64,000 nt of DNA, taken from positions 156,941 to 220,940 of the forward strand of contig CAZRDX010000007.1 of NCBI GenBank assembly GCA_964599235.1. Reading direction: 5' to 3'. Position numbers and translations under genes: made by a program. The notes beneath the pieces were generated by a model. It saw only the letters and a program-made list of their open reading frames with translations. It searched no databases and had not been told where the DNA came from. The stretch is from an uncultured Rikenellaceae bacterium. GTDB lineage: Bacteria > Bacteroidota > Bacteroidia > Bacteroidales > VadinHA17. Shown one piece after another: positions 1 to 64,000 of the stretch. Numbering within the stretch: position 1 is the stretch's first letter; each line of letters starts with the position of its first letter.

Positions 1-2
1 TC

Positions 3-980
3 AATCCCGAGATACACGAACCCAACGGATACAAGGTGGGCATCATCGGTGCCGGCCCCTCGGGCCTGACCGCCGCCTATTATCTGGCGCTGCGCGGCTT
101 CGACTGCACCATTTACGAAGCCAACCCCAAAGCAGGCGGGATGACGATGTACGGGATCCCCAAATACCGCTTCCCCGAGGAGAGCCTCGACAAGCAGATC
201 GAATACATCCAGAAGATAGGTGTCAAGATCCACTTCAACACCAAGGTGGGCAAAGACATCTCCTTCAAGGAGATCTACGAGAAGTACGATGCCGTCTTCG
301 TAGGTGTCGGCTTCCCCAAACCCTGGACGCTGGGTGTCGAGGGCGAGGAGCTGAAGGGTTCGATCCAGGCGGTCAACTTCCTCTACGAGATCAACAACGG
401 CAAGCAGGTGGACGTGGGCGACAAGGTGATCGTCATCGGCGGCGGCAACGTGGCCATCGATGCGGCACGTGTGTCGCGGCGTCTGGGTGCCGACGTGACG
501 ATCCTCTACCGTCGTCGTGTGCAGGACATGCCGGCCGACTGGGAAGAGATCGAAGGAGCCGAACAGGAAGGGGTGCACATCATCCCGCAGGCCATCCCCG
601 TCAAGTTCCACGGCGACGAGCGCGGGCATGTCAAGGCGGTGGAATACCTCAAGGCCGAGATGGTCCCCGACGAGAAGGGAGGCCGTCCGCGTCCCGTGCC
701 CATCGAGGGCAGCAATACGATCATCGAGGCTACGGCCGTCCTGGGCGCTATCGGACAGCAGGGCGACTACAGCTTCCTGGAAGGGGAGTTCGCCGAGCGT
801 ATCAAGATCGAGCGGGGACGTTTCGTCGTCAACGAGAAGCAACAGACCACCGATCCCAAGGTGTTCGCCGGCGGCGACGCGGCCAACCGCACCGCCGACG
901 CCATCAGCGCCATCGCCGACGGCTACCGTGCCGTCAAAGGCATCGAGGAGATGCTGCTCGGAAAGGCGCGGAAAGCATAA
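3..980 (+). CDS. FAD/NAD(P)-dependent oxidoreductase, GltD/SudA(NfnA)-like; 5'-truncated by the window edge
   Basis: Frame is open from base 3 (NPEIHEPNGYKVGIIG...). Motifs: GIIGAGPSG (FAD), YGIPKYR, VIGGGNVAIDAAR (NAD(P)), YRR, VFAGGD. The Fe-S N-terminus is outside the window, so the exact enzyme cannot be named. Confidence 0.85.
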   Translation, partial: NPEIHEPNGYKVGIIGAGPSGLTAAYYLALRGFDCTIYEANPKAGGMTMYGIPKYRFPEESLDKQIEYIQKIGVKIHFNTKVGKDISFKEIYEKYDAVFVGVGFPKPWTLGVEGEELKGSIQAVNFLYEINNGKQVDVGDKVIVIGGGNVAIDAARVSRRLGADVTILYRRRVQDMPADWEEIEGAEQEGVHIIPQAIPVKFHGDERGHVKAVEYLKAEMVPDEKGGRPRPVPIEGSNTIIEATAVLGAIGQQGDYSFLEGEFAERIKIERGRFVVNEKQQTTDPKVFAGGDAANRTADAISAIADGYRAVKGIEEMLLGKARKA

Positions 981-1055
981 CGTCCTCGCCCGGCGGCAAC
1001 CACCGCCAGACGAACATAATGTAATCAACTCTATTTCAGACACATATACAGAATC

Positions 1056-1087
1056 CTACGTAGGTTTCTACGTAGGATTCTACGTAG
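1056..1087. repeat. Triad of CTACGTAG palindromes at 12-bp period (site 1)
   Basis: CTACGTAG at 1056-1063, 1068-1075 and 1080-1087. Bases 1051-1063 and 1068-1080 also form a 13-bp perfect inverted repeat. AT-rich gap between convergent genes. Confidence 0.95.
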
Positions 1088-1144
1088 TATAAACAATACA
1101 TTCGATTGAGTATCAACCAATAATCAATACAGTAAACAAGGATT

Positions 1145-1176
1145 TTGGACATCACCTTGCAACAAGTAATGTCCAA
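1145..1176. terminator. Possible stem-loop between convergent genes
   Basis: TTGGACAT...ATGTCCAA arms with an inner CTTG/CAAG pair; no clear adjacent U-tract. Confidence 0.35.
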
Positions 1177-1238
1177 GCCCTTTTCTGTTCATTGGCTGTC
1201 AGTTGTATACGAAGAGATTATCCCTGTCCTGTTCTCTC

Positions 1239-2420
1239 TCACTCCAATCCCAGAGCTTTCATCATGATGTAAAAGATCCCGGTGTTGTCATGGATGCCGC
1301 TGAGGCTGCAGGCTCCGGGACCGAAAGCGAAGACCGGCACCATTACGGCGGTATGGTTGGTGGAGGTGTAGCGTGTGACGACACTGTCGGCCCGGATGCT
1401 GCCGCCGTTGATGGTGAGGCCACCCGTCTCATGGTCGGCGGTGATGATGACGAGGGTATGGCCGTCGTGTGCTGCGAACTCGAGGGCTTTGCCTATGGCG
1501 CGGTCGAAATCCAGCATCTCGGTCACGAGATAGGGGGTATGGTTGTTGTGTCCGGCCCAATCGATCTGCGATCCTTCGACCATGAGGAAGAAGCCTTTCC
1601 TGTTGCGGCTAAGCATCTCGATGGCCAGTTCGGTGGCCTGAGGCAGGTAATCACCGCGGCCCAGGGCATAGGGCGGCAGATGGCCTTCGTCAACCAGGGC
1701 TGCAAGCTTGCGGTTGCGATCGGCATATTGCAGCGAATCGGGACGGGTGATCACCTGGTAACCTTTGTGTTTCAGTTCGGACACCAGGTTGCGGCCGTCG
1801 CGGCGTTGGACGAACTCCTTCAGGCCGCCGCCTATGAAGAGGTCTATATCGGTATCCAGAAACTGGGCTGCGATCTCCTCGTACATGCTTCTCCGTGGCA
1901 CATGGGCAATGAAACTGGCCGGAGTGGCATGCTCGATCTTACATGTGACCACCATTCCGGTGGCCAGTCCCTGTTCCGCAGCCTTTTCGAGGATGCTCCT
2001 GACCGGTCGGAGATCACTGTCCATGCCCAGCACGCCGTTGTTGGTCTTGTGGCCCGTGGCCAGAGCTGTGCCTCCGGCGGCCGAATCGGTGATGAGCGAG
2101 GAGGCCGACCAGGTCTCCGAGAAACCGCTCACCGGACAGTTGTTCAGCCACAGTCTTCCTCCGTTGGCCACCATCGCAGCATAGACATGGGCCACCCCCA
2201 TCCCGTCACCAATCATCAGGATCACGTTCCGCACCTTCGTCCTGTCACAAGGTGCCGGCACAACCAGCTGCGGCACCCCGTACGGCTGAGGATGCCGGTA
2301 AACCAGCGTATCCGTGTATTTCCCCGTAACTGTGGGATAGTTCCACTTCTGCTGCGCCGCAACAGGCAAAAGCAGCAGGAACATCAGCAGGAAACCAAAC
2401 AAACGTCTCGTCGTTCTCAT
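1239..2420 (-). CDS. Alkaline phosphatase (PhoA family), secreted
   Basis: Signal peptide MRTTRRLFGFLLMFLLLLPVAAQ; motifs NVILMIGDGMG, TDSAAGGTALATG (Ser nucleophile), HATPA, FFLMVEGSQIDWAGH, TADHETGG. Start moved from the ORF-track 2774 to the ATG at 2420. Confidence 0.92.
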   Translation of the reverse strand: MRTTRRLFGFLLMFLLLLPVAAQQKWNYPTVTGKYTDTLVYRHPQPYGVPQLVVPAPCDRTKVRNVILMIGDGMGVAHVYAAMVANGGRLWLNNCPVSGFSETWSASSLITDSAAGGTALATGHKTNNGVLGMDSDLRPVRSILEKAAEQGLATGMVVTCKIEHATPASFIAHVPRRSMYEEIAAQFLDTDIDLFIGGGLKEFVQRRDGRNLVSELKHKGYQVITRPDSLQYADRNRKLAALVDEGHLPPYALGRGDYLPQATELAIEMLSRNRKGFFLMVEGSQIDWAGHNNHTPYLVTEMLDFDRAIGKALEFAAHDGHTLVIITADHETGGLTINGGSIRADSVVTRYTSTNHTAVMVPVFAFGPGACSLSGIHDNTGIFYIMMKALGLE

Positions 2421-2572
2421 CTTCTTTTTTTTCGGTTGAGAAACAAAAATACACCTTTCCTGCTGAAATGAAAAAGTCCCTATGGCCCCCTTTCCTTTGT
2501 CTTCCTGACTTTCTGTCAGGAGCCATGGCGAGGGAACATTTTTTGCTGAACATTCCGTGTCGCGGAAATGGC

Positions 2573-2580
2573 TATCTTTG
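2573..2580 (+). promoter_or_regulatory. Bacteroidota primary-sigma -7 box (TATCTTTG)
   Basis: Exact TAnnTTTG match 44 bp upstream of the 2625 ORF. Confidence 0.6.
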
Positions 2581-2624
2581 CCGCGTAAAACAATAAAAGT
2601 ACATTCATTAACATTCACAACATC

Positions 2625-2960
2625 ATGGTAGAACTGATCATCAAGAATCTGAACGAAGTAGAAGAACCTTTTCATCCGGAAATCGAACGGCTTGCCCGGG
2701 AGAAGAGCAAATTCTTCAAAGAGCTTTTCAAAAAGTATGACAAGGACATGGTTCTGGAGGTGATCTTCGATCACTCTTCAGCCGTTTATAAGGTGACCGC
2801 CTCGCTTAACCTGAAGAGCAAGAAAGTGCTGGTGGTGGAGGAGGGAAAGGATGTGGTCGTGGCCACCACCAACGCCTTCAACGCTCTGAAAAAAGCCGTA
2901 AAGAAGCAGTATGAGCTGGAGAAAAAGGAATACGAGTACAAGCGTAAGAACAGAAAATGA
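2625..2960 (+). CDS. HPF/RaiA-like (ribosome hibernation / sigma-54 modulation fold) small basic protein
   Basis: 111 aa; beta-alpha-beta-beta-beta-alpha-like pattern ending ATTNAFNALKKAVKKQ with a Lys-rich tail; has its own promoter and terminator. Divergent from canonical HPF. Confidence 0.5.
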   Translation: MVELIIKNLNEVEEPFHPEIERLAREKSKFFKELFKKYDKDMVLEVIFDHSSAVYKVTASLNLKSKKVLVVEEGKDVVVATTNAFNALKKAVKKQYELEKKEYEYKRKNRK

Positions 2961-2984
2961 GTTCCGTCACCGGAAAAAGGAAGG

Positions 2985-3005
2985 AGGCCCTTCGGGGCCT
3001 TTTTT
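2985..3005 (+). terminator. Rho-independent terminator
   Basis: AGGCCC-TTCG-GGGCCT followed by TTTTT. Confidence 0.85.
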
Positions 3006-3050
3006 ATTTGCCGCGAAACTGATATCTTTCGGTAAAAAGCCACCGTCCGC

Positions 3051-3605
3051 ATGAAACAGAGTTCACGTTACCTGATCATTGCCCTGGCCACCTTCCTGGC
3101 GGGGTATCTTTTTTTGAGACTGGCCTACTATGATACGGGCCAGATGCCTTTCGTCCAGGAACTGGTTCTTATCATCCTCGGGACCATTGTGACCATGGCC
3201 ATCACCGCCGCCCTGCTGAACAAACAGAGCGAGGTGGAACTGGAAAAGGAACAAAGGGTCAAGGTGTTCGACATCAAATCCGACCTTTATCTCAACCTGA
3301 TCAATTTCATCGAAAAGATCATCCTCAAGGGAGAGATCAACCACAACGACCTGATCTCGCTGGAGTTCCTCACACACAAGATCTCCATTATTGCCAGCAA
3401 GGAGGTTCTGTACGAATATTCCAAGTTCATCGACATTGTCAAGAAGGTGTCGCGGGAGGCGGAGATCACCCCTCTGGAGTCGGACGAGCTGTCGCTGAGT
3501 CTGGCACGGCTGTGCGGCAAGATACGTTACGATCTGATCATGGACGAAGACGAAAAACGGGAGGCCATCGCGGGACTGATCGAGGACAACATCGAGAAGA
3601 TCTGA
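3051..3605 (+). CDS. Hypothetical membrane protein (two N-terminal TM helices, helical C-terminal domain)
   Basis: 184 aa with host-like codon usage; hydrophobic stretches YLIIALATFLAGYLFL and LVLIILGTIVTMAITAALL. Confidence 0.7.
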   Translation: MKQSSRYLIIALATFLAGYLFLRLAYYDTGQMPFVQELVLIILGTIVTMAITAALLNKQSEVELEKEQRVKVFDIKSDLYLNLINFIEKIILKGEINHNDLISLEFLTHKISIIASKEVLYEYSKFIDIVKKVSREAEITPLESDELSLSLARLCGKIRYDLIMDEDEKREAIAGLIEDNIEKI

Positions 3606-3646
3606 ACCTATTACAGGCCTGCAGGCCCACGTAAAACCAACCAAAA

Positions 3647-5785
3647 ATGATCACTGCCATGATGAAGCGAGCTAGTCTTTTCTTGCTCCTGGTGTTCCTG
3701 CCGGGGTTTCTGTTCCCTGCGCGGGGTGCCGGGGAAGGGTCTTTCACGATGGCGCAGGTGCTTTCTTTTCCTTTCCCCACGGATGTGGCGACGGCTGCCC
3801 GTGCGCCGCGGGGTGTCTGGAGCATCCGTCTCCGGGGTGTCCGCAATCTGTATGTCACGGAGGCTCCCGGCTTTACGCTGCGTCAGCTCACGCATTATGA
3901 CGAGGATGACGGTCAGGAGTTCAGTAGTGTGCAGCTCTCAGCCGACGGCCGGTGGGTGGTGTATGTGCGGGGAGGTGAACCGGACGGCAACTGGGACGAG
4001 GAGCTGCCGGTGAACCCCCGTCATTTTCCCGACCCGCCGCAGGTGGGCATCTGGAGCATCCCTTTTGAGGGGGGCACGCCGGTGCTGCTGGGCGAGGGCA
4101 CCTCGCCGGTCATCTCGCCGGCGGGTGACAGTGTCGTTTTTCTGCGGGACGGTCAGCTGTGGGGCGTACCTGTCGACGGTCATGCCCCGGCACGGCAGCT
4201 CACCCGTCTGCGGGGCATCAACGACTCGCCCCGCTGGAGCCCCGACGGACGGCATATCGCTTTCCGTTCGGTACGCGGCGACCATGCCTTCATCGGTATC
4301 TTCTCCGGCGAGAAAGAGCCGGTGGTCTGGCTCGACCCGGCCTTCTGCTACGATCTCTCCCCACGCTGGAGCCCCGACGGACGGCGTGTGGCCTTCATCC
4401 GTATCGACGGCGAGGGGGGTGAGCCCGACTCGATCCTCTCCCCCGCCCCCGTACCGTGGCGCATCATCACGGCCGATATTGTCACGGGCGAGGGACGGGA
4501 GGTATGGCGTGCCCCGGCCACGCCCCAGGGCTCCTACCCCACCACCCACGGCCGCACCAACCTGCACTGGGCCCATGGCCGCATCGTCTTTCTCTCCTAC
4601 CACGACGGCTGGCCCCATCTCTACTCCGTACCCGAGGAGGGCGGCAAAGCCCTTCTCCTCACGCCGGGATCTTTCATGGCCGAATACATCTCCATGAGCA
4701 GCGACGGGCGTGAGCTTTACTTTGCCTGCAACACCGGCCCCGACAGCCTCGACCTGGAACGGCGCCACATCGCCCGTGTGCCGGTAGACCGGCCGGCCAT
4801 GGAGGTGATCACCCCCGGCACCGGCCTGGAATGGAAACCGTTCCGTCTGGGTGAGAGCCGCTGGCTCCTCTACGTCAGTGCCACCGCCCGGCGTCCTCCC
4901 GTGATGGCGGTGATGGACCTGAAGAAAAAGAAAGAGCAGCTCCTGACCCGCGATCTTATCCCGCAGGATTTTCCGGAGAAAGAGCTGGTCGTCCCCACGG
5001 CGGTCTCCTTCCGTGCCTCCGACGGCGTGACGGTGCATGCCGATCTGTTCATGCCGCAGGACGGCAGGAAAAAGCATCCCGCGGTCATTTTTGTCCACGG
5101 GGGGCCTCCGCGTCAGATGCTGCTGGGATGGCACTACTCCTCGTATTATTCCAATGCCTATGCCGTGAACCAGTACCTGGTGAGCCGCGGCTTCGTGGTG
5201 CTCTCGGTGAACTACCGTCTGGGCATCGGATATGGCTGGGCGTTCCATCATCCCCGTCATGCGGGGCCCAAGGGGGCCAGCGAGTACCGCGACATCGAGG
5301 CGGCGGGGCGCTGGCTAGCCGCTCAACCTTTTGTGGACGCCCGGCACATCGGTATCTACGGCGGCTCGTACGGGGGTTACCTCACCGCCCTGGCGCTGGC
5401 CCGCAACAGCGATCTTTTCGCCGCCGGAGTGGATATCTCAGGCGTACACGACCGCAGCATAGGCCGGTGGAAGAACTACCTTTTCCCCGAGAGCTACCAG
5501 AAGGCCCCCGATGCCGAGGAGGCAGCCCGCACCACCTGGACCTCTTCCCCCACCGCTTCGATGGTGGGATGGCGTTCGCCCGTGCTGGTGATCCATGCCG
5601 ATGACGACCGCAATGTACCTTTTTCCCAGTCGACCGATCTGGTACAACGGCTCATCCGTTACGGCATCCCGCACGAGACCCTTGTCATCCCCGACGACAC
5701 CCACCATTTTCTGCTGCACCGCAACCAGCTGCGCGTCGACGAGGCCACCGCCGACTTCCTGATCAGGCATTTGAAGACCCAATGA
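3647..5785 (+). CDS. S9 family serine peptidase (prolyl oligopeptidase-like) with PD40/TolB-type beta-propeller
   Basis: Signal peptide; repeated (S)PRWSPDGR units; VHGGP, GIYGGSYGGY (nucleophile), DDRNV (Asp), DDTHH (His). Confidence 0.92.
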   Translation: MITAMMKRASLFLLLVFLPGFLFPARGAGEGSFTMAQVLSFPFPTDVATAARAPRGVWSIRLRGVRNLYVTEAPGFTLRQLTHYDEDDGQEFSSVQLSADGRWVVYVRGGEPDGNWDEELPVNPRHFPDPPQVGIWSIPFEGGTPVLLGEGTSPVISPAGDSVVFLRDGQLWGVPVDGHAPARQLTRLRGINDSPRWSPDGRHIAFRSVRGDHAFIGIFSGEKEPVVWLDPAFCYDLSPRWSPDGRRVAFIRIDGEGGEPDSILSPAPVPWRIITADIVTGEGREVWRAPATPQGSYPTTHGRTNLHWAHGRIVFLSYHDGWPHLYSVPEEGGKALLLTPGSFMAEYISMSSDGRELYFACNTGPDSLDLERRHIARVPVDRPAMEVITPGTGLEWKPFRLGESRWLLYVSATARRPPVMAVMDLKKKKEQLLTRDLIPQDFPEKELVVPTAVSFRASDGVTVHADLFMPQDGRKKHPAVIFVHGGPPRQMLLGWHYSSYYSNAYAVNQYLVSRGFVVLSVNYRLGIGYGWAFHHPRHAGPKGASEYRDIEAAGRWLAAQPFVDARHIGIYGGSYGGYLTALALARNSDLFAAGVDISGVHDRSIGRWKNYLFPESYQKAPDAEEAARTTWTSSPTASMVGWRSPVLVIHADDDRNVPFSQSTDLVQRLIRYGIPHETLVIPDDTHHFLLHRNQLRVDEATADFLIRHLKTQ

Positions 5786-5819
5786 GCACGGCCCCTGCAG
5801 CATGCTCCATAACCACAAA

Positions 5820-5849
5820 AAGAAAGGACAGCCGCGGCTGTCCTTTCTT
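5820..5849. terminator. Bidirectional terminator (30-bp perfect palindrome)
   Basis: AAGAAAGGACAGCCGCGGCTGTCCTTTCTT between the convergent S9 peptidase and SusD genes. Confidence 0.85.
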
Positions 5850-5872
5850 CGTTCCTGTAATGCCTGTCTCTT

Positions 5873-7234
5873 TCAGATAGCAGGATCAGGCGGACAATTG
5901 GGGTTGTTGTTACGCTCGTCGTAAGGATAGGGATAATAGTTCCTGTTCCTTTCGCTGAGGATGTCTTTGTCAGGGCTGGGGGTAAAGGAGCTGTGGATCC
6001 TGCGACTGTCCTCGAGACGCTGACCGCTCATGAAGAGCTCTATGCAGCGCTGGATGTAGATCTCATCGAGGACAGCCTGTTGGTTGGTGGCATCGCCGCC
6101 CCAGGGCCCCAGCCCGGCATTCACGCCGAAGACATCGTCGGTCTTGGTACGCACCAGGTCGATCTGCTGCACGGCCTGGATAAGATGTCCCATCCGGGCA
6201 TGCGCCTCCGCCTTGACAAGGAGCATCTCACCGGGGAGGTAGACGGGGATCTTCGAGTCGGGTGTCCCCCAGAAACCCAAAAGGTTATGAACTTCGAAAC
6301 CACCGAACTCCGGCAGGGCATATTCATGCACCGTGGTATCCATATAGAAGGTAAGCCTTCCGTCGCCATCTTCCAGCACATACTCCTCATAACCGTTGCC
6401 GTTGTCAACCATGATGCCGAAGTTATGACGAGGTTTGGTATCGGGCTCGCCATCCACTGCAAAGACATAGACAGGGTTCTTGTTCTCGCTGGCATCGTAC
6501 CACCATTGCGACATCGAGGTAAGGTCCACCTGGTCGGCAAAACCGATGGCCTGATCGTAGTTGCCCAGGTAAAGGCTGTAGCGTGCGAGATAGGCCAGGA
6601 TGGAGTTGTACAGGTCGATGGTAGGGATCACTTTGTTCTGGAACTCTTCCGAGACGGGGTCCTGTTGGATGAGGTGGAGTGCTTCCTGGAGGAGGCTGAC
6701 CGCCTCGGTAAGGTTAGCCTGTCGGTCGCTGAATTCCACGTCGACGCCGTTCATCAGGGGCGCCTGCTCGAAGTCCATCACCAGGTAGCCCAGGGTGAGG
6801 GCCTTCATGAAACGTGCGAGGGCGGCGATGCCGCTTTTGGTGCCGGCGGGCATCTCGACCGCATCGACGCTGGCGATGATGTTCTCGGCCATGCCCTTGT
6901 CGCGCAACAGGCGGCTCCACAGACGCGAGACCCCGGCGTTCTCGCCACTGAGGGCGGTACCGCCGTAAGTGAGTTCCATGGGCGTCACATAGGTACTCGA
7001 GACACCGAACTCACGCGTCGTGATCCCCGGCACCTCGACGATAGGGGAAAGTGTGGAAGTGGTGAAATGCTGTACCAGACCAATGCTGGCCGCCATCAGA
7101 CCGTCCTTGTCCCGGAAGATCTGATCATCGCTCGGCGCATTGATGTTCTGGAAGTCTTTCTCACAGGAGGTCAGCAACACCCCTGCCAGAAAAACGATCG
7201 AAGTAATTCGTATGATCTTTTTCATCTTTTTCAT
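5873..7234 (-). CDS. SusD/RagB family outer-membrane lipoprotein
   Basis: Lipobox LLTSC; EMLLVKAEAHAR and QRCIELFMSGQRLEDSRR SusD-type C-terminal motifs; directly follows SusC. Confidence 0.9.
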   Translation of the reverse strand: MKKMKKIIRITSIVFLAGVLLTSCEKDFQNINAPSDDQIFRDKDGLMAASIGLVQHFTTSTLSPIVEVPGITTREFGVSSTYVTPMELTYGGTALSGENAGVSRLWSRLLRDKGMAENIIASVDAVEMPAGTKSGIAALARFMKALTLGYLVMDFEQAPLMNGVDVEFSDRQANLTEAVSLLQEALHLIQQDPVSEEFQNKVIPTIDLYNSILAYLARYSLYLGNYDQAIGFADQVDLTSMSQWWYDASENKNPVYVFAVDGEPDTKPRHNFGIMVDNGNGYEEYVLEDGDGRLTFYMDTTVHEYALPEFGGFEVHNLLGFWGTPDSKIPVYLPGEMLLVKAEAHARMGHLIQAVQQIDLVRTKTDDVFGVNAGLGPWGGDATNQQAVLDEIYIQRCIELFMSGQRLEDSRRIHSSFTPSPDKDILSERNRNYYPYPYDERNNNPNCPPDPAI

Positions 7235-7255
7235 GGTTTTTTAGTAGGGGTTTGA

Positions 7256-10200
7256 TCAAAAATGAGCCGTTACGCCGAACCTGTAGACACGCGGGATGGG
7301 CACGTTGGCCATGTCCTGTCCCCGCACACCGTTGCTCTGGCCTTCGGTATTGACCTCTGGATCGAAACCGTAGTAGTTGTCCCACGAGACAAGGTTGGTC
7401 CCGCTGAGTGTGAACTTCAGGTCATCGATCCAGGAGGTCTTGAGCTTGAGGTCATAACTGAGTGAGAGCTCACGCAATTTGACGAACGATCCGTCCTCGA
7501 TGAATGATTCGTAGATGAAGAACTTGGGGAAGGAGCTTCCTTTGGGGATCTCGCCACGCAGTTCTTTGGCCGTGGCCTCGCCGCCGGGGAAGAGATCGAA
7601 CATTCGTTTGTCCCAGCTCATCACATTGTAACCCTGCACCATATCGATCTTGACGAAGAGAGTAAAAGCCTTGTAACGGAACTGATTGGATAGGGAGCCG
7701 ATCCATTTGGGATTGGGATCGCCGATGATCTTCTTGAGGTTGATCCCGGTAGGTTGTCCGGTAACGGGGTCGTAGTCCTGGACGGCCACGGGGATGGTCT
7801 CTCCGTCGGGGAGGGTTTTCATCTCGTAGTGTCCTTTGGCGCGCTGGACGAATCCGTTCTCGTCAAGCAGGAGTGTGCCGTCGGGGTTACGTGCATAGAA
7901 ATAACCGTAGAAGATACCCAGCGGCTGTCCCGACTGAGCGATGGAAGTGCCCCACATGCCCAGGTCGATCTTGCCACCCACGACATGGGTCACCTCGTTG
8001 TGGTTCTGGCTGAAGGTAGCGGTGATGTCCCAGGAGAAAGATTTTCCGGCCACCGGTTTGCCACGGAGCATCAGTTCCCAGCCCTGATTGGTCATGGTCC
8101 CTACGTTCTCATAACGGTTGCCGAATCCGGTGGAGGGAGCCAGGCTGCGCAGCAGGAGCAGATCTTCGATATCCTGCTTGTACCAGGAGAACTCGATACC
8201 GAGACGGTTGCTGAGAAGGCCCATGTCGAATCCGGCCTCCAGCTCGGTCTGTCTCTCCGGCCTCAGGTCGGAATTACCTGAGGTGGTCGGAGCCACCAGA
8301 CCGGTCTGGCCGTTGATGGGGGCCAGATTGTAACTGGTATAGATGGAATAAGGTGCCAGAGCGGTGAGGTTACCGGCCTGTCCCCAGGAGAGCCGCAGCT
8401 TGAACAGATCAACGAAGGATCCCAGTGAATTCTTGAAGAAATCTTCCTCCGACATCAGGTAAGAGGCAGAGGCTTTGGGATAGAACTGGTTGCGTTCCTC
8501 TTTCCCAAAGGTGGAAGCACCATCGATACGACCTGCCAGTGTGAAGAACAGCTTCTCCCTGACACCGATGGTCTCCTGCAGGTAACCACCCCAGATGGAA
8601 CGCTGCGTACGGTAATCCGAGCGGCCGGTCACCGTGCCGGCATCGGTCACCTTCGACACCGGACCCAGATGATTGGTTCGGATGGCAAAATACTGCGACT
8701 CATCATACTGGTAGGTATATCCCGCCCCGGTGACCGACTTGATGGAGGGAGAGATCTGCACGGTGTAAGAAGCGCTCAGGTCGGAGTTGAGCATCGTGGT
8801 GTTCATGGTGGCTTTTTCCGAAACGCCATAAGGTTTGGTATTGAACCCCACGGGGATATAAAGCCTGCCGTCGTTGAAAGCATGGTCGTAACCCAGCACA
8901 TAGTTGATGTTGAGCCCTTTGAGGGGGGTGATCTTCAGCTGCACATCACTGATAGAGCGTGTGTTGGTCCGGGGAGCTTCGATACGGTCGACCGCCTCGT
9001 AAGGGTTGGCCATCCAGCCGATGGAAGGATAGACACCGTCGACGGGGCGCGGATCTTTCACGTTGTCGGCGAAGAGCAGACTGGTGATGGGCCCGTAGTT
9101 CTTGCCATTCGGCATCTCATGAGCGTTGTTCCGCGAGACCATCGTACCCACCGATACCGACATCCATCGGGTGAGCGTCTGGTCGAGACGTACCCGGAAA
9201 TTGTAGCGGCTGAAGTCGGTATTGCGAAGGATACCACCGTTGTAATATTGCGAACCGGAGATTATGTATTTGGTGTTGCCCTGTCCTCCGGATACCGAGA
9301 GGTAGTTTTCCGTACCGTAGGCTTTGGTGAAGATGTAAGCCTGGTAGTTGTACCGTGTGGCGGGGATGGTCTGTGTGGGATTGTCGGGGTCCCACATCAG
9401 CTGGGCATCGTTCCACGGCAGATATTTGCGGATCTCGTTCATGTTGACACTCGAGGAGAAGGTGATACTGGGTTTGCCGCTTTGTCCTCTTTTGGTAAAG
9501 ATCTGGACCACGCCGTTGCTGGCGCGCGAGCCATAGATGGCAGCGGCGGCCGCACCTTTGAGCACCTCGATATGGTCGATCTCGTTGGGATCGATGTCGA
9601 CCAGGCGGTTCTGTGAATAACCTCCGAGGTTGATGAGCTGTGTTGAGTTGTTGTTGACGATGACCCCGTCGATGATGTAGAGGGGGTCGGAGCTGCCGAC
9701 GACGGTGCTGGCACCGCGCAGTCGTACGGAGACGCCGCCGGCGGGGTTGCCTGAATTGCGCATCACGAGCGCACCAGCCACATTGCCCTGCAGCGCCTGA
9801 TCGATACTCAGATGACCGGCCTGGCCCAGATCCTCACGGTCAACCGTGGAGATGGAATTGCCCAGCTGGCTCTTCTTGGTGAAGCCGGAGACGCCGGTGA
9901 CCACCACCTCATTGAGACGGGTGACATCGGTGGACAATGCCACATCCAGGGTTATCGTGGCAGCGCTGCCCAGCTCAACCTCTTTTTCTTCGGTCTTATA
10001 CCCCACAGAGCTGAAGACCACCTTGTAGGTACCCGGCTGCAGCCTGAGGGTCAAGGTGTAATGCCCGTTCATGTCGGTCGCCGTCCCCAGATTGGTGTTG
10101 GCGACCATCACCGTCACACCCGGGATAGGTTCTTCGTTACCCGCATCGGTCACGGTACCCTCCAGGGTGTACGTCACTCCTCCTGTGGTCTGCCCCGCAA

Positions 10201-10270
10201 GGGTCAAACTCACCCCCAGGAACAGCGACATCAGGAAAAGACTGATCTTACCAGTAAAAGTACTTTTCAT
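7256..10270 (-). CDS. SusC/RagA family TonB-dependent transporter
   Basis: N-terminal CarboxypepD_reg-like domain; plug motifs IRGAS/PLYIIDGV and IEVLKGAAAAAIYGSRASNGVVQIFTK; GFDPEV; C-terminal Phe. Confidence 0.95.
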   Translation of the reverse strand: MKSTFTGKISLFLMSLFLGVSLTLAGQTTGGVTYTLEGTVTDAGNEEPIPGVTVMVANTNLGTATDMNGHYTLTLRLQPGTYKVVFSSVGYKTEEKEVELGSAATITLDVALSTDVTRLNEVVVTGVSGFTKKSQLGNSISTVDREDLGQAGHLSIDQALQGNVAGALVMRNSGNPAGGVSVRLRGASTVVGSSDPLYIIDGVIVNNNSTQLINLGGYSQNRLVDIDPNEIDHIEVLKGAAAAAIYGSRASNGVVQIFTKRGQSGKPSITFSSSVNMNEIRKYLPWNDAQLMWDPDNPTQTIPATRYNYQAYIFTKAYGTENYLSVSGGQGNTKYIISGSQYYNGGILRNTDFSRYNFRVRLDQTLTRWMSVSVGTMVSRNNAHEMPNGKNYGPITSLLFADNVKDPRPVDGVYPSIGWMANPYEAVDRIEAPRTNTRSISDVQLKITPLKGLNINYVLGYDHAFNDGRLYIPVGFNTKPYGVSEKATMNTTMLNSDLSASYTVQISPSIKSVTGAGYTYQYDESQYFAIRTNHLGPVSKVTDAGTVTGRSDYRTQRSIWGGYLQETIGVREKLFFTLAGRIDGASTFGKEERNQFYPKASASYLMSEEDFFKNSLGSFVDLFKLRLSWGQAGNLTALAPYSIYTSYNLAPINGQTGLVAPTTSGNSDLRPERQTELEAGFDMGLLSNRLGIEFSWYKQDIEDLLLLRSLAPSTGFGNRYENVGTMTNQGWELMLRGKPVAGKSFSWDITATFSQNHNEVTHVVGGKIDLGMWGTSIAQSGQPLGIFYGYFYARNPDGTLLLDENGFVQRAKGHYEMKTLPDGETIPVAVQDYDPVTGQPTGINLKKIIGDPNPKWIGSLSNQFRYKAFTLFVKIDMVQGYNVMSWDKRMFDLFPGGEATAKELRGEIPKGSSFPKFFIYESFIEDGSFVKLRELSLSYDLKLKTSWIDDLKFTLSGTNLVSWDNYYGFDPEVNTEGQSNGVRGQDMANVPIPRVYRFGVTAHF

Positions 10271-10320
10271 GCCGTAGATCTTTTAATTAGGTTAATACAA
10301 TAATAAAGGTGATGATATGT

Positions 10321-10330
10321 TGTCCGACCA
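10321..10330. promoter_or_regulatory. Candidate GntR/FadR operator TGTCCGACCA
   Basis: TGTCnnACCA box 50 bp upstream of the susC start; same consensus as 10574-10583. Confidence 0.5.
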
Positions 10331-10407
10331 TGGCGGAAAGGTGCTTTGTACAGGATGGAAGGATAAAAGAAGGAAAGAATCCTGAAAATTCCAAATATTT
10401 ATATGAC

Positions 10408-10435
10408 ATCTTACATAATATATATTACAAAAACC
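10408..10435 (-). other. dif-like Xer recombination site candidate
   Basis: Minus strand reads GGTTTTTGTAA-TATATA-TTATGTAAGAT (11-6-11). Right arm matches 9/11 to the E. coli XerD arm TTATGTTAAAT; shares AATATATATTATGTAA with B. subtilis dif as I recall it. Confidence 0.55.
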
Positions 10436-10543
10436 CTTTTCCAACGTCTTTTTTCCGAAAATCGGGCCATTGTATCTTATCAGGTATCTTTCAATGCTTT
10501 ACATTTTTTCATTCTTCGAGAGGCTCACTTTCAGAAAAATGTT

Positions 10544-10551
10544 TACCTTTG
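10544..10551 (+). promoter_or_regulatory. -7 box (TACCTTTG) of the GntR gene
   Basis: Exact TAnnTTTG match 44 bp upstream of ATG 10596. Confidence 0.6.
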
Positions 10552-10573
10552 TGTTAGGACCGATCTCTCAACA

Positions 10574-10586
10574 TGTCATACCAATT
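10574..10586. promoter_or_regulatory. Candidate GntR/FadR operator TGTCATACCAATT
   Basis: Lies between the -7 box and the GntR start codon; the ACCAATT half-site resembles FadR-subfamily operators. Confidence 0.55.
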
Positions 10587-10595
10587 ACCCAACCT

Positions 10596-11357
10596 ATGGA
10601 AAAAGAGAACCTGTTCGGCCCCATAGGGGAATCTCTGACTTTAAGCCAGCGGATCGAACGGAAGATTGAGGAAGCGATCCGGGAGAAGCGTTTACCGGTA
10701 GGGTCGAAGCTTCCCTCGGAAAGGGAGCTTTGTGAGATGTTCGCTGTGAGCCGGACGGCATTGCGTGAGGCGCTGCGTCGACTGAGTGCACGGGGCCTGG
10801 TGGATATCCGCAAAGGAAGTGGTGTTTATGTCTCCGACTACAACATCAAGGATGCCATTTCTTCACTCCTGCTCTATTATGACCTGAAGTTCGATCAGGA
10901 TCTGGTGTTGCAGATCAACCAGGCACGGGCGATGTTTGAGCCGGAGATCGCCCGGCTGGCCGCACGCAATCGCACCGACGAGCATCTGAAAGGATTGCGT
11001 CAGGCGATCGACGATCTGATCGACTGCGACCCGGACAACACCCAGCGGGAAGCCGATCTGGTGAACCGTTTCCATGCCAAGGTCACCGAAGCCAGCGGCA
11101 ACTCGTTCGTGATCATCTCCATGGAACCCATCTTTTCCCTCGTCCCCCGGATCCGGAATTTCATCTATGCCAACATCGAAGGAGAAAAAATGAACATCGT
11201 CCGCGACCATGAACGTATTTACAAGGCCATCCTGAACCAGGACGGAGATACCGCCTACGGCGTGATGAAAGCCCTGATCGAACGAACCAACCGCATCTAC
11301 CTCGAACATCTCCATAAATACAACGTAGAGGAGGGTATCGCCGGCAGCACTTCCTGA
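10596..11357 (+). CDS. GntR family (FadR subfamily) transcriptional regulator
   Basis: wHTH LPSERELCEMFAVSRTALREAL plus FCD-like C-terminal domain (R.MFEPEIARLAARN, FH...EASGN, DHERIY.AI). Start placed at ATG 10596, not 10470. Confidence 0.92.
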   Translation: MEKENLFGPIGESLTLSQRIERKIEEAIREKRLPVGSKLPSERELCEMFAVSRTALREALRRLSARGLVDIRKGSGVYVSDYNIKDAISSLLLYYDLKFDQDLVLQINQARAMFEPEIARLAARNRTDEHLKGLRQAIDDLIDCDPDNTQREADLVNRFHAKVTEASGNSFVIISMEPIFSLVPRIRNFIYANIEGEKMNIVRDHERIYKAILNQDGDTAYGVMKALIERTNRIYLEHLHKYNVEEGIAGSTS

Positions 11358-11747
11358 TTCTTCCTCCGGGAGAAACAGCTCCTCATTTTTGCAACATTCC
11401 GTTCATCCGGCTTTCCTGTGTGGACAGCATCCCTCCAGGAAACGACTGCTGAGCAGGATCACGAAATCCCCGGTCGGCCGTGATGATCCGGGAAGCCACT
11501 CGCTCTCGGGCCCGCATGATCACGGTCCGGGCACGGGTTTCCGGCGGATCCAGGCAGGGTTGTCCGGACATTCACGGCTGATGGCGCCTTCACCCGGCAT
11601 TCTTTGCCTGAAGGGCGGGATCCTTCCCACCCACTACCCGGTATTACGTTGACCCGTCCTGTCATGTAAAGCATCCGCCGTACTTCCCGAAGAACACCTT
11701 TCGGGGTGAGAGGTGGTCATTTTTTTCCGACTCTTCCAAAGATTACA

Positions 11748-11755
11748 TATATTTG
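11748..11755 (+). promoter_or_regulatory. -7 box (TATATTTG) of the AraC gene
   Basis: Exact TAnnTTTG match 34 bp upstream of ATG 11790. Confidence 0.6.
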
Positions 11756-11789
11756 GTATTGTGCCATCTTGTTCAAGAAAGTCAGTTTT

Positions 11790-12974
11790 ATGGAGATCAC
11801 CAGCTATTTCCAGCTCATTCTGCTGATCGGAAGTGCCCTGGCACTTGTGATGGCCTTTTTTCTGTGGCTTAACTCGTCAGGTCTGTTCCAGAACAAGATC
11901 CTGGGCACGATGAACTTTTTCTGGTTCATCATTGTGTTCGTGTTCGCCCTTCAGTCGAAGGATTTCTATCTCAAGTTCCCGCATCTCTCACGCATCGTAT
12001 CGATCGTTCCGCTGACGCTTTTCCCGTTGTTGTTCATATACATCAAGTCGTACCTCTCGGAGGAGCGTTGGCATTTCTGGAACTTTTCCATACACTTCTT
12101 GCCTGCCCTGGCTTATCTCATTGCGATCTCGCCATACTATTTCCAACCGGCCGAAGTCAAGAGGGAGCTGATCGCCAACAATGAGATCCCGGCCTACATT
12201 TATGCAGTAGGGAAAGTGTTCGACGGAGTGATCATCCTGCAGGGTATTTTCTATTCTTCGGCATCGATGCGTCTGATCCAGCATTTCCATCGATCTGTGG
12301 GACGACGGCTAACCCGTTCGCAACGTTACATCCTGGACTGGCTCAAGTTCTTTGTGTTGTCCTATGTCTTTCTCTGGGCCACAGGGGCGGTGGGAGCCAT
12401 TCTGGAGATGCTCGACATCTCCGTACCGCTCGACCTTTTCAAGGTGTTCTACCTGGGGCTCACCGCTCTGACGATCAGTATCGGGATCTTCTCACTGCGC
12501 CGGCCTGAGATCCTGACGAGGAACATACAGGGAGGGAATATGTCCCATGCGGACGAAAATGAAGAGAGGACCAGTCCCGAAGAGGATCTTCATGAGCTGG
12601 AACGCATCCTCGATTATCTGGAAAAAGAAAAGGCTTATCTCAAGAACGATCTTTCTCTGGCCGATCTAGCGGAGGCCACGGGCATTCCCAAGCACCGTAT
12701 CTCCGCCCTGCTCAACAACGAGCTGGGAAAGAACTTTTATGAAGTGATCAATGAATACCGCACGCGGGAAGCCATCCGTCTGATGAACGAAGGAAAACAC
12801 CTTAATTTCACCCTTACCTACATCGCCGAGATGGCCGGTTTCAACTCCAAGGCCACCTTCAACAGGATCTTCAAGAAGATCACCAAGCAGACCCCGTCGG
12901 AATACATCCAGTCACTCTATTCCCGAAAAGAGAAGAGAAAAACCGGCGGAAAAGAAAAAGACGGGGAAACATAG
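11790..12974 (+). CDS. Membrane-anchored AraC family regulator (multi-TM sensor plus C-terminal HTH)
   Basis: About 7 hydrophobic helices followed by YLKNDLSLADLAEATG...GKNFYEVINEYR...AEMAGFNSKATFNRIFKK. Confidence 0.9.
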   Translation: MEITSYFQLILLIGSALALVMAFFLWLNSSGLFQNKILGTMNFFWFIIVFVFALQSKDFYLKFPHLSRIVSIVPLTLFPLLFIYIKSYLSEERWHFWNFSIHFLPALAYLIAISPYYFQPAEVKRELIANNEIPAYIYAVGKVFDGVIILQGIFYSSASMRLIQHFHRSVGRRLTRSQRYILDWLKFFVLSYVFLWATGAVGAILEMLDISVPLDLFKVFYLGLTALTISIGIFSLRRPEILTRNIQGGNMSHADENEERTSPEEDLHELERILDYLEKEKAYLKNDLSLADLAEATGIPKHRISALLNNELGKNFYEVINEYRTREAIRLMNEGKHLNFTLTYIAEMAGFNSKATFNRIFKKITKQTPSEYIQSLYSRKEKRKTGGKEKDGET

Positions 12975-13133
12975 CCTTTCCCCTGTCCAACACCCACATA
13001 CAAGAACAACGTCTCAATAAAAAAAGACTCATTCGTTTGAATGAAACGGATAGGGGCATGCTTCTCCTTGTTCAGATGTAAAAGGGTACTTTCTTTGCTG
13101 CGGTAAAAATCAATTTTTCAAAAAACAAAAAAA

Positions 13134-15368
13134 ATGAGAACGAAGATTTTAGGGATCTTTTTGATCGCCGTGCTTTTTCTGGCGGGTTGTGTAAAACAGG
13201 ATGATATCGACAACCTGCAGAAACAGATCGACGAACTGGAGGAACAGGTGGCCAAAAACACCGAAGCCATCCAGAAGGACCTGCTGCAGCAGATCGCTTC
13301 GCTTCAGTCGGAGCTGGAAGCACTGTCCGCAAAGACCGACGAAGATAATGAAGAGCTGAACGACCTGATCGCCGGTCTTCAGGCCAGTCTTGACACCATC
13401 AGCGAGGATGTCGAGAACAATGCCAAGAGCGTATTTTACGGCAACCTGATCACCGATGAGGATTATGCTGCCTATGTGGAGGCCGGTGCCAATGTGGTGA
13501 CCGGCAAGGTGGTCATTTCCACCGAGGAACAGGCTGACGTCGTAAGCAACCTGCGCTGGGTAGGCCAGGAACTGATCTCCGCCGTAGGTACCCTTGAAGG
13601 TATCCAGAACGTGGGTGGCGATGTGATCATCACCTCCACCGACACCGTCATCGACCTGAAAGGAATGGTCTCCATCGGTGGCGATTTCATGATCCCTGTC
13701 AATCCCAACCTGAAGAACGTGGTAGCCGACGACCTGATGGTGCTGGCCGGTGAACTGGGCATGGAAAGCGGCAACGAGCAGCTCACCTCCATCTCCATGA
13801 AGAACCTGCAGGTCGTGGGTTCCATCTTGCTCGAGAACAACTCCGACAACCTCGGCGGTGCCACTGCCGGCCCCCTCACCGTGATCGAGCTCAACAACGC
13901 CCATGTGGCCGGTGACCTGGAGATGTACTACGTGGTCGACAAATACAGCAACACCGGCACTTCCTTTTCCATCGGACAGGTCGACGGCGATGTGATATTC
14001 GACAACTGCGGTATCGAGACCGTCACCATCGGCACCACCACCCTCCGCGGCGACCTTTCGATCACGAACAACAACATCAAAAACTTCCAGCTTCCCGACC
14101 TGACGAGTGTGGACGGGGATGTCTATCTGGTGGATAACTATTTCAACACCTCGGGAGGTCCTGTGAAGGCCACTTACGTGGGTCTGGAGAACTTCAACGT
14201 ACCCAAACTGGCTGTCATCTCCGGCGACCTGATCGTTGAAGACAACCGTCTGCTGGGGGATGTGCTCAACAAGCTGCCCCGCGTCGACGGTGACATCGTT
14301 TTTTATGTCAAGAACACCTCTCTCGATGTGATCGCTTTTGAGAGCCTGGAGAGCGCAGGCCACGACATCCTGGTTGCCGGCCAATTGAACTCCCTCACGG
14401 CCTTCAACGCCCTGACGACGGTCGACGACTACCGGTCCGTCAGCCTGGGTGCCGACCTCTCTCCCTACAACTTCCTGGTAGTAAGCAATGAGATGAAAGT
14501 GTTCAACAACCTGGAATCCGCCAACGCCACGCTGAAAGTTAGCCGTTACTTCAACAGCAACGGCGGCCTCGGCACCAGCTTCGAGAAGCTTTCCTTCATG
14601 AAGAACATCTATCTCTATTTCTTCTATCGTTACGACGATCTTCCTGACAACAGCTTTGCCTCCCTGAAAAAAGTGGAGAATCTCAAGGTGTACGGTGACA
14701 AGTACAAGGCTCTCGATCTGGATCTGAGCAACTCTTTCGCCAACCTCGATTCCATCACGGGGACCCTCAGCATCTCCAACGACTGGACCTCGTTCACCGG
14801 TCTAATGGCCAAGAACATCAACAAGATCAGCTATTACAACAACATCCAGTACCTCGGGATGCCCGAGTTGGTTTCGCTCTATGCCACTTACGGTGTGACT
14901 TTCCAGGCATATTCGGAAGGGATGACGCTTGATTTCCCCAAGCTGGAGATGATGAACAAACTGACGGTCAAGACCCGTGAGGCCGGCGGCGACATCACCG
15001 TGAACATGCCGGTGCTGGACAGCTGCAACCAGGTGGTGTTCGACTTCTACTATTACACCCCCAACAGCATCACGGCCCAGCTGCCCAATCTGACGGAGGT
15101 GACCAAGCTGACGGTCAAGTTCAAGGAGGTGCTCGACGCTTCCGAGCTGCTGACCGGCCTCACCACCCTGGGCGACAACGCCTACAACCGCAGCAACGAT
15201 GTCATGATCTATTATGTGACGGGACAGACTTTCTGCGGCATGAGCGACTTCTTGAACAATCTTGTCAACAAGAACCAGCTTGACCGGGTGATGCTATACA
15301 AAGACAAAAAATTGGTCCCGGCCAGCAACGAAACTACAGAGATTGGTCTCCTGACCAGCGGCTGTTAA
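13134..15368 (+). CDS. Surface lipoprotein with N-terminal coiled coil and L-domain/LRR-like beta-solenoid repeats
   Basis: Lipobox FLAGC; heptad-rich DDIDNLQKQIDELEEQV...; repeated LxxL/VxGD(L/V)x(I/L)xxN units. Confidence 0.75.
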   Translation: MRTKILGIFLIAVLFLAGCVKQDDIDNLQKQIDELEEQVAKNTEAIQKDLLQQIASLQSELEALSAKTDEDNEELNDLIAGLQASLDTISEDVENNAKSVFYGNLITDEDYAAYVEAGANVVTGKVVISTEEQADVVSNLRWVGQELISAVGTLEGIQNVGGDVIITSTDTVIDLKGMVSIGGDFMIPVNPNLKNVVADDLMVLAGELGMESGNEQLTSISMKNLQVVGSILLENNSDNLGGATAGPLTVIELNNAHVAGDLEMYYVVDKYSNTGTSFSIGQVDGDVIFDNCGIETVTIGTTTLRGDLSITNNNIKNFQLPDLTSVDGDVYLVDNYFNTSGGPVKATYVGLENFNVPKLAVISGDLIVEDNRLLGDVLNKLPRVDGDIVFYVKNTSLDVIAFESLESAGHDILVAGQLNSLTAFNALTTVDDYRSVSLGADLSPYNFLVVSNEMKVFNNLESANATLKVSRYFNSNGGLGTSFEKLSFMKNIYLYFFYRYDDLPDNSFASLKKVENLKVYGDKYKALDLDLSNSFANLDSITGTLSISNDWTSFTGLMAKNINKISYYNNIQYLGMPELVSLYATYGVTFQAYSEGMTLDFPKLEMMNKLTVKTREAGGDITVNMPVLDSCNQVVFDFYYYTPNSITAQLPNLTEVTKLTVKFKEVLDASELLTGLTTLGDNAYNRSNDVMIYYVTGQTFCGMSDFLNNLVNKNQLDRVMLYKDKKLVPASNETTEIGLLTSGC

Positions 15369-15397
15369 TTCGATCGACCCTGATACACACATACCGG

Positions 15398-15444
15398 ACC
15401 ACTCCCTGCCACCTGGTTCTGCCAGGCCAGGGGGTGGTTTTTTT
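15398..15444 (+). terminator. Rho-independent terminator or attenuating hairpin between the lipoprotein and susC
   Basis: ACCACTCCCTG...CAGGGGGTGGT stem followed by a T-run. Confidence 0.65.
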
Positions 15445-15509
15445 CTTTTCCGGCCGGGCCGGTACCGGCGGACTGATCAGGAACAATGAACCCTAACAGA
15501 AACAACATC

Positions 15510-18500
15510 ATGAAACGTTTGCCAGCCGTGCTCGTCCTGCTTCTGCTGATGGCTGTGACGCTGCATGCCCAGATCACCGTCACGGGGACGGTCACCGACC
15601 GTGAGAGCGGCGAGACCCTTCCGGGGGTCAATGTCGTCGTCGAAGGTACGGGCCAGGGGACCATCACCGACCTCGACGGCACCTATTCCGTCACCGTCCC
15701 ATCTGACACAGCGGTGTTGGTTTTCTCTTTTGTAGGTATGGAGACGGTCCGCGAGCGTGTCGGTGACCGGCGGGTCATCGATGTGGCGTTGGCGCCGGCC
15801 ACCAGGCAGCTTCAGGAGGTGATGGTGGTGGCCTACGGCGTAGCCACCAAGGAGGCCTACACCGGCTCGGCCGAAGTGGTCGACCGCGAGGTGATCGAGA
15901 ACAGGCCCGTCACCACCTTCCAGAAGGCGCTGCAGGGCACTACGCCGGGGCTGCAGATCACCAGCAGCACAGGCCAGCCCGGAGCTACACCCACGGTACG
16001 TATCCGCGGAATAGGCTCGTTGAGCGCCGGCAGCGCACCCCTCTATGTCCTGGACGGCGTCCCCATGTCGGGATCCCTCTCCGACCTCAACCCCAACGAC
16101 ATCGAGAGCGTCACCGTTCTCAAGGACGCTGCGGCAGCCTCCCTCTACGGCTCACGGGCCGCCAACGGCGTGATCATCGTCACCACCAAACAGGGCAAAA
16201 AAGGCTCCACCGCCATCTCCTTCACCGCCCAGACAGGTCTCTCCTCGCGCATATCAAAAGGATATCGCCTGATGAACTCCACCGAGTTCTACGAACACTC
16301 CTGGATGGGCCTCTACAACCGCGGCCTCCATGACGGCCTCACCATCGACGAGGCCCGCCTGTTCGCACACGACCATGTTGAGGAGATCGTGGGCTTCAAT
16401 CCTTTTGCCATCGACGACCCGCTCGATGACAACGGCAAAGTGAAACCCGGCACCCGCGTGCTCATCGACACCGACTGGCGTGACGAGGTGTACCATACCG
16501 GCGTGATCCAGGACTACAACCTCAACGTCTCGGGAGGCAGCGAGAGCACCAAGGTCTATTTCTCGCTGGCCTATTTCGATGACAGCGGCACCACCATCGG
16601 CTCCAACTTCACCCGGTATTCCGGCAAGGTGAACGTCTCGCACAAAGTGAACAAGTTCATCACCGCCGGCATGAATAACTATTTCTCCTATTCCGTTGTG
16701 AACGCGCCGCCTTCGGGGTCGGGTCATGCCAATCCGGTACGTTCGGCCGAGGTGATCAATGCCGCCACGCCGGTATACAACGGCGACGGCACCTTCAACT
16801 GGGTGAACACGGCAGTGTATGATTTCAATCCGGTGGGGCTGTCCAAGCTGGACAAATACAATTACAAGACGGCCCGGGCGCTGCTGAACGCTTTCCTGGA
16901 GCTGCACATCCTCCCCACCCTGACGTTCAAGACCAACGGTTCGTTCGACTACAGCAATGCGGACAACCTGCTTTTCTACAATCCCGAACACGGCAACGGC
17001 GCCGGTGTCAACGGTCGCAGCAGCATGTCGCGTTCCAACAACAAAGCCTGGAACATCTCCAACCTGCTCAGCTGGCGCAAGCAGTTCCACCGTTCGAGCT
17101 TCGATGTCATCGCCGGCCAGGAAGCACACGGCGAGACCTACTCGCCTCTGAGCGCTGAGGTGACCGATTTCTCCATCCCCGGCGAATACCATCTCATCTG
17201 GGGTGCCCAGCCGGGCATGCCTTCGAGCTATTCCACCGAGTGGAACATGATCTCCTACCTCAGCCAGGTGAAGTACAGCTACGACGGCCGTTACTATGCC
17301 ACGGCCAGCATCCGTGCCGACGGCAGCTCGCGTTTCGGTGCCAACAACAAGTACGGGGTGTTTTACTCCCTGGGAGGCAGCTGGATCCTCACCAAGGAAG
17401 CATGGATGAACCCTCCCGGATGGCTCAACAACCTTAAATTGCGTACCAGCTACGGCACCTCGGGCAACAACAACATCGGCAACTTCGCCTCTCTCGGTCT
17501 CTACGGCGGCGGGGCCAACTACGGCGGCTACCCCGGCATCACCCCCGTGCAGCTGGCCAACGACAACCTCTCGTGGGAGAAGATCACCACCTTCAACGTG
17601 GGCGTAGAGTTCTATCTCTTCGATCGTCTCAGCGGCGATATCGAATATTACGACCGCAAGTCGGACGCCCTTCTCTATTCCAATCCCCTGTCAGCAGCCA
17701 AAGGTTTCGGCTCGATCATGACCAACCTGGGTGCCATGGTCAACCGCGGTGTGGAGGGTTCGCTGAACTACGATGCCGTGAAACGGGACCATCTCACCTA
17801 CTCGCTGGGCATCAATCTCTCCACCAACCGCAACAAGATCCTCAACCTCAACCAGGACAAGATCCTGGCAGGCACCAAGATCCTCGAGGTGGGCGGCGAC
17901 GTCTACCAGTTCTATCTGCGTGAGTGGGCCGGGGTCAACCCCGACAACGGCCGGCCCATGTGGTACACCCATGCTGAGTCGGACGATGACGAGAACAACA
18001 ACGGCGAGCCCGCCTCCGCCTACCCCGACCCGCTGGGCAGCGGCAAGATGGTGACCAGCGAATATTCCGATGCCGAACGCGTACGGATGGGTTCTGCCCT
18101 CCCGAAGTTCTTCGGCGGCTTCACCAACGACCTGCGATACAGGAACCTCTCGCTAAGCTTTTACTTCTATTTCTCCGTCGGCGCCAAGGTCTACAACGGT
18201 GACTATGCCACCAACATGCACGACGGCAGCAGTCCCGGCTACAACCTGGCCGCCGATGCGTTGCGCGCATGGACCCCCAACAATCGTTACACCGATGTGC
18301 CGCAATATGTGATCAACAACCAGAGCTACAGCAACCAGCTCTCTTCCCGTTTCCTGCAGGATGCCTCTTACCTGCGGCTGAAGAACCTCACCCTCAGCTA
18401 TAACCTTCCCCGCCACTGGGCAGAGAAAGCCCGGATGAAAGGCCTGCGCATCTACCTCACGGCCGAGAACATCTGGACCCTCACCGGTTACGAAGGGTTC

Positions 18501-18587
18501 GACCCCGAAGTAGCCATCAACGGCACCACCGGCAACACCATCCCGGGCACGAAGGTCGTTTCCGTAGGCATCAAACTGGACATGTAA
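15510..18587 (+). CDS. SusC/RagA family TonB-dependent transporter
   Basis: Signal peptide MKRLPAVLVLLLLMAVTLHAQ; VRIRGIGS, PLYVLDGVP, LKDAAAASLYGSRAANGVIIVTTK, GFDPEV. Alternative start at 15486. Confidence 0.95.
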   Translation: MKRLPAVLVLLLLMAVTLHAQITVTGTVTDRESGETLPGVNVVVEGTGQGTITDLDGTYSVTVPSDTAVLVFSFVGMETVRERVGDRRVIDVALAPATRQLQEVMVVAYGVATKEAYTGSAEVVDREVIENRPVTTFQKALQGTTPGLQITSSTGQPGATPTVRIRGIGSLSAGSAPLYVLDGVPMSGSLSDLNPNDIESVTVLKDAAAASLYGSRAANGVIIVTTKQGKKGSTAISFTAQTGLSSRISKGYRLMNSTEFYEHSWMGLYNRGLHDGLTIDEARLFAHDHVEEIVGFNPFAIDDPLDDNGKVKPGTRVLIDTDWRDEVYHTGVIQDYNLNVSGGSESTKVYFSLAYFDDSGTTIGSNFTRYSGKVNVSHKVNKFITAGMNNYFSYSVVNAPPSGSGHANPVRSAEVINAATPVYNGDGTFNWVNTAVYDFNPVGLSKLDKYNYKTARALLNAFLELHILPTLTFKTNGSFDYSNADNLLFYNPEHGNGAGVNGRSSMSRSNNKAWNISNLLSWRKQFHRSSFDVIAGQEAHGETYSPLSAEVTDFSIPGEYHLIWGAQPGMPSSYSTEWNMISYLSQVKYSYDGRYYATASIRADGSSRFGANNKYGVFYSLGGSWILTKEAWMNPPGWLNNLKLRTSYGTSGNNNIGNFASLGLYGGGANYGGYPGITPVQLANDNLSWEKITTFNVGVEFYLFDRLSGDIEYYDRKSDALLYSNPLSAAKGFGSIMTNLGAMVNRGVEGSLNYDAVKRDHLTYSLGINLSTNRNKILNLNQDKILAGTKILEVGGDVYQFYLREWAGVNPDNGRPMWYTHAESDDDENNNGEPASAYPDPLGSGKMVTSEYSDAERVRMGSALPKFFGGFTNDLRYRNLSLSFYFYFSVGAKVYNGDYATNMHDGSSPGYNLAADALRAWTPNNRYTDVPQYVINNQSYSNQLSSRFLQDASYLRLKNLTLSYNLPRHWAEKARMKGLRIYLTAENIWTLTGYEGFDPEVAINGTTGNTIPGTKVVSVGIKLDM

Positions 18588-18598
18588 ACACCTCAGTC

Positions 18599-20029
18599 AT
18601 GATCAAAAACATATCCATATCCATATCCAGATCCTTCCTTCTGTTTGTTGCGGGAGCTGTACTTCTGACCTCCTGCGGCAAGGATTTCCTCTACCCAGAG
18701 CCCACCACGGCGCTCGACGAGGAGAAGGTCTTCACCACCCTCACCAATGCCCGGGCTGCCATGATCGGGGCGTACGACCAGCTGAGCTATTACGGTTTTG
18801 ACGGTCTTTATCTCCCCATCATGTCGGATCTGACGGGTGAGGACCTGATGCTCAACTCGACGAACAACTACAACTGGTTCGTGGCTGTGTACCAGCTCAA
18901 TGTCCTGCCCAACTACCAGTATGCTTCGCGGCCGTGGCGGGGCGGCTACAAGGTGATCTACGATGCCAACCGCATCATTGCCGGCGCTCCCCGCATCGGC
19001 GATGCCAGCCAGGAAGAGATCGACGCACTCATTGCCGAGGCGAAGGTGATGCGTGCCTATGCCCTGCTGAAGATGGTGGAGGTGTTCGCTCCCGCCTATG
19101 CGCGCAACCCGGATGCGCCGGGCATCCTGCTGGTGACCACCCCCATGGCTTACGATGCTCCCGACATAGGGCGCAGCAGTGTCCGTGATGTCTACACGCA
19201 GATCGTCAGCGACCTGCTGGTAGGCGCCCAGGTGCTGGACGACGAGCAGGGCACCGCTTTCTTCGGCCGGCGTGCCGCCCATGCCCTGCTGGCCCGCGCC
19301 TACCTCGACATGGGCATGTGGGAGGATGCCCGTGACCATGCCCGCCTGGCCTACGAAGGCCTCGAGCTGATGTCGCAGAACGACCTCGTCGGCGGCTTCT
19401 ACAGCCCCAACAGCGAAACCATCTTCTCCATCGCCTACACCGCCGAGGACAACAACATCTACCTCAGTATCCCCTCTTTCTACTGGCCCGTGGGAGGCTA
19501 CAGCTCCATGCGTGCCGACAGCCGTTTTGTCGACCTCTTCGCAGCCAGCGACGTACGCCGTTTCCTTTTCCTGCGTGTCGATGATATCGACCCCGACAAC
19601 TGGCTCATCCTGAAATTCCAACACAACGAACAAGTGGGCAATGCCCAGCGCATCAGCATACGCGCCTCGGAGATGTACCTCATCGAGGCGGAGTGCGAGG
19701 CCGAACTGGGCAACGATGCCGCCGCCCAGGAAGCCCTCTACAAGATACAGTCGCGGGCCCAGCCGGGAGCACCCAGGCCCACCGTCACCGGCCAGGAGCT
19801 GATCGACATGATCCTCGTGGAACGCCGCAAGGAGCTCTTCGGCGAAGGATTCCGCTGGAACGACATCAAACGCCGTAACCTGCCCCTCGTACGCGAAGGC
19901 GACCACTGGGTGAAACTGAACATCCAGCCCGGCGACGAAGACTACTACCGTCTCACCTTCCCCATCCCCCAGGGTGAGATCGACGCCAACAAAGCACTCG
20001 ACGAAAAAGATCAGAACGCGGGATACTGA
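18599..20029 (+). CDS. SusD/RagB family lipoprotein
   Basis: Lipobox LLTSC; EAKVMRAY, RASEMYLIEAE, ERRKELFGEGFRWNDIKR, FPIPQGEIDAN. Confidence 0.93.
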   Translation: MIKNISISISRSFLLFVAGAVLLTSCGKDFLYPEPTTALDEEKVFTTLTNARAAMIGAYDQLSYYGFDGLYLPIMSDLTGEDLMLNSTNNYNWFVAVYQLNVLPNYQYASRPWRGGYKVIYDANRIIAGAPRIGDASQEEIDALIAEAKVMRAYALLKMVEVFAPAYARNPDAPGILLVTTPMAYDAPDIGRSSVRDVYTQIVSDLLVGAQVLDDEQGTAFFGRRAAHALLARAYLDMGMWEDARDHARLAYEGLELMSQNDLVGGFYSPNSETIFSIAYTAEDNNIYLSIPSFYWPVGGYSSMRADSRFVDLFAASDVRRFLFLRVDDIDPDNWLILKFQHNEQVGNAQRISIRASEMYLIEAECEAELGNDAAAQEALYKIQSRAQPGAPRPTVTGQELIDMILVERRKELFGEGFRWNDIKRRNLPLVREGDHWVKLNIQPGDEDYYRLTFPIPQGEIDANKALDEKDQNAGY

Positions 20030-20074
20030 CCCTCGTTGGAACGAAACTTTTGAAATAAAAAAGCACTCACATCC

Positions 20075-21517
20075 ATGCAACGCAAGTATTTCTTCCTGAT
20101 CCTGCTCCTGACAGCTTTCCTCGGATGTTCGAAGAACGAGGGAACGATCGTCCTGGAGCCTGATGCGGGCAACAGTTTCCTGGACGTAGAGAACGACGGC
20201 TATGTGGTGACGCTCAATGCGCAGCCCCCCGGGCCCGGCCAGCAAGGGATCTGGCGTCTCTATCTGGGCGAGAACGGCCGTTTCGAGGATCCCGCCGATC
20301 CCCACACCCGTTTTTACGGCGAGCCGGGGGAGACCTATCTGCTGGGCTGGGAGATCAGCCAGGGCAAGCATTACAAGGCCTCGACCATCAGTGTCTCTTT
20401 CCGGCCATTGCATCCGGTGGTGCTCACGTCTCCCGGCGACACGCTCCGCGGCAATGTCTCGTGGTGGCTGGAGGCCGAGGCGGCACGTTACGGTGCCACG
20501 GGGCACTGGGAGCTGGTCGACGGCGAGGGAGGCACGCTACTGAGCCCCGACAGCAGCCGCACCGCCTTCGTGGGGGAGGCCCGCACCACCTACACCCTGC
20601 GATGGGTGCTCACCTACGGCTCCAAGAGCGCCGCCGAGGAGCTCACCTTCACCACCGACAGCCTGCGCGCTGATGCCGGGGAAGATGATCTCGACATCCT
20701 CACAGCCAAAGGTGCGGAACGCAAGTTCTACACCCTGCAGGCTTATCTCCCCGCCGGCGGCAGCGGCCGCTGGGAGCTGCTCCAAGGCACACCTGCCCGC
20801 ATCTACCTGCCCGACAACCCCGCCTCCCTCTTCGAGGGGGTGGCCGACACCCTTTACCGCCTGGTCTGGCACGTGCAGGTGGGCCCCTACCGGGACAGCG
20901 ACACCCTGCAACTGCACTTCCGCGGTAAATGGGGTCTATGGGAAGATCCGCGCGATAAACAGAAATACCGCTACATCCGCATCGGCAACACCGAATGGAT
21001 GGTCGACAACTACAACTACGATTTTCCCAGTCATCTCTCCCAGTACGGTCGTTCCTGGTACTACGGCCAGACCCCCCGTGCCAACATCGTCGACGGCCAT
21101 CCCGTGGAGACCGAAGAAGAGCGCAGGTTCTACGGCCGCCTTTACAACTATTTCGCAGCGGTGGAGATGACCCCCGACGGATGGCGCCTGCCCCGCACCG
21201 AGGACTTCCAGAACCTCCTGCGGCTCCTGGGCGGCGAGTTCTACGCCTGGGAAAAGGTCATCCTCGGCGGGGAGGCAGGAACCGAGTTCAACTTCCCGGG
21301 AGCCCTCTCGGCCAGCTGGGACAACATCAACTTCCGCGACAACTTCTACGGCCAGGATATGATCGGACTTTACATGACCTCCGACAAGGTCATTGGACGC
21401 CCCGAGATCCTGGCCTATGTCTTCGACAAGGCGAACGAAAACAGTTTTCAGATCCGCCAGTCGATGTATATCGGAGGCCTGACGGTGCGGTATGTACGTG
21501 ATGTGAATGTGAAATAA
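20075..21517 (+). CDS. Lipoprotein with three PKD/Ig-like repeats and a C-terminal FISUMP (Fibrobacter succinogenes major paralogous) domain
   Basis: Lipobox FLGC; three L.A...G.W...P...F.G...Y.L.W units; DPRD..KY..I.IG..EWM..N, GRLYNY, PDGWRLP, VRYVRD. Confidence 0.8.
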   Translation: MQRKYFFLILLLTAFLGCSKNEGTIVLEPDAGNSFLDVENDGYVVTLNAQPPGPGQQGIWRLYLGENGRFEDPADPHTRFYGEPGETYLLGWEISQGKHYKASTISVSFRPLHPVVLTSPGDTLRGNVSWWLEAEAARYGATGHWELVDGEGGTLLSPDSSRTAFVGEARTTYTLRWVLTYGSKSAAEELTFTTDSLRADAGEDDLDILTAKGAERKFYTLQAYLPAGGSGRWELLQGTPARIYLPDNPASLFEGVADTLYRLVWHVQVGPYRDSDTLQLHFRGKWGLWEDPRDKQKYRYIRIGNTEWMVDNYNYDFPSHLSQYGRSWYYGQTPRANIVDGHPVETEEERRFYGRLYNYFAAVEMTPDGWRLPRTEDFQNLLRLLGGEFYAWEKVILGGEAGTEFNFPGALSASWDNINFRDNFYGQDMIGLYMTSDKVIGRPEILAYVFDKANENSFQIRQSMYIGGLTVRYVRDVNVK

Positions 21518-21532
21518 ATGATCCTCTCCCCG

Positions 21533-24500
21533 ATGAAAAAAAGGTTCTCACTCCTGATCTTGCTGCTCCTGCCTTTCCTGATGCCTCTGCCTGAAGCCGG
21601 AGCGCAGGGAGGTATGACCGACACGGTCAACGTTTATTATCCCGGCCGCATCCGGCTCAAGCTCAAGCACGAACTGCTGGACGAGGTGGGTCGTGTCGCC
21701 CCCTCCGGCCGCAAGTCGGCCATCGTCGAGACCGGCATACGCCGTCTGGATGATCTGAACAGGAAATACGGTGTCAAGAGCATCCGCCGTGTCTTTCCCT
21801 TTTCCCTGCGTTTCGAGGAAAAACACAGAAAATACGGTCTGCATCTTTGGTATGAGCTGGAGTATGACGGCGATACCGATCCCCGGGCCATGGCCGGGGA
21901 GTATGCCCGTCTGGAGGAGGTAATGATCGCCAAGCCGGTGTATGTGAAGGTGCCCCTTGAGGGAGACCAGAAGCCCGTGGTGGTCATGCCGGACACGCTG
22001 CACACTCGGGGTGTGCGTCTCACCACGCCGGGCGGCAGCACGCTCAAGTCGGCCCTGGCCGACAGCATCCCCGGCGTCTCTTTCAACGACCCTTTCCTGC
22101 CCGACCAGTGGCATTACTACAACGACGGCCGCATCGGCACCAAAGGTGTCGACATCGACCTGCTGAAGGCCTGGACCAAGGCCACCGGCGACACCAACGT
22201 CATCGTCTCGGTCGTGGACGGCGGCATCGACCTGGAACATGAGGATCTGAAGGACAATCTCTGGACCAACTGGGCGGAGCTGAACGGCGAGGAAGGCAAG
22301 GATGATGACGGCAACGGTTACGTTGACGACATCCACGGTTACAACTTCGTGTACAACTCGCCGGTGGTGACGCCGCACCATCACGGCACCCATGTGGCCG
22401 GCACGGTAGGTGCCGTGAACAACAACGGCATCGGTGTGGCCGGCGTGGCCGGCGGCGATGGCTCGGGCAACGGCGTGCGGCTGATGTCGTGCCAGGTGTA
22501 CGACGAGCGGGGCGGCGCCGGCAACTATGCCGCAGCGATCGTCTACGGTGCCGACAACGGCGCCGTCATCTCCCAGAACTCCTGGGGCTACAAGCAGCCC
22601 GGTTTTTTCGAGCCGGAGGTGTACGATGCGGTGCGTTATTTCATCGCCGAGGCGGGACAGTATGAGGGCAGTCCCATGCGCGGCGGGGTGTTCATAGCCG
22701 CCGCCGGCAACGACGGCCGTGAGCAGACCCACTATCCCGGCGCCTTCGACGAGGCGGTGGGTGTGGCCGCCACCGGCCCTACCGGCCAGCCCGCCCCCTA
22801 CAGCAACTACGGCGACTGGGTCGACATCTCCGCCCCCGGCGGCGACCAGGCCTACTTCGGCGAAAAAGGAGGCGTGCTGAGCACCCTCCCCGACAACCAG
22901 TACGGCTACTACCAGGGCACCTCCATGGCCACCCCCCACGTCTCGGGGGTGGCCGCACTCATCGTCGCCCGTTTCGGCGGCAAGGACTTCCGGGCCGAAG
23001 ACCTGAAAAAGATCCTCCTCAACGCCACCACCCCCTTCCTCTTCGACAGCCAGGGCAAGTTCGGCAGCGGTAACCTCAACGCCCTGCTGGCCCTCGAGAA
23101 GAACGAGTTCATCGCCCCCGACCCCATCACCGACCTGCGGGCCGACGAGATCTTCCACAACGAGGTGCGCCTCAAATGGACCGTCCCGCGCGACTCCGAC
23201 GACTTCCAGCCGGCCTACTTCTACCTGGCCATGGACGACGAACCCATCACCGCCGCCAACTTCGGCCAGCAACAGGTGTTCCGCATCCTCAACTATTACG
23301 AGGCCGGCACCGAGCTGGCCGTCACCGTCACCGGCCTGCTGAAACTCACCGACTACTGGTTCGCCATCAAATCGTCCGACCGTCACGGGAACATCTCCGA
23401 CATCTCCAACATCCTCAAGGTGACCACCACCGACGAACCCCACTTCCACGCCCCCCAACGTTCTTTCGAATACATCATCGACGTCCGGGATAACCCGGTG
23501 AGGACGGCCACCTTCCCCATCTCCAACATCGGGAAAGGCATCATCTACTGGAACAGCTACACCGTCAACGAGAACCCCTGGTGGATCCCGCTGGAAGAGT
23601 GGCACGACCATCTCGACTCGCTGAAGAAGAGCGCCTCCGGCCTCAAGAGCGCCAAACAGACCCTCTATCCGCTGACAGGTACGAAAGGTGAAGAGTTCGC
23701 CGAATACTGGAAAGACGACAAGACCCTTTACTACGAAGGCTATACGTATGTCTACGCCGATCCCACGGCACTTGTGGGAAGCAACAACATCAACACGGGG
23801 CTGATCCATGCCACACGCTTCCAGACCACGGAGGGCGACTTCCACCTCACCCATCTGGAGATGGGCCTCTTCACGGTCACCCGCGAGCCGGTCTACATTG
23901 AGATACGTAAAGGCTCCGACAAACTGGAGGAGGCCCGGCCCGTACTGGTGCAGAAATACATCCCCGACACCACGGGGGTGCTCCGACTGGCCCGCGTCCC
24001 GCTCGCCCGTACACTGCATTTCGACAAGGACGAATATTTCTGGGTGATGCTCTATTTCTCAAAGCGGGAGCCCAAACCCCTGCTTGTCCATAAGAGCATT
24101 TACTTTCCCAAGACCTTTTATGTCTCGTTCGACAACGGCAACACCTTTACCGAGCAATGGCAACTTTTGGGCAATGTGGTCCCTTACCTGTATGCATACA
24201 GCACGGGTGAGGACATGTCGTACACCTTCATCCATCCCACCGAGGGTGAGCTGCATGAGGGGGAGAAGCAGGACATCCGGCTGACGGTCGATGCCAGCCG
24301 CATACGCAACGGCCGCCACATCGCCACGGTGGGCATACGCACTTCCGACAGGAACGTGCCGGGGGTGGGCATCGAGGTGAAGGTGACCGTCCGCGGACAG
24401 CGTGCCGAGGCCGATCTGAAGGAACAGTATGATTATGATGTGTATATCGGTCGTGACAACCACCTGCTGATGCCGGTGAAGAACATCGGTCTCGACTCGC

Positions 24501-27500
24501 TCCGTATCTGGGACATCACCGACGATGCCACGGGAGAGAGTGTCCGTGATTTCACCGACACCGTCCGTATCGGCGTACACGACACCCGTGATGTCTCTTT
24601 TGTGTACACTCCCACGGTCACAGGTATCCTCACCCCGCGTTTCACGCTGCACACCAACATCGGCGAGCTGCAGGTGAAGACCCAGATGCGTTCGATGGTC
24701 GCTCCCGTGATAGGGGCGTATCTCGACCGTGACAGCCTGTCCCTCGCCACCGGCCAGAAGGACCGGGTACATCTCACCCTAACCAACGTCGGACCAGAAG
24801 GGACGTTCCTGAACTACGACCTCGACCATTACGATCCGGCACGTCTGACCAACGGGGCCCTCTCCTGTACCTTCGGGTATGTCCTGTCCACCTCCGACGA
24901 TGCCGTCCACCCGTTGCCGTCACAGTGGATCGCGCTCGAACATTACGGGCTTACCCCGCCGATGAGCAAATGGTACCGTTATGTCCATCTGCCCAACGGC
25001 TTCCCGTTCTATAACAAGATGGTCGACTATATCATCGAGATCGGTTCGGGAGAGCTCTTTATCTACGGGCTCGGAAGCTTCGACTTCGACAACCCTTCCC
25101 TGCGCGACCGGGCCAAAGGTGTGATCGCGCCGCTGCATCTGAACATCAGCGGTGAACTGGTGCGTTCTTACTATCACGACTTCGGCGACAAGTATGTCTT
25201 CACTTATGTGATGCAGCTTCGTAAACGTCTTCCCACAGGATGGTACCAGAAACTCAAGAACATCACCTACCAGGTAGTGCTGTACCGCGACGGCACCGTC
25301 GAGTTCAACTACCTTGACGTGGACGCTTTACAGGAAGTGCCTGAACTGAAGTACACCGTGGGCATCCAGGGCCCCATGCCCGGCCAGTCGATCTTCTACC
25401 ACACCTATCACGACACCACGAACTATGTGCACAGCGGACTTTCCCTGCGTTTCATCCCCAACCGGGATCTTCCTGTCATGACCATCTCGTCGGTGCGTAA
25501 GGGTATGCTGGGCAGGAACGATACCGCCACTTTCGCCGTGGATATCGATCCGGCGCTGTATGGTCATCATCTTCCTGCCGGGAACTATGAAACGCCGCTG
25601 GTAGTCTACAGCAATGCCGATTCTTCGGCCTATGAGTTGCCTCTCACCGTGGAGGTCAGGGGCATTGCCGACCTCAGTGCCGGCGACACGTTGTTGTTCG
25701 GCCTCACCAACCTGGGATACGACACCCTGCAATACCTGCGGGTGGACAATGCCGGCTCAGGGACCGCAAGGATCATCTCGGTAACTTTTTCCGATCCCGC
25801 TTTCTCAGTGGATGATACGCTCACACTGGTACCCGGCTATGCCAACATCATGCTGCCGGTACGTTTCACCCCGGCCCATGCCGGTACGACCACCGCCACA
25901 ATGACACTGGTCTTCGACAACGGTCACAGCGAGCAGGTATGGCTCCGGGGCACTGGCCGGCCCGATCCTGTCTATACGGTAGAGATCGAGCAGGATATCT
26001 CCCGCACCCTCCGGGGTGGCGATACGGTGAGCATCCCCTTCCGGGTGATCAGCCACGACAACGGCGCCGACCTCGACCTGGTGTTCCACAACACCGTCAT
26101 CAGCAAGGCCACCACCCCCGGCATCCCGGCTGCCTCCCAACCCAAACCCGACACCCTGCAGCTTTACGGCTACACCTGGCAGGTGAGCGACTCCACCCGC
26201 AGCTTCTTCAAATGGAAGGATGTCAAGGCCGACCCCCGTGCCGTAGCCTACAACATCCAGCGCAACGAGCCGCAGAGGATGGCTTTGCCGTTCCGTTTCC
26301 CCTTCTACGGGGAGATGTTCGACACCATCTGGATCTCGATGCAGGGTTACGTGTCGGTCTTTGAGCCGGAGAACGATGATTTCCATCTGGAGTTCCGGCC
26401 CGGCGACGGCCAGCGGGGGATGATCGCACCATTCTTCTCCGATTTCATCCCCGACGGTCCCAACAGCCGTGTCTGGGTCCTGGAGGAGGACGACCGGGTA
26501 TATGTTTTGTGGGACGGTTACCGCGGCTCGTATGCCGGCGGTGCCGGCGGCGCCGTCTATTTCCAGCTGGAGCTGGTACGCAACGGCTCGATCTATTTCC
26601 ACTATCTGAGCGTGAGCAACTTCACCTTCACGTTGCAGTACGGGCTGGAGAGCCCCGATGAGCGGGAAAAGCTGGAGACACCCCACTCCTGGATCCTCAA
26701 GTGGAGCGTCGTGGCCGACACCACCACCCTCGCCATCACCCCGCCCCTGCGGCTCAGGATGAACTCGGGCGATACGAGAGATCACCGGCTGCTCCTCTCC
26801 GCCGAACATCTTTACCGCAGCGGGGTCTACCACGACACTCTCGAACTTTCCACCAACAGCCTTACCCAGCCACGTTACCTCATCCCCGTGACACTCACCG
26901 TCGAGGGTACACCCAAGGTCGAAGCCCCCGACAGCCTCGTTTGGGAGGAGGAGATCTTCGTACAGAACAAAAAGATCAGGAAAAGGTTCGTCCTCACCAA
27001 CACCGGTCACGACGTGGCCGAGGTGAACACGATCGTCACAAGCGGCCTTACGGATGCCCGCCTGTATGACGACAAGGGGGAAGAGATCAAGCGCACCTCG
27101 CTGGGCACGCTTTTCCGTCCCCTGCAGCTGGCACCGTGGGACCGTCTCACGCTCGAGCTGGAGATCTCGCTGCCTTCTCTTGCCGACCAGACGGGGACCG
27201 TCACTTTCGAGGGTAATTTTCCCTCCGTGGCGATACCGGTAAAGGCCCGTGTGGTCAGCTCACCGGTCTTCACCTGGGATGCTGCCGACCAGCATTTCCT
27301 GCTCAACAACACCGCAAAGGGGATCTACCGTTTCACCTTGCGCAACGAGGGGGAGACCGACCTGCATTTCCGGGTCATTCCGGCTATCATCCCTTCGGAA
27401 GAGGGGGAGGACACCCCGCCGCGCGACACGATCGTGGAGGAACTGGGCCGCTACCAGTTCCTGCAGCCTACGACGGTCGACTCCCTGGCCGTCGACAGCA

Positions 27501-29065
27501 AGGAAAAAGCCGACGGCTATGAGACTCCGCTCATCGAGGTATGGCTGGCCTTCGCCAACGACTTCACCGCCCCGCCGGGCGGCTTCTACCTCACCCACAT
27601 CAAGGTGAACGCCATCTTCAAGCAACTGGACGAATACATCCGCATCCAGGTATGGAAGGGGGGCGACAAGCCGATGGAAGGTGAGCTGGTCTACCAGCAG
27701 GACTTCGTCACCGACAGATATGTGACGGAGCAGTGGGTCTATTTCCCGCTGAAACACCCACTCAACTTCAACGAGGGTGAGCGATTCTTCCTGGTGGTGA
27801 TCCCCCCGTATGCCTCGCGCTATCTGGGTTACGACATCGCTCCTAACCAGCAGGCCGTGGAGCACTGCTGGGCGGCCAACTACCAGTCGTGGGCCGAGCA
27901 CTGGAACTGGCAGCAGTACAAGAACCTGCTGCGTATCTACAAGATACGTGCTCTGACCGCGGCAGGTGAGAACCTGTGGCTCGAGCTCGACCCGCTCGAG
28001 GGGGTCATCCCCGGCGGCGGCAGCCGGGAGGTGGTGACCTCCGTCGACCCCGTACTGGCCGGCAAAGGCACCCATCAGGCCCTCGTGAAGGTAAACACCA
28101 ACGATGTCAACCATCCCCACGACCATTTCTCGCTGACGGCCGAAGTCAACGGCCCGCCCGATATCCTCTTCCGGCCCAACCTCTACCATGACACAGTCGT
28201 CATCGTAGAGACGGAAGACAAGACACTCAACTATCTTTTCGAGGACCCGGAACAGGAAGAGGTGGAGGTCACACTGGACGATCACCAGCAGGCGGTCCGT
28301 CCCGTCCTGGAGCGTACCGGTCCCAACACGCTGCAGCTCCGTTTCCATACCGGCTACAGCAGTGCCGGTCTTTACCGCTATACCCTCACCTTCACCGATG
28401 AGGCAGGCAATATGGTGAAGGATGAGCTGCTGGTGAAGGTGCTCGATAAGAACCGGCCGCCGGTGCTCAATCCCGATTATGCACGGATCACGATCAACAT
28501 GGCCGACGAGGAAGTGCTGACCGTTGATCCTGCCGGGCTTTTCACCGATCCCGACGGGGATGTGTTGCAGATATATGCCGGCAACTACACGCCTGAGGTA
28601 CTCGACATGGCTTTGGGCAACCATTTCATCGATCTGCATCCTCTGCAGCCGGGGGTGGGTTTCGTGGTCTTCGCCGCCGATGACGGCCATGAGGGAGGCT
28701 TTGTGGCTTACGGCGTCTATGTGCAGGTGATCAACGATGCCGGCACTTCGGCCACCGCCGCTGATGCGCTGGTGCACGATGCCGAGGTGCTGGTCAGCCA
28801 CGGGGGGACTTTCGCCCTCTATCCCAACCCTGTCCAGACAGGCCATCCCCTCCATCTCATCTACAAACTCGACACCACGGCCCACATCAGGCTGGAGGTG
28901 TACGATGTGCAGGGCATCCGCAGAAGCGTGTATGAAGCATCGCGCCAGCAGGCCGGCATCCACAGCACCTTACTCGACATCTCCGGCCTCCGCCAGGGGA
29001 TCTACTTCTGCCGGCTGATGTTCGACGGCCACATCATGGAAACGAAAAAGATCATCATCCGCTGA
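21533..29065 (+). CDS. Giant S8 (subtilisin-like) serine protease with FN3/Ig-like, NIDO-like and T9SS C-terminal sorting domains
   Basis: Catalytic triad VSVVDGGID / HHGTHVAGTVG / GTSMATPHVSG; oxyanion AAAGNDG; C-terminus FALYPNPV...GIYFCRL...KKIIIR. Alternative start at 21518. Confidence 0.92.
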   Translation: MKKRFSLLILLLLPFLMPLPEAGAQGGMTDTVNVYYPGRIRLKLKHELLDEVGRVAPSGRKSAIVETGIRRLDDLNRKYGVKSIRRVFPFSLRFEEKHRKYGLHLWYELEYDGDTDPRAMAGEYARLEEVMIAKPVYVKVPLEGDQKPVVVMPDTLHTRGVRLTTPGGSTLKSALADSIPGVSFNDPFLPDQWHYYNDGRIGTKGVDIDLLKAWTKATGDTNVIVSVVDGGIDLEHEDLKDNLWTNWAELNGEEGKDDDGNGYVDDIHGYNFVYNSPVVTPHHHGTHVAGTVGAVNNNGIGVAGVAGGDGSGNGVRLMSCQVYDERGGAGNYAAAIVYGADNGAVISQNSWGYKQPGFFEPEVYDAVRYFIAEAGQYEGSPMRGGVFIAAAGNDGREQTHYPGAFDEAVGVAATGPTGQPAPYSNYGDWVDISAPGGDQAYFGEKGGVLSTLPDNQYGYYQGTSMATPHVSGVAALIVARFGGKDFRAEDLKKILLNATTPFLFDSQGKFGSGNLNALLALEKNEFIAPDPITDLRADEIFHNEVRLKWTVPRDSDDFQPAYFYLAMDDEPITAANFGQQQVFRILNYYEAGTELAVTVTGLLKLTDYWFAIKSSDRHGNISDISNILKVTTTDEPHFHAPQRSFEYIIDVRDNPVRTATFPISNIGKGIIYWNSYTVNENPWWIPLEEWHDHLDSLKKSASGLKSAKQTLYPLTGTKGEEFAEYWKDDKTLYYEGYTYVYADPTALVGSNNINTGLIHATRFQTTEGDFHLTHLEMGLFTVTREPVYIEIRKGSDKLEEARPVLVQKYIPDTTGVLRLARVPLARTLHFDKDEYFWVMLYFSKREPKPLLVHKSIYFPKTFYVSFDNGNTFTEQWQLLGNVVPYLYAYSTGEDMSYTFIHPTEGELHEGEKQDIRLTVDASRIRNGRHIATVGIRTSDRNVPGVGIEVKVTVRGQRAEADLKEQYDYDVYIGRDNHLLMPVKNIGLDSLRIWDITDDATGESVRDFTDTVRIGVHDTRDVSFVYTPTVTGILTPRFTLHTNIGELQVKTQMRSMVAPVIGAYLDRDSLSLATGQKDRVHLTLTNVGPEGTFLNYDLDHYDPARLTNGALSCTFGYVLSTSDDAVHPLPSQWIALEHYGLTPPMSKWYRYVHLPNGFPFYNKMVDYIIEIGSGELFIYGLGSFDFDNPSLRDRAKGVIAPLHLNISGELVRSYYHDFGDKYVFTYVMQLRKRLPTGWYQKLKNITYQVVLYRDGTVEFNYLDVDALQEVPELKYTVGIQGPMPGQSIFYHTYHDTTNYVHSGLSLRFIPNRDLPVMTISSVRKGMLGRNDTATFAVDIDPALYGHHLPAGNYETPLVVYSNADSSAYELPLTVEVRGIADLSAGDTLLFGLTNLGYDTLQYLRVDNAGSGTARIISVTFSDPAFSVDDTLTLVPGYANIMLPVRFTPAHAGTTTATMTLVFDNGHSEQVWLRGTGRPDPVYTVEIEQDISRTLRGGDTVSIPFRVISHDNGADLDLVFHNTVISKATTPGIPAASQPKPDTLQLYGYTWQVSDSTRSFFKWKDVKADPRAVAYNIQRNEPQRMALPFRFPFYGEMFDTIWISMQGYVSVFEPENDDFHLEFRPGDGQRGMIAPFFSDFIPDGPNSRVWVLEEDDRVYVLWDGYRGSYAGGAGGAVYFQLELVRNGSIYFHYLSVSNFTFTLQYGLESPDEREKLETPHSWILKWSVVADTTTLAITPPLRLRMNSGDTRDHRLLLSAEHLYRSGVYHDTLELSTNSLTQPRYLIPVTLTVEGTPKVEAPDSLVWEEEIFVQNKKIRKRFVLTNTGHDVAEVNTIVTSGLTDARLYDDKGEEIKRTSLGTLFRPLQLAPWDRLTLELEISLPSLADQTGTVTFEGNFPSVAIPVKARVVSSPVFTWDAADQHFLLNNTAKGIYRFTLRNEGETDLHFRVIPAIIPSEEGEDTPPRDTIVEELGRYQFLQPTTVDSLAVDSKEKADGYETPLIEVWLAFANDFTAPPGGFYLTHIKVNAIFKQLDEYIRIQVWKGGDKPMEGELVYQQDFVTDRYVTEQWVYFPLKHPLNFNEGERFFLVVIPPYASRYLGYDIAPNQQAVEHCWAANYQSWAEHWNWQQYKNLLRIYKIRALTAAGENLWLELDPLEGVIPGGGSREVVTSVDPVLAGKGTHQALVKVNTNDVNHPHDHFSLTAEVNGPPDILFRPNLYHDTVVIVETEDKTLNYLFEDPEQEEVEVTLDDHQQAVRPVLERTGPNTLQLRFHTGYSSAGLYRYTLTFTDEAGNMVKDELLVKVLDKNRPPVLNPDYARITINMADEEVLTVDPAGLFTDPDGDVLQIYAGNYTPEVLDMALGNHFIDLHPLQPGVGFVVFAADDGHEGGFVAYGVYVQVINDAGTSATAADALVHDAEVLVSHGGTFALYPNPVQTGHPLHLIYKLDTTAHIRLEVYDVQGIRRSVYEASRQQAGIHSTLLDISGLRQGIYFCRLMFDGHIMETKKIIIR

Positions 29066-29539
29066 GGAACCAAACCAGAAAGGGAAAGGCGGCCGCAAGG
29101 GAAAGAGCGTCCTCCTCCGGAACAACAAAGTGATCCAGGAGGAGCGTTCTCCCACCTTTGTGATCATGGAAGAGGACATTGAGTTCATGGCCCGTCAGCC
29201 TGACGGTCGTCTTCCGCCCCGCCGCCTCAGCAGCCCCGTGTTCTCTGTCGGGCGAGCGGAGGTACGACGGCGGCAGACTCATCCTCCCTCCTCACCGGCG
29301 AACGAAAAGGTCCGCCACACGATGTTTTCCACCGTGAAACCGACCATCATCAGGCCATGCGTACCATCGACCGGATCTCTGCACACGGGATCAATGCCTC
29401 GAACCTTACAACATCCGGAAAGAAAGAAAAGATACGACCTTTACCGGCAGGTCCCCGACACTTTTCTGTTTCCCGCCGAAAAGGGATGAACGAGCTGTAG
29501 CAATATCCGATGTTGAGGATCAAGGCGAGTGCCGATCCT

Positions 29540-30427
29540 TTAGCGTTCTTTTTTCAGATCTTTCAATGCTTCAGCCGCTTCGTCGGCTGTGGGGAAACGC
29601 CCGGCGATCCCTTCCCTGAGCATGGCGACGATCTCTTCCCTGCGGTAGTAGGCAGGTGGTTTGGGAAAGCTTTTTTTGGATGTTGCTTTTCTGATGAACG
29701 GGAACAGCTTTCCAGGGATCCTGCGGTGTTCTTTCAGGGGCTGGTTGAGCTGCAGGTTGATCACCGCCGAGGGATGGGAGGCATGAAAAGGTCTTTCGCC
29801 GGTGAGCAACTCCCACATCACCACTCCCAGGCTGTAGATATCTGCGGGAGGTCCGATGAGCGGGGTCATGCCCAGCACCTGTTCCGGGGAAGCGTAGAGC
29901 ATGGCGAAGGGCAGACGCCCCCGGGGCGGGCGGTCGAGCCACAACGCACCTGCCGTGTCGAGGAGACGGGCATGGTCGCGGCCGTCACGGCCGGTATAGA
30001 TAAGAACATTGGATGGTTTGATGTCGGCATGGACGAACCGCTGCTGATGGAGGAGCTGCAGACCTTCCAGCAGCTCGCCGGCAAGACGCACCGCCGTGGC
30101 CGGATCCTTCACTCTGCCATGGCGGGCCAGCCAGGCCTTGAGGTCGGTCCCTTCGCGATAGGCCATGACCAGATAGGTGGCCCCGTAAGCCTGAGCCAGC
30201 CCCACCATACGCTGCAGAGCAGGATGACGCAGCCGTGACAGCCGCTCATACCGGGAGGCCTCCTCCTCTCCGTGAGCACGCAACAGCCGCTTTACCAGAA
30301 CATGTCCCCCCGTGGAGAGCGAAGTCCCCAGGTAAGCCACGGAGAACTTACCCGCCCCTCCTTCCAGAGGAACACCGGGGTCGAACAGAACCACCTCCTG
30401 ACCCACACGGAGCCTTATCTTTCCCAT
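29540..30427 (-). CDS. Soluble Hanks-type Ser/Thr protein kinase with atypical motifs
   Basis: GAGKFSVAY (Gly loop), VLVK, HADIKPSN, DTA at the DFG position, YASPEQ, DIYSLG, ELLTG..PF. No TM or PASTA domain. Alternative start at 30457. Confidence 0.8.
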   Translation of the reverse strand: MGKIRLRVGQEVVLFDPGVPLEGGAGKFSVAYLGTSLSTGGHVLVKRLLRAHGEEEASRYERLSRLRHPALQRMVGLAQAYGATYLVMAYREGTDLKAWLARHGRVKDPATAVRLAGELLEGLQLLHQQRFVHADIKPSNVLIYTGRDGRDHARLLDTAGALWLDRPPRGRLPFAMLYASPEQVLGMTPLIGPPADIYSLGVVMWELLTGERPFHASHPSAVINLQLNQPLKEHRRIPGKLFPFIRKATSKKSFPKPPAYYRREEIVAMLREGIAGRFPTADEAAEALKDLKKER

Positions 30428-30523
30428 GGGAATAAAAATAAATCTTTTTTCATACATGCCCCTGCCCGTCCTTTTCCTGAAAAAAGGTACCTTTACTTTC
30501 CGTAATCTTCATCATCCACGAGC

Positions 30524-31147
30524 ATGCACAGCGACCTTCTTTCCTTTTCGTTGATGGTTTTCACGGGGTTCTTTGCCATCATGAACCCCATCGCCAACAC
30601 GCCCATTTTCATTGGTCTGGTGGAGGACCAAGATGCGGCGGAACGGCGTCGTACGGCACGTCGGGCCACGATCACGGCTTTTCTGATCGTAACGTCGTTC
30701 ATCCTTTTCGGAAAGTTCATCTTCCAGGTGTTCGGCATCACCATCCCGGCCTTCAAGATCACAGGGGGTATTCTCGTCTTCTTTGTGGGTTTCGACATGT
30801 TGCGGTCACGTAAATCGGAGGTACATGGCCATGACACACCCACCACACCTGACGATGACATTGCCATCTCTCCTCTGGCCATTCCCATCCTGGCCGGCCC
30901 GGGGACGATCGTCACCGCGATGAACTATGTGACCAGCGGAGGGCTCACCAGGATGTGCCTGGTCATTCTGATCTTCGCGGTGATCATCCTGCTCACTTAC
31001 CTGGCTTTTACCCTGAGCGACCGTATCATGGAAAAGCTGGGCAGAAATCTGATCATGGTCGTGGCCAAGATCATGGGGCTGATCATTGCCATCATCGGCA
31101 CCGAAATGGTGCTGTCCGGGATCAAGATGTCTTTTTCCCTGAACTGA
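30524..31147 (+). CDS. MarC family inner-membrane protein
   Basis: FAIMNPIANTPIF, FGITIPAFKITGG, ISPLAIPILAGPGTI, KIMGLII; six TM helices. Confidence 0.92.
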   Translation: MHSDLLSFSLMVFTGFFAIMNPIANTPIFIGLVEDQDAAERRRTARRATITAFLIVTSFILFGKFIFQVFGITIPAFKITGGILVFFVGFDMLRSRKSEVHGHDTPTTPDDDIAISPLAIPILAGPGTIVTAMNYVTSGGLTRMCLVILIFAVIILLTYLAFTLSDRIMEKLGRNLIMVVAKIMGLIIAIIGTEMVLSGIKMSFSLN

Positions 31148-31148
31148 A

Positions 31149-33848
31149 TCATTTGAGGATGCCGAGTTTACTGGCGCGGGCCACGGCTTCCTGACGTTTT
31201 CCCACACCCAGTTTGCGGTAGATGGTGATGGTATGCCGTTTCACGGTGGCCACGGAGATGAAGAGCTGGCTGGCGATCTCCTTGTTCGATTTCCGCTGGG
31301 CCAACAGGTGCAGGACGTCCAGTTCGCGGTTGGTGAGGATGTTCCAGACATCGGGAGAGTCATTCCCTTCTTCCTGTTGTTCCGTGAGGTCAGGCAACCG
31401 GCCTGTCTGGGGATAACGGGAAAAATGTCTCAGGAGGGTCAACCTGAAGGAGGTTGTTCCGGCGGGAGGGGAGACCTCTTCGAGCAGACGGCGCATGGTT
31501 TCGCCGGCCTCGAAGAAGGGACGTACCCATTCGCCGGAGGCGGCGATGGTGAGGGCTTCGCCCACCAAGGCCAGAGCCTCCCGACGGGCCCCGCGCCGGT
31601 CCCGGAGAAGAGCGGACAACACCAGCATCTGCACCTGCTGGGGCACGTTGCGGGTCTCCCTGGCCAGCTGCATGGTGCCGGCCACCAGCCGCTCCGCCTC
31701 CTCCAGCGCCTCGTCGTCACCCCGTACCAGAAGATATTTGCATCGTGTCACCCGCGGCGTCTCGATCCAGAAAAACAGATTGCCCGACTCGAAATACATG
31801 TTCACCCTCTTCAGATGTCTGGCGGCACGTTCCTTATCGCCCTCCAGCAAGGCCAGCCGACCCAGGAAAGAGGCCAGGAAGGTGTCCATCGCCGGGTTGT
31901 CCCGCTGCCGGACAAAGGCCTGCATTCTTTCCACCACCTCCTGCAGTTTCCTTTTCTTCCCCAACGTCTGGAGCGTCAGACCGTATCCCGCAAAACAGTC
32001 GACAGGTCCCAGGAGGTTCAGCATGTAGATGTGGTCGAGCGTTCTGGCAAAGGCGCCCTCAGCCCGCTCCAGGTCGTTCCGGTAGAAGGCGGCCATCCCC
32101 TCCAGATAGGATGACCACACCTTGAGAAAGGGACTCTTCAGCCCTTCCCCGATGGCATACACTCTCCTTATCAGCTCCATCACACCATCGAGGTCACCTT
32201 CCAGCATCCTCACATAGGCGATGCCGCCCAGGATGGTAGCCCGGTAGAAAGGATCGAGCGACTCGTTGAGCAGCAGCTTGCGGATCTCCCGTACAGCCTT
32301 ATCCCCTTTCCCGTTGATGTGGGATGCCATGAGATAGTAATAGTTGTTGATACTGGTAGCTCCCCTTTTTTCTGCGGGCAGGTTCTTTTTCACGTATTCA
32401 AAGCTCTCCAGGCTTTCCCGGAAACGGGTCCCCCAGTATTGCACCACTCCTCTGAAGAAACGTACCTGGACTGCGATGGCGGCATCCACTTCCTGTTCTT
32501 TCCATTGTCTGTCAAACTCCCGGAGCAGATCGGGTATGAGCCAGGTTGCCTTGTTGTGCATCACCCACATGCGGGCCACCAGCAATCCAGGACGGCTGGA
32601 CAGGTAGCTCTCCGGAAGGCGTCCCAACCATTCATCAAGCAGATACCATTTGTCTTCGTTGAGCGGCCGGTCCAGATGAACCTCGATCATTGTGGCCATT
32701 CTCCCATGGTCGCCGATGATCCCCGCATGATGGAAAGCCTCTTCGATGAAATCGTTCGCCTCGAACCATTCGATACAACGCTCATGAAGCGCTCTGATCT
32801 CCTCGGGAGGGGACTCTCTCTCCAGCTCCCGCTGCAAAGCCTCCCTGAAAAGCTGATGGTAACGGAACCAGTGTCCGTGCTCATCAAGCGGGGTCAGGAA
32901 AAGGTTGCCATGCAGGACCTTTTCCAGGACCTCGGCACTGCTGCCCCCCTCGAAAGAGTGTCCCATCAGGTGATCTGCCAGTGAAGAGGAAAAACGTTCC
33001 GGCACGGAAGTGCGCAGGAGGAAAGTTTTCAGGGAAGGATCGAGTCCTTTCATCACCTCTTCCATGAAGTATCTTCCCGTCAGATCACTCTCGTCCAGAA
33101 AACGGATGGTTTCGTTCAGGTCGCTGCTTTTCATGGAAGCATGGAGCAAGGCCAGGCGGAGTCCCGTGATCCATCCTTCGGTTTTCTTTTCCAGGAGGCT
33201 GACCAGTTCGTCCAGATCGTCACGCCGGAGATGTTTCTGCAGGAAAGTACGGATCTCAAGGGTGTTCATACGCAGATCGTCAGGTCCGATGCGGAACATC
33301 CTGTCATGTGCTTTCAGGCGCTCCAGCGGCAAGGGAGGATCCTGACGGGAGATGATCACCAGATGGAAGCGCGGCGGGGGAAAGGCAAGCATCTCTCCGA
33401 GGATACGATGGATCTCCCGGTCCCGGATCAGATGCAGGTCATCGATCACGAGGGTGATGTCCCGGGTAAGAGTGTTCAGCTCATTGATCAGGGTATGTCC
33501 CAGCTCATCGGATGAGGGCAGGTGGGTGGCCGCCAGCAGCGACAGGGTACGCTCACCGAAGGAAGGAAGCTGACGATGCAGCGCCATCACAAAATAGCTG
33601 AAGAAAATGCGAAGATCATCATCGGAAGGATCCAACGACACCCAGGCTGTCACATGGGGCATCCGTTCCATACAGCTGCGGACAAAGAGACTCTTTCCGG
33701 ATCCGCTCCCCGAAGAGACCAGGATAAGGGGTTTGGCGGCATTCGCAACAAAACGTTCGACAAGCACTTCCCGAAAAACAAAGTCGTCGGGCAGGTACGG
33801 AAACTGGAACTTGGTCGTCAGCAGATTATCTATTTTTCCCCATTCCAT
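31149..33848 (-). CDS. MalT-like (LAL) large ATP-binding LuxR family regulator
   Basis: TKFQFP...RE.L N-terminus; P-loop GSGSGKS; LVIDDLH; KTEGWITGLRL; WFRYHQLFREAL; C-terminal HTH LTNRELDVL..LA...SNKEIA..LFIS..TVKRH. Confidence 0.92.
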   Translation of the reverse strand: MEWGKIDNLLTTKFQFPYLPDDFVFREVLVERFVANAAKPLILVSSGSGSGKSLFVRSCMERMPHVTAWVSLDPSDDDLRIFFSYFVMALHRQLPSFGERTLSLLAATHLPSSDELGHTLINELNTLTRDITLVIDDLHLIRDREIHRILGEMLAFPPPRFHLVIISRQDPPLPLERLKAHDRMFRIGPDDLRMNTLEIRTFLQKHLRRDDLDELVSLLEKKTEGWITGLRLALLHASMKSSDLNETIRFLDESDLTGRYFMEEVMKGLDPSLKTFLLRTSVPERFSSSLADHLMGHSFEGGSSAEVLEKVLHGNLFLTPLDEHGHWFRYHQLFREALQRELERESPPEEIRALHERCIEWFEANDFIEEAFHHAGIIGDHGRMATMIEVHLDRPLNEDKWYLLDEWLGRLPESYLSSRPGLLVARMWVMHNKATWLIPDLLREFDRQWKEQEVDAAIAVQVRFFRGVVQYWGTRFRESLESFEYVKKNLPAEKRGATSINNYYYLMASHINGKGDKAVREIRKLLLNESLDPFYRATILGGIAYVRMLEGDLDGVMELIRRVYAIGEGLKSPFLKVWSSYLEGMAAFYRNDLERAEGAFARTLDHIYMLNLLGPVDCFAGYGLTLQTLGKKRKLQEVVERMQAFVRQRDNPAMDTFLASFLGRLALLEGDKERAARHLKRVNMYFESGNLFFWIETPRVTRCKYLLVRGDDEALEEAERLVAGTMQLARETRNVPQQVQMLVLSALLRDRRGARREALALVGEALTIAASGEWVRPFFEAGETMRRLLEEVSPPAGTTSFRLTLLRHFSRYPQTGRLPDLTEQQEEGNDSPDVWNILTNRELDVLHLLAQRKSNKEIASQLFISVATVKRHTITIYRKLGVGKRQEAVARASKLGILK

Positions 33849-33916
33849 AAACCTTCTTCCTGCCTCTGCATGATCAGATCAAAGATGCATTTTCTTGCCA
33901 TGCCGGATCATACCGG

Positions 33917-34528
33917 TCACTTTTTGAACCGGATCAGGGTTTCCGACAGTGTCTCCGGATCGATGATGATGGCATCGAAAGGTTTCACCTCTCCTTTTTT
34001 TTCTTTCTCGAGGGCACGTCGCACCATGCTTCTTACTTTGTCGTACAGCAGGCCGCGGGCGGCACGCAGGGAATAGTCGGCGGGCCATTCGGCCACCACC
34101 TCATAATCTGCGTCGGGGAGGGAGAAGAAATAGAGGGGCACACCTTCCTGGCGCAACACTTTGGCGGCCAGGCTGTCCTCCTGACGGAGGGTGACCGCCA
34201 GGGCTTTGTCTTTGTCGAGGTCGAGGATGATGGCATCGAATGCAGGCACTTTCCCTTTCCGCTGCCGTTCCCTGGCCATCTTCACCAGTGTGGCGGCTTT
34301 GTCCTTCACCGTCGACCCTTCGTCGACGGCCAGACGGATGAAGTGGCCGACTGTGGCGGCCTTGCCCACCACTTCATAGCCGCCGGCAGGCACGGCATAG
34401 AGGAAGAAAGGCACGCCCTCCACCTTCATCACATGCGCCGGGGCCGCCGGACGCTCCTGCGCCCCAAGCATCCCGGAGATGAACATCAGAGCAACCAGAC
34501 ACAACGTTCTCATGAGAGTTCTCTTCAT
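33917..34528 (-). CDS. Exported hypothetical protein made of two tandem ~80-aa homologous domains
   Basis: Signal peptide; EGVPFFLYAVP..GYEVV...PAFDAIILD versus EGVPLYFFSLP..DYEVV...KPFDAIIID. Confidence 0.75.
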   Translation of the reverse strand: MKRTLMRTLCLVALMFISGMLGAQERPAAPAHVMKVEGVPFFLYAVPAGGYEVVGKAATVGHFIRLAVDEGSTVKDKAATLVKMARERQRKGKVPAFDAIILDLDKDKALAVTLRQEDSLAAKVLRQEGVPLYFFSLPDADYEVVAEWPADYSLRAARGLLYDKVRSMVRRALEKEKKGEVKPFDAIIIDPETLSETLIRFKK

Positions 34529-34532
34529 AGGG

Positions 34533-35936
34533 TCAACGGATCATTTCAGCCTTAGGCACCTTCCAGCTCTTCATCTTCTCCCAGTCGGGAACGTAGATAC
34601 GCATGATCAGGTCCAGGTCGATATTTTCCCGGTTGATGGGAAGCCAGTTCTCTTCGGGCACGCCTTCCGGTTTTTCGGCAGCGATGTATATGTCGACGCC
34701 GCCCCGCTCGTTGTATTTGACACCGCCGTTAACGCCGACGATGTATTTATGCCGGTCGTTGGGTATGAAGAAGCCGGTCCGGGCATCGTAGAGGGTGACC
34801 GACCAGAAGGCTTTGGCGGGGGGTAGGTCGTCGCGTGTGGGCATCCGCACCACATAGTCGTGCATGGCGTTCAGGGGTTTGCCGTCGACGGTGCCTATGC
34901 CGGGATAGATGGCCTCCGTGGCCGGCAGGCCGATGGGCCCCACGGCCGACTGCACCACCATCGCCTCCAGGTTCATCTGTCCCTTGGGCTTGAAGACCTG
35001 CATCAGGTAAGGGTTACCCTCGGGGTTGTTCCAGATGGCCAGAGAGGCTTGGGCAATGCTGTCGGCGATGGCGGCCAGCTGCTCTCCGTCGGGATGGACC
35101 ACCCCGGCCGAATCATACTCCTGACCGGGCCGCACCCCCAAAGGCTCAAAAGCCTCCAGCACCGCTCTGTCCATCTCATTCTCCGGATCCCAGCTCACGT
35201 GATTGAAGACGAACTGCATCACCTCCATGAAATCGTTGCGGAAAACGAACTGATCGTTCTTCCATGGCGGAAAACGGACGGGGGTGCGGGCCACCGGCGG
35301 CCTGCCCATGAACTCCGAAAGGGTCTGCAGCTTCATCTCGTCTATCTGCTTCCTGATGCGGGCATTCCGCTCCGGCTCACTGAGATGGGTCATCAGCCGC
35401 ACGAAGGAGATCACAAAATCGCCCGTCATCTTCACAATGGTATCCACCCCCTCGACCGGCTCCCCGTGATAGTTCCTGGTATGGTCGGAATAATACAGCA
35501 TCGTCACCGGTTCACGGAAATCGCCTTTGGAGGTGGCCAGCGGGATCTCGACATAATGATCATAGGCCGAGGTCTCCACCGAGACGTATTTGCTGTCAAA
35601 GGCGGGATAGCTGATCACCACGGCATCATCCCGCAGGTCGAGCGTTGACAGGACGTAATAGGTGTCGTTGTTGGGTCGGGCAATGGCCTTCACCGTATGG
35701 TCAGCCAGCTGCGTGTTCTTGAGCGTGCTGTTCCAGCCTCCCGTCCAGAGCGGGTTGTTCTCGGCCATGGCGAAGTTGTTGATGACATTGTACATCGCCA
35801 CGTACTGGTAGGAACGCTTCACCAGGTTGACGAGCTCCGCGTGACTGAGCTCTTTTTTCTTTTCGCGGGGGGCACAGCCTGCCACAGAGAGGACCAGCAG
35901 ACCCAGCATCAGGATTCTCATCGTTTTCATGGTCAT
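34533..35936 (-). CDS. DUF1254/DUF1214 domain lipoprotein
   Basis: Lipobox VAGC; IARPNNDTYY..STLDL; EAIYP; GKPLNA...YVV; PPAKAFWSVTLYD; GGVDIYI..EKP; NWLP; L.MRIY.P. Confidence 0.85.
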   Translation of the reverse strand: MTMKTMRILMLGLLVLSVAGCAPREKKKELSHAELVNLVKRSYQYVAMYNVINNFAMAENNPLWTGGWNSTLKNTQLADHTVKAIARPNNDTYYVLSTLDLRDDAVVISYPAFDSKYVSVETSAYDHYVEIPLATSKGDFREPVTMLYYSDHTRNYHGEPVEGVDTIVKMTGDFVISFVRLMTHLSEPERNARIRKQIDEMKLQTLSEFMGRPPVARTPVRFPPWKNDQFVFRNDFMEVMQFVFNHVSWDPENEMDRAVLEAFEPLGVRPGQEYDSAGVVHPDGEQLAAIADSIAQASLAIWNNPEGNPYLMQVFKPKGQMNLEAMVVQSAVGPIGLPATEAIYPGIGTVDGKPLNAMHDYVVRMPTRDDLPPAKAFWSVTLYDARTGFFIPNDRHKYIVGVNGGVKYNERGGVDIYIAAEKPEGVPEENWLPINRENIDLDLIMRIYVPDWEKMKSWKVPKAEMIR

Positions 35937-36130
35937 TTTGAGTTCATGTCATTTTGGGGTCTTGCGACCACGCCCGTTTCACAGGGGGGGGACAGATCTT
36001 CAAGACCTTATACCGTTGCTCAAAATACGAAAAATATTACAATCGACATCATCCTGCCGCTCCTGCAAGCCTGATGACAGGGCTGAGGGGCGGACATCAT
36101 GGTCGATGTACGTCATATGAGGAAAAGGGA

Positions 36131-37738
36131 CTATGGGTTTCCCGGCCGGCTGCCCCACCAGTCGCTGTTGGGCTGCCAGGAGGGGTCCAGCATTCTTTTT
36201 CTTTGTGCTTCGAGACGGGGCCAGAGCACCTCGCGGTACCACCGGAGTTTCTCTTCATGTTTTTGTTCGTCGTATTCGGGGTCGGGCTGCGGGTAAAGGG
36301 CCTTCACCGACCGCAGCCATCCCAGCAGTTGCCGGGAGAGGGTATCCCGCACCGCCGGATAGGCGTCAGCCACGTCGTGCTGCTCACTGAGGTCGCGGCG
36401 CAGGTCGTACAGCTCCTCATGGTCATCCTCCCAGTAATGGATCAGCTTCCAGTGGCCTAGGCGGATCATAGAGGAAGGATCGCCTCCCTGGTTGCCGTAA
36501 TGAGGATAATGCCAGAACAGGGGTCGTACGGGCAGGGTGTCACCCCGCAGCAGGGGTACCAGGCTGCGACCGTCCACATGCTGGTGCGGGAGCATGGGCA
36601 GGCCGGCCAGATCCAGCAGGGTAGGATAAAGATCGGCACCGGTGACGGGTGTCTCCTCGTGTCTGCCGCCCAGGTCCATCCAGGGAACACGGATGAAGAG
36701 CGGCACGCGTATGCCTCCCTCCCACTGGTAGCCCTTGCCGCCCCGCAGCGGGGCCAGGTTCGTGGAATAAGCATCGCCGGAGACCACCCCGCCGTTGTCG
36801 GAGGTGAACACGACGATCGTCTTTCGGTCCAGTCCCAACCGCTGAAGGGCATCGAGCACATAACCCACCGCATCGTCCATCTGGGAGACCAGCCCGGCAT
36901 AGACGGGGTTGTCCTGATGCAGCCGGTAAGGGAGCCGCCGCTCCATGGCAAAGCCCTGCGGAGCGATACCCAGCGAATCAGCCTTGTCACGGAAATGACG
37001 CCACTTCTCCTCAGTGGTCTGGATAGGGGCGTGTACGGCATAAAAAGCCAGATAGGCCAGGAAAGGCTCGTCGCTGTGCTGCTCCATGAACTTCACTGTC
37101 TCCCGTGCCAGCTTCATCGAAAGGCTCATCCCCTTCTCTTCGGGGAGATCTTGCATCTTGGGATCATGAAAAGGAGAGAAATAGCGGCCGTGCGGCGGGC
37201 TGCCGGTTTCATAACCGCCTATGTTGACCTCGAAGCCGTTGTCCTCGGGATAATGTCCTTCGCCGCCCAGATGCCATTTCCCGGCGAAGAAGGTGCGGTA
37301 GCCATGCATCCGGAACGCTTCGGGGAGGAGGGTGTCCTCTCCGGCAATGTGATGGAGGTAAGGAGCGGGCAGGAGACGTGTATGACGCCCCACCATACGC
37401 CACTTCTCGCCCGAGGGCGCCCCGATCCAGTCGGTGATGCCGTGACGGGCGGTGAACTTGCCTGTCAGCAGGCTTGCACGCGAAGGACTGCACACCCCGC
37501 ACGTGGCATATGCGTTCGTGAAGACCATCCCCTCCGCAGCAATGCGATCCACATGGGGCGTCTCGTAATAGCGGCTGCCCATGCAACTGAGGTCCTTGTA
37601 CCCCAGATCATCCACCAGAATGAACAGAACATCGGGTTTTTCAGGAACTCCCTGCTTCCGCGACGACGTGGAACAGGAAACCAGAAAAGCCAGAAAAAAA
37701 GTTGAAAAAATACGTACCATGACTGCAGGATTTTTCAT
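36131..37738 (-). CDS. Formylglycine-dependent sulfatase (S1), Cys-type, probable lipoprotein
   Basis: PDVLFILVDDLG, CSPSRASLLTG, GYRTFFAGKWHLG, HAP, FTSDNGG, GKG..WEGGIRVP, ELYDL..D..E. Alternative start at ATG 37720. Confidence 0.93.
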   Translation of the reverse strand: MKNPAVMVRIFSTFFLAFLVSCSTSSRKQGVPEKPDVLFILVDDLGYKDLSCMGSRYYETPHVDRIAAEGMVFTNAYATCGVCSPSRASLLTGKFTARHGITDWIGAPSGEKWRMVGRHTRLLPAPYLHHIAGEDTLLPEAFRMHGYRTFFAGKWHLGGEGHYPEDNGFEVNIGGYETGSPPHGRYFSPFHDPKMQDLPEEKGMSLSMKLARETVKFMEQHSDEPFLAYLAFYAVHAPIQTTEEKWRHFRDKADSLGIAPQGFAMERRLPYRLHQDNPVYAGLVSQMDDAVGYVLDALQRLGLDRKTIVVFTSDNGGVVSGDAYSTNLAPLRGGKGYQWEGGIRVPLFIRVPWMDLGGRHEETPVTGADLYPTLLDLAGLPMLPHQHVDGRSLVPLLRGDTLPVRPLFWHYPHYGNQGGDPSSMIRLGHWKLIHYWEDDHEELYDLRRDLSEQHDVADAYPAVRDTLSRQLLGWLRSVKALYPQPDPEYDEQKHEEKLRWYREVLWPRLEAQRKRMLDPSWQPNSDWWGSRPGNP

Positions 37739-37742
37739 TGTC

Positions 37743-37750
37743 CAAAGATA
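37743..37750 (-). promoter_or_regulatory. -7 box (TATCTTTG) of the sulfatase gene
   Basis: Exact TAnnTTTG match on the minus strand, 4 bp from ATG 37738; this favours ATG 37720 or a leaderless start. Confidence 0.55.
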
Positions 37751-38011
37751 AGGATAATCAAAGCTGCTGCTTTCCCTTTTCCGGCAGGGTCATCTCACCG
37801 ATCATCCCCACGCTCCCACCTTCCGGCACATCCGCCCTTTCTTCCCTTACTGGCTGACAAACTATATGTTACAAGTCGTATTCCGCAAAAAGGACCAGGA
37901 ACGGACACCGAATTTACAAAAATTTTCACACAACTTCTTCCCTCCCGTCATATACAATCAGTCATAATAAATTGTATTGAAAACACTTACAAAAGTCACC
38001 GGATACACATC

Positions 38012-38043
38012 CTACGTAGACAACTACGTAGCCAGCTACGTAG
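38012..38043. repeat. Triad of CTACGTAG palindromes at 12-bp period (site 2)
   Basis: CTACGTAG at 38012-38019, 38024-38031 and 38036-38043 in an AT-rich intergenic region. Confidence 0.95.
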
Positions 38044-38118
38044 ATCTTTCATTACAATGTGATTATCAAGATCTTACCGAAACCTGATGCAACGGGGTTG
38101 TAACTGCGGGAAACATGG

Positions 38119-38769
38119 TCATTCTGTTTTTCTTTTTTTTCTGATCAGGTCGCTTGCCCGGGATTCCTCGCCACGTGCTATTCTCCGGATGTTGGAGCGG
38201 TGGGTCCAGATGAGGAGCAGGGCCACGAAGATGCCGAAGATCCGAAGCGATAAATAGGGAGAAGGCAGGATGAACCAGACGGTGACGGGGAACATGGCCC
38301 CGGCGATCATGGAGCTGAGCGACACGTAATTGAAGAGGAAGACCGAGACGATATAGGCGGCGAGGCTGATGAGCGTGGCTTCGGGGGCGATGGCCAGGGC
38401 CACGCCGAGGAAGGTGGCCACCCCTTTGCCTCCGCGGAAACGCGCAAAGAGGGGGAAGATATGTCCCAGCACGGCCGCCAGGCCCAGCACCAGCTGACGG
38501 ATCATGTAAGCTTCTTCGCCCGGCAGGGGCAGCTGATGGGTGAAGGTGGCCAGGCGCACCGCCAGCCATCCTTTGAAAGCATCGAACACCAGCACCACCA
38601 CCCCCGCCTTCCAGCCCAGGACCCGGAAGGTGTTGGCCGCACCGGCATTGCCGCTGCCGTGCTCACGGATGTCCAGATGAAAGAAAACCTTGCCGATGAT
38701 GATCGAAGAGGGGATCGAACCGAGCAGGTATGCTGCCACGACCAGCAGCACAAAACAGAGGTTCTCCAT
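38119..38769 (-). CDS. plsY: Glycerol-3-phosphate 1-O-acyltransferase
   Basis: YLLGSIP, DIREHGSGNAGAANTFR, GHIFP.F..FRGGKGVAT, HRSNIRR. Confidence 0.95.
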   Translation of the reverse strand: MENLCFVLLVVAAYLLGSIPSSIIIGKVFFHLDIREHGSGNAGAANTFRVLGWKAGVVVLVFDAFKGWLAVRLATFTHQLPLPGEEAYMIRQLVLGLAAVLGHIFPLFARFRGGKGVATFLGVALAIAPEATLISLAAYIVSVFLFNYVSLSSMIAGAMFPVTVWFILPSPYLSLRIFGIFVALLLIWTHRSNIRRIARGEESRASDLIRKKRKTE

Positions 38770-38844
38770 GGCCGGGGACTTTTTATTTTCCGCAAATTAA
38801 CAAAAAAAAAACACAGATATGTTCCGGAACGGGTGTTCACAAAA

Positions 38845-38868
38845 AAAGGGGATCCGCGGATCCCCTTT
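38845..38868 (-). terminator. Terminator of maeB-mdh (24-bp perfect palindrome)
   Basis: AAAGGGGATCCGCGGATCCCCTTT, followed by a T-run on the minus strand. Confidence 0.8.
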
Positions 38869-38888
38869 CATTTTCTCCCGGAGGAGGA

Positions 38889-39824
38889 TCAGAAAAGATG
38901 CATATTGTCGAGGACATCCATCACCTCGCGCACAGCTTTGGCCGAAGTATTGAGGAGTTCGCGTTCCTGATCGTCGAGCTCCACCTCGATGATCTCCTCG
39001 ATACCGTTGCGGCCCAGTTTCACCGGCACGCCGATGTAGATATCCTTCAGTCCGTATTCGCCGTTGAGGTAAGCACATACGGGCAGGATACGTTTCTGGT
39101 CCATGACGATCGACTCGACCATCTGGGCCACGGCGGCGCCGGGAGCGTACCATGCCGAGGTGCCGAGCAACTTGACGATCTCGCCCCCTCCTTTCTTGGT
39201 ACGTTCAACGATGGCATCCAGCTTTTCCTTGTCCATCAGCTGTGTTACGGGGATACCGGCCACCGTGGTGTACCGGGGCAGGGGCACCATCGAGTCGCCG
39301 TGGCCGCCCATCAGCAAGGCCTGAATGTCCTTGGGCGAGACGTTCAGCGCCTCGGCGATGAAGGCACGGTAACGGGCCGTGTCGAGCACTCCAGCCATAC
39401 CGAACACCTTGGAGGTGTCCTTCTTCGAGGCCAGATGCGCGGTGTACGACATCACATCCAAGGGATTGGTCACCACAATGATGATGGCCTCGGGCGAATA
39501 TTTCATCACGTTCTCGGTCACCGACTTGACGATGGCCGCATTGGTGCCGATGAGGTCATCACGGCTCATCCCCGGCTTGCGGGGTTTGCCCGAGGTGATC
39601 ACCACCACCTCCGACCCTTCGGTCTTGGTATAGTCGTTCGTACTGCCCGTGATACGCGTGTCGAACATCTGCACGGGCGACGACTCCCACATGTCGAGGG
39701 CTTTGCCCTCGGCCTGGTTCTCCACCACGTCCAGCAGGACGATCTCATTGACGATGTCTTTCTCTGCAAGAACGTTGGCTACGGTAGCACCTACGTTTCC
39801 TGCTCCGATCACTGATACTTTCAT
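38889..39824 (-). CDS. mdh: Malate dehydrogenase (LDH-like)
   Basis: VIGAGNVG, GKALD, RKPGMSRDDL, VTNPLD, LDTARY, GGHGD.MVP, SAWYAP. Confidence 0.95.
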   Translation of the reverse strand: MKVSVIGAGNVGATVANVLAEKDIVNEIVLLDVVENQAEGKALDMWESSPVQMFDTRITGSTNDYTKTEGSEVVVITSGKPRKPGMSRDDLIGTNAAIVKSVTENVMKYSPEAIIIVVTNPLDVMSYTAHLASKKDTSKVFGMAGVLDTARYRAFIAEALNVSPKDIQALLMGGHGDSMVPLPRYTTVAGIPVTQLMDKEKLDAIVERTKKGGGEIVKLLGTSAWYAPGAAVAQMVESIVMDQKRILPVCAYLNGEYGLKDIYIGVPVKLGRNGIEEIIEVELDDQERELLNTSAKAVREVMDVLDNMHLF

Positions 39825-39869
39825 GATACTTCTCTTTTTTATGGTTATGGTTAAAGCTATGAACGAGAC

Positions 39870-42146
39870 TCAAAGTTTGGTCCATTCCTGTGCGTCGACG
39901 ACGGCCATGGCCGTGACGTCGACGATCTCCTGCACCGAGCAGCCCATCTGCAGCACATGAATGGGTTTGCCGATGCCCATCAGGATGGGGCCGATGGCTT
40001 CCGAACCGCCGATCTCCTGCAGCATCTTATAGGCGATGTTACCGGCGTTCAGCGACGGGAAGATGAGGGTGTTCACCTTATGGTCGACCAGCTTGGAGAA
40101 AGGGAAGATGCTCTTCTGCAGGCTGTCGTTGAGGGCAAAGTTGGCTTGCAACTCGCCGTCGACGATCAGATCGGGATGATCGCGGTGCAGGATCTCCACC
40201 GCCCGGCTCATCGTCTTGGGCGAATCACCCCGCTGTGCCGACCCGAAGTTGGAATACGACAGGAGGGCGATGTGCGGCTCGATGTTGAACTTGTTCACCT
40301 GTTCGGCCGTCAGGAGCGTGATATCCACCAGCTCCTCGGCGGTAGGCAGGATATTGACCGTGGTGTCGGCGAAGAAGAAAGGTCCTTTGGGGGTCATCAT
40401 GATGTACATCCCCGCGATGGTCCGTACGCCGGGTTTGGTGCCCACGATCTGCAGCGCCGGCCGGATGGTGTCGGCATACTTGCTCTCGTAACCCGAGATG
40501 AAAGCATCCGCATCGCCCAGTTCCACCATCATCACGCCGAAGTAATAAGGATTGTGGATGAGGCTCTCCGCCTCGTCGAGGGTGATGCCTTTGCGCTGCC
40601 GTTTCTCGAAAAGCACCTTGGCATAACGCTTGCGTATGCGTGCTTCCAGCGACGAGTGAGGATTGATGATCTTCACCTTGTCCAGCTCCAGGTTGTTCTC
40701 TTCGATGATCTTCTTGATCTTCTTGGTATCCCCCAGCAGGATGGGTTTGGCGATACCTTCCAGGTAGACGATCTCGGCAGCCTTCAGGACGTTGAAGTTA
40801 TCGGCATCGGCGAACACCACCCGTTTGGGGGATTTTTTGGCTTTGTTGGTAATGAAGCGGATGAGCTGGTTGTCGTTGCCGAGGCGTTTGTTGAGCTCGT
40901 TGCGGTAGGCATCCCAGTCCTTGATCTTCTTGCGTGCCACGCCGCTCTCGATAGCTGCTTTGGCCACGGCGGGTGCCACGGTGGAGATCAGACGCGGATC
41001 AAGCGGCTTAGGGATGATGTACTCTCGGCCGAATGTAAGGTTCTTGGTGTTGTAGGCGATGTTGACCACCTCGGGCACGGGTTGTTTGGCCAGTTCGGCC
41101 AGGGCGCGTGCCGCGGCGATCTTCATCTCCTCGTTGATGGCTCTCGCCCGCACATCCAGTGCGCCGCGGAAGATGAAGGGGAAGCCCAGCACGTTGTTGA
41201 TCTGGTTGGGATAGTCCGAACGTCCCGTGGCGAAGATGATGTCCTTCCGGGCGGCGACGGCCTCCTCGTAGGTGATCTCCGGCATAGGGTTGGCCATGGC
41301 AAAGACGATCGGATCCTTGGCCATGCTCTTGAGCATCTTAGGGGTGAGCACCCCCGCCACCGACAGTCCCAGGAAGACATCCGCCCCCTTGAGGGCTTCC
41401 TCGAGCGTCTCCACGTCGCGGTCGGTAGCGAACATCTGCTTGTACTTGTTGAGATCCTTGCGTTTGGTGCTGATCACACCCCGGCTGTCGAACATCACGA
41501 TGTTCTCCTTCTTCATCCCCATGGCCACATAGAGCTTGGTACATGAAATCGCCGCGGCACCCGCCCCGTTGACCACCATGGTCAGATCTTCGATCTTCTT
41601 ACCATTGAGTTCCAGCGCATTGACCAGCCCCGCCGCCGAAATGATGGCCGTACCATGCTGGTCGTCATGCATCACCGGGATATCGAGCTCGGCCTTCAGC
41701 CGCTCCTCGATCTCGAAGCATTCAGGTGCCTTGATATCCTCGAGGTTGATCCCCCCGAAGGTGGGGGCGATGAGCTTGACCGTCTCGACGAACTTGTCGA
41801 CATCCTTGGTATCGATCTCGATATCGAAGACATCCACATCGCCAAAGATCTTGAAGAGGAGCCCTTTCCCTTCCATCACCGGTTTGCCGGCCTCCGGACC
41901 GATGTCGCCCAGTCCCAGGACGGCCGTTCCGTTGGAGATCACGGCCACCAGATTGCCCTTGGCAGTGTATTTGTAAACATCCTCGGGCTTGCTGTGGATC
42001 TCAAGACAGGGCTCAGCAACCCCGGGGGAATAGGCCATGGAAAGATCCCGCTGCGTACTGTGCGGCTTGGTGGGGATCACCTCGATCTTTCCCGGACGCC
42101 CCTTGCTGTGATACTCAAGAGCATCCTTCTTACTTATCTTGGTCAT
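39870..42146 (-). CDS. maeB: NADP-dependent malic enzyme with C-terminal phosphotransacetylase-like domain
   Basis: [54 protein letters not shown]; PTA-like tail KRVVFAD...DGELQAN. Start placed at ATG 42146. Confidence 0.95.
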
Positions 42147-42380
42147 GGTCGTTCCTTTTTGGTTTTTCAGGATCATTCCTGTTACAAAGCTAAAAATATT
42201 TGGCGCTTTCAGGTATGATATATCCCCATCCTTCGATATGTTTTACGATAGTTTTTACGGAGGATGGTTGTAAAACATATCCTGGGACGATACAACCTTG
42301 GTTCATTTATGGTAATTTTACAGAACATTTGAAACAAACGTTTTAGTCAATATTCCATAACCATTAAAAGTTCAAGAACT

Positions 42381-43688
42381 ATGTCCAACATCAAAAAGAA
42401 ACTACAGGAAAAGATCGAGGGGTGGCGTCCGCGGACGGCCCGTCTTGCCAAGGAATTCGGTGATGTGAAGCTGAGTGAGGTGACCATTGGCCAGGCCATT
42501 GGCGGCATGCGGGGTGTGAAGTGTCTGGTCACGGACATCTCTTACCTCGACCCTTATGAAGGTATCCGTTTCCGTGGTTACACCATCCCCGAGGTGCTCG
42601 AGAAGCTTCCCAAGCCGGAGGGGGCCGAGTATCCGACGGTGGAGTCGTTCTTCTATCTGCTGCTCACCGGCGACATCCCCACCGAGGAGGATGCCCGTGA
42701 GATCGGCGAGGAGTTCAAGGCCAGGGCCAAGGTACCCCAGTATGTTTTCGACGTCATCAACGCCCTGCCCGAAGACAGCCATCCGATGGTGATGTTCTCC
42801 ACGGCCATCCTGTCGATGGAGAAGGAGTCGATCTTCGCCCGCAAGTACAAGGAGGGCATCAGCAAGATGGATTACTGGGATCCCACTTACGAGGATGCCA
42901 TGAACCTGCTGGCCAAGCTGCCCGAGATCGGGGCATACATCTACCGCAAGAAGTTCAAGGGTGGTGACATCATTCCGCCCGATCCGAACCTCGATTTCGG
43001 AGCCAACTTTGCCCACATGATGGGTGTGCCGCATCCTTATGATGAGCTGTCGCGGCTTTATTTCATCCTGCACAGCGACCACGAGAGCGGCAACGTGAGT
43101 GCCCACACCGGTCATCTGGTGGCCAGCGCCCTCTCGGATGTGTACTATGCCATCTCTGCCATGATCGACGGTCTGGCCGGCCCGCTGCACGGCCTGGCCA
43201 ACGAGATGGTGCTGCGCTGGATCCAGGGGGTGATGGAAAAGATGGGAGGCAAGGTGCCCGACGAAGAGGAGATGAAGAAATTCGTCTGGGACACCCTCAA
43301 CTCGGGCCAGGTGATCCCCGGATACGGTCATGCCGTGCTGCGTAAGACCGACCCGCGTTACACCGCCCAGCGTGAGTTCAGCCTCAAGCATCTGCCCGAC
43401 GATCCCATTTTCGCCTATGTGGACATCCTCTACAAGGTGGTACCCGACATCCTCCGCGAACACGGCAAGGCTAAGAACCCCTGGCCCAACGTCGACGCCC
43501 AGTCGGGGGTCATCCAGTGGCACTATGGCGTGCGGGAGTACGACTTCTACACCGTGCTCTTCGGCATCGGCCGCTCCTTGGGTGTCCTCTCGAACATCAT
43601 CTGGGACCGCGGACTGGGCTATCCCATCGAACGGCCCAAGTCGGTCACCACGGACATGCTCGAAGAGGTGGCAGGCATCAAGAAATAA
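42381..43688 (+). CDS. gltA: Citrate (Si)-synthase, eukaryotic/type I-like
   Basis: IGGMRG, GIRFRG, LHSDHESGNVSAH, LAGPLHGLAN, PGYGHAVLRKTDPR, NPWPNVDA, ERPKS. Confidence 0.92.
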   Translation: MSNIKKKLQEKIEGWRPRTARLAKEFGDVKLSEVTIGQAIGGMRGVKCLVTDISYLDPYEGIRFRGYTIPEVLEKLPKPEGAEYPTVESFFYLLLTGDIPTEEDAREIGEEFKARAKVPQYVFDVINALPEDSHPMVMFSTAILSMEKESIFARKYKEGISKMDYWDPTYEDAMNLLAKLPEIGAYIYRKKFKGGDIIPPDPNLDFGANFAHMMGVPHPYDELSRLYFILHSDHESGNVSAHTGHLVASALSDVYYAISAMIDGLAGPLHGLANEMVLRWIQGVMEKMGGKVPDEEEMKKFVWDTLNSGQVIPGYGHAVLRKTDPRYTAQREFSLKHLPDDPIFAYVDILYKVVPDILREHGKAKNPWPNVDAQSGVIQWHYGVREYDFYTVLFGIGRSLGVLSNIIWDRGLGYPIERPKSVTTDMLEEVAGIKK

Positions 43689-43710
43689 TCCCCTGCCGAC
43701 AGCACAAAGC

Positions 43711-43745
43711 AAAGGAAGCCGGGAAATTCCCGGCTTCCTTTTTTC
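43711..43745. terminator. Bidirectional terminator between gltA and the export operon
   Basis: AAAGGAAGCCGGG-AAATT-CCCGGCTTCCTTT followed by a T-run. Confidence 0.88.
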
Positions 43746-43802
43746 ATGTTCCCCTGCTCTCTCCCGTTACCGTTGTTCCTTTCGCTCTCTTTCCCTCCGC
43801 AT

Positions 43803-44540
43803 TCATCTGATGAACTTTTCCCTCTTCTGAAGGTTGAGCAGGCCGGTAAGCAGGAAAAGGGTCCCGCCACTAAGAAGGAAAATACGGTTCCTGACGGTCA
43901 CCGCATGCCACAATGCCTCGTTCATGCGAGAAGGTATGTCGTAAGGGTTATGGAAGACGTTCCAGAAGCTTCTGTACAGGGCTTCTCCCAGGATGAACAT
44001 TCCCACACCCAGGACGACCAGCACCACGGCGGTGCCGGTGCCGCTGCGGATGATCGTGGAAAGCATGAAGGCCAGCATGCCGGTGAAGTACATGGGGACC
44101 ATCAGTTGGGCACTCACCTCAAAGATCCGTATCCGGTAGAGGGTGACGGAGGCGATCTCCGCAAAGAGCAACAACAGGAGATAGAGGATCAGATAAATGA
44201 TCACCAGTCTGACCAGCCACACCTTGTAACGGTAGTTGGGGATGCCGAACAGGATCTCCAGCACTCCCGCATCTTCATCATTCTGAATGCCAAAGACGGT
44301 GGGATAGAAAAGCATGAGGATGCCGGGAAGGATCAGAGCCCCGTAAATGAAAGGGGTTTCCACCGGGCTGCCGTCGTAGACCTTGAGGCCGGCAATGAGA
44401 AGAAAGACCAGGAAAGCCACCAGCACGAACCAGCCAAAGCGCTGGGCAAAGATGATCTTCACATTGTAACGGACCATATTCCGTATGAGAACGACGAGGT
44501 TCCTCACTTTTTTGTTTCTTTTTTTCGGACCAGTCATCAT
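43803..44540 (-). CDS. Small ABC-2-type permease-like membrane protein
   Basis: About 6 TM helices; NDEDAGVLEILFGIP resembles the ABC-2 ERExGTLELLxxxP motif; last gene of the operon. Confidence 0.65.
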   Translation of the reverse strand: MMTGPKKRNKKVRNLVVLIRNMVRYNVKIIFAQRFGWFVLVAFLVFLLIAGLKVYDGSPVETPFIYGALILPGILMLFYPTVFGIQNDEDAGVLEILFGIPNYRYKVWLVRLVIIYLILYLLLLLFAEIASVTLYRIRIFEVSAQLMVPMYFTGMLAFMLSTIIRSGTGTAVVLVVLGVGMFILGEALYRSFWNVFHNPYDIPSRMNEALWHAVTVRNRIFLLSGGTLFLLTGLLNLQKREKFIR

Positions 44541-44553
44541 CTTTCCATTATCG

Positions 44554-47500
44554 TTACCGGATGTCTTTCAGCAGGCAGAGATAAGCGTCTTCGAGGAGGG
44601 GTGTGACCTCCAGGGCCTGTGGCAGGGGTTTTTCCCGTGCGATGAGGCGCACGCGTATCCGTCCGTTCACCTGCATATGATGGACCACCAGCCATTCGCC
44701 GGTTTTTTTTCTGAACTCCTCTTCGCTCACCTCCACCTGCCACACCTTGCCCCGGCCGAAGCGGGTCATCTCCTGGGGGTCGCCCAGATATTTCAGCTCA
44801 CCCCGGTCGATCACGGCCACACGGTTGCAGGAGCTGGCAATGTCTTCGATGATGTGGGTAGAGAAGAGAACGATGCGGTCGCGTGACAGCTCCACCAGCA
44901 GGTTACGGAAACGTATCCTCTCACGCGGGTCGAGGCCTGCGGTGGGTTCGTCCACCACGAGGATACGCGGCAGATGGAGAAGGATCTGTGCGATGCCGAT
45001 ACGTTGTTTCATTCCTCCCGAGAAGGAGCCGATCAATTCGTCGCGGTGGTCCACCATGTGCACGGCCCGCAAGACGTACTCCACACGCTTCTTGCGTGCG
45101 GCAGCATCGGTAAGACCTCTCAGCATCGCCTGGTAATCCAGGTAGTCGCCGGCGGTCATGTTCTCGTACATCCCGAACTCCTGCGGCAGGTAACCGATAT
45201 ATCCCTGCAGTTCCTCCCTTCTCTGCAGCGTATCGTGGCCGTTGATCCACACCTTGCCGTAGCTCTGATCGTAGATGCCGCATACGATACGCATGAGGGT
45301 GGTCTTACCGGCGCCGTTGGGACCGAGCAGGCCGAACATCCCCGTGCCGATCTCGAAGCTGATGCCTTTCAGGGCTTTGAAAGGTGTCCTTTTCCTGCCC
45401 AGCCAGGGGATGATCATCACCAGACGATAAAAGGCACGCCGCAGCCCGCCCAGACGCCCGGTGATCTCCTCTATGTTCACCTTATCACGGTACAGTCTCC
45501 CGGACACGGAAGAGACCGTCAGGGAGAAATACCACAGCAAAGCCGTCAGGATCACCAGGGCTTTGTTGTCCAGCGAGAAGAACAGCCATCCCAGCATCCC
45601 TGCGGGGAGGAACCAGTACAAAAGACGGTGTATCCATTTGTCAAGGCGAGGACCGCTCTTTTTGCCCGTTCTTCGGGAACGGTACTGCAGCATCTGCTGC
45701 CAGGGACGGCAGAGCCACAGGGTCGCCTTCCAGGTGAGGATGGTGAAGACGATCACCCAGAAAGCTTTTTCAAGGTGGATGAACGTGAACCATACCAGGA
45801 AGAGGCAGAGGGGCAGTTGCCACACGAGGTCGTGGAGATCTGCGATCGTGTGGTAGTTCTTTTCCCTGACGGCTTTTTCGCGGATGATCTTTCCCGCCTG
45901 CCACTGACGCACGAACCGGCCCGGGCGGTCGTAGATCTTTACCACGTTCCGGAGCCGGATGGTGATGGGATGCCCTTCGGGGATCAGGCGGGTGCCGGCA
46001 CTGCGGAGGCTGGTGAGCACGAACCAGGTCAGCGCCGGCACACCGACCGTCAGAAGGATCAGCAGGAGCATCCGCCACAGGAAAGAGGCACCGCCCTGCC
46101 AGATCAGCAGCATCCCCGACAGCCAGGACACGGCCATCAGGAGCCTGGTACGCAACGGAAGACGACGTATCCATATCAGGGCATTCTCCAGTCCCGAATA
46201 GAAGACCGGGATCACGACCAGGGTGAGGAGGGTGCTCACCGAGAGACCGCCGATGACGGTGATGGCAAAAGGTGCCCCGATGGCGCTGACATACTCCGCG
46301 TCACCCAGAGCCAGCGGCATCATGGCCACGATGGTGGTGATCGCCGTGATCAGGATGGGTCGCACACGCGAGATACCGGCAGTGAGGATCGCCCGTACCT
46401 TGCGGTTGCCTCGCTGCCTCAGGATGCTGGTGAAATCGATCAGGAGGATGCCGTTGTTAACGACGATACCGATCAGGATGATGAAGCCGGTGAGGGTATT
46501 GGCATTGAACAGGGCGGTACGGGTAAAGATCAGTGCCAGGAAAGAGCCGATGGCTGCCAGGGGGATGGAGAGCATCAGCACGAAGGGGACCGTCAGCGAC
46601 TCGAAGACCGAGGCCAGGATCATGAAGATCAGGAGGACGGCGGCCCCCATCAGGAAATAGAAGTCCCTGAACTGCTCTTCCGGCTTGACGATCTCCAGGC
46701 TCACTCCCGGCGGAAGATGATAGGCATGGAGGAGGGCGGCTACCTCGTCGCGGTAGGAGGCCAGCATTTTTTTTGAGCGGTAGGCTTCCCGCAAGAAAGC
46801 ATATCTGACGGAGATCTGTTTGCTTTGGTTCACGCGCTGGATGTTCCCCTTACCGCTGGCCACGATGATCCTGGCAAAGGTCTGCAGCTCGTGCAGGCTG
46901 CCTCCGCCGCCCCGGACCGGCAGATGGCGCAAGTCGTCCAGGGTCTTACGGGGAATCTGCCCCACGGTGTCGGGGCGGCTGTCGCGGAGGATGATATCGT
47001 AGAGGTCGCCTCCCTGCCTGAAAGTGACCCCCGCCCCCATCTCACCGGAGAAACTGTTCAGCGCCATGCTCACCGCCCCCAGGTCGATACCGTATTCGGT
47101 CATCCTCAGCGGATCGAAATGCAGATGGACCTCGGGACGCACCCAGGGGGAGCTCACCCAGACATAGCTGACCGACTCGAGGGTGTGCAGGAGGTAATCC
47201 AGGTCTTTGGCGACGCGTCGCATGACAGGATAGTCCTCCCCCCTGATGATGAGCTCCTCCCGGTCGCCGCCCATGCCCAGCAGACGCCGAAAACCGGACA
47301 TCATATCCGTGGCTGCTCCGGCGTCGCCGCCGGCCAGGCTCCCCTCTGTCCTGATGGTGGCATGGCTGACATTCCTGAACTTCGCACGTATGTCGCCTAT
47401 GATCTCTTCCATGCTGCGGCCGGTACGGCGGTAGTCTTCTTTCAGGTGGACCGTGATCACCGCTTCACCTGCACGGATGTTACTGATGACCATGCTGCTC

Positions 47501-49257
47501 TCTTCCATCTTCTCCACCGCCTCCTCGATGTTCCGCACCAGCCTGTCGGTGGCGGCGAGAGTAGCCCCCGTGACCATGTTCACACGGATGGTGAGGACCC
47601 GGCTTTTCTCCTCATTCACATTGCGAACATTGATCGACAAAGCGATGAAGATGGTGATGAAAAAGAGGGCCACCGCTCCCAACACCGTTGCGACAGGATG
47701 ACGCAGGCCCGTTTTGAGCAACAGGAGGTAGATCCTGATGATACGATGGCGGATGCTCATCGTCTCGTACAGCGCACCTTTTTTCTTTTGCCGGGAAAGA
47801 ACGGTGTGGGTCGTCATAGGGATGAAGAGCAGGGCCACCGCCAGCGACAACAACAGGGTGGAGATGATGGAGATGCTGATCTCCCGTCCCAGCAGCCTGA
47901 TGAGCATGTTCTGTGCAAACAGGAAAGGCACAAAGACCATCACCGTGGTGAGGGTGGCGGCGAAGACCGACCGCCATACTTCGCGTGTCCCTTCTGTCAC
48001 CGCAAGATCAGGCGGCTCACCCCGTGCCGACCGCCGGTAGATGTTCTCCAGCACCACCACGGAGTTGTCGAGCAGCATGCCGATGGCCAGGACCATCCCG
48101 ATGAGCGAGAAGCTGTTGAGGGTGATGTTGTAGAGATAGAAAAGATTGAACGCACCAAAGACGGAGATGGGCAGGGCGAGGGCCACGAAAGCCACCACGC
48201 GGATGTTCTTCAGGAAGATCCACAGCACCAGGATGGCCAGCAATCCGCCAGTCAGTGCCAGTCGCATGATCTGGTCGATGTTCCGTTCCATGGTTTCGGC
48301 CACGTTGGAGCGGATGATCACGGAAAGCCCCAGCGGCCGGTACTGTTCGTTGAGGTGGCGGATCACCTGTTCGGTCCTGTGGGACAGGTCGATGAGGTTG
48401 GACCGGGTATCGTTGACGAGGGCCACGGAGACGGCATTCTTTCCGTTGACACGGCTCAGGGAAGTCTCTTCCTTGAGGCCGAAATAGACCGTGGCCACGT
48501 CACGCAACAGGATGGGCCCCGGGGCGACGACGATGTTCTCTATCTGGCTCACATCCCGGAAATCGGAGGAGACATACACGAACCACCGTCTTTCCCCGTC
48601 GCGGACGCTGCCGGCGTAGGAGCGGTTTCCCGAGTTCTTTGCCAGGGCCGACCGTACCTGGGCGGGTGTCACGTGATAGATCTTGCAGGCTCCTTCGTCG
48701 AGACGCACCTCGATGCTTCTCTCCCTGCCGCCAAAGATCTGCACTCCGGCGATGCCGTCGATGTTTTCCAGGGCGGGGCGTATCTTCCTCTCGGTGAGCG
48801 CCCGCACCCTGTCCACATCCCCCTCGCCGGTCACCTGCAGCTCCATGAAACGTCTGTTGATACGGCCGGGATCGATGCGTACCACCATCACACGGAAACC
48901 CTCCGGGAGACGGGAACGCGCCGCATTCACCTTCTCCTGCAGCCGCAGATAGGCCAGACGGAAATTCGTCCTTTTCTTGAAAGAGACCCGGATCGTAGCA
49001 TTCCGGCTGTTGAGGTCGGAGCGCACCTCCTCGATCCCTTCGAGGGTGCTCACCACCTCCTCGAGAGGGATCACGGCCGCATTCTCCATGTAGACGGGAT
49101 CCACCTCCGTAGGCGAGATCACCCGGACGATCAGGTAAGGAAGCTCGGGACTGGGATAGAGTTCCACAGGAAGCTGTCGGTACGAGACATACCCCAGCAG
49201 TGTCAGCCCAGTGAAGAGCATGCTGATCAGTACTTTCCTGCGGATGATGAAGTCCAT
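44554..49257 (-). CDS. RND (AcrB/MdtB-like) permease fused to extra TM helices and a C-terminal ABC ATPase
   Basis: RND motifs LPVELYP, GMLLDNSVVVLENI, GIVVNNGILLID, RVRPILITAITT; ABC motifs GPNGAGKTT, YLPQ, FSGGMKQR, ILVVDEPT, STH. Confidence 0.9.
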   Translation of the reverse strand: MDFIIRRKVLISMLFTGLTLLGYVSYRQLPVELYPSPELPYLIVRVISPTEVDPVYMENAAVIPLEEVVSTLEGIEEVRSDLNSRNATIRVSFKKRTNFRLAYLRLQEKVNAARSRLPEGFRVMVVRIDPGRINRRFMELQVTGEGDVDRVRALTERKIRPALENIDGIAGVQIFGGRERSIEVRLDEGACKIYHVTPAQVRSALAKNSGNRSYAGSVRDGERRWFVYVSSDFRDVSQIENIVVAPGPILLRDVATVYFGLKEETSLSRVNGKNAVSVALVNDTRSNLIDLSHRTEQVIRHLNEQYRPLGLSVIIRSNVAETMERNIDQIMRLALTGGLLAILVLWIFLKNIRVVAFVALALPISVFGAFNLFYLYNITLNSFSLIGMVLAIGMLLDNSVVVLENIYRRSARGEPPDLAVTEGTREVWRSVFAATLTTVMVFVPFLFAQNMLIRLLGREISISIISTLLLSLAVALLFIPMTTHTVLSRQKKKGALYETMSIRHRIIRIYLLLLKTGLRHPVATVLGAVALFFITIFIALSINVRNVNEEKSRVLTIRVNMVTGATLAATDRLVRNIEEAVEKMEESSMVISNIRAGEAVITVHLKEDYRRTGRSMEEIIGDIRAKFRNVSHATIRTEGSLAGGDAGAATDMMSGFRRLLGMGGDREELIIRGEDYPVMRRVAKDLDYLLHTLESVSYVWVSSPWVRPEVHLHFDPLRMTEYGIDLGAVSMALNSFSGEMGAGVTFRQGGDLYDIILRDSRPDTVGQIPRKTLDDLRHLPVRGGGGSLHELQTFARIIVASGKGNIQRVNQSKQISVRYAFLREAYRSKKMLASYRDEVAALLHAYHLPPGVSLEIVKPEEQFRDFYFLMGAAVLLIFMILASVFESLTVPFVLMLSIPLAAIGSFLALIFTRTALFNANTLTGFIILIGIVVNNGILLIDFTSILRQRGNRKVRAILTAGISRVRPILITAITTIVAMMPLALGDAEYVSAIGAPFAITVIGGLSVSTLLTLVVIPVFYSGLENALIWIRRLPLRTRLLMAVSWLSGMLLIWQGGASFLWRMLLLILLTVGVPALTWFVLTSLRSAGTRLIPEGHPITIRLRNVVKIYDRPGRFVRQWQAGKIIREKAVREKNYHTIADLHDLVWQLPLCLFLVWFTFIHLEKAFWVIVFTILTWKATLWLCRPWQQMLQYRSRRTGKKSGPRLDKWIHRLLYWFLPAGMLGWLFFSLDNKALVILTALLWYFSLTVSSVSGRLYRDKVNIEEITGRLGGLRRAFYRLVMIIPWLGRKRTPFKALKGISFEIGTGMFGLLGPNGAGKTTLMRIVCGIYDQSYGKVWINGHDTLQRREELQGYIGYLPQEFGMYENMTAGDYLDYQAMLRGLTDAAARKKRVEYVLRAVHMVDHRDELIGSFSGGMKQRIGIAQILLHLPRILVVDEPTAGLDPRERIRFRNLLVELSRDRIVLFSTHIIEDIASSCNRVAVIDRGELKYLGDPQEMTRFGRGKVWQVEVSEEEFRKKTGEWLVVHHMQVNGRIRVRLIAREKPLPQALEVTPLLEDAYLCLLKDIR

Positions 49258-49270
49258 CTTTTCTTTGCGT

Positions 49271-52200
49271 TCAGTCTTGCTGCAGTTTGCTGGCCGTTCT
49301 GCCGGTGATCTTCTCCTTGAACGTGTCGAGGATGTCGTAGATGCAGGGGATCACCACAAGGGTCAGGAGGGTGGAGGTGATGAGGCCGCCGATGACGGCC
49401 AGGGCCATGGAGGAGCGCAGGGCCACGTTCTCTCCGAAACCGATGATCAGTGGCAGCAGGGCCAGGACGGTGGTGATGCTGGTCATCAGGATGGGGCGTA
49501 TGCGTTGCCGGCCGGCCTCGATGATGGCCTCGTGGCGTGGTTTGCCCTCGCGTCGCAGCTGGTTGATGCGGTCGACCAGGATGATCGAGTCGTTCACCGC
49601 GATACCTGCCAGCAGGATCACGCCGATGAGAGCCATGATGTCGAGCGGTCTTCCCAGGATCCAGAAGAGCAGCACCGTCCCCACACCTGCCAGGGGGATG
49701 GTGAGCAGGATGGTGAAGGGATGCACCAGCGACTCGAACTGTGAGGCCAGCACCATGTAAACCAGAAGGATGGAGAGGAGCAGGGCGAAGCGCAGGTTTT
49801 CCATCGAAGCCTTCCGGCGGGCCTCTTCACCTGCCACACGGATACGGTATTCGCGGGGCAAGGTGATACCTGCCAGGACGGCCTCCACCTTTGCGGCCGT
49901 CTTGTCGAGGGCCTCCCCGTCCTCCGTCCGGGCGGTGATGCGTACGAGGCGGCTCTGGTTGCGGCGGAGGATCTCGCGCGGCAGGGTGGTCTGACGTATC
50001 TCCGCAACCTCACCCAGGGTGACGGTGGTATTGCCTTTCCTGATGGCAAGGTCGGCCAGGGCACGCCGGTCCATGGGAGGCAGCTTCACCACGACGGGCT
50101 CCATCCCGCCCCCCAGATCCACCGTGCCACTCTCCCGTCCTGAGAGTTTGTTGCGCAAGGTGGTGGCAACCGTAGCCACATCCAGATCGTATAGGCCGGC
50201 ACGCAGACGGTCGATCACCACCTCCAGGCCGGGGGCCCCCTCTTCCAGAGAGGTGCGGATGTTGAAGATACCTTCGACGGTCCCCATCCGTGACGCCACT
50301 TCCCGGGCAAGATGTTCCAGCACCGTGGGGTCCTCTCCCTGCACCTCCACCACCAGGGGGGCTTCGCCGGTACCCAGGATGGTACGCAAGGCTGTCTCGT
50401 CCCGCACGACCTCCAGTTTCATGCCTTCCACACCTCCGGCCACGCTGCTCAGGGCCCTGACCACTGCCACCGTACTCTCCGGGCGTTCTTTTTTCAGGAT
50501 GATCCGGAGGGTACCGGTGTTCTCTCCCGTGAAGACGCTCTCCCGGTCTCCCCCGCCACTTCTTTCAGCGCCTGCGTGGGTGTACAACATCTCCACGTCG
50601 TCGCCCAGGACTTCCCGCACGACTTCTTCCAGGTTATGCAGCGTTTGTGAAGTATAGGGCAGGGTGGTGCCTTCGGGCAGTGAGACCTTCACGAGGAGCT
50701 CGCTGCCCGGGGCCTGTGGCATGAAAACCATGCCGAGGCGCGGCAGGAGAAAGAAGGCGGCCGCCACCAGGACCACGGCGGCGGCGGTCACCGGCCAGCG
50801 ACGCCGCAACAGCCGCGCCAGAAAAGCGGCATAGCCTCTGAACTTCACCGAATAATGGGCAGGCTTCACCGGCCTGTGACGGAAAAGACGGTAATAAAGC
50901 ATGGGGATCAGGAAGATGGCCACAAAAAGGGAGGAGAGCAGCGAGAAGGCGACGGTCCAGGCCTCGTCCCTGAAGAGCTCGCCGGAAGCACCGTGCATGT
51001 ATACGATGGGCAGGAAGACGACAATGGTGGTGAGCGTGGAGGCGGTAATGGCGCCTCCCACCTCTGCCGTGCCGGTGACCGCCGCCTCCCGCACCCCCAG
51101 GCCGGCCTCGCTGTTGCGGAAAATATTCTCCATCACCACGATGGCATTGTCCACCAACATGCCGGCACCCAGCGCCAGTCCCCCCAGGGTCATGATGTTG
51201 AGCGTCAGACCACCGAAGTACATCAGGTTGAAGGTGGCAATGATCGAGACCGGGATGGCGAGGCTGATGATCAGCGTCACTCCCATACGTCGCAGAAAGA
51301 GGAAGAGCACCAGCACGGCCAGGAGGATACCCAGCAGGGCGGTATCCTTCACCTCACCCACGGCCGCGCTGATATAGGCTCCCTGGTCGTTCACGCGGAG
51401 CAGGTGGTAGCCGGTGAGGGTGGCTTCCATCTCCCGGAGGCGTTCGTTGACCTGTTCCACCGCTTTGACGGTATTGTAACGGGTCTCTTTGTAGAGGGAG
51501 AGGCCCAGGCAACGCCGGCCGTTAAGACGCACGATGCTTTCCGGAGCTTTGTTGTGGTAGGTGATGTCGGCCACCTCGTCCAGATAGACGGGCACCTTCG
51601 TCGCGCCGGTCGCGGAGGGCTGCCCTGTCTGGGGCACAGCTGCGGCGCTTTTGTATCCGACGATGATGTTGCGGAAGTCGTCGAGGCTGCGCAGCAGGCT
51701 CACCCCCTTGACGAGGTACTGCCGTCCCATCTCGGTGACGCTGCCACCGGAGACCGTGCGGTTGAAGCTCTGGATACGCTGTCCCACCCCGTCGAGTGTG
51801 AGGCCGTACGAGCGCAGACGGTACTCGTCGGTGGAGATCAGCACTTCGCCCTCCTCCTCTCCGGCGATCTCCACTGCGGCAATGCCTTCGAGACGTACCA
51901 GCTCATTGCGGAGGTAGCTCTCCGCCACCATCCGCAGACGGTTCATATCGGTGATGTTGTCGTGATAAAAGGCCAGCTGCATCACCGGCGCGCTGTTGGG
52001 ATCATGACGGGTGACGTTCAGCTCAGCGATATCACGGTCCTGTGCTATCGTGCCCAGCGCTTTCTGCAGATCCAGGAAGGCCTCGTCCATGTCTTTGTTC
52101 CAGGCATATTCCACCGTGATGCGCGCCCGGCCCGTACGACACTCGGAAAAAACCTGCACCACCCCGCGCTGCCGGATTGCCAGCGACTCGATGTTTTTCA

Positions 52201-52393
52201 CGAAACGCTTCTCCATCTCCTCCGGAGGACGCTCCCCCGCCCGTATCTCCACATAGAGACGCGGGTTGTTCAGGTCGGGGAAAAGATCGACACCCAGACG
52301 GTCGTAAGAGATCCACCCCAGCAGCACCACCGCCAGGGTGACCATCAGCACTGTGACAGGATGATCGACCGCGAACTGTACCAGTTTCTTCAT
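49271..52393 (-). CDS. RND efflux permease (AcrB/MdtC-like)
   Basis: LGVDLFPDLN, GMLVDNAIVVMENI, GIAVNDSIILVD, RIRPILMTSITT; 1040 aa. Confidence 0.95.
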   Translation of the reverse strand: MKKLVQFAVDHPVTVLMVTLAVVLLGWISYDRLGVDLFPDLNNPRLYVEIRAGERPPEEMEKRFVKNIESLAIRQRGVVQVFSECRTGRARITVEYAWNKDMDEAFLDLQKALGTIAQDRDIAELNVTRHDPNSAPVMQLAFYHDNITDMNRLRMVAESYLRNELVRLEGIAAVEIAGEEEGEVLISTDEYRLRSYGLTLDGVGQRIQSFNRTVSGGSVTEMGRQYLVKGVSLLRSLDDFRNIIVGYKSAAAVPQTGQPSATGATKVPVYLDEVADITYHNKAPESIVRLNGRRCLGLSLYKETRYNTVKAVEQVNERLREMEATLTGYHLLRVNDQGAYISAAVGEVKDTALLGILLAVLVLFLFLRRMGVTLIISLAIPVSIIATFNLMYFGGLTLNIMTLGGLALGAGMLVDNAIVVMENIFRNSEAGLGVREAAVTGTAEVGGAITASTLTTIVVFLPIVYMHGASGELFRDEAWTVAFSLLSSLFVAIFLIPMLYYRLFRHRPVKPAHYSVKFRGYAAFLARLLRRRWPVTAAAVVLVAAAFFLLPRLGMVFMPQAPGSELLVKVSLPEGTTLPYTSQTLHNLEEVVREVLGDDVEMLYTHAGAERSGGGDRESVFTGENTGTLRIILKKERPESTVAVVRALSSVAGGVEGMKLEVVRDETALRTILGTGEAPLVVEVQGEDPTVLEHLAREVASRMGTVEGIFNIRTSLEEGAPGLEVVIDRLRAGLYDLDVATVATTLRNKLSGRESGTVDLGGGMEPVVVKLPPMDRRALADLAIRKGNTTVTLGEVAEIRQTTLPREILRRNQSRLVRITARTEDGEALDKTAAKVEAVLAGITLPREYRIRVAGEEARRKASMENLRFALLLSILLVYMVLASQFESLVHPFTILLTIPLAGVGTVLLFWILGRPLDIMALIGVILLAGIAVNDSIILVDRINQLRREGKPRHEAIIEAGRQRIRPILMTSITTVLALLPLIIGFGENVALRSSMALAVIGGLITSTLLTLVVIPCIYDILDTFKEKITGRTASKLQQD

Positions 52394-52534
52394 GACAAAT
52401 GATCAAAAAATGGTGTATGGTCTGAAATTTCCATGGACTATTTCCTCATCGTTTCCCGTTCATGTGAGTCTTCCGGTGATCGTCCCTTGCGGGACCTTTT
52501 CCGTAGGCTTTTTCATGTCCGGCCGTCTCCTGCA

Positions 52535-53593
52535 TCACTGGATCACTTTCACTTTCGACTCATTGCGCAGGGTCTCGAAGCCTTTGATTACCAGGCTCAT
52601 GTTCTTCTCAAGGCCGTCCACCACCTCCACTTCCCCGGCGTTCTCAATGCCGGTGACGATCTTGCGTTCGCGGGCCAGGCCGTTCCGGACGATGAACACT
52701 CTTTTTCTTCCGTCCCTTTCCAGGATGTATTTCTTGGGGATGACGATGACACTGTCCTTGCGCCGGAGGATGATGTCCGTCTTCACGAACATGCCGGGGC
52801 GGAAGATCCTGTCGGGATTGTCGACCGTCATCACCACCTTGAAGGTACGGGTTTCGGTGCTGAGTGCCGGCGAGATCTCGCTGATGCGGCCGTAGAGGGT
52901 ATCTTCCCGGATCACATAGCTGACGATCCGCACCTGCTGACCCGTTTTCACTTGGGGAAGGTATTTCTCCGGCAGTTGCACCTCCGCATACATTTTCCGG
53001 TAATCCATCAGGCGGAACATCTCCTGTCCCGCCGGCAGCCGGACGCCGTCGGTATGGTGCGGCAGGTCGACAAGGTAACCGGTGAAAGGGGCCCGAACCT
53101 TCATCTTTTCCAGCTTGAGGAGGGTATTGCGGTACTCATTCTCGGCATTGATCCAGGCGATCTCCGCATTGCGCAGCTCGCGGAGGGTCACTCCTCCTTT
53201 TTCATAGAGTGATCTCTGTTTGTCGTACTCCTGTCTGGAGATCTCCATGTTCAGTTTCCTGGACCGCAGGTTGAGGTTGTATTCATATTCCTTGTCCTCC
53301 ATCACCACGATCACTGCATCTTTTTCCACCCTGTCCCCCATGCGATAGGGGCGGCCGGTGACAGGGTTGTTCTGCAGACGGTACCTGCCGGCCACCTCGT
53401 TCTTCACCACCGCCTCCCTGACCGGCATAAGGGTACCGCTGGTGGTGATAAGAGCCTCGATGCTTCCGGTGCCCACCTTCATCACCGTGACGGGCAGCGC
53501 TACCTCCTTCTCGTATCCGGGCTCCCATGTCCGGCACATAGTGAGCGAAAGCGAGATGCCGAGAAAAAAGGTCCATTGGATCATTTTCTTCAT
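52535..53593 (-). CDS. RND periplasmic adaptor (membrane fusion protein)
   Basis: Lipoyl halves, coiled hairpin, KVRAPFTG, TRTFKV, FRPGM, VEVVDGL. Alternative start at 53626. Confidence 0.92.
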   Translation of the reverse strand: MKKMIQWTFFLGISLSLTMCRTWEPGYEKEVALPVTVMKVGTGSIEALITTSGTLMPVREAVVKNEVAGRYRLQNNPVTGRPYRMGDRVEKDAVIVVMEDKEYEYNLNLRSRKLNMEISRQEYDKQRSLYEKGGVTLRELRNAEIAWINAENEYRNTLLKLEKMKVRAPFTGYLVDLPHHTDGVRLPAGQEMFRLMDYRKMYAEVQLPEKYLPQVKTGQQVRIVSYVIREDTLYGRISEISPALSTETRTFKVVMTVDNPDRIFRPGMFVKTDIILRRKDSVIVIPKKYILERDGRKRVFIVRNGLARERKIVTGIENAGEVEVVDGLEKNMSLVIKGFETLRNESKVKVIQ

Positions 53594-53632
53594 GGCTGAT
53601 GTTGTTTGGATGATCATTTTGTTCAATTTTTT

Positions 53633-55180
53633 TTATTGTTCTCCGGCCTCCGGAGTCCGGAGGAAAAGATTGGCTGGCACCAGGGGTTGTTGGTGCTCAA
53701 AGTCGTAAAGGGTCTGTATTTTCAGATTGAGCAGCTCCAGCTTGTAGTTGATGAGCGCCTGGGCATAGGCCATCTTTTTCTGGGACAGCTGGTTCTGGTA
53801 AAGGTTCAGGTCCATGCTCGTCAGGTCGCCGTTGCGGTAGCGTTCGAGGTTGATCTCATAAGTGAGCTCTGCATTCCTGACATTCTGTTTGGCTATGGAG
53901 ATCTGGTTGAGCTGGTTCCTGAGGTTCCTGTACACTTTTCTGATGTCGATGATGATCTGTTTCTTCTCCTCGTCGAGGTTGAGCTGCTGGCTTTCGATAA
54001 CGGCCTCCTGGGCGCGTATGCGTGCTTTCTTCTCTCCCCAGTCGAAGAGGGGGATGCGGAAAGAGAGGGCGACGCTGGGGTTGTTGGTGGGTTTGTCGTA
54101 GATCTGTCCCAGGGCCGGGTCGTCCCCCATGATGCCGATGGCGAGCCCCAGATCCCCCCGGAACTCGTTCATGGCCCGTGTACGTATCAGCTGGAACTGC
54201 GAGCTCTCGATGTCGATCTCCCGCTGGCGCAGCTCCATGCGCGAACTGAGACCGTACTGCACGGCTTTTTCGAGATCGACTTCCACCTGGGGTACGGAAA
54301 TATCGGCCAGGATGACGATCGAATCATGCAGGTCCATGCCGAGAAAACGCTTGAACTCATCCTTGGCGTTCTCCAGGTCCACCTTCTTGTTCTCCACCGC
54401 CGAGCGGGCCGTGGCCAGGTTCAGCTCAGCCTGGTAAAGCTCTTCTTTGGCCGACAATCCGGCCTCCACCTTGCGTTTGATGATCTCGTAGCTGCGTTGG
54501 GTATTGTCCAGCTCGGCACGGGCAATGTCAAGGCTCATCTGATAGAGATAGACATTGTAAAAAAAGCGTGTGACGTTCTTTTCCAGGTTCAGCTTCTGCA
54601 AGGCATAGCTGATGTTGGCATTCTCGTAGTTGAGCTCCAGCTCCCGCAGGTCGAGCTTCATCCGGTTGTAGGTGAAAAGGGGCTGGTTGTAGCTCAGGTA
54701 GAGACGGTTCGTAAAGCTCTCGTTCTGCTCGACGTCCCCCGTGAAATCCGACATGTTCTTCTGCCAACCGAAACGGTTGATCAGCGAGACGGTACCGTCG
54801 GTCCATTTGATGGGCTGATCGATACGGAAAGTACCGTATGACTGGAAGTTCCTGTTGGTGAACCACTTGTTGAAACGGTTGTCGAACATCCTGCTCTGAT
54901 CGAAGGTGACGGGGTTAAGGTCCATCGAGAACTTCGACCTGAGCGAGGCCCGCTGGGCGTTGAGCGATTCCCGGTAACGGGAGAGGTTGAGCAACGACCG
55001 CCGGATGTCGGGACTGTTGCGGCCCGCGATGGCGATCGACTTGTCCAGAGTGAGAGCCACCTGGGCACCGCTCTCCCGGAGCAGCATCGGAAACGACAAC
55101 AGGACCAGTGCGAGAAGGCACCTTTTCCACGAGGCGATCGGTTTCATGACGACATTTCTTTTCATGCTGTTCTTTTTCAT
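53633..55180 (-). CDS. TolC family outer-membrane factor
   Basis: LTLDKSIAIA, YNQPLF, RIPLFDWG, ERYRNG.LTS.DL; helical OEP repeats. Start uncertain (55180/55165/55147). Confidence 0.9.
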   Translation of the reverse strand: MKKNSMKRNVVMKPIASWKRCLLALVLLSFPMLLRESGAQVALTLDKSIAIAGRNSPDIRRSLLNLSRYRESLNAQRASLRSKFSMDLNPVTFDQSRMFDNRFNKWFTNRNFQSYGTFRIDQPIKWTDGTVSLINRFGWQKNMSDFTGDVEQNESFTNRLYLSYNQPLFTYNRMKLDLRELELNYENANISYALQKLNLEKNVTRFFYNVYLYQMSLDIARAELDNTQRSYEIIKRKVEAGLSAKEELYQAELNLATARSAVENKKVDLENAKDEFKRFLGMDLHDSIVILADISVPQVEVDLEKAVQYGLSSRMELRQREIDIESSQFQLIRTRAMNEFRGDLGLAIGIMGDDPALGQIYDKPTNNPSVALSFRIPLFDWGEKKARIRAQEAVIESQQLNLDEEKKQIIIDIRKVYRNLRNQLNQISIAKQNVRNAELTYEINLERYRNGDLTSMDLNLYQNQLSQKKMAYAQALINYKLELLNLKIQTLYDFEHQQPLVPANLFLRTPEAGEQ

Positions 55181-55225
55181 TCGTTGGTCATTCTTTTTCC
55201 CGCCCTTATCCGCCGGCGCGCAGGA

Positions 55226-58200
55226 TCATTCTTTCATCAGTTTCACGGCATCGGCCACCACGATCCAGTAACCGGTCTTGTCGGAGAGTTCGATGACAGC
55301 GGTATCAGCAGGAAAGTAATAGAATCCCAGGCTGTTCCATCCGGGACTGCTGCCTCTGAGCACCAGCGAGGTCTCATCGACCACATCGCCGTGACGGATG
55401 CGGAACTCATACCTGTTGTCCCCCCGTCTGTTGTTCCAGCGGAATTTTCTGTAGTCGAGGTAATAGTAGACGGTGTAATACCCTGCTTCCGGCACGGGGA
55501 CTTTCCAGGTGGCCTTTTTCTTCCCCTCACCGGCGCGGACGAACCAGGCCGAACGTACGAACCTGCCGTAGAAAGCATTGCTGGTGGTCAGGGTCCAGTT
55601 GATCGGCCGCCACCATGAAAACCCGGAATATTTTTTCCCCTGTTGTTTGGACTTCACCAGCAGTCTGTAGAAAAGGCCTTCGTTGCCGGGTTCCGTGAGA
55701 GAAAAACCCGGATCCTCGTTATCCACCAGGAGGGTTCCCTCGGGTATGTAACGGAACTGATCCGCCGGGAAGGTCACGCTTCCCCTCTCGGGGGGGTACG
55801 TCAGCACGGTATGATCCACAACAGGATCCTCGTAAAGGATCATGGGGATGTTGCGGGAGACCATGGTGACATAGGTCACTCCGCCTCTGGTCCCGTCCAC
55901 CAGATAACGGATCCTGCGGGCCTGGCGGGCACCGAACCATACCACATGCTCGACGGGCGGATCGAGGCCCTCGAAGAGGATCCTCACCGCGCCGCTCCCC
56001 TCCCCTTTGTTGGCGATGGTGACCGAAAAAAGCCACCGTACATACCCCTCCTCCGTCACCCTGGTAAAACGGGCCTGAGAAAAAAGATAGGCAGGGAGGC
56101 TTTTGCCGGAATACCAGTTCTCCAGGTATTTCCCCAACGGATAGCCGGACAGCTGTTCCAGGTCTTCCAGCAAAGTATCGAAGGGGACCTTCGAGAACCA
56201 TCTTTGTTCCAGCCACCGGTGCAGGAAAGTATCCAACACTTCCTCCTCTTCCAGGTGGGCTTTCACTGCCAAGAAGAACATCTCTCCCTTCAGGCGTATG
56301 ACATTGTCCAGGATATCTTGTCCGGAGGGGGTGGTCAACAGTTCGCGGAAGCTTTTGTTCTGCAGTGCCATGTTGGCTCGTTCATCCTCACTCAGACCCG
56401 TATAGCGCCGTACCCAGTCGTTGCCTGTACCCACCCACGGCACTTTCAGGTAAGCTTCCATCACCCGGTTCATCACCGGCCAGCTGGAGGAGCTGAGGAA
56501 AAAACGGTGGTCGAAATATTCCGGGAATATGTTCAGCTCATTGGGGCGGGAGTTCAGCGCCCCTGCTCCCCCCGCCACCCTGCGCAGATTGTACTGAACG
56601 GTCTCCGTCAGGAACAGGTAAAAGAAACTGTTGAGAACGGTACCCATCATCTCCTTTTCCGTTCTTTTCTCCCGCGACCATCTGGACCATCTTTTCAGAT
56701 TCTCGAAATACCCCGAGAAGTTGGCCTGATAATGGGCTGCTCCTTTTTCCTCCATGAAGACGATGGCGGGCTGTACATTCTCCATGGCACCCATCCAAAG
56801 ATGCTGGTAGGAATGGAACTGGATGGGCACCTCCACCAGCGAGAAAGTGCGAAAAGGATAGTGCAGTCCCAGCTTGTTCTCGTATTCCTGCATCCTTTCC
56901 CGCAGGATCTTACGGATGGTATCATTGTCCAGCCTGGGCAGGGAACCCACAAAATAATCATGCCCCCGGAGGGTAAAGACCCTGAAGAGGATGCTGTCGG
57001 AGGGTGTAGGCAGGCTGTCGACGGTGAGACGGTGCTCCACATAATCCCCGATGGCCAGTGAGATCTGCGGCAGCAGGGTGTCACAAATGAAAGTGATGCC
57101 GTCCCCTTCGCGGCGGGCCGTACCCTGGCTGATGACACGGCTGCTGTCGATCCCCTCCACATGGAGACGGAAACGGATGAAGTCTTTTCTGAACCACCCC
57201 GGATGACGGGGACTATAAGTGGTGCCGGTCACGGGATACCAGAGTGTCTCAGGAGTCAGCAACACATAATCCGGCGTGACAAAGGCAAAGGAGGATGCCA
57301 CTTTCACCCCTCCCAGGAGATGGGGCATGCGGAAAGTGTCGATGTCGGGATAGCAGATACGGTCATCGATGGTCCCCGCATAGCGAAGATCCAGCGAGAG
57401 GGTATCCCCCGGCCGGAGCGGATGAGGTGGGGTCACCAGCAACAGGTGCAGCCGGCGTTGCCAGGCGACCTTCTTCCCGCCGGCCGCGAGAGAAGAGACA
57501 TGCAGACCGGGGTTGAGGCTCAGCACCACCCTGTCGACGACCGTGTCGTTGTCATTGACCAGCAACATATGGGATGTGAGAGCAAGATGGCGACCCTGAT
57601 GACGGAGCCCGATACGGTGTTCCTTCACCGACAGTGCAGGCCGTCTTGCATAGGCATCATTGAGTCCGAGCAGGCGGGCACGCAGCTCTCTCTCCTCCTG
57701 ACGCAGATAGAGATGCTGCCAGGCAGCCCCACCTGCAGCCGCCAGAAAGAAAAAAGCCAGCCCCAGTGAGACCACCCGCTCCCACCCCGCAGCGGGAAGA
57801 CGCCGCAACAGAAAGACCGTCAAAAAAACAAAGGAGACCCCAAGAAAAGAATAGAAAAGACGCTGGAAAAGAAAATCTTCCCAACGGTCAAAACCGGTGA
57901 TGCCGGACTTCAGCATCGGCATTTCCCATCCGGAAAAGTCGAAAAGGCCACCGGCACGCCCCTTCAGGTAAAATAGCACCAGGGCCAGGTATCCCAGCAC
58001 GAGAAGGAAAGTGACCGCCTGGTTGCGCAACAGGGTCATCAGCAGAAAGGCAAGACCCACGATGAAAAGCAACGTGGGCAGGACCAGGAACAGGAGGTAC
58101 TCAAAATAGGCAGCCACATCGAGCGAGGCCTGCCCGGAGATGATGTTGAAGACCGTCACCACAGCCATCAGCAGGAGGTCGGTCACGAGGAAAACCAGCA

Positions 58201-58546
58201 GGTTGGCCCAGGCCTTGCCCAGCACATATTCATGATTGCTCACGGGTCGGGTGTAGACCACCTCGGCCGTGTCCAGGTTCCGGTCACGCCTGAGGAAATC
58301 GGCGGCGAGGAAGACGGCCACCACCGACTGGGCCAGGTTAATGTACAGGAGATTGCGATAGGGGATCGAAGCAGGAAGGGCCACCCATTCCCAGGAAGGG
58401 GATTCCTGGACTCCCGTGACGAGAAAAAGATTGACGAAAAAAAGGAGGATCAGCCCCAGGAAAAGGAAGACCCGCAGGAACCAGCTGCGCTGCAGGGTGG
58501 TCCTCTCATAGCGGGCAATGGTACCGATGGCAGAGAAAGAGATCAT
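55226..58546 (-). CDS. ABC-2 permease fused to an M1 aminopeptidase-like domain (GAMEN present, no HExxH) and a Golvesin/xanthan-lyase-C-like beta-sandwich
   Basis: RDRNLDTAEVVYTRPVS...GK; TM bundle; LNPGL, L.PGD...Y.G, WYP, YPF...LVEVP...GAMEN; C-terminal VDNED.GF...ATW...EAGYY.VY...GWNSLG.Y...ADAVK. Confidence 0.8.
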   Translation of the reverse strand: MISFSAIGTIARYERTTLQRSWFLRVFLFLGLILLFFVNLFLVTGVQESPSWEWVALPASIPYRNLLYINLAQSVVAVFLAADFLRRDRNLDTAEVVYTRPVSNHEYVLGKAWANLLVFLVTDLLLMAVVTVFNIISGQASLDVAAYFEYLLFLVLPTLLFIVGLAFLLMTLLRNQAVTFLLVLGYLALVLFYLKGRAGGLFDFSGWEMPMLKSGITGFDRWEDFLFQRLFYSFLGVSFVFLTVFLLRRLPAAGWERVVSLGLAFFFLAAAGGAAWQHLYLRQEERELRARLLGLNDAYARRPALSVKEHRIGLRHQGRHLALTSHMLLVNDNDTVVDRVVLSLNPGLHVSSLAAGGKKVAWQRRLHLLLVTPPHPLRPGDTLSLDLRYAGTIDDRICYPDIDTFRMPHLLGGVKVASSFAFVTPDYVLLTPETLWYPVTGTTYSPRHPGWFRKDFIRFRLHVEGIDSSRVISQGTARREGDGITFICDTLLPQISLAIGDYVEHRLTVDSLPTPSDSILFRVFTLRGHDYFVGSLPRLDNDTIRKILRERMQEYENKLGLHYPFRTFSLVEVPIQFHSYQHLWMGAMENVQPAIVFMEEKGAAHYQANFSGYFENLKRWSRWSREKRTEKEMMGTVLNSFFYLFLTETVQYNLRRVAGGAGALNSRPNELNIFPEYFDHRFFLSSSSWPVMNRVMEAYLKVPWVGTGNDWVRRYTGLSEDERANMALQNKSFRELLTTPSGQDILDNVIRLKGEMFFLAVKAHLEEEEVLDTFLHRWLEQRWFSKVPFDTLLEDLEQLSGYPLGKYLENWYSGKSLPAYLFSQARFTRVTEEGYVRWLFSVTIANKGEGSGAVRILFEGLDPPVEHVVWFGARQARRIRYLVDGTRGGVTYVTMVSRNIPMILYEDPVVDHTVLTYPPERGSVTFPADQFRYIPEGTLLVDNEDPGFSLTEPGNEGLFYRLLVKSKQQGKKYSGFSWWRPINWTLTTSNAFYGRFVRSAWFVRAGEGKKKATWKVPVPEAGYYTVYYYLDYRKFRWNNRRGDNRYEFRIRHGDVVDETSLVLRGSSPGWNSLGFYYFPADTAVIELSDKTGYWIVVADAVKLMKE

Positions 58547-59466
58547 CGGGAAGGGCTGAGGTTACGGAAAGCTTCATCCTCCACCTCTTCCCTCAGCACA
58601 TTCTCCATATAGTGGACGTAGGCATGTTCCAGGTTGGGTTCAACAGGTTCGGCATCATACCCTCCGGGATCATCCGCGACCACCTGCATGATCCACCCCT
58701 CACGTCCCGGCATGGTCGAGATGACGGAGAACCTTTCGTTCACCCGCACATATTCCTCATCGCCGGCCCTGATCTGCCACACATGCCCCCGGGCCATGTC
58801 GATGAGTTCGGAAGGAGTGCCGTGGAAGGCGATCCTTCCCCGGTGGAGGAGGGTCATCTGATTGCAGGTACTGGAGATATCCCCCACGATGTGTGTAGAG
58901 AGAATGACGATCACCTCACCGGCACCGATATCGGAAAGGAGGTTACGGAAACGGATACGTTCTTCGGGGTCGAGACCGGTGGTGGGCTCATCGACGATGA
59001 GCACGCGGGGCCGGTGGATGAGCGCCTGGGCGATCCCCAGTCGTCTTTTCATCCCGCCGGAGAGTTTCGTGGCCATTCTGTCCCGGGCCTCAAAAAGTCC
59101 AACCTCACGCAGGATACGGTCGATCTCCTCACCCCGCCGCCGGCCGTTACGCATCCCGCCCAGACGGGCCATGTAGTCCATGAACTCATATACGCGCAAA
59201 CGCGGAAAACGGCTGAACTCCTGGGGAAGATACCCCAGCAGCCGGCGTACCCTGCCCCGCTGCCGCTGCAGGTCAAGACCCGCTATCTTCACCTCACCCG
59301 CAGTGGGAAGCATCAGCGTCACCAGAATGCGCATCAGGGTCGACTTGCCGGCACCATTGGGCCCCAGCAGACCGAAAATACCCGTACCTATGTCCAGATC
59401 GATCTCTTCCAAGGCCACGTGACCGTTGGGATAGACCTTGCGAAGCGAACGAATGGTGATCTCCAC
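58543..59466 (-). CDS. ABC transporter ATP-binding protein (ABC-2/DrrA-like)
   Basis: GPNGAGKST, YLPQ, LSGGMKRR, LIVDEPT, STH. Probable GTG start at 59466 (ORF track gives 59520); ATGA overlap with the next gene. Confidence 0.93.
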   Translation of the reverse strand: MEITIRSLRKVYPNGHVALEEIDLDIGTGIFGLLGPNGAGKSTLMRILVTLMLPTAGEVKIAGLDLQRQRGRVRRLLGYLPQEFSRFPRLRVYEFMDYMARLGGMRNGRRRGEEIDRILREVGLFEARDRMATKLSGGMKRRLGIAQALIHRPRVLIVDEPTTGLDPEERIRFRNLLSDIGAGEVIVILSTHIVGDISSTCNQMTLLHRGRIAFHGTPSELIDMARGHVWQIRAGDEEYVRVNERFSVISTMPGREGWIMQVVADDPGGYDAEPVEPNLEHAYVHYMENVLREEVEDEAFRNLSPSR

Positions 59467-59619
59467 GATATTTTTGTAAATGACCGTTACATAAAAATAG
59501 CCATCCCACCGGTCAATCACCTGTCACATTTCCCTGTCTCTCCAAGGACCGGGGCCCTGTCTTCCCTGATATCATTCAGAAACTTTCCGTTCCTCCCTGT
59601 TTCATCCTTAACAACGTAT

Positions 59620-59646
59620 GACGTATGGGGTTATTGTTTTGTTACA
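59620..59646 (-). promoter_or_regulatory. ECF-sigma-type promoter candidate (TGTAAC-N17-CGTC)
   Basis: Minus strand reads TGTAAC AAAACAATAACCCCATA CGTC, about 150 bp upstream of the export operon. Confidence 0.5.
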
Positions 59647-59653
59647 AGAATCG

Positions 59654-59667
59654 AAAAAAAAAAAAAA
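59654..59667. repeat. A14 homopolymer
   Basis: 14 consecutive A residues, 7 bp from the putative ECF -35 element. Confidence 0.9.
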
Positions 59668-59699
59668 TTTTCAGTGCATTTTTCGGGGATGGTGCCCGC

Positions 59700-60362
59700 T
59701 CATACGGCGTTGCTCTGCCAGAAAGTCTTGGTGTCGATGTCCATGATGGTGAGCGGGCCTCCCCATCCGGCACCCGTATCCATCATCCACACCCCTTTGA
59801 TGAAGACAGGTTCCCGGAAGCCGTAGTTGATGGTGGGGGTATGGCCCACATATACCTCGCGGTAAGGGGTGATCTGTTCCACGTCGGGGTCGTCGATGAG
59901 GGCGAGGGCCTTTTCCACCAGGTCCCTGCTCCAGAGGAGATCGTAAGGGTTTTGTTCTTCAAGCGGTCGTGCGGGGTCGATGCCGGCATGTACGAAGAGA
60001 CGGGTGTCTTCGTCGAGCAGGTAGTAGTAGGGGGCTTCTTCCAGGAGACGACGGTGTGTTTCGGGGACACCGTCGTTGTCGTAGCTCCGCATGGTCTCTT
60101 TGCCGCCCTGCATGGTCCAGGAGAGCTCGGCCTGGCCGGTGAGGATCCACTCGAGGAACCAGCGGTCGTGGTTGCCCAGGATGTAGACCAGGTGTCTGAC
60201 CTGCAACAGGATGTCGATGCTGCGGCGTGTGTCGGGCCCGCGGTCACATACATCCCCCAGGCATATCAGCAGGTCGTGCTCCGGGTCGAGACCCGCCCTG
60301 CCCAGACACTCTTCGAGGGCCGCAGCCCGGCCGTGGATGTCACCGATGACGAACCTTCTCAT
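59700..60362 (-). CDS. Calcineurin-like metallophosphoesterase (PrpA/ApaH-like Ser/Thr phosphatase family)
   Basis: GDIHG, GDVCDRG, GNHD, HAG, GHTP, DTG. Confidence 0.9.
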   Translation of the reverse strand: MRRFVIGDIHGRAAALEECLGRAGLDPEHDLLICLGDVCDRGPDTRRSIDILLQVRHLVYILGNHDRWFLEWILTGQAELSWTMQGGKETMRSYDNDGVPETHRRLLEEAPYYYLLDEDTRLFVHAGIDPARPLEEQNPYDLLWSRDLVEKALALIDDPDVEQITPYREVYVGHTPTINYGFREPVFIKGVWMMDTGAGWGGPLTIMDIDTKTFWQSNAV

Positions 60363-60814
60363 CCCCGCCTCGTCGTTCCCCCTTTGCCGGCGGCCAGGTG
60401 CAGACGCAACGCCTCCACCCCCAGCCGGTACGAATCAAGACCGAAACCGGTGATGGTACCCAGACATACCGGTGCGAGCAGCGACTTATGCCGGAACTCC
60501 TCCCGCTTGAGGATGTTGGAGATATGCACCTCCACCACCGGCGCCGGCACCGCCGCCACCGCATCGGCAATACTCACCGACGTGTGCGTGTATCCGGCGG
60601 CATTGAGCAGAATGCCGTCAACGGAAAAACCGGCCTCCTGGATCTTCGTGACCAGCTCCCCCTCCACATTGCTCTGGAAATATTCGAACCCGATGTCGCG
60701 ATAGAGCTCCTTCAGCAGTTCAAGGTACTCCTCAAAAGAGGTGCGGCCGTAGGTCTCCGGCTCCCTTTTGCCGAGGAGGTTGAGGTTGGGTCCGTTGATG
60801 ATGGTGATCTTCAT
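60359..60814 (-). CDS. aroQ: Type II 3-dehydroquinate dehydratase
   Basis: INGPNLNLLGKREP..YG, QSNVEGELV, NAAGYTHTS, EVHISNI..RE.FRH.S. Alternative start at 60820. Confidence 0.96.
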   Translation of the reverse strand: MKITIINGPNLNLLGKREPETYGRTSFEEYLELLKELYRDIGFEYFQSNVEGELVTKIQEAGFSVDGILLNAAGYTHTSVSIADAVAAVPAPVVEVHISNILKREEFRHKSLLAPVCLGTITGFGLDSYRLGVEALRLHLAAGKGGTTRRG

Positions 60815-60837
60815 GTTCATTTCTTTGAACGCTCTGT

Positions 60838-60845
60838 CAAAAATA
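60838..60845 (-). promoter_or_regulatory. -7 box (TATTTTTG) for aroQ-phosphoesterase
   Basis: Exact TAnnTTTG match on the minus strand; back-to-back with a one-mismatch plus-strand box TATTTTCG (60848-60855) facing xerD. Confidence 0.5.
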
Positions 60846-60870
60846 GTTATTTTCGGGGAAACGCTGCGGC

Positions 60871-61773
60871 ATGGATGCTTACTGGCAGGGTCTGTTCGAC
60901 CGTTATCATCTTTATCTGAAGCTGGAGAGGTCGCTTTCGCCGGCTTCGGTGGAGGCTTATCTGCGTGATGTGCGGCGTTTTCTGGAGCATGTCCTGGCGG
61001 AGCGGCCGGGGCTGCGGCCCCCGGATATCGATCTGGCGCTGCTGGAAGGATACCTGCGGGAGCTGCATGACACCGGCATCGCCCTGCGCACCCAGGCGCG
61101 CCAGGTGTCGGGCATACGTTCCTTCTTCGGCTTCCTGATGCTGGAGAAAGAGATCACCGACAACCCTGCCCTTTTGCTGGAGGTGCCGCGTACGGGACGT
61201 CGTCTGCCGGAGGTGCTGACGGTCGAGGAGATCGACCGCATCGAGGAAGCCATCGACCTGAGCCGGCCGGGAGGACACCGCGACCGGGCCATCGTGGAGA
61301 TGATGTACGGCTGCGGACTGCGTGTCTCCGAGGTGATCACGCTGCGTATCTCCCACCTCTACCGCAAGGAAGGCTACCTGCGCATCCTGGGCAAGGGCAG
61401 CAAGGAGCGTCTGGTGCCGGTGAACCGCCGCGCCCTGCATGAGGTAGAGCTCTACCTCACCGACCGCCTGCAGATGGAAACCGAGCCGCAGCACCGCGAC
61501 ATCCTCTTCCTCAACCGCCGGGGACATCCCCTGAGCCGGGTGTATATCTTCCGCATGGTGAAGGAGCTGGCCCGCCGCGCCGGCATACGCAAGAACATCA
61601 GCCCCCACACCTTCCGCCACTCTTTCGCCACCCACCTGATGGAAGGAGGGGCCGACCTGCGGGCCATCCAGCAGATGCTCGGCCATGAGTCGATCCAGAC
61701 CACCGAGATCTACACTCATCTCGACCGCGAATACCTGCGGTCCACCATCCTCGACCACCACCCCCGGGCATGA
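60871..61773 (+). CDS. xerD: Site-specific tyrosine recombinase XerD (chromosomal Xer family)
   Basis: LERSLS..SV.AY, LPEVLT.EE, RDRAI.E.MYG.GLRVSE, GKGSKERLVP, HTFRHSFATHL.EGGADLR.IQ.MLGHESI.TT.IYTH. XerC versus XerD not formally tested. Confidence 0.85.
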   Translation: MDAYWQGLFDRYHLYLKLERSLSPASVEAYLRDVRRFLEHVLAERPGLRPPDIDLALLEGYLRELHDTGIALRTQARQVSGIRSFFGFLMLEKEITDNPALLLEVPRTGRRLPEVLTVEEIDRIEEAIDLSRPGGHRDRAIVEMMYGCGLRVSEVITLRISHLYRKEGYLRILGKGSKERLVPVNRRALHEVELYLTDRLQMETEPQHRDILFLNRRGHPLSRVYIFRMVKELARRAGIRKNISPHTFRHSFATHLMEGGADLRAIQQMLGHESIQTTEIYTHLDREYLRSTILDHHPRA

Positions 61774-61811
61774 CATCCCCTCCTCCGACTGATTTTCCTA
61801 TCTTCGCCACG

Positions 61812-64000
61812 ATGAAGAGCAAGCTTCTCATCCTCTTCCTTGTCCTGCTGCAGCCGTCTCTGCTGACAGCCCAGGAGAAAGTGGTTGAGGGACGTGTCAC
61901 CGATGCCGGCGACGGCACCCCTCTGGCTTTTGTGCATCTCGTCACCCCTGACGGACGTTACGGCACCGTCACCGATGTGGAGGGGCGTTTCACGTTGCGT
62001 CTCCCCCGCGGGGCATGTTGCCTGAAGGTCTCTTGCGTGGGGTATGCCCCCGTCACCTACCGCATCGACCCGCAGAAGAAAGTGCAGCAGATACGTCTGC
62101 ACTACCGTCCTCTCGACATCGCCGCGGTGACCGTCCGTCCCGGCCGCAACCCTGCCCATCGCATCATCCGTCTGGCGGTGGTCCGCCGCCGCCGGAACGA
62201 CCCGGAACGGCTGAAAGAGTACAGCTTCATCTCCTATAACAAGATGATCCTGACCGTCGACGCCGACACGCTGCTCACCTGCGACACCACCCTCCTCGAC
62301 AGCACCGAACGTGCCATCCGCCGTCTGCTGCGCAAACAGCACTTCTTTATCTCCGAGACCGTCACGCGCAGGATCCACCGCCGGCCCGGCACCGACCAGT
62401 CGGTGGTGCTGGCCTCGCGTATCTCCGGTTTCCGCGACCCGGGGATGATCCTCCTCCTCTCGCAACTGCAGGAGCCCACCTTCTACCGCGAACAGATACA
62501 TATCCTTGGGAAGGACTATGTCAACCCCGTCAGCCGGGGCAGCACACGCAAATATGTTTTCCTGCTGGAAGACACGCTGATACGTGCTCCCGGCGACACC
62601 ACTTACACCATCTCCTTCCGTCCGCGCAGGAACACCTCTTTCGCCGCGCTGGAGGGCTTTCTCTCCATCAACAGCCGCGGCTGGGCCATTGAGAACGTCC
62701 AGGCGCGGCCGGCCCGCGACACCGGCGACATCATGGTGACGATCCGGCAGGCCTACAGCCGCTTCGATACGGTTTGGTTCCCCGTGCAGCTCAACACCGA
62801 CCTGCTTTTCCGCACCGGTGCCATCGAGGCCGGAGGCCGCACATACCATCCCGTGGCACGCGCTGTCAGCTATCTGCGTGACATCGACCTTACGCCCGGC
62901 CTCCGGAAAAAGGACATGGCCTTCGACGACGTGCAGGTGGTACCACAGGCCATACGCCGCGACTCCGCCTACTGGGCCCATTACCGCGTGCGGCCTCTCG
63001 ACAGCCTCGAACGGGAGACCTACCGCGTGCTCGACTCCATCGGAAGAGCGGAGCATCTCGACCGAAAAGCCCGTTTCCTGACGACCCTCCTCTCCGGTGC
63101 CATCCCGGCAGGACCGTTCGACATCGACCTGGAGAGGCTTATGCATTACAACGATTATGAAGGATTTTACCTGGGTGCCGGCCTGCATACGAACGATCGG
63201 GTCTCCAAGGTGGTGCGGGCGGGTGGCTACGGCGGCTATGGTTTCCGTGACCGCTCGGCCAAATACGGCGCCGACGTGGAGGTACTGCTCCACCCTCCTT
63301 CCGGCACCGCTCTGCGCATGGCATACGACCATACCGTTTTCACCGAAGGGGGCACCTCCTTCCCCGGCATGAGGAGAGCCCTGCTCGATGTCGACCATTA
63401 CAGCAGCTTCTTCGTCCGCAGGATGAACAGGACCGACCGTCTGGCCCTCGCCCTCCGTTTCCGTCTGAAGCCCCTGCGCCGCTTCCGGTGGGATCTCTCC
63501 CTGGAACGACTGCGCAAAGAGGCTTACGGCAACTACATGTACCTTCCTTTCGATGCCGTCGACACCACGCAGGTGTATCACCTCACCCGGATCTCACTGT
63601 CGTTCCGCTATGCTTTCCGGGAGCGTGTGCTCCACACGACCCGCAGCTCTTTTTTCCTCGGCTCCGATAGTCCCGTCATCCATTTCCGTTACACGCGGGG
63701 GTTCAGGGACCTGCTTGGAGGGGATTTTTCGTACGGGCGTTACGACCTGCGTGTGGAGGGGCGTGTGCGTACGAGGTACCTGGGCGATCTGCTCTGGCGT
63801 ACGGAGGGCGGGCTGGTCTCCGGCCACGTGCCGGCCACCGAGCTGTTCATCCCCATGGGCACATACCGCGGGTTCACCCTCTACACCCCTTATGCTTTCG
63901 GCACGATGCGGACGAACGAGTTCCTCGCCGACAGGTATGCTTCCCTCTTCCTGACGTGGGATCTGCGTGACCTGCTCATCCGCATACGCCAATGGAAGCC
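61812..64000 (+). CDS. Outer-membrane protein with CarboxypepD_reg-like N-terminal domain, DUF5686-type; 3'-truncated (absent from the ORF track because there is no stop in the window)
   Basis: MKSKLLILFLVLLQPSLLTAQ signal; GRVTDAGDGTPLAFV...GTVTDVEGRF.L...SCVGY; NPAHRIIR...NDP; still in frame at the window end (...WDLRDLLIRIRQWK). The interior was only spot-checked for stops. Confidence 0.8.
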   Translation, partial: MKSKLLILFLVLLQPSLLTAQEKVVEGRVTDAGDGTPLAFVHLVTPDGRYGTVTDVEGRFTLRLPRGACCLKVSCVGYAPVTYRIDPQKKVQQIRLHYRPLDIAAVTVRPGRNPAHRIIRLAVVRRRRNDPERLKEYSFISYNKMILTVDADTLLTCDTTLLDSTERAIRRLLRKQHFFISETVTRRIHRRPGTDQSVVLASRISGFRDPGMILLLSQLQEPTFYREQIHILGKDYVNPVSRGSTRKYVFLLEDTLIRAPGDTTYTISFRPRRNTSFAALEGFLSINSRGWAIENVQARPARDTGDIMVTIRQAYSRFDTVWFPVQLNTDLLFRTGAIEAGGRTYHPVARAVSYLRDIDLTPGLRKKDMAFDDVQVVPQAIRRDSAYWAHYRVRPLDSLERETYRVLDSIGRAEHLDRKARFLTTLLSGAIPAGPFDIDLERLMHYNDYEGFYLGAGLHTNDRVSKVVRAGGYGGYGFRDRSAKYGADVEVLLHPPSGTALRMAYDHTVFTEGGTSFPGMRRALLDVDHYSSFFVRRMNRTDRLALALRFRLKPLRRFRWDLSLERLRKEAYGNYMYLPFDAVDTTQVYHLTRISLSFRYAFRERVLHTTRSSFFLGSDSPVIHFRYTRGFRDLLGGDFSYGRYDLRVEGRVRTRYLGDLLWRTEGGLVSGHVPATELFIPMGTYRGFTLYTPYAFGTMRTNEFLADRYASLFLTWDLRDLLIRIRQWK

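What the first reader, a model, noticed from the sequence alone, without database searches (positions are those of the whole stretch)
44554..46200. ABC ATPase fused to an RND permease and split by a ~185-aa membrane insertion at its A-loop
Seen: after the last RND helix come ~2 extra TM segments, then ITIRLRNVVKIY (45931-45966), which matches the first strand of the stand-alone ATPase (EITIRSLRKVY). In the stand-alone protein only 5 residues (PNGHV) separate this from ALEEIDLDIGTGIFGLLGPNGAGKS. In the fusion, 185 residues (45376-45930) with ~4 hydrophobic helices intervene before ALKGISFEIGTGMFGLLGPNGAGKT. Walker A/B, Q-loop, signature and H-loop are intact, and the RND TM4 Asp (GMLLDNS) is retained. 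Inference: a membrane domain is inserted inside the nucleotide-binding domain next to the adenine-stacking aromatic residue and could couple ATP binding directly to membrane movements. I do not know this topology from any characterised ABC protein.
Basis: partly seen in the sequence, partly recalled or inferred. Interest (0 to 1): 0.8.

Follow-up and report, generated by a model that had tools for sequence, protein, structure and literature searches.

The report
RND pump fused to split ABC ATPase
One 1567-residue protein joins a proton-type (RND) efflux pump to an ATP-type (ABC) motor whose first strand is separated from the rest by four membrane helices. This layout is conserved in many Bacteroidota and has not, as far as I could find, been described for any studied transporter.

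Summary
ORF 44554-49257 (-) is one continuous 1567-aa protein: RND permease (aa 1-1021), a two-helix hairpin, the strand ITIRLRNVVKIY (aa 1098-1109), a 185-aa segment with four hydrophobic helices, then a complete ABC ATPase.

The same layout occurs in 14 full-length metagenomic proteins and 22 genome loci from Bacteroidota and Latescibacterota.

- **Strand identity.** The distal strand is as conserved as the ATPase core. In 33 of 35 family members it is the best match, among about 1270 upstream windows, to strand 1 of stand-alone relatives (+10 to +16 bits). The segment next to the ATPase scores like background.
- **Structure.** AlphaFold2 models it as a confident paired beta-strand, and every other strand lies in the ATPase region.
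- **Topology.** Loop charges place the strand and the ATPase in the cytoplasm.
- **Operon.** A conserved seven-gene operon also encodes a second RND, an adaptor, an outer-membrane channel, a 245-aa permease with a type V ABC fold, and a second ATPase-permease pair.

Most likely this is an ATP-driven exporter tethered to an RND pump. The function is inferred, not shown. The nearest precedent is the soluble 30-aa insertion at the same site in CFTR NBD1.

The parts
44554..49257 (-). Whole fusion gene: RND permease, 2-TM hairpin, NBD strand 1, 4-TM insert, rest of the ABC ATPase, C-terminal domain (1567 aa).
   Evidence: Continuous ORF. Pfam ACR_tran 2-1021 and ABC_tran 1296-1440. The same continuous ORF is found in 22 genome loci.
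46195..49257 (-). RND permease domain ('RND2'), aa 1-1021. TM4 is GMLLD397N; TM10 is GIVVN934N935.
   Evidence: Pfam ACR_tran, 565 bits, covering profile positions 3-1018 of 1021. Alignment to E. coli AcrB: D407 kept, D408 to N, K940 to N, N941 is N, R971 and T978 kept.
46009..46155 (-). Extra helical hairpin TM13-TM14 (aa 1035-1083) after the last RND helix.
   Evidence: Hydropathy. AF2 helices 15-35 and 39-68 in model numbering. The outer turn is 3 residues with no K/R across the family.
45931..45966 (-). Displaced strand 1 of the NBD, ITIRLRNVVKIY (aa 1098-1109). It ends in the A-loop Tyr1109, 202 residues before Walker A.
   Evidence: Family conservation: I 0.96, K 1.00, Y 0.96. Best of 1275 upstream windows against a profile of stand-alone relatives, +11.2 bits, z 7.5. 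The homologous strand is best in 32 of 34 homologs. AF2 strand at 80-89, pLDDT block 87.
45847..45930 (-). Family-specific motif DRxxRFxR(E/Q)W followed by a charged amphipathic helix (aa 1110-1137); cytoplasmic.
   Evidence: Conservation 0.65, with W1119 at 0.93. AF2 helix 94-112. The cytoplasmic stretch holds 13.4 K+R on average.
45484..45846 (-). Four transmembrane helices (two hairpins) inserted between strands 1 and 2 of the NBD (aa 1138-1258).
   Evidence: AF2 helices 118-141, 145-177, 181-208 and 212-238. Mean hydropathy 0.9-1.6; outer turns of 3 residues; inner loop with 4.4 K+R. The distance from strand 1 to Walker A stays at 190-203 aa across the family.
45382..45483 (-). Cytoplasmic juxtamembrane segment (aa 1259-1292) with the conserved motif GR(F/L)xx(L/I)RRxxYR...IPxIGKKKxPF, leading into strand 2.
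   Evidence: Conserved. AF2 models it as helix 250-262 then coil, not a strand. It adds only +1.1 bits as a strand 1 candidate.
44728..45381 (-). Rest of the ABC NBD (aa 1293-1510): strand 2, Walker A 1312-1319, Q-loop 1357-1362, signature 1412-1419, Walker B and Glu1437, D-loop, His1468.
   Evidence: Foldseek best matches are ABC NBDs: TM_1403 (4yer), LptB, ABCA1/4/7.
44557..44727 (-). C-terminal domain of the ATPase (aa 1511-1567), shared with the stand-alone paralogue.
   Evidence: The BLASTP alignment to the stand-alone ATPase runs to the end. AF2 strands at 485-519.
43803..44540 (-). 245-aa six-helix membrane protein 13 nt downstream; probable type V (ABC-2) permease partner of the fused NBD. 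It carries the near-invariant cytoplasmic motif FGIQNDxDxxxLEILFGIPNYRYK.
   Evidence: Present downstream of the fusion in all 21 Bacteroidota loci. AF2 model pLDDT 76, pTM 0.78. Best Foldseek matches are PmtCD, NosY (TM 0.64), ABCG5/8 and ABCG2. Pfam ABC2_membrane hits are weak. Sources name it 'hypothetical protein'.
49271..52393 (-). Partner RND permease 'RND1' (1040 aa), 13 nt upstream of the fusion gene.
   Evidence: Pfam ACR_tran, 700 bits. Conserved synteny. TM4 is D/N and TM10 is N/D.
52535..53626 (-). Periplasmic adaptor (membrane fusion protein).
   Evidence: Pfam HlyD_D23 and HlyD_3. Conserved synteny.
53633..55180 (-). Outer-membrane factor (TolC-like).
   Evidence: Pfam OEP, 147 bits. 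Conserved synteny in Bacteroidota. Absent from the Latescibacterota cluster L084.
55226..58546 (-). 1106-aa ABC-2 permease with a very large non-membrane region ending in a Golvesin_C-like domain.
   Evidence: Pfam ABC2_membrane_2 at 68-192 and Golvesin_C at 983-1104. Its C-terminus lies just upstream of the OEP gene in 20 of 22 loci. It is also present in L083 and L084.
58543..59520 (-). Stand-alone ABC ATPase with a contiguous strand 1 (EITIRSLRKVY); paralogue of the fused NBD (41% identity). First gene of the operon.
   Evidence: An equivalent gene is present in L083 and L084.
43711..43741 (.). 14-bp perfect hairpin between the convergent 245-aa gene and citrate synthase; probable bidirectional terminator that ends the operon.

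Best explanation
The gene encodes a real, conserved single polypeptide. An RND permease is followed by a membrane-pinned, catalytically competent ABC ATPase. The first beta-strand of the ATPase carries the adenine-stacking Tyr1109 and is encoded 185 residues upstream of the rest of the domain. Two transmembrane hairpins emerge from the tip of the strand 1 / strand 2 hairpin, and a third hairpin precedes strand 1. As a result the NBD is tied to the membrane by three chain crossings right at its nucleotide-binding edge.

Shown or strongly supported:
- The fusion is continuous.
- The distal strand is the NBD's strand 1.
- The topology is cytoplasm-in.
- The ATPase motifs are intact.
- The seven-gene operon is conserved.

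Inferred: the fused NBD docks on the strongly conserved cytoplasmic helix of the downstream 245-aa type V (ABC-2) permease. It may act together with the upstream stand-alone ATPase and its large ABC-2 permease. It then works as an ATP-driven exporter or flippase held next to the RND1/RND2 pump. The ABC module would move substrate from the cytoplasm or inner leaflet to the periplasmic side. The RND pair, the adaptor and the outer-membrane channel would then expel it across the outer membrane. On this reading the inserted helices act mainly as a rigid tether and positioning domain.

My confidence is about 0.85 for the architecture and about 0.4 for the two-step relay function. The single figure of 0.6 given for this explanation is a compromise between the two.
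For: - **Continuity.** The ORF has no stop. The same ORF of 1550-1604 codons occurs in 22 genome loci and 14 metagenomic proteins.
- **Strand 1 identity, conservation.** Conservation is 0.74, against 0.77 for the NBD and 0.39-0.44 for the helices.
- **Strand 1 identity, curated families.** Splicing the distal strand onto the NBD extends NCBIfam GldA, LptB, NodI and FtsE alignments to profile position 2 and adds 4-5 bits over the native or a scrambled segment.
- **Strand 1 identity, own profile.** It is the best of about 1270 windows in 33 of 35 proteins, gaining 10-16 bits (z 7.5-13). The proximal segment gains at most 1.6 bits.
- **Structure.** AF2 gives mean pLDDT 80. Residues 1100-1109 are DSSP strand with a pLDDT block of 87. 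All other strands lie at model residues 273-519, so its pairing partner must be in the NBD or its C-terminal domain. The proximal segment is helix and coil.
- **Topology.** Inner loops hold 13.4, 4.4 and 10.2 K+R. Outer turns are 3 residues with 0.1-0.3 K+R.
- **Competent ATPase.** All motifs are invariant in the family.
- **Partner permease.** The 245-aa protein follows the fusion in 21 of 21 Bacteroidota loci. Its model matches type V ABC membrane domains. The Latescibacterota counterpart has weak ABC2_membrane hits.
- **Operon.** Gaps are 13 nt on both sides of the fusion gene, the cluster is conserved across two phyla, and a terminator hairpin follows the last gene.
- **Permissive site.** CFTR NBD1 tolerates an insertion of about 30 aa, and even a chain break, between strands 1 and 2 (PMC2217481).
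Against: - No coordinates of the model were available. The pairing of strand 1 with strand 2 is deduced from the DSSP assignment, not seen directly.
- The alignment behind the model is shallow (15 sequences) and pTM is 0.60. The relative placement of helices and NBD is therefore uncertain.
- AlphaFold may place a canonical-looking strand in the canonical position from learned priors.
- The Foldseek matches of the 245-aa protein have weak E-values (about 0.02), and Pfam ABC-2 hits are below threshold for the window's own copy.
- Nothing here shows contact between the NBD and that permease. Nothing identifies the substrate or the stoichiometry. One NBD per chain sits awkwardly with the usual RND trimer.
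- The two-step relay is an analogy from general knowledge of RND pumps taking substrate from the periplasm.
Confidence: 0.6

Rival explanations
1. ATP-driven or ATP-gated RND pump. ATP-dependent closure of the NBD would be passed through the inserted and preceding helical hairpins to the transmembrane domain of the fused RND2. ATP would then replace or gate the proton-driven cycle of that subunit.
For: - The fusion is covalent and strictly conserved.
- The helices leave the NBD at the A-loop edge, so nucleotide binding could move them.
- RND2 in every family member has Asn at the AcrB D408, K940 and N941 positions, leaving D407 as the only carboxylate.
- Partner RND1 usually keeps a second Asp at position 941, and an unrelated RND in one genome that also carries the cluster keeps K940.
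- These residues are central to proton coupling in AcrB (PMC4359379).
Against: - A dedicated type V permease and a second ATPase-permease pair are co-conserved. That gives the NBD an ordinary ABC partner.
- D407, R971 and T978 equivalents are retained in RND2, so proton coupling is not excluded.
- The inserted helices are poorly conserved in sequence (0.39), which is unlike a precise force-transmitting interface.
- No case of an ATP-driven RND is known.
Confidence: 0.13
2. The fused NBD pairs with the stand-alone ATPase, not with a second fusion chain. The two ABC-2 permeases (245 aa and 1106 aa) would form the matching heterodimeric membrane domain. One heterodimeric ABC transporter would then sit beside an RND trimer that contains a single RND2 subunit. 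This concerns the assembly and can hold together with the best explanation.
For: - The cluster always carries exactly two NBD genes and two ABC-2 permease genes, in Bacteroidota and in Latescibacterota.
- The two NBDs share 41% identity and the same C-terminal domain.
- It would resolve the mismatch between a trimeric RND and a dimeric ABC, by analogy with the MdtB2C heterotrimer (from my own knowledge, not checked here).
Against: - Both NBDs have fully canonical motifs, with no degenerate site of the kind common in heterodimers.
- In a distance tree the fused NBDs and the cluster's stand-alone ATPases are separate clades, not sisters.
- Gene order places each ATPase next to one permease, which fits two separate homodimeric systems equally well.
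Confidence: 0.3
3. ITIRLRNVVKIY is not part of the NBD. On this view the NBD either uses the adjacent segment (FYRLVMIIPWLGRKR) as strand 1 or lacks one. The distal strand would be a relic or would have another role.
For: - MAFFT aligned strand 1 of the stand-alone ATPase to the proximal segment.
- The proximal segment is itself conserved.
- Pairwise BLAST does not align the two first strands.
Against: - The proximal segment scores like background as strand 1 (+1.1 bits here, at most 1.6 in homologs). The distal strand gains 10-16 bits.
- The proximal segment is modelled as helix and coil and contains conserved Pro and Gly.
- The distal K-I-Y is nearly invariant, which a relic would not be.
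Confidence: 0.06
4. Artefact. A frameshift, misassembly or read-through would have joined an RND gene to a separate ABC gene.
For: None found.
Against: - The same continuous reading frame is found in 22 independent genome assemblies, including cultured strains (Prolixibacter bellariivorans, Draconibacterium mangrovi, Parabacteroides massiliensis, Marivirga tractuosa), and in 14 metagenomic proteins.
- Shorter database entries begin inside the RND domain or abut a contig end, so they are fragments of the fusion.
Confidence: 0.01

Closest known systems
CFTR (ABCC7) NBD1 'regulatory insertion', residues 404-435
   Same: [quoted passage not shown] CFTR severed at this site (1-432 plus 433-1480) still gates normally, so the site tolerates interruption (PMC2217481).
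   Different: The CFTR segment is about 30 residues, soluble, mobile and a phosphorylation target. Here the insert is about 180 residues with four membrane-spanning helices, and the protein is bacterial and fused to an RND pump.
ABC-2 / type V ABC exporters with separate subunits (NosFY, PmtCD; ABCG and ABCA in eukaryotes)
   Same: The NBD is closest to the DrrA and GldA type of ABC-2 ATPase. The downstream 245-aa protein models as a type V membrane domain with a conserved cytoplasmic helix after TM2.
   Different: In known members strand 1 is contiguous with the NBD, and the NBD is either free or joined end to end with its own membrane domain. None has helices inside the NBD or an RND domain attached. 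The six extra helices show no profile similarity to the 245-aa permease.
Heteromeric RND pumps encoded by tandem genes (E. coli MdtABC: MdtB and MdtC with one adaptor)
   Same: Two different RND genes lie in tandem behind one adaptor and one outer-membrane factor gene. The two paralogues differ in their transmembrane charged residues.
   Different: Neither MdtB nor MdtC carries an ATPase. Both RNDs here lack the Lys940 equivalent. Hetero-oligomer formation was not testable here.
MacAB-TolC, the tripartite ABC efflux pump
   Same: An ABC ATPase is used in a system with a periplasmic adaptor and an outer-membrane channel.
   Different: MacB is a type VII ABC protein: an N-terminal contiguous NBD, four helices and a large periplasmic domain, with no RND component. 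Here the ABC module is ABC-2-like and is attached to an RND permease.
ABC-type ATPases with large insertions (Rad50/SMC coiled coil, UvrA insertion domains, ABCF linker)
   Same: They show that the ABC ATPase fold can be assembled from segments far apart in the sequence (general knowledge, not tested here).
   Different: Those insertions are soluble and sit after Walker A or between lobes, not between strands 1 and 2. None is a membrane domain.

Membership tests
ABC ATPase (nucleotide-binding domain) | Walker A, Q-loop, signature, Walker B with catalytic Glu, D-loop and H-loop | tested here: met
   GPNGAGKT 1312-1319, LPQE 1357-1360, FSGGMKQR 1412-1419, ILVVDE1437, AGLD, H1468. These are invariant in 15 family members. 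Pfam ABC_tran scores 98.7 bits.
ABC ATPase (nucleotide-binding domain) | A-loop aromatic residue on strand 1 about 25 residues before Walker A, contiguous with strand 2 | tested here: not met
   Tyr1109 lies 202 residues before Walker A, and the range in the family is 190-203. NCBIfam alignments of the native sequence start at profile position 14-15, meaning that strand 1 is missing locally.
ABC ATPase (nucleotide-binding domain) | A strand homologous to strand 1 exists and completes the beta sheet | tested here: met
   It is the best of about 1270 windows in 33 of 35 proteins, gaining +10 to +16 bits. AF2 models a strand at 1100-1109 with the only possible partners in the NBD or its C-terminal domain. 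The pairing partner was not seen directly because no coordinates were available.
RND permease, AcrB/HAE1-like (Pfam ACR_tran) | Full-length match to the 12-helix, two-loop RND architecture | tested here: met
   ACR_tran, E 4.5e-169, covering profile positions 3-1018 of 1021.
RND permease, AcrB/HAE1-like (Pfam ACR_tran) | Transmembrane proton-relay residues D407, D408, K940 and R971 (AcrB numbering; PMC4359379) | tested here: not met
   In the alignment to E. coli AcrB, D407 and R971 (and T978) are kept, while D408 and K940 are Asn. This holds in every fused homolog examined.
Type V (ABC-2) ABC exporter membrane domain, for the 245-aa protein | Six-helix type V fold with an N-terminal interfacial helix and a coupling helix after TM2 | tested here: inconclusive
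   The top Foldseek matches of the AF2 model are almost all type V domains (PmtCD, NosY, ABCG5/8, ABCG2; TM 0.55-0.64, prob 1.0), but E is about 0.02. Pfam ABC2_membrane_3 is hit by only 2 of 20 orthologs. Hits are weak for the Latescibacterota counterpart.
Heteromeric RND pump (MdtBC-like) | Two distinct RND genes in tandem sharing one adaptor gene | tested here: met
   The order OEP, MFP, RND1, RND2-fusion is found in 20 of the 21 Bacteroidota loci (no OEP hit in L022); MFP, RND1 and the fusion are also present in the Latescibacterota locus L023.
Heteromeric RND pump (MdtBC-like) | Physical hetero-oligomer of the two RND proteins | not testable with these tools
   This needs co-purification or a multimer model.
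CFTR-type regulatory insertion | Short, soluble, mobile segment between strands 1 and 2 carrying a kinase site | tested here: not met
   The site is the same, but the insert here is about 180 aa with four hydrophobic helices.
MacB-type (type VII) tripartite ABC pump | N-terminal NBD, four helices and a large periplasmic domain in one chain | tested here: not met
   The domain order and content differ. Outer turns of the extra helices are only 3 residues.

The most novel reading that the evidence does not exclude
The inserted helices may be a mechanical link. ATP binding and hydrolysis at the split NBD would move the two inserted hairpins and the preceding hairpin against the transmembrane domain of the fused RND subunit. 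That subunit has lost the Lys940 and Asp408 relay positions. The pump would then be ATP-driven or ATP-gated, which would be the first RND transporter not run purely by the proton gradient.
Probability: 0.12. Interest if true: 0.95.

Novelty: new variant of a known kind. Interest (0 to 1): 0.75.

Why it matters
RND pumps run on the proton gradient and ABC transporters run on ATP. They are treated as separate classes of efflux machinery, and the ABC nucleotide-binding domain is treated as a compact, contiguous cytoplasmic module.

Here a conserved family breaks both habits, and cultured, sequenced strains carry it. The two machines are one polypeptide, and the nucleotide-binding domain is built around a membrane insert at its adenine-binding edge.

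- **If the ABC module only feeds the RND pump**, this is a natural, hard-wired example of two-step efflux across both membranes. It would make that long-discussed cooperation directly testable.
- **If the insert transmits force to the RND subunit**, it would be a new energy-coupling mode for the RND superfamily.

Either way, current annotation misses the architecture. The fusion is named 'efflux RND transporter permease subunit', and its 245-aa partner is 'hypothetical protein' with no Pfam family.

Tried and rejected
1. A word-index homolog search with the insert region found only one fragment, P0001. The exhaustive search was needed to find the family.
2. Pairwise BLAST of the two first strands was not significant.
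3. A plain MAFFT alignment placed the stand-alone strand 1 on the proximal segment. The profile tests rejected this placement.
4. I tested whether the six extra helices are a diverged ABC-2 membrane domain. hhalign against the 245-aa family gave probability below 1%, and there is no Pfam or NCBIfam hit in aa 1022-1292.
5. I looked for a stand-alone version of the insert-bearing ATPase. The shorter entries I examined (1 fragment, 15 of the hits) begin inside the RND domain or abut a contig end, or are frameshifted or chimeric calls; none is a clean free-standing insert-bearing ATPase.
6. A profile of the 245-aa protein against PDB sequences gave nothing useful.
It was repeated with proteins from a protein search.
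8. The window's own fusion protein is not on record in the contig collection.
9. Rfam and tRNA scans of the window found nothing.
10. Five literature searches for natural RND-ABC fusions or membrane insertions in an NBD found no description. The library is not complete, so this is absence of evidence only.
12. I considered residue covariation but did not run it. The sequences within reach were too few and too similar for a reliable result.
Full report
**What is there**

ORF 44554-49257 on the minus strand translates without interruption to 1567 aa.
- Pfam places a full-length RND permease (ACR_tran, 565 bits) at aa 2-1021 and an ABC ATPase (ABC_tran) at aa 1296-1440.
ITIRLRNVVKIY is aa 1098-1109 (nt 45931-45966), ALKGISF begins at aa 1295 (nt 45375), and 185 residues lie between them.
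- A hydropathy scan finds two hydrophobic segments after the last RND helix and four inside the 185-residue segment.
- Walker A, Q-loop, signature, Walker B with Glu1437, D-loop and His1468 are all present.
- The stand-alone ATPase used for comparison is 58543-59520 (-). It is 41% identical to the fused ATPase from strand 2 to the C-terminus.
- BLAST does not align the two first strands by itself.

**It is a family, not an accident**

- An exhaustive profile-free search with aa 1030-1300 against 1.84 billion cluster representatives found 92 proteins. At least 14 of them are full-length, at 1550-1585 aa.
- A scan of one genome per species found the complete C-terminal region in 23 genomes. These include Prolixibacter bellariivorans, Draconibacterium mangrovi, Parabacteroides massiliensis and Marivirga tractuosa, many Bacteroidales and Marinilabiliales MAGs, and Latescibacterota.
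- In 22 of these loci the fusion is one continuous reading frame. That excludes a frameshift or misassembly.
- The 16 shorter database entries I inspected begin inside the RND domain, abut a contig end, or are frameshifted or chimeric calls. I found no free-standing version of the insert-bearing ATPase.
- Sources name these proteins only 'efflux RND transporter permease subunit' or 'AcrB / ABC-type ATPase subunit'.

**Is the distal strand the missing strand 1 of the ATPase?**

Four tests say yes.

1. *Conservation.* In 28 aligned family members the strand has a mean commonest-residue frequency of 0.74. That is almost the same as the NBD core (0.77) and far above the neighbouring helices (0.39-0.44). 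Ile1100, Lys1107 and Tyr1109 are at 0.96-1.00. A family-specific motif, DRxxRFxR(E/Q)W, follows it.
2. *Curated families.* NCBIfam models that include strand 1 (GldA, LptB, NodI) align the native sequence only from profile position 14-15 onward. Splicing the distal strand onto strand 2 extends these alignments to profile position 2. It adds about 4-5 bits over both the native proximal segment and a scrambled control.
3. *An unbiased scan.* I built a profile from 29 stand-alone relatives. I then spliced every 18-residue window upstream of strand 2 onto the NBD and scored each construct.
   - In the window's protein, aa 1095-1112 is the best of 1275 windows (+11.2 bits, z 7.5). The native proximal segment gains +1.1 bits.
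   - In 32 of 34 homologs the homologous strand, 190-203 residues before Walker A, is again the best window (+10 to +16 bits). The proximal segment gains at most 1.6 bits.
4. *Structure prediction.* AlphaFold2 was run on the C-terminal 547 aa with a 15-sequence alignment (mean pLDDT 80, pTM 0.60).
   - It models aa 1100-1109 as a beta-strand with a pLDDT block of 87.
   - Every other strand lies at model residues 273-519, which is the NBD and its C-terminal domain.
   - A DSSP strand needs a partner, so that partner must be there.
   - The proximal segment is modelled as helix and coil.

I could not obtain coordinates, so the exact partner strand is inferred, not observed. Foldseek matches of the model are ABC NBDs: TM_1403, LptB and ABCA1/4/7.

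**Is the insert in the membrane?**

The model has six long helices outside the NBD. One hairpin comes before strand 1 and two hairpins come after it. Across the family:
- The three outer turns are 3 residues long and hold 0.1-0.3 Lys+Arg.
- The three inner stretches hold 13.4, 4.4 and 10.2 Lys+Arg.

This is a clear positive-inside pattern. It puts strand 1 and the NBD in the cytoplasm, consistent with the cytoplasmic C-terminus of an RND permease. The insert varies little in length but is weakly conserved in sequence. It has no detectable relative outside the family.

**Context**

The fusion gene sits in a tight operon running from 59520 to 43803:
- a stand-alone ABC ATPase;
- a 1106-aa ABC-2 permease with a huge extra region ending in a Golvesin_C-like domain;
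- an outer-membrane factor;
- a periplasmic adaptor;
- RND1;
- the RND2 fusion;
- a 245-aa membrane protein.

Gaps are 13 nt on both sides of the fusion gene, and a 14-bp hairpin follows the last gene.

Conservation of the cluster:
- The order OEP, MFP, RND1, fusion, 245-aa gene is conserved in the 19 Bacteroidota loci that span it. One more lacks only an OEP hit, and one short contig holds only the last two genes.
- The large permease lies just upstream in 20 of 22 loci.
- The whole cluster, with the first ATPase, is seen in a distant Bacteroidota contig. It is also seen, without the outer-membrane factor, in a marine Latescibacterota contig.

The 245-aa protein:
- It has no Pfam family and is named 'hypothetical' everywhere.
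- Its AlphaFold model (pLDDT 76, pTM 0.78) matches almost only type V ABC membrane domains: PmtCD, NosY, ABCG5/8 and ABCG2, with TM 0.55-0.64.
- Its most conserved part is a cytoplasmic helix after TM2, FGIQNDxDxxxLEILFGIPNYRYK. That is where type V permeases carry their coupling helix.

Other points:
- The six extra helices of the fusion show no profile similarity to this permease.
- The fused NBDs form one clade. The cluster's stand-alone ATPases form another clade within the same ABC-2 ATPase group.
- The rest of the window is ordinary Bacteroidota chromosome, with SusC/SusD pairs and a T9SS-sorted giant subtilase.

**The RND halves**

Aligned to E. coli AcrB, both RND proteins keep the D407, R971 and T978 equivalents, but both have Asn at D408 and K940.
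- RND1 has Asp at position 941 in the window and in about two thirds of the loci where the motif was read, and Asn in the others.
- RND2, the fused one, has Asn at 941 in every member examined.
- An unrelated RND pump in one genome that also carries the cluster keeps K940.

These positions are central to proton coupling in AcrB (PMC4359379). The fused subunit has a single carboxylate in its transmembrane core.

**How it most likely works**

*Shown or strongly supported.* It is one chain. The ATPase is complete and competent-looking, and its strand 1 and A-loop Tyr are encoded 185 residues upstream. Two membrane hairpins leave the tip of the strand 1 / strand 2 hairpin. A conserved set of partners surrounds it.

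*Inferred.* The NBD docks on the 245-aa type V permease, and possibly works with the second ATPase-permease pair. It forms an ATP-driven exporter or flippase held beside the RND1/RND2 pump. Substrate would be handed from the cytoplasmic side to the RND pump and then out through the adaptor and channel. The extra helices would act as a three-point tether. I give about 0.85 to the architecture and about 0.4 to this function.

*Rivals.*
- The helices transmit ATP-driven movement to the relay-poor RND2, giving an ATP-driven or ATP-gated RND (about 0.13).
- The fused NBD heterodimerises with the stand-alone ATPase (about 0.3). This is a question of assembly that is compatible with the main reading.
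- The distal strand is not part of the NBD (about 0.06).
- The fusion is an artefact (about 0.01).

**Comparison with what is known**

The closest precedent for the insertion site is the regulatory insertion of CFTR NBD1, residues 404-435. It lies between strands 1 and 2, and CFTR cut at this site still functions (PMC2217481). That insertion is short and soluble.

Other ABC-type ATPases carry large insertions (Rad50/SMC, UvrA, ABCF; general knowledge). Those insertions are elsewhere in the fold and are soluble. MacAB-TolC combines an ABC motor with an adaptor and a channel, but it has a different fold and no RND. MdtABC shows tandem RND paralogues without an ATPase.

Five literature searches found no description of a natural RND-ABC fusion or of membrane helices inside an NBD. 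The library is incomplete, so this is not proof of absence.

**Verdict**

The functional coupling is open. I class it as a new variant of known kinds: RND pump plus ABC-2 ATPase. Interest is high because the architecture is unexpected, conserved, present in cultured strains and testable.

Noticed in passing
window 46435-46470 and 48043-48081 (fusion); 49271-52393 (RND1): Both RND paralogues lack the AcrB Lys940 and Asp408 equivalents (both Asn). RND1 mostly has Asp at position 941. The fused RND2 always has Asn there, leaving one carboxylate (D397) in its transmembrane core. An unrelated RND in one genome that also carries the cluster (L083) keeps Lys940.
   Followed up: partly
window 55226-58546 (-): A 1106-aa protein has an N-terminal ABC-2 permease region and about 800 further residues ending in a Golvesin_C-like domain. 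NCBIfam has no model for it. It is conserved just upstream of the efflux genes in 20 of 22 related loci. One homolog has a faint Peptidase_M1 hit.
   Followed up: partly
window 43803-44540 (-): The 245-aa partner protein belongs to a large family: 5762 clusters with E <= 0.001 in the search, the best 120 at about 1e-108. No member shown has a Pfam domain, and all named ones are 'hypothetical'. The cytoplasmic motif QNDxDxxxLEILFGIPNYRYK is nearly invariant.
   Followed up: partly
window 58543-59520 (-): The ORF of the stand-alone ATPase starts at a GTG and has no ATG before strand 1. Orthologs are 297-303 aa against 325 here, so the true start is probably further downstream. The gene overlaps the next gene by 4 nt.
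   Followed up: no
window 43711-43741: A perfect 14-bp stem with a 3-nt loop lies between the convergent 245-aa gene and the citrate synthase gene (42381-43688, +). It looks like a bidirectional terminator.
   Followed up: no
window 15486-29065 (+): A SusC-like and a SusD-like gene are followed by a Fib_succ_major protein and a 2515-aa subtilase with Ig-like repeats and a T9SS sorting tail. This resembles a polysaccharide-utilisation locus built around a giant secreted protease. A second SusD/SusC pair lies at 5873-10270 (-).
   Followed up: no
window 13134-15368 (+), 59625-60704 (+), 60847-61776 (-), 61716-63581 (-): These long ORFs (744, 359, 309 and 621 aa) have no Pfam match at the thresholds used. 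Overlapping ORFs on the opposite strand make some of the calls uncertain.
   Followed up: no
window aa ~290-310 of the fusion (nt ~48330-48390) and homologs P0032, L002: A segment of the RND porter domain (for example SHRTEQVIRHLNEQYRPL) repeatedly scores as the second-best strand-1-like window. It outranks the true strand in two homologs. It is a chance resemblance, but it shows the limit of short-motif scoring.
   Followed up: yes
L016 (CAYFVQ010000257.1): One locus carrying the full cluster is labelled 'uncultured Eubacteriales'. All other carriers are Bacteroidota or Latescibacterota, so this is probably a binning error.
   Followed up: no
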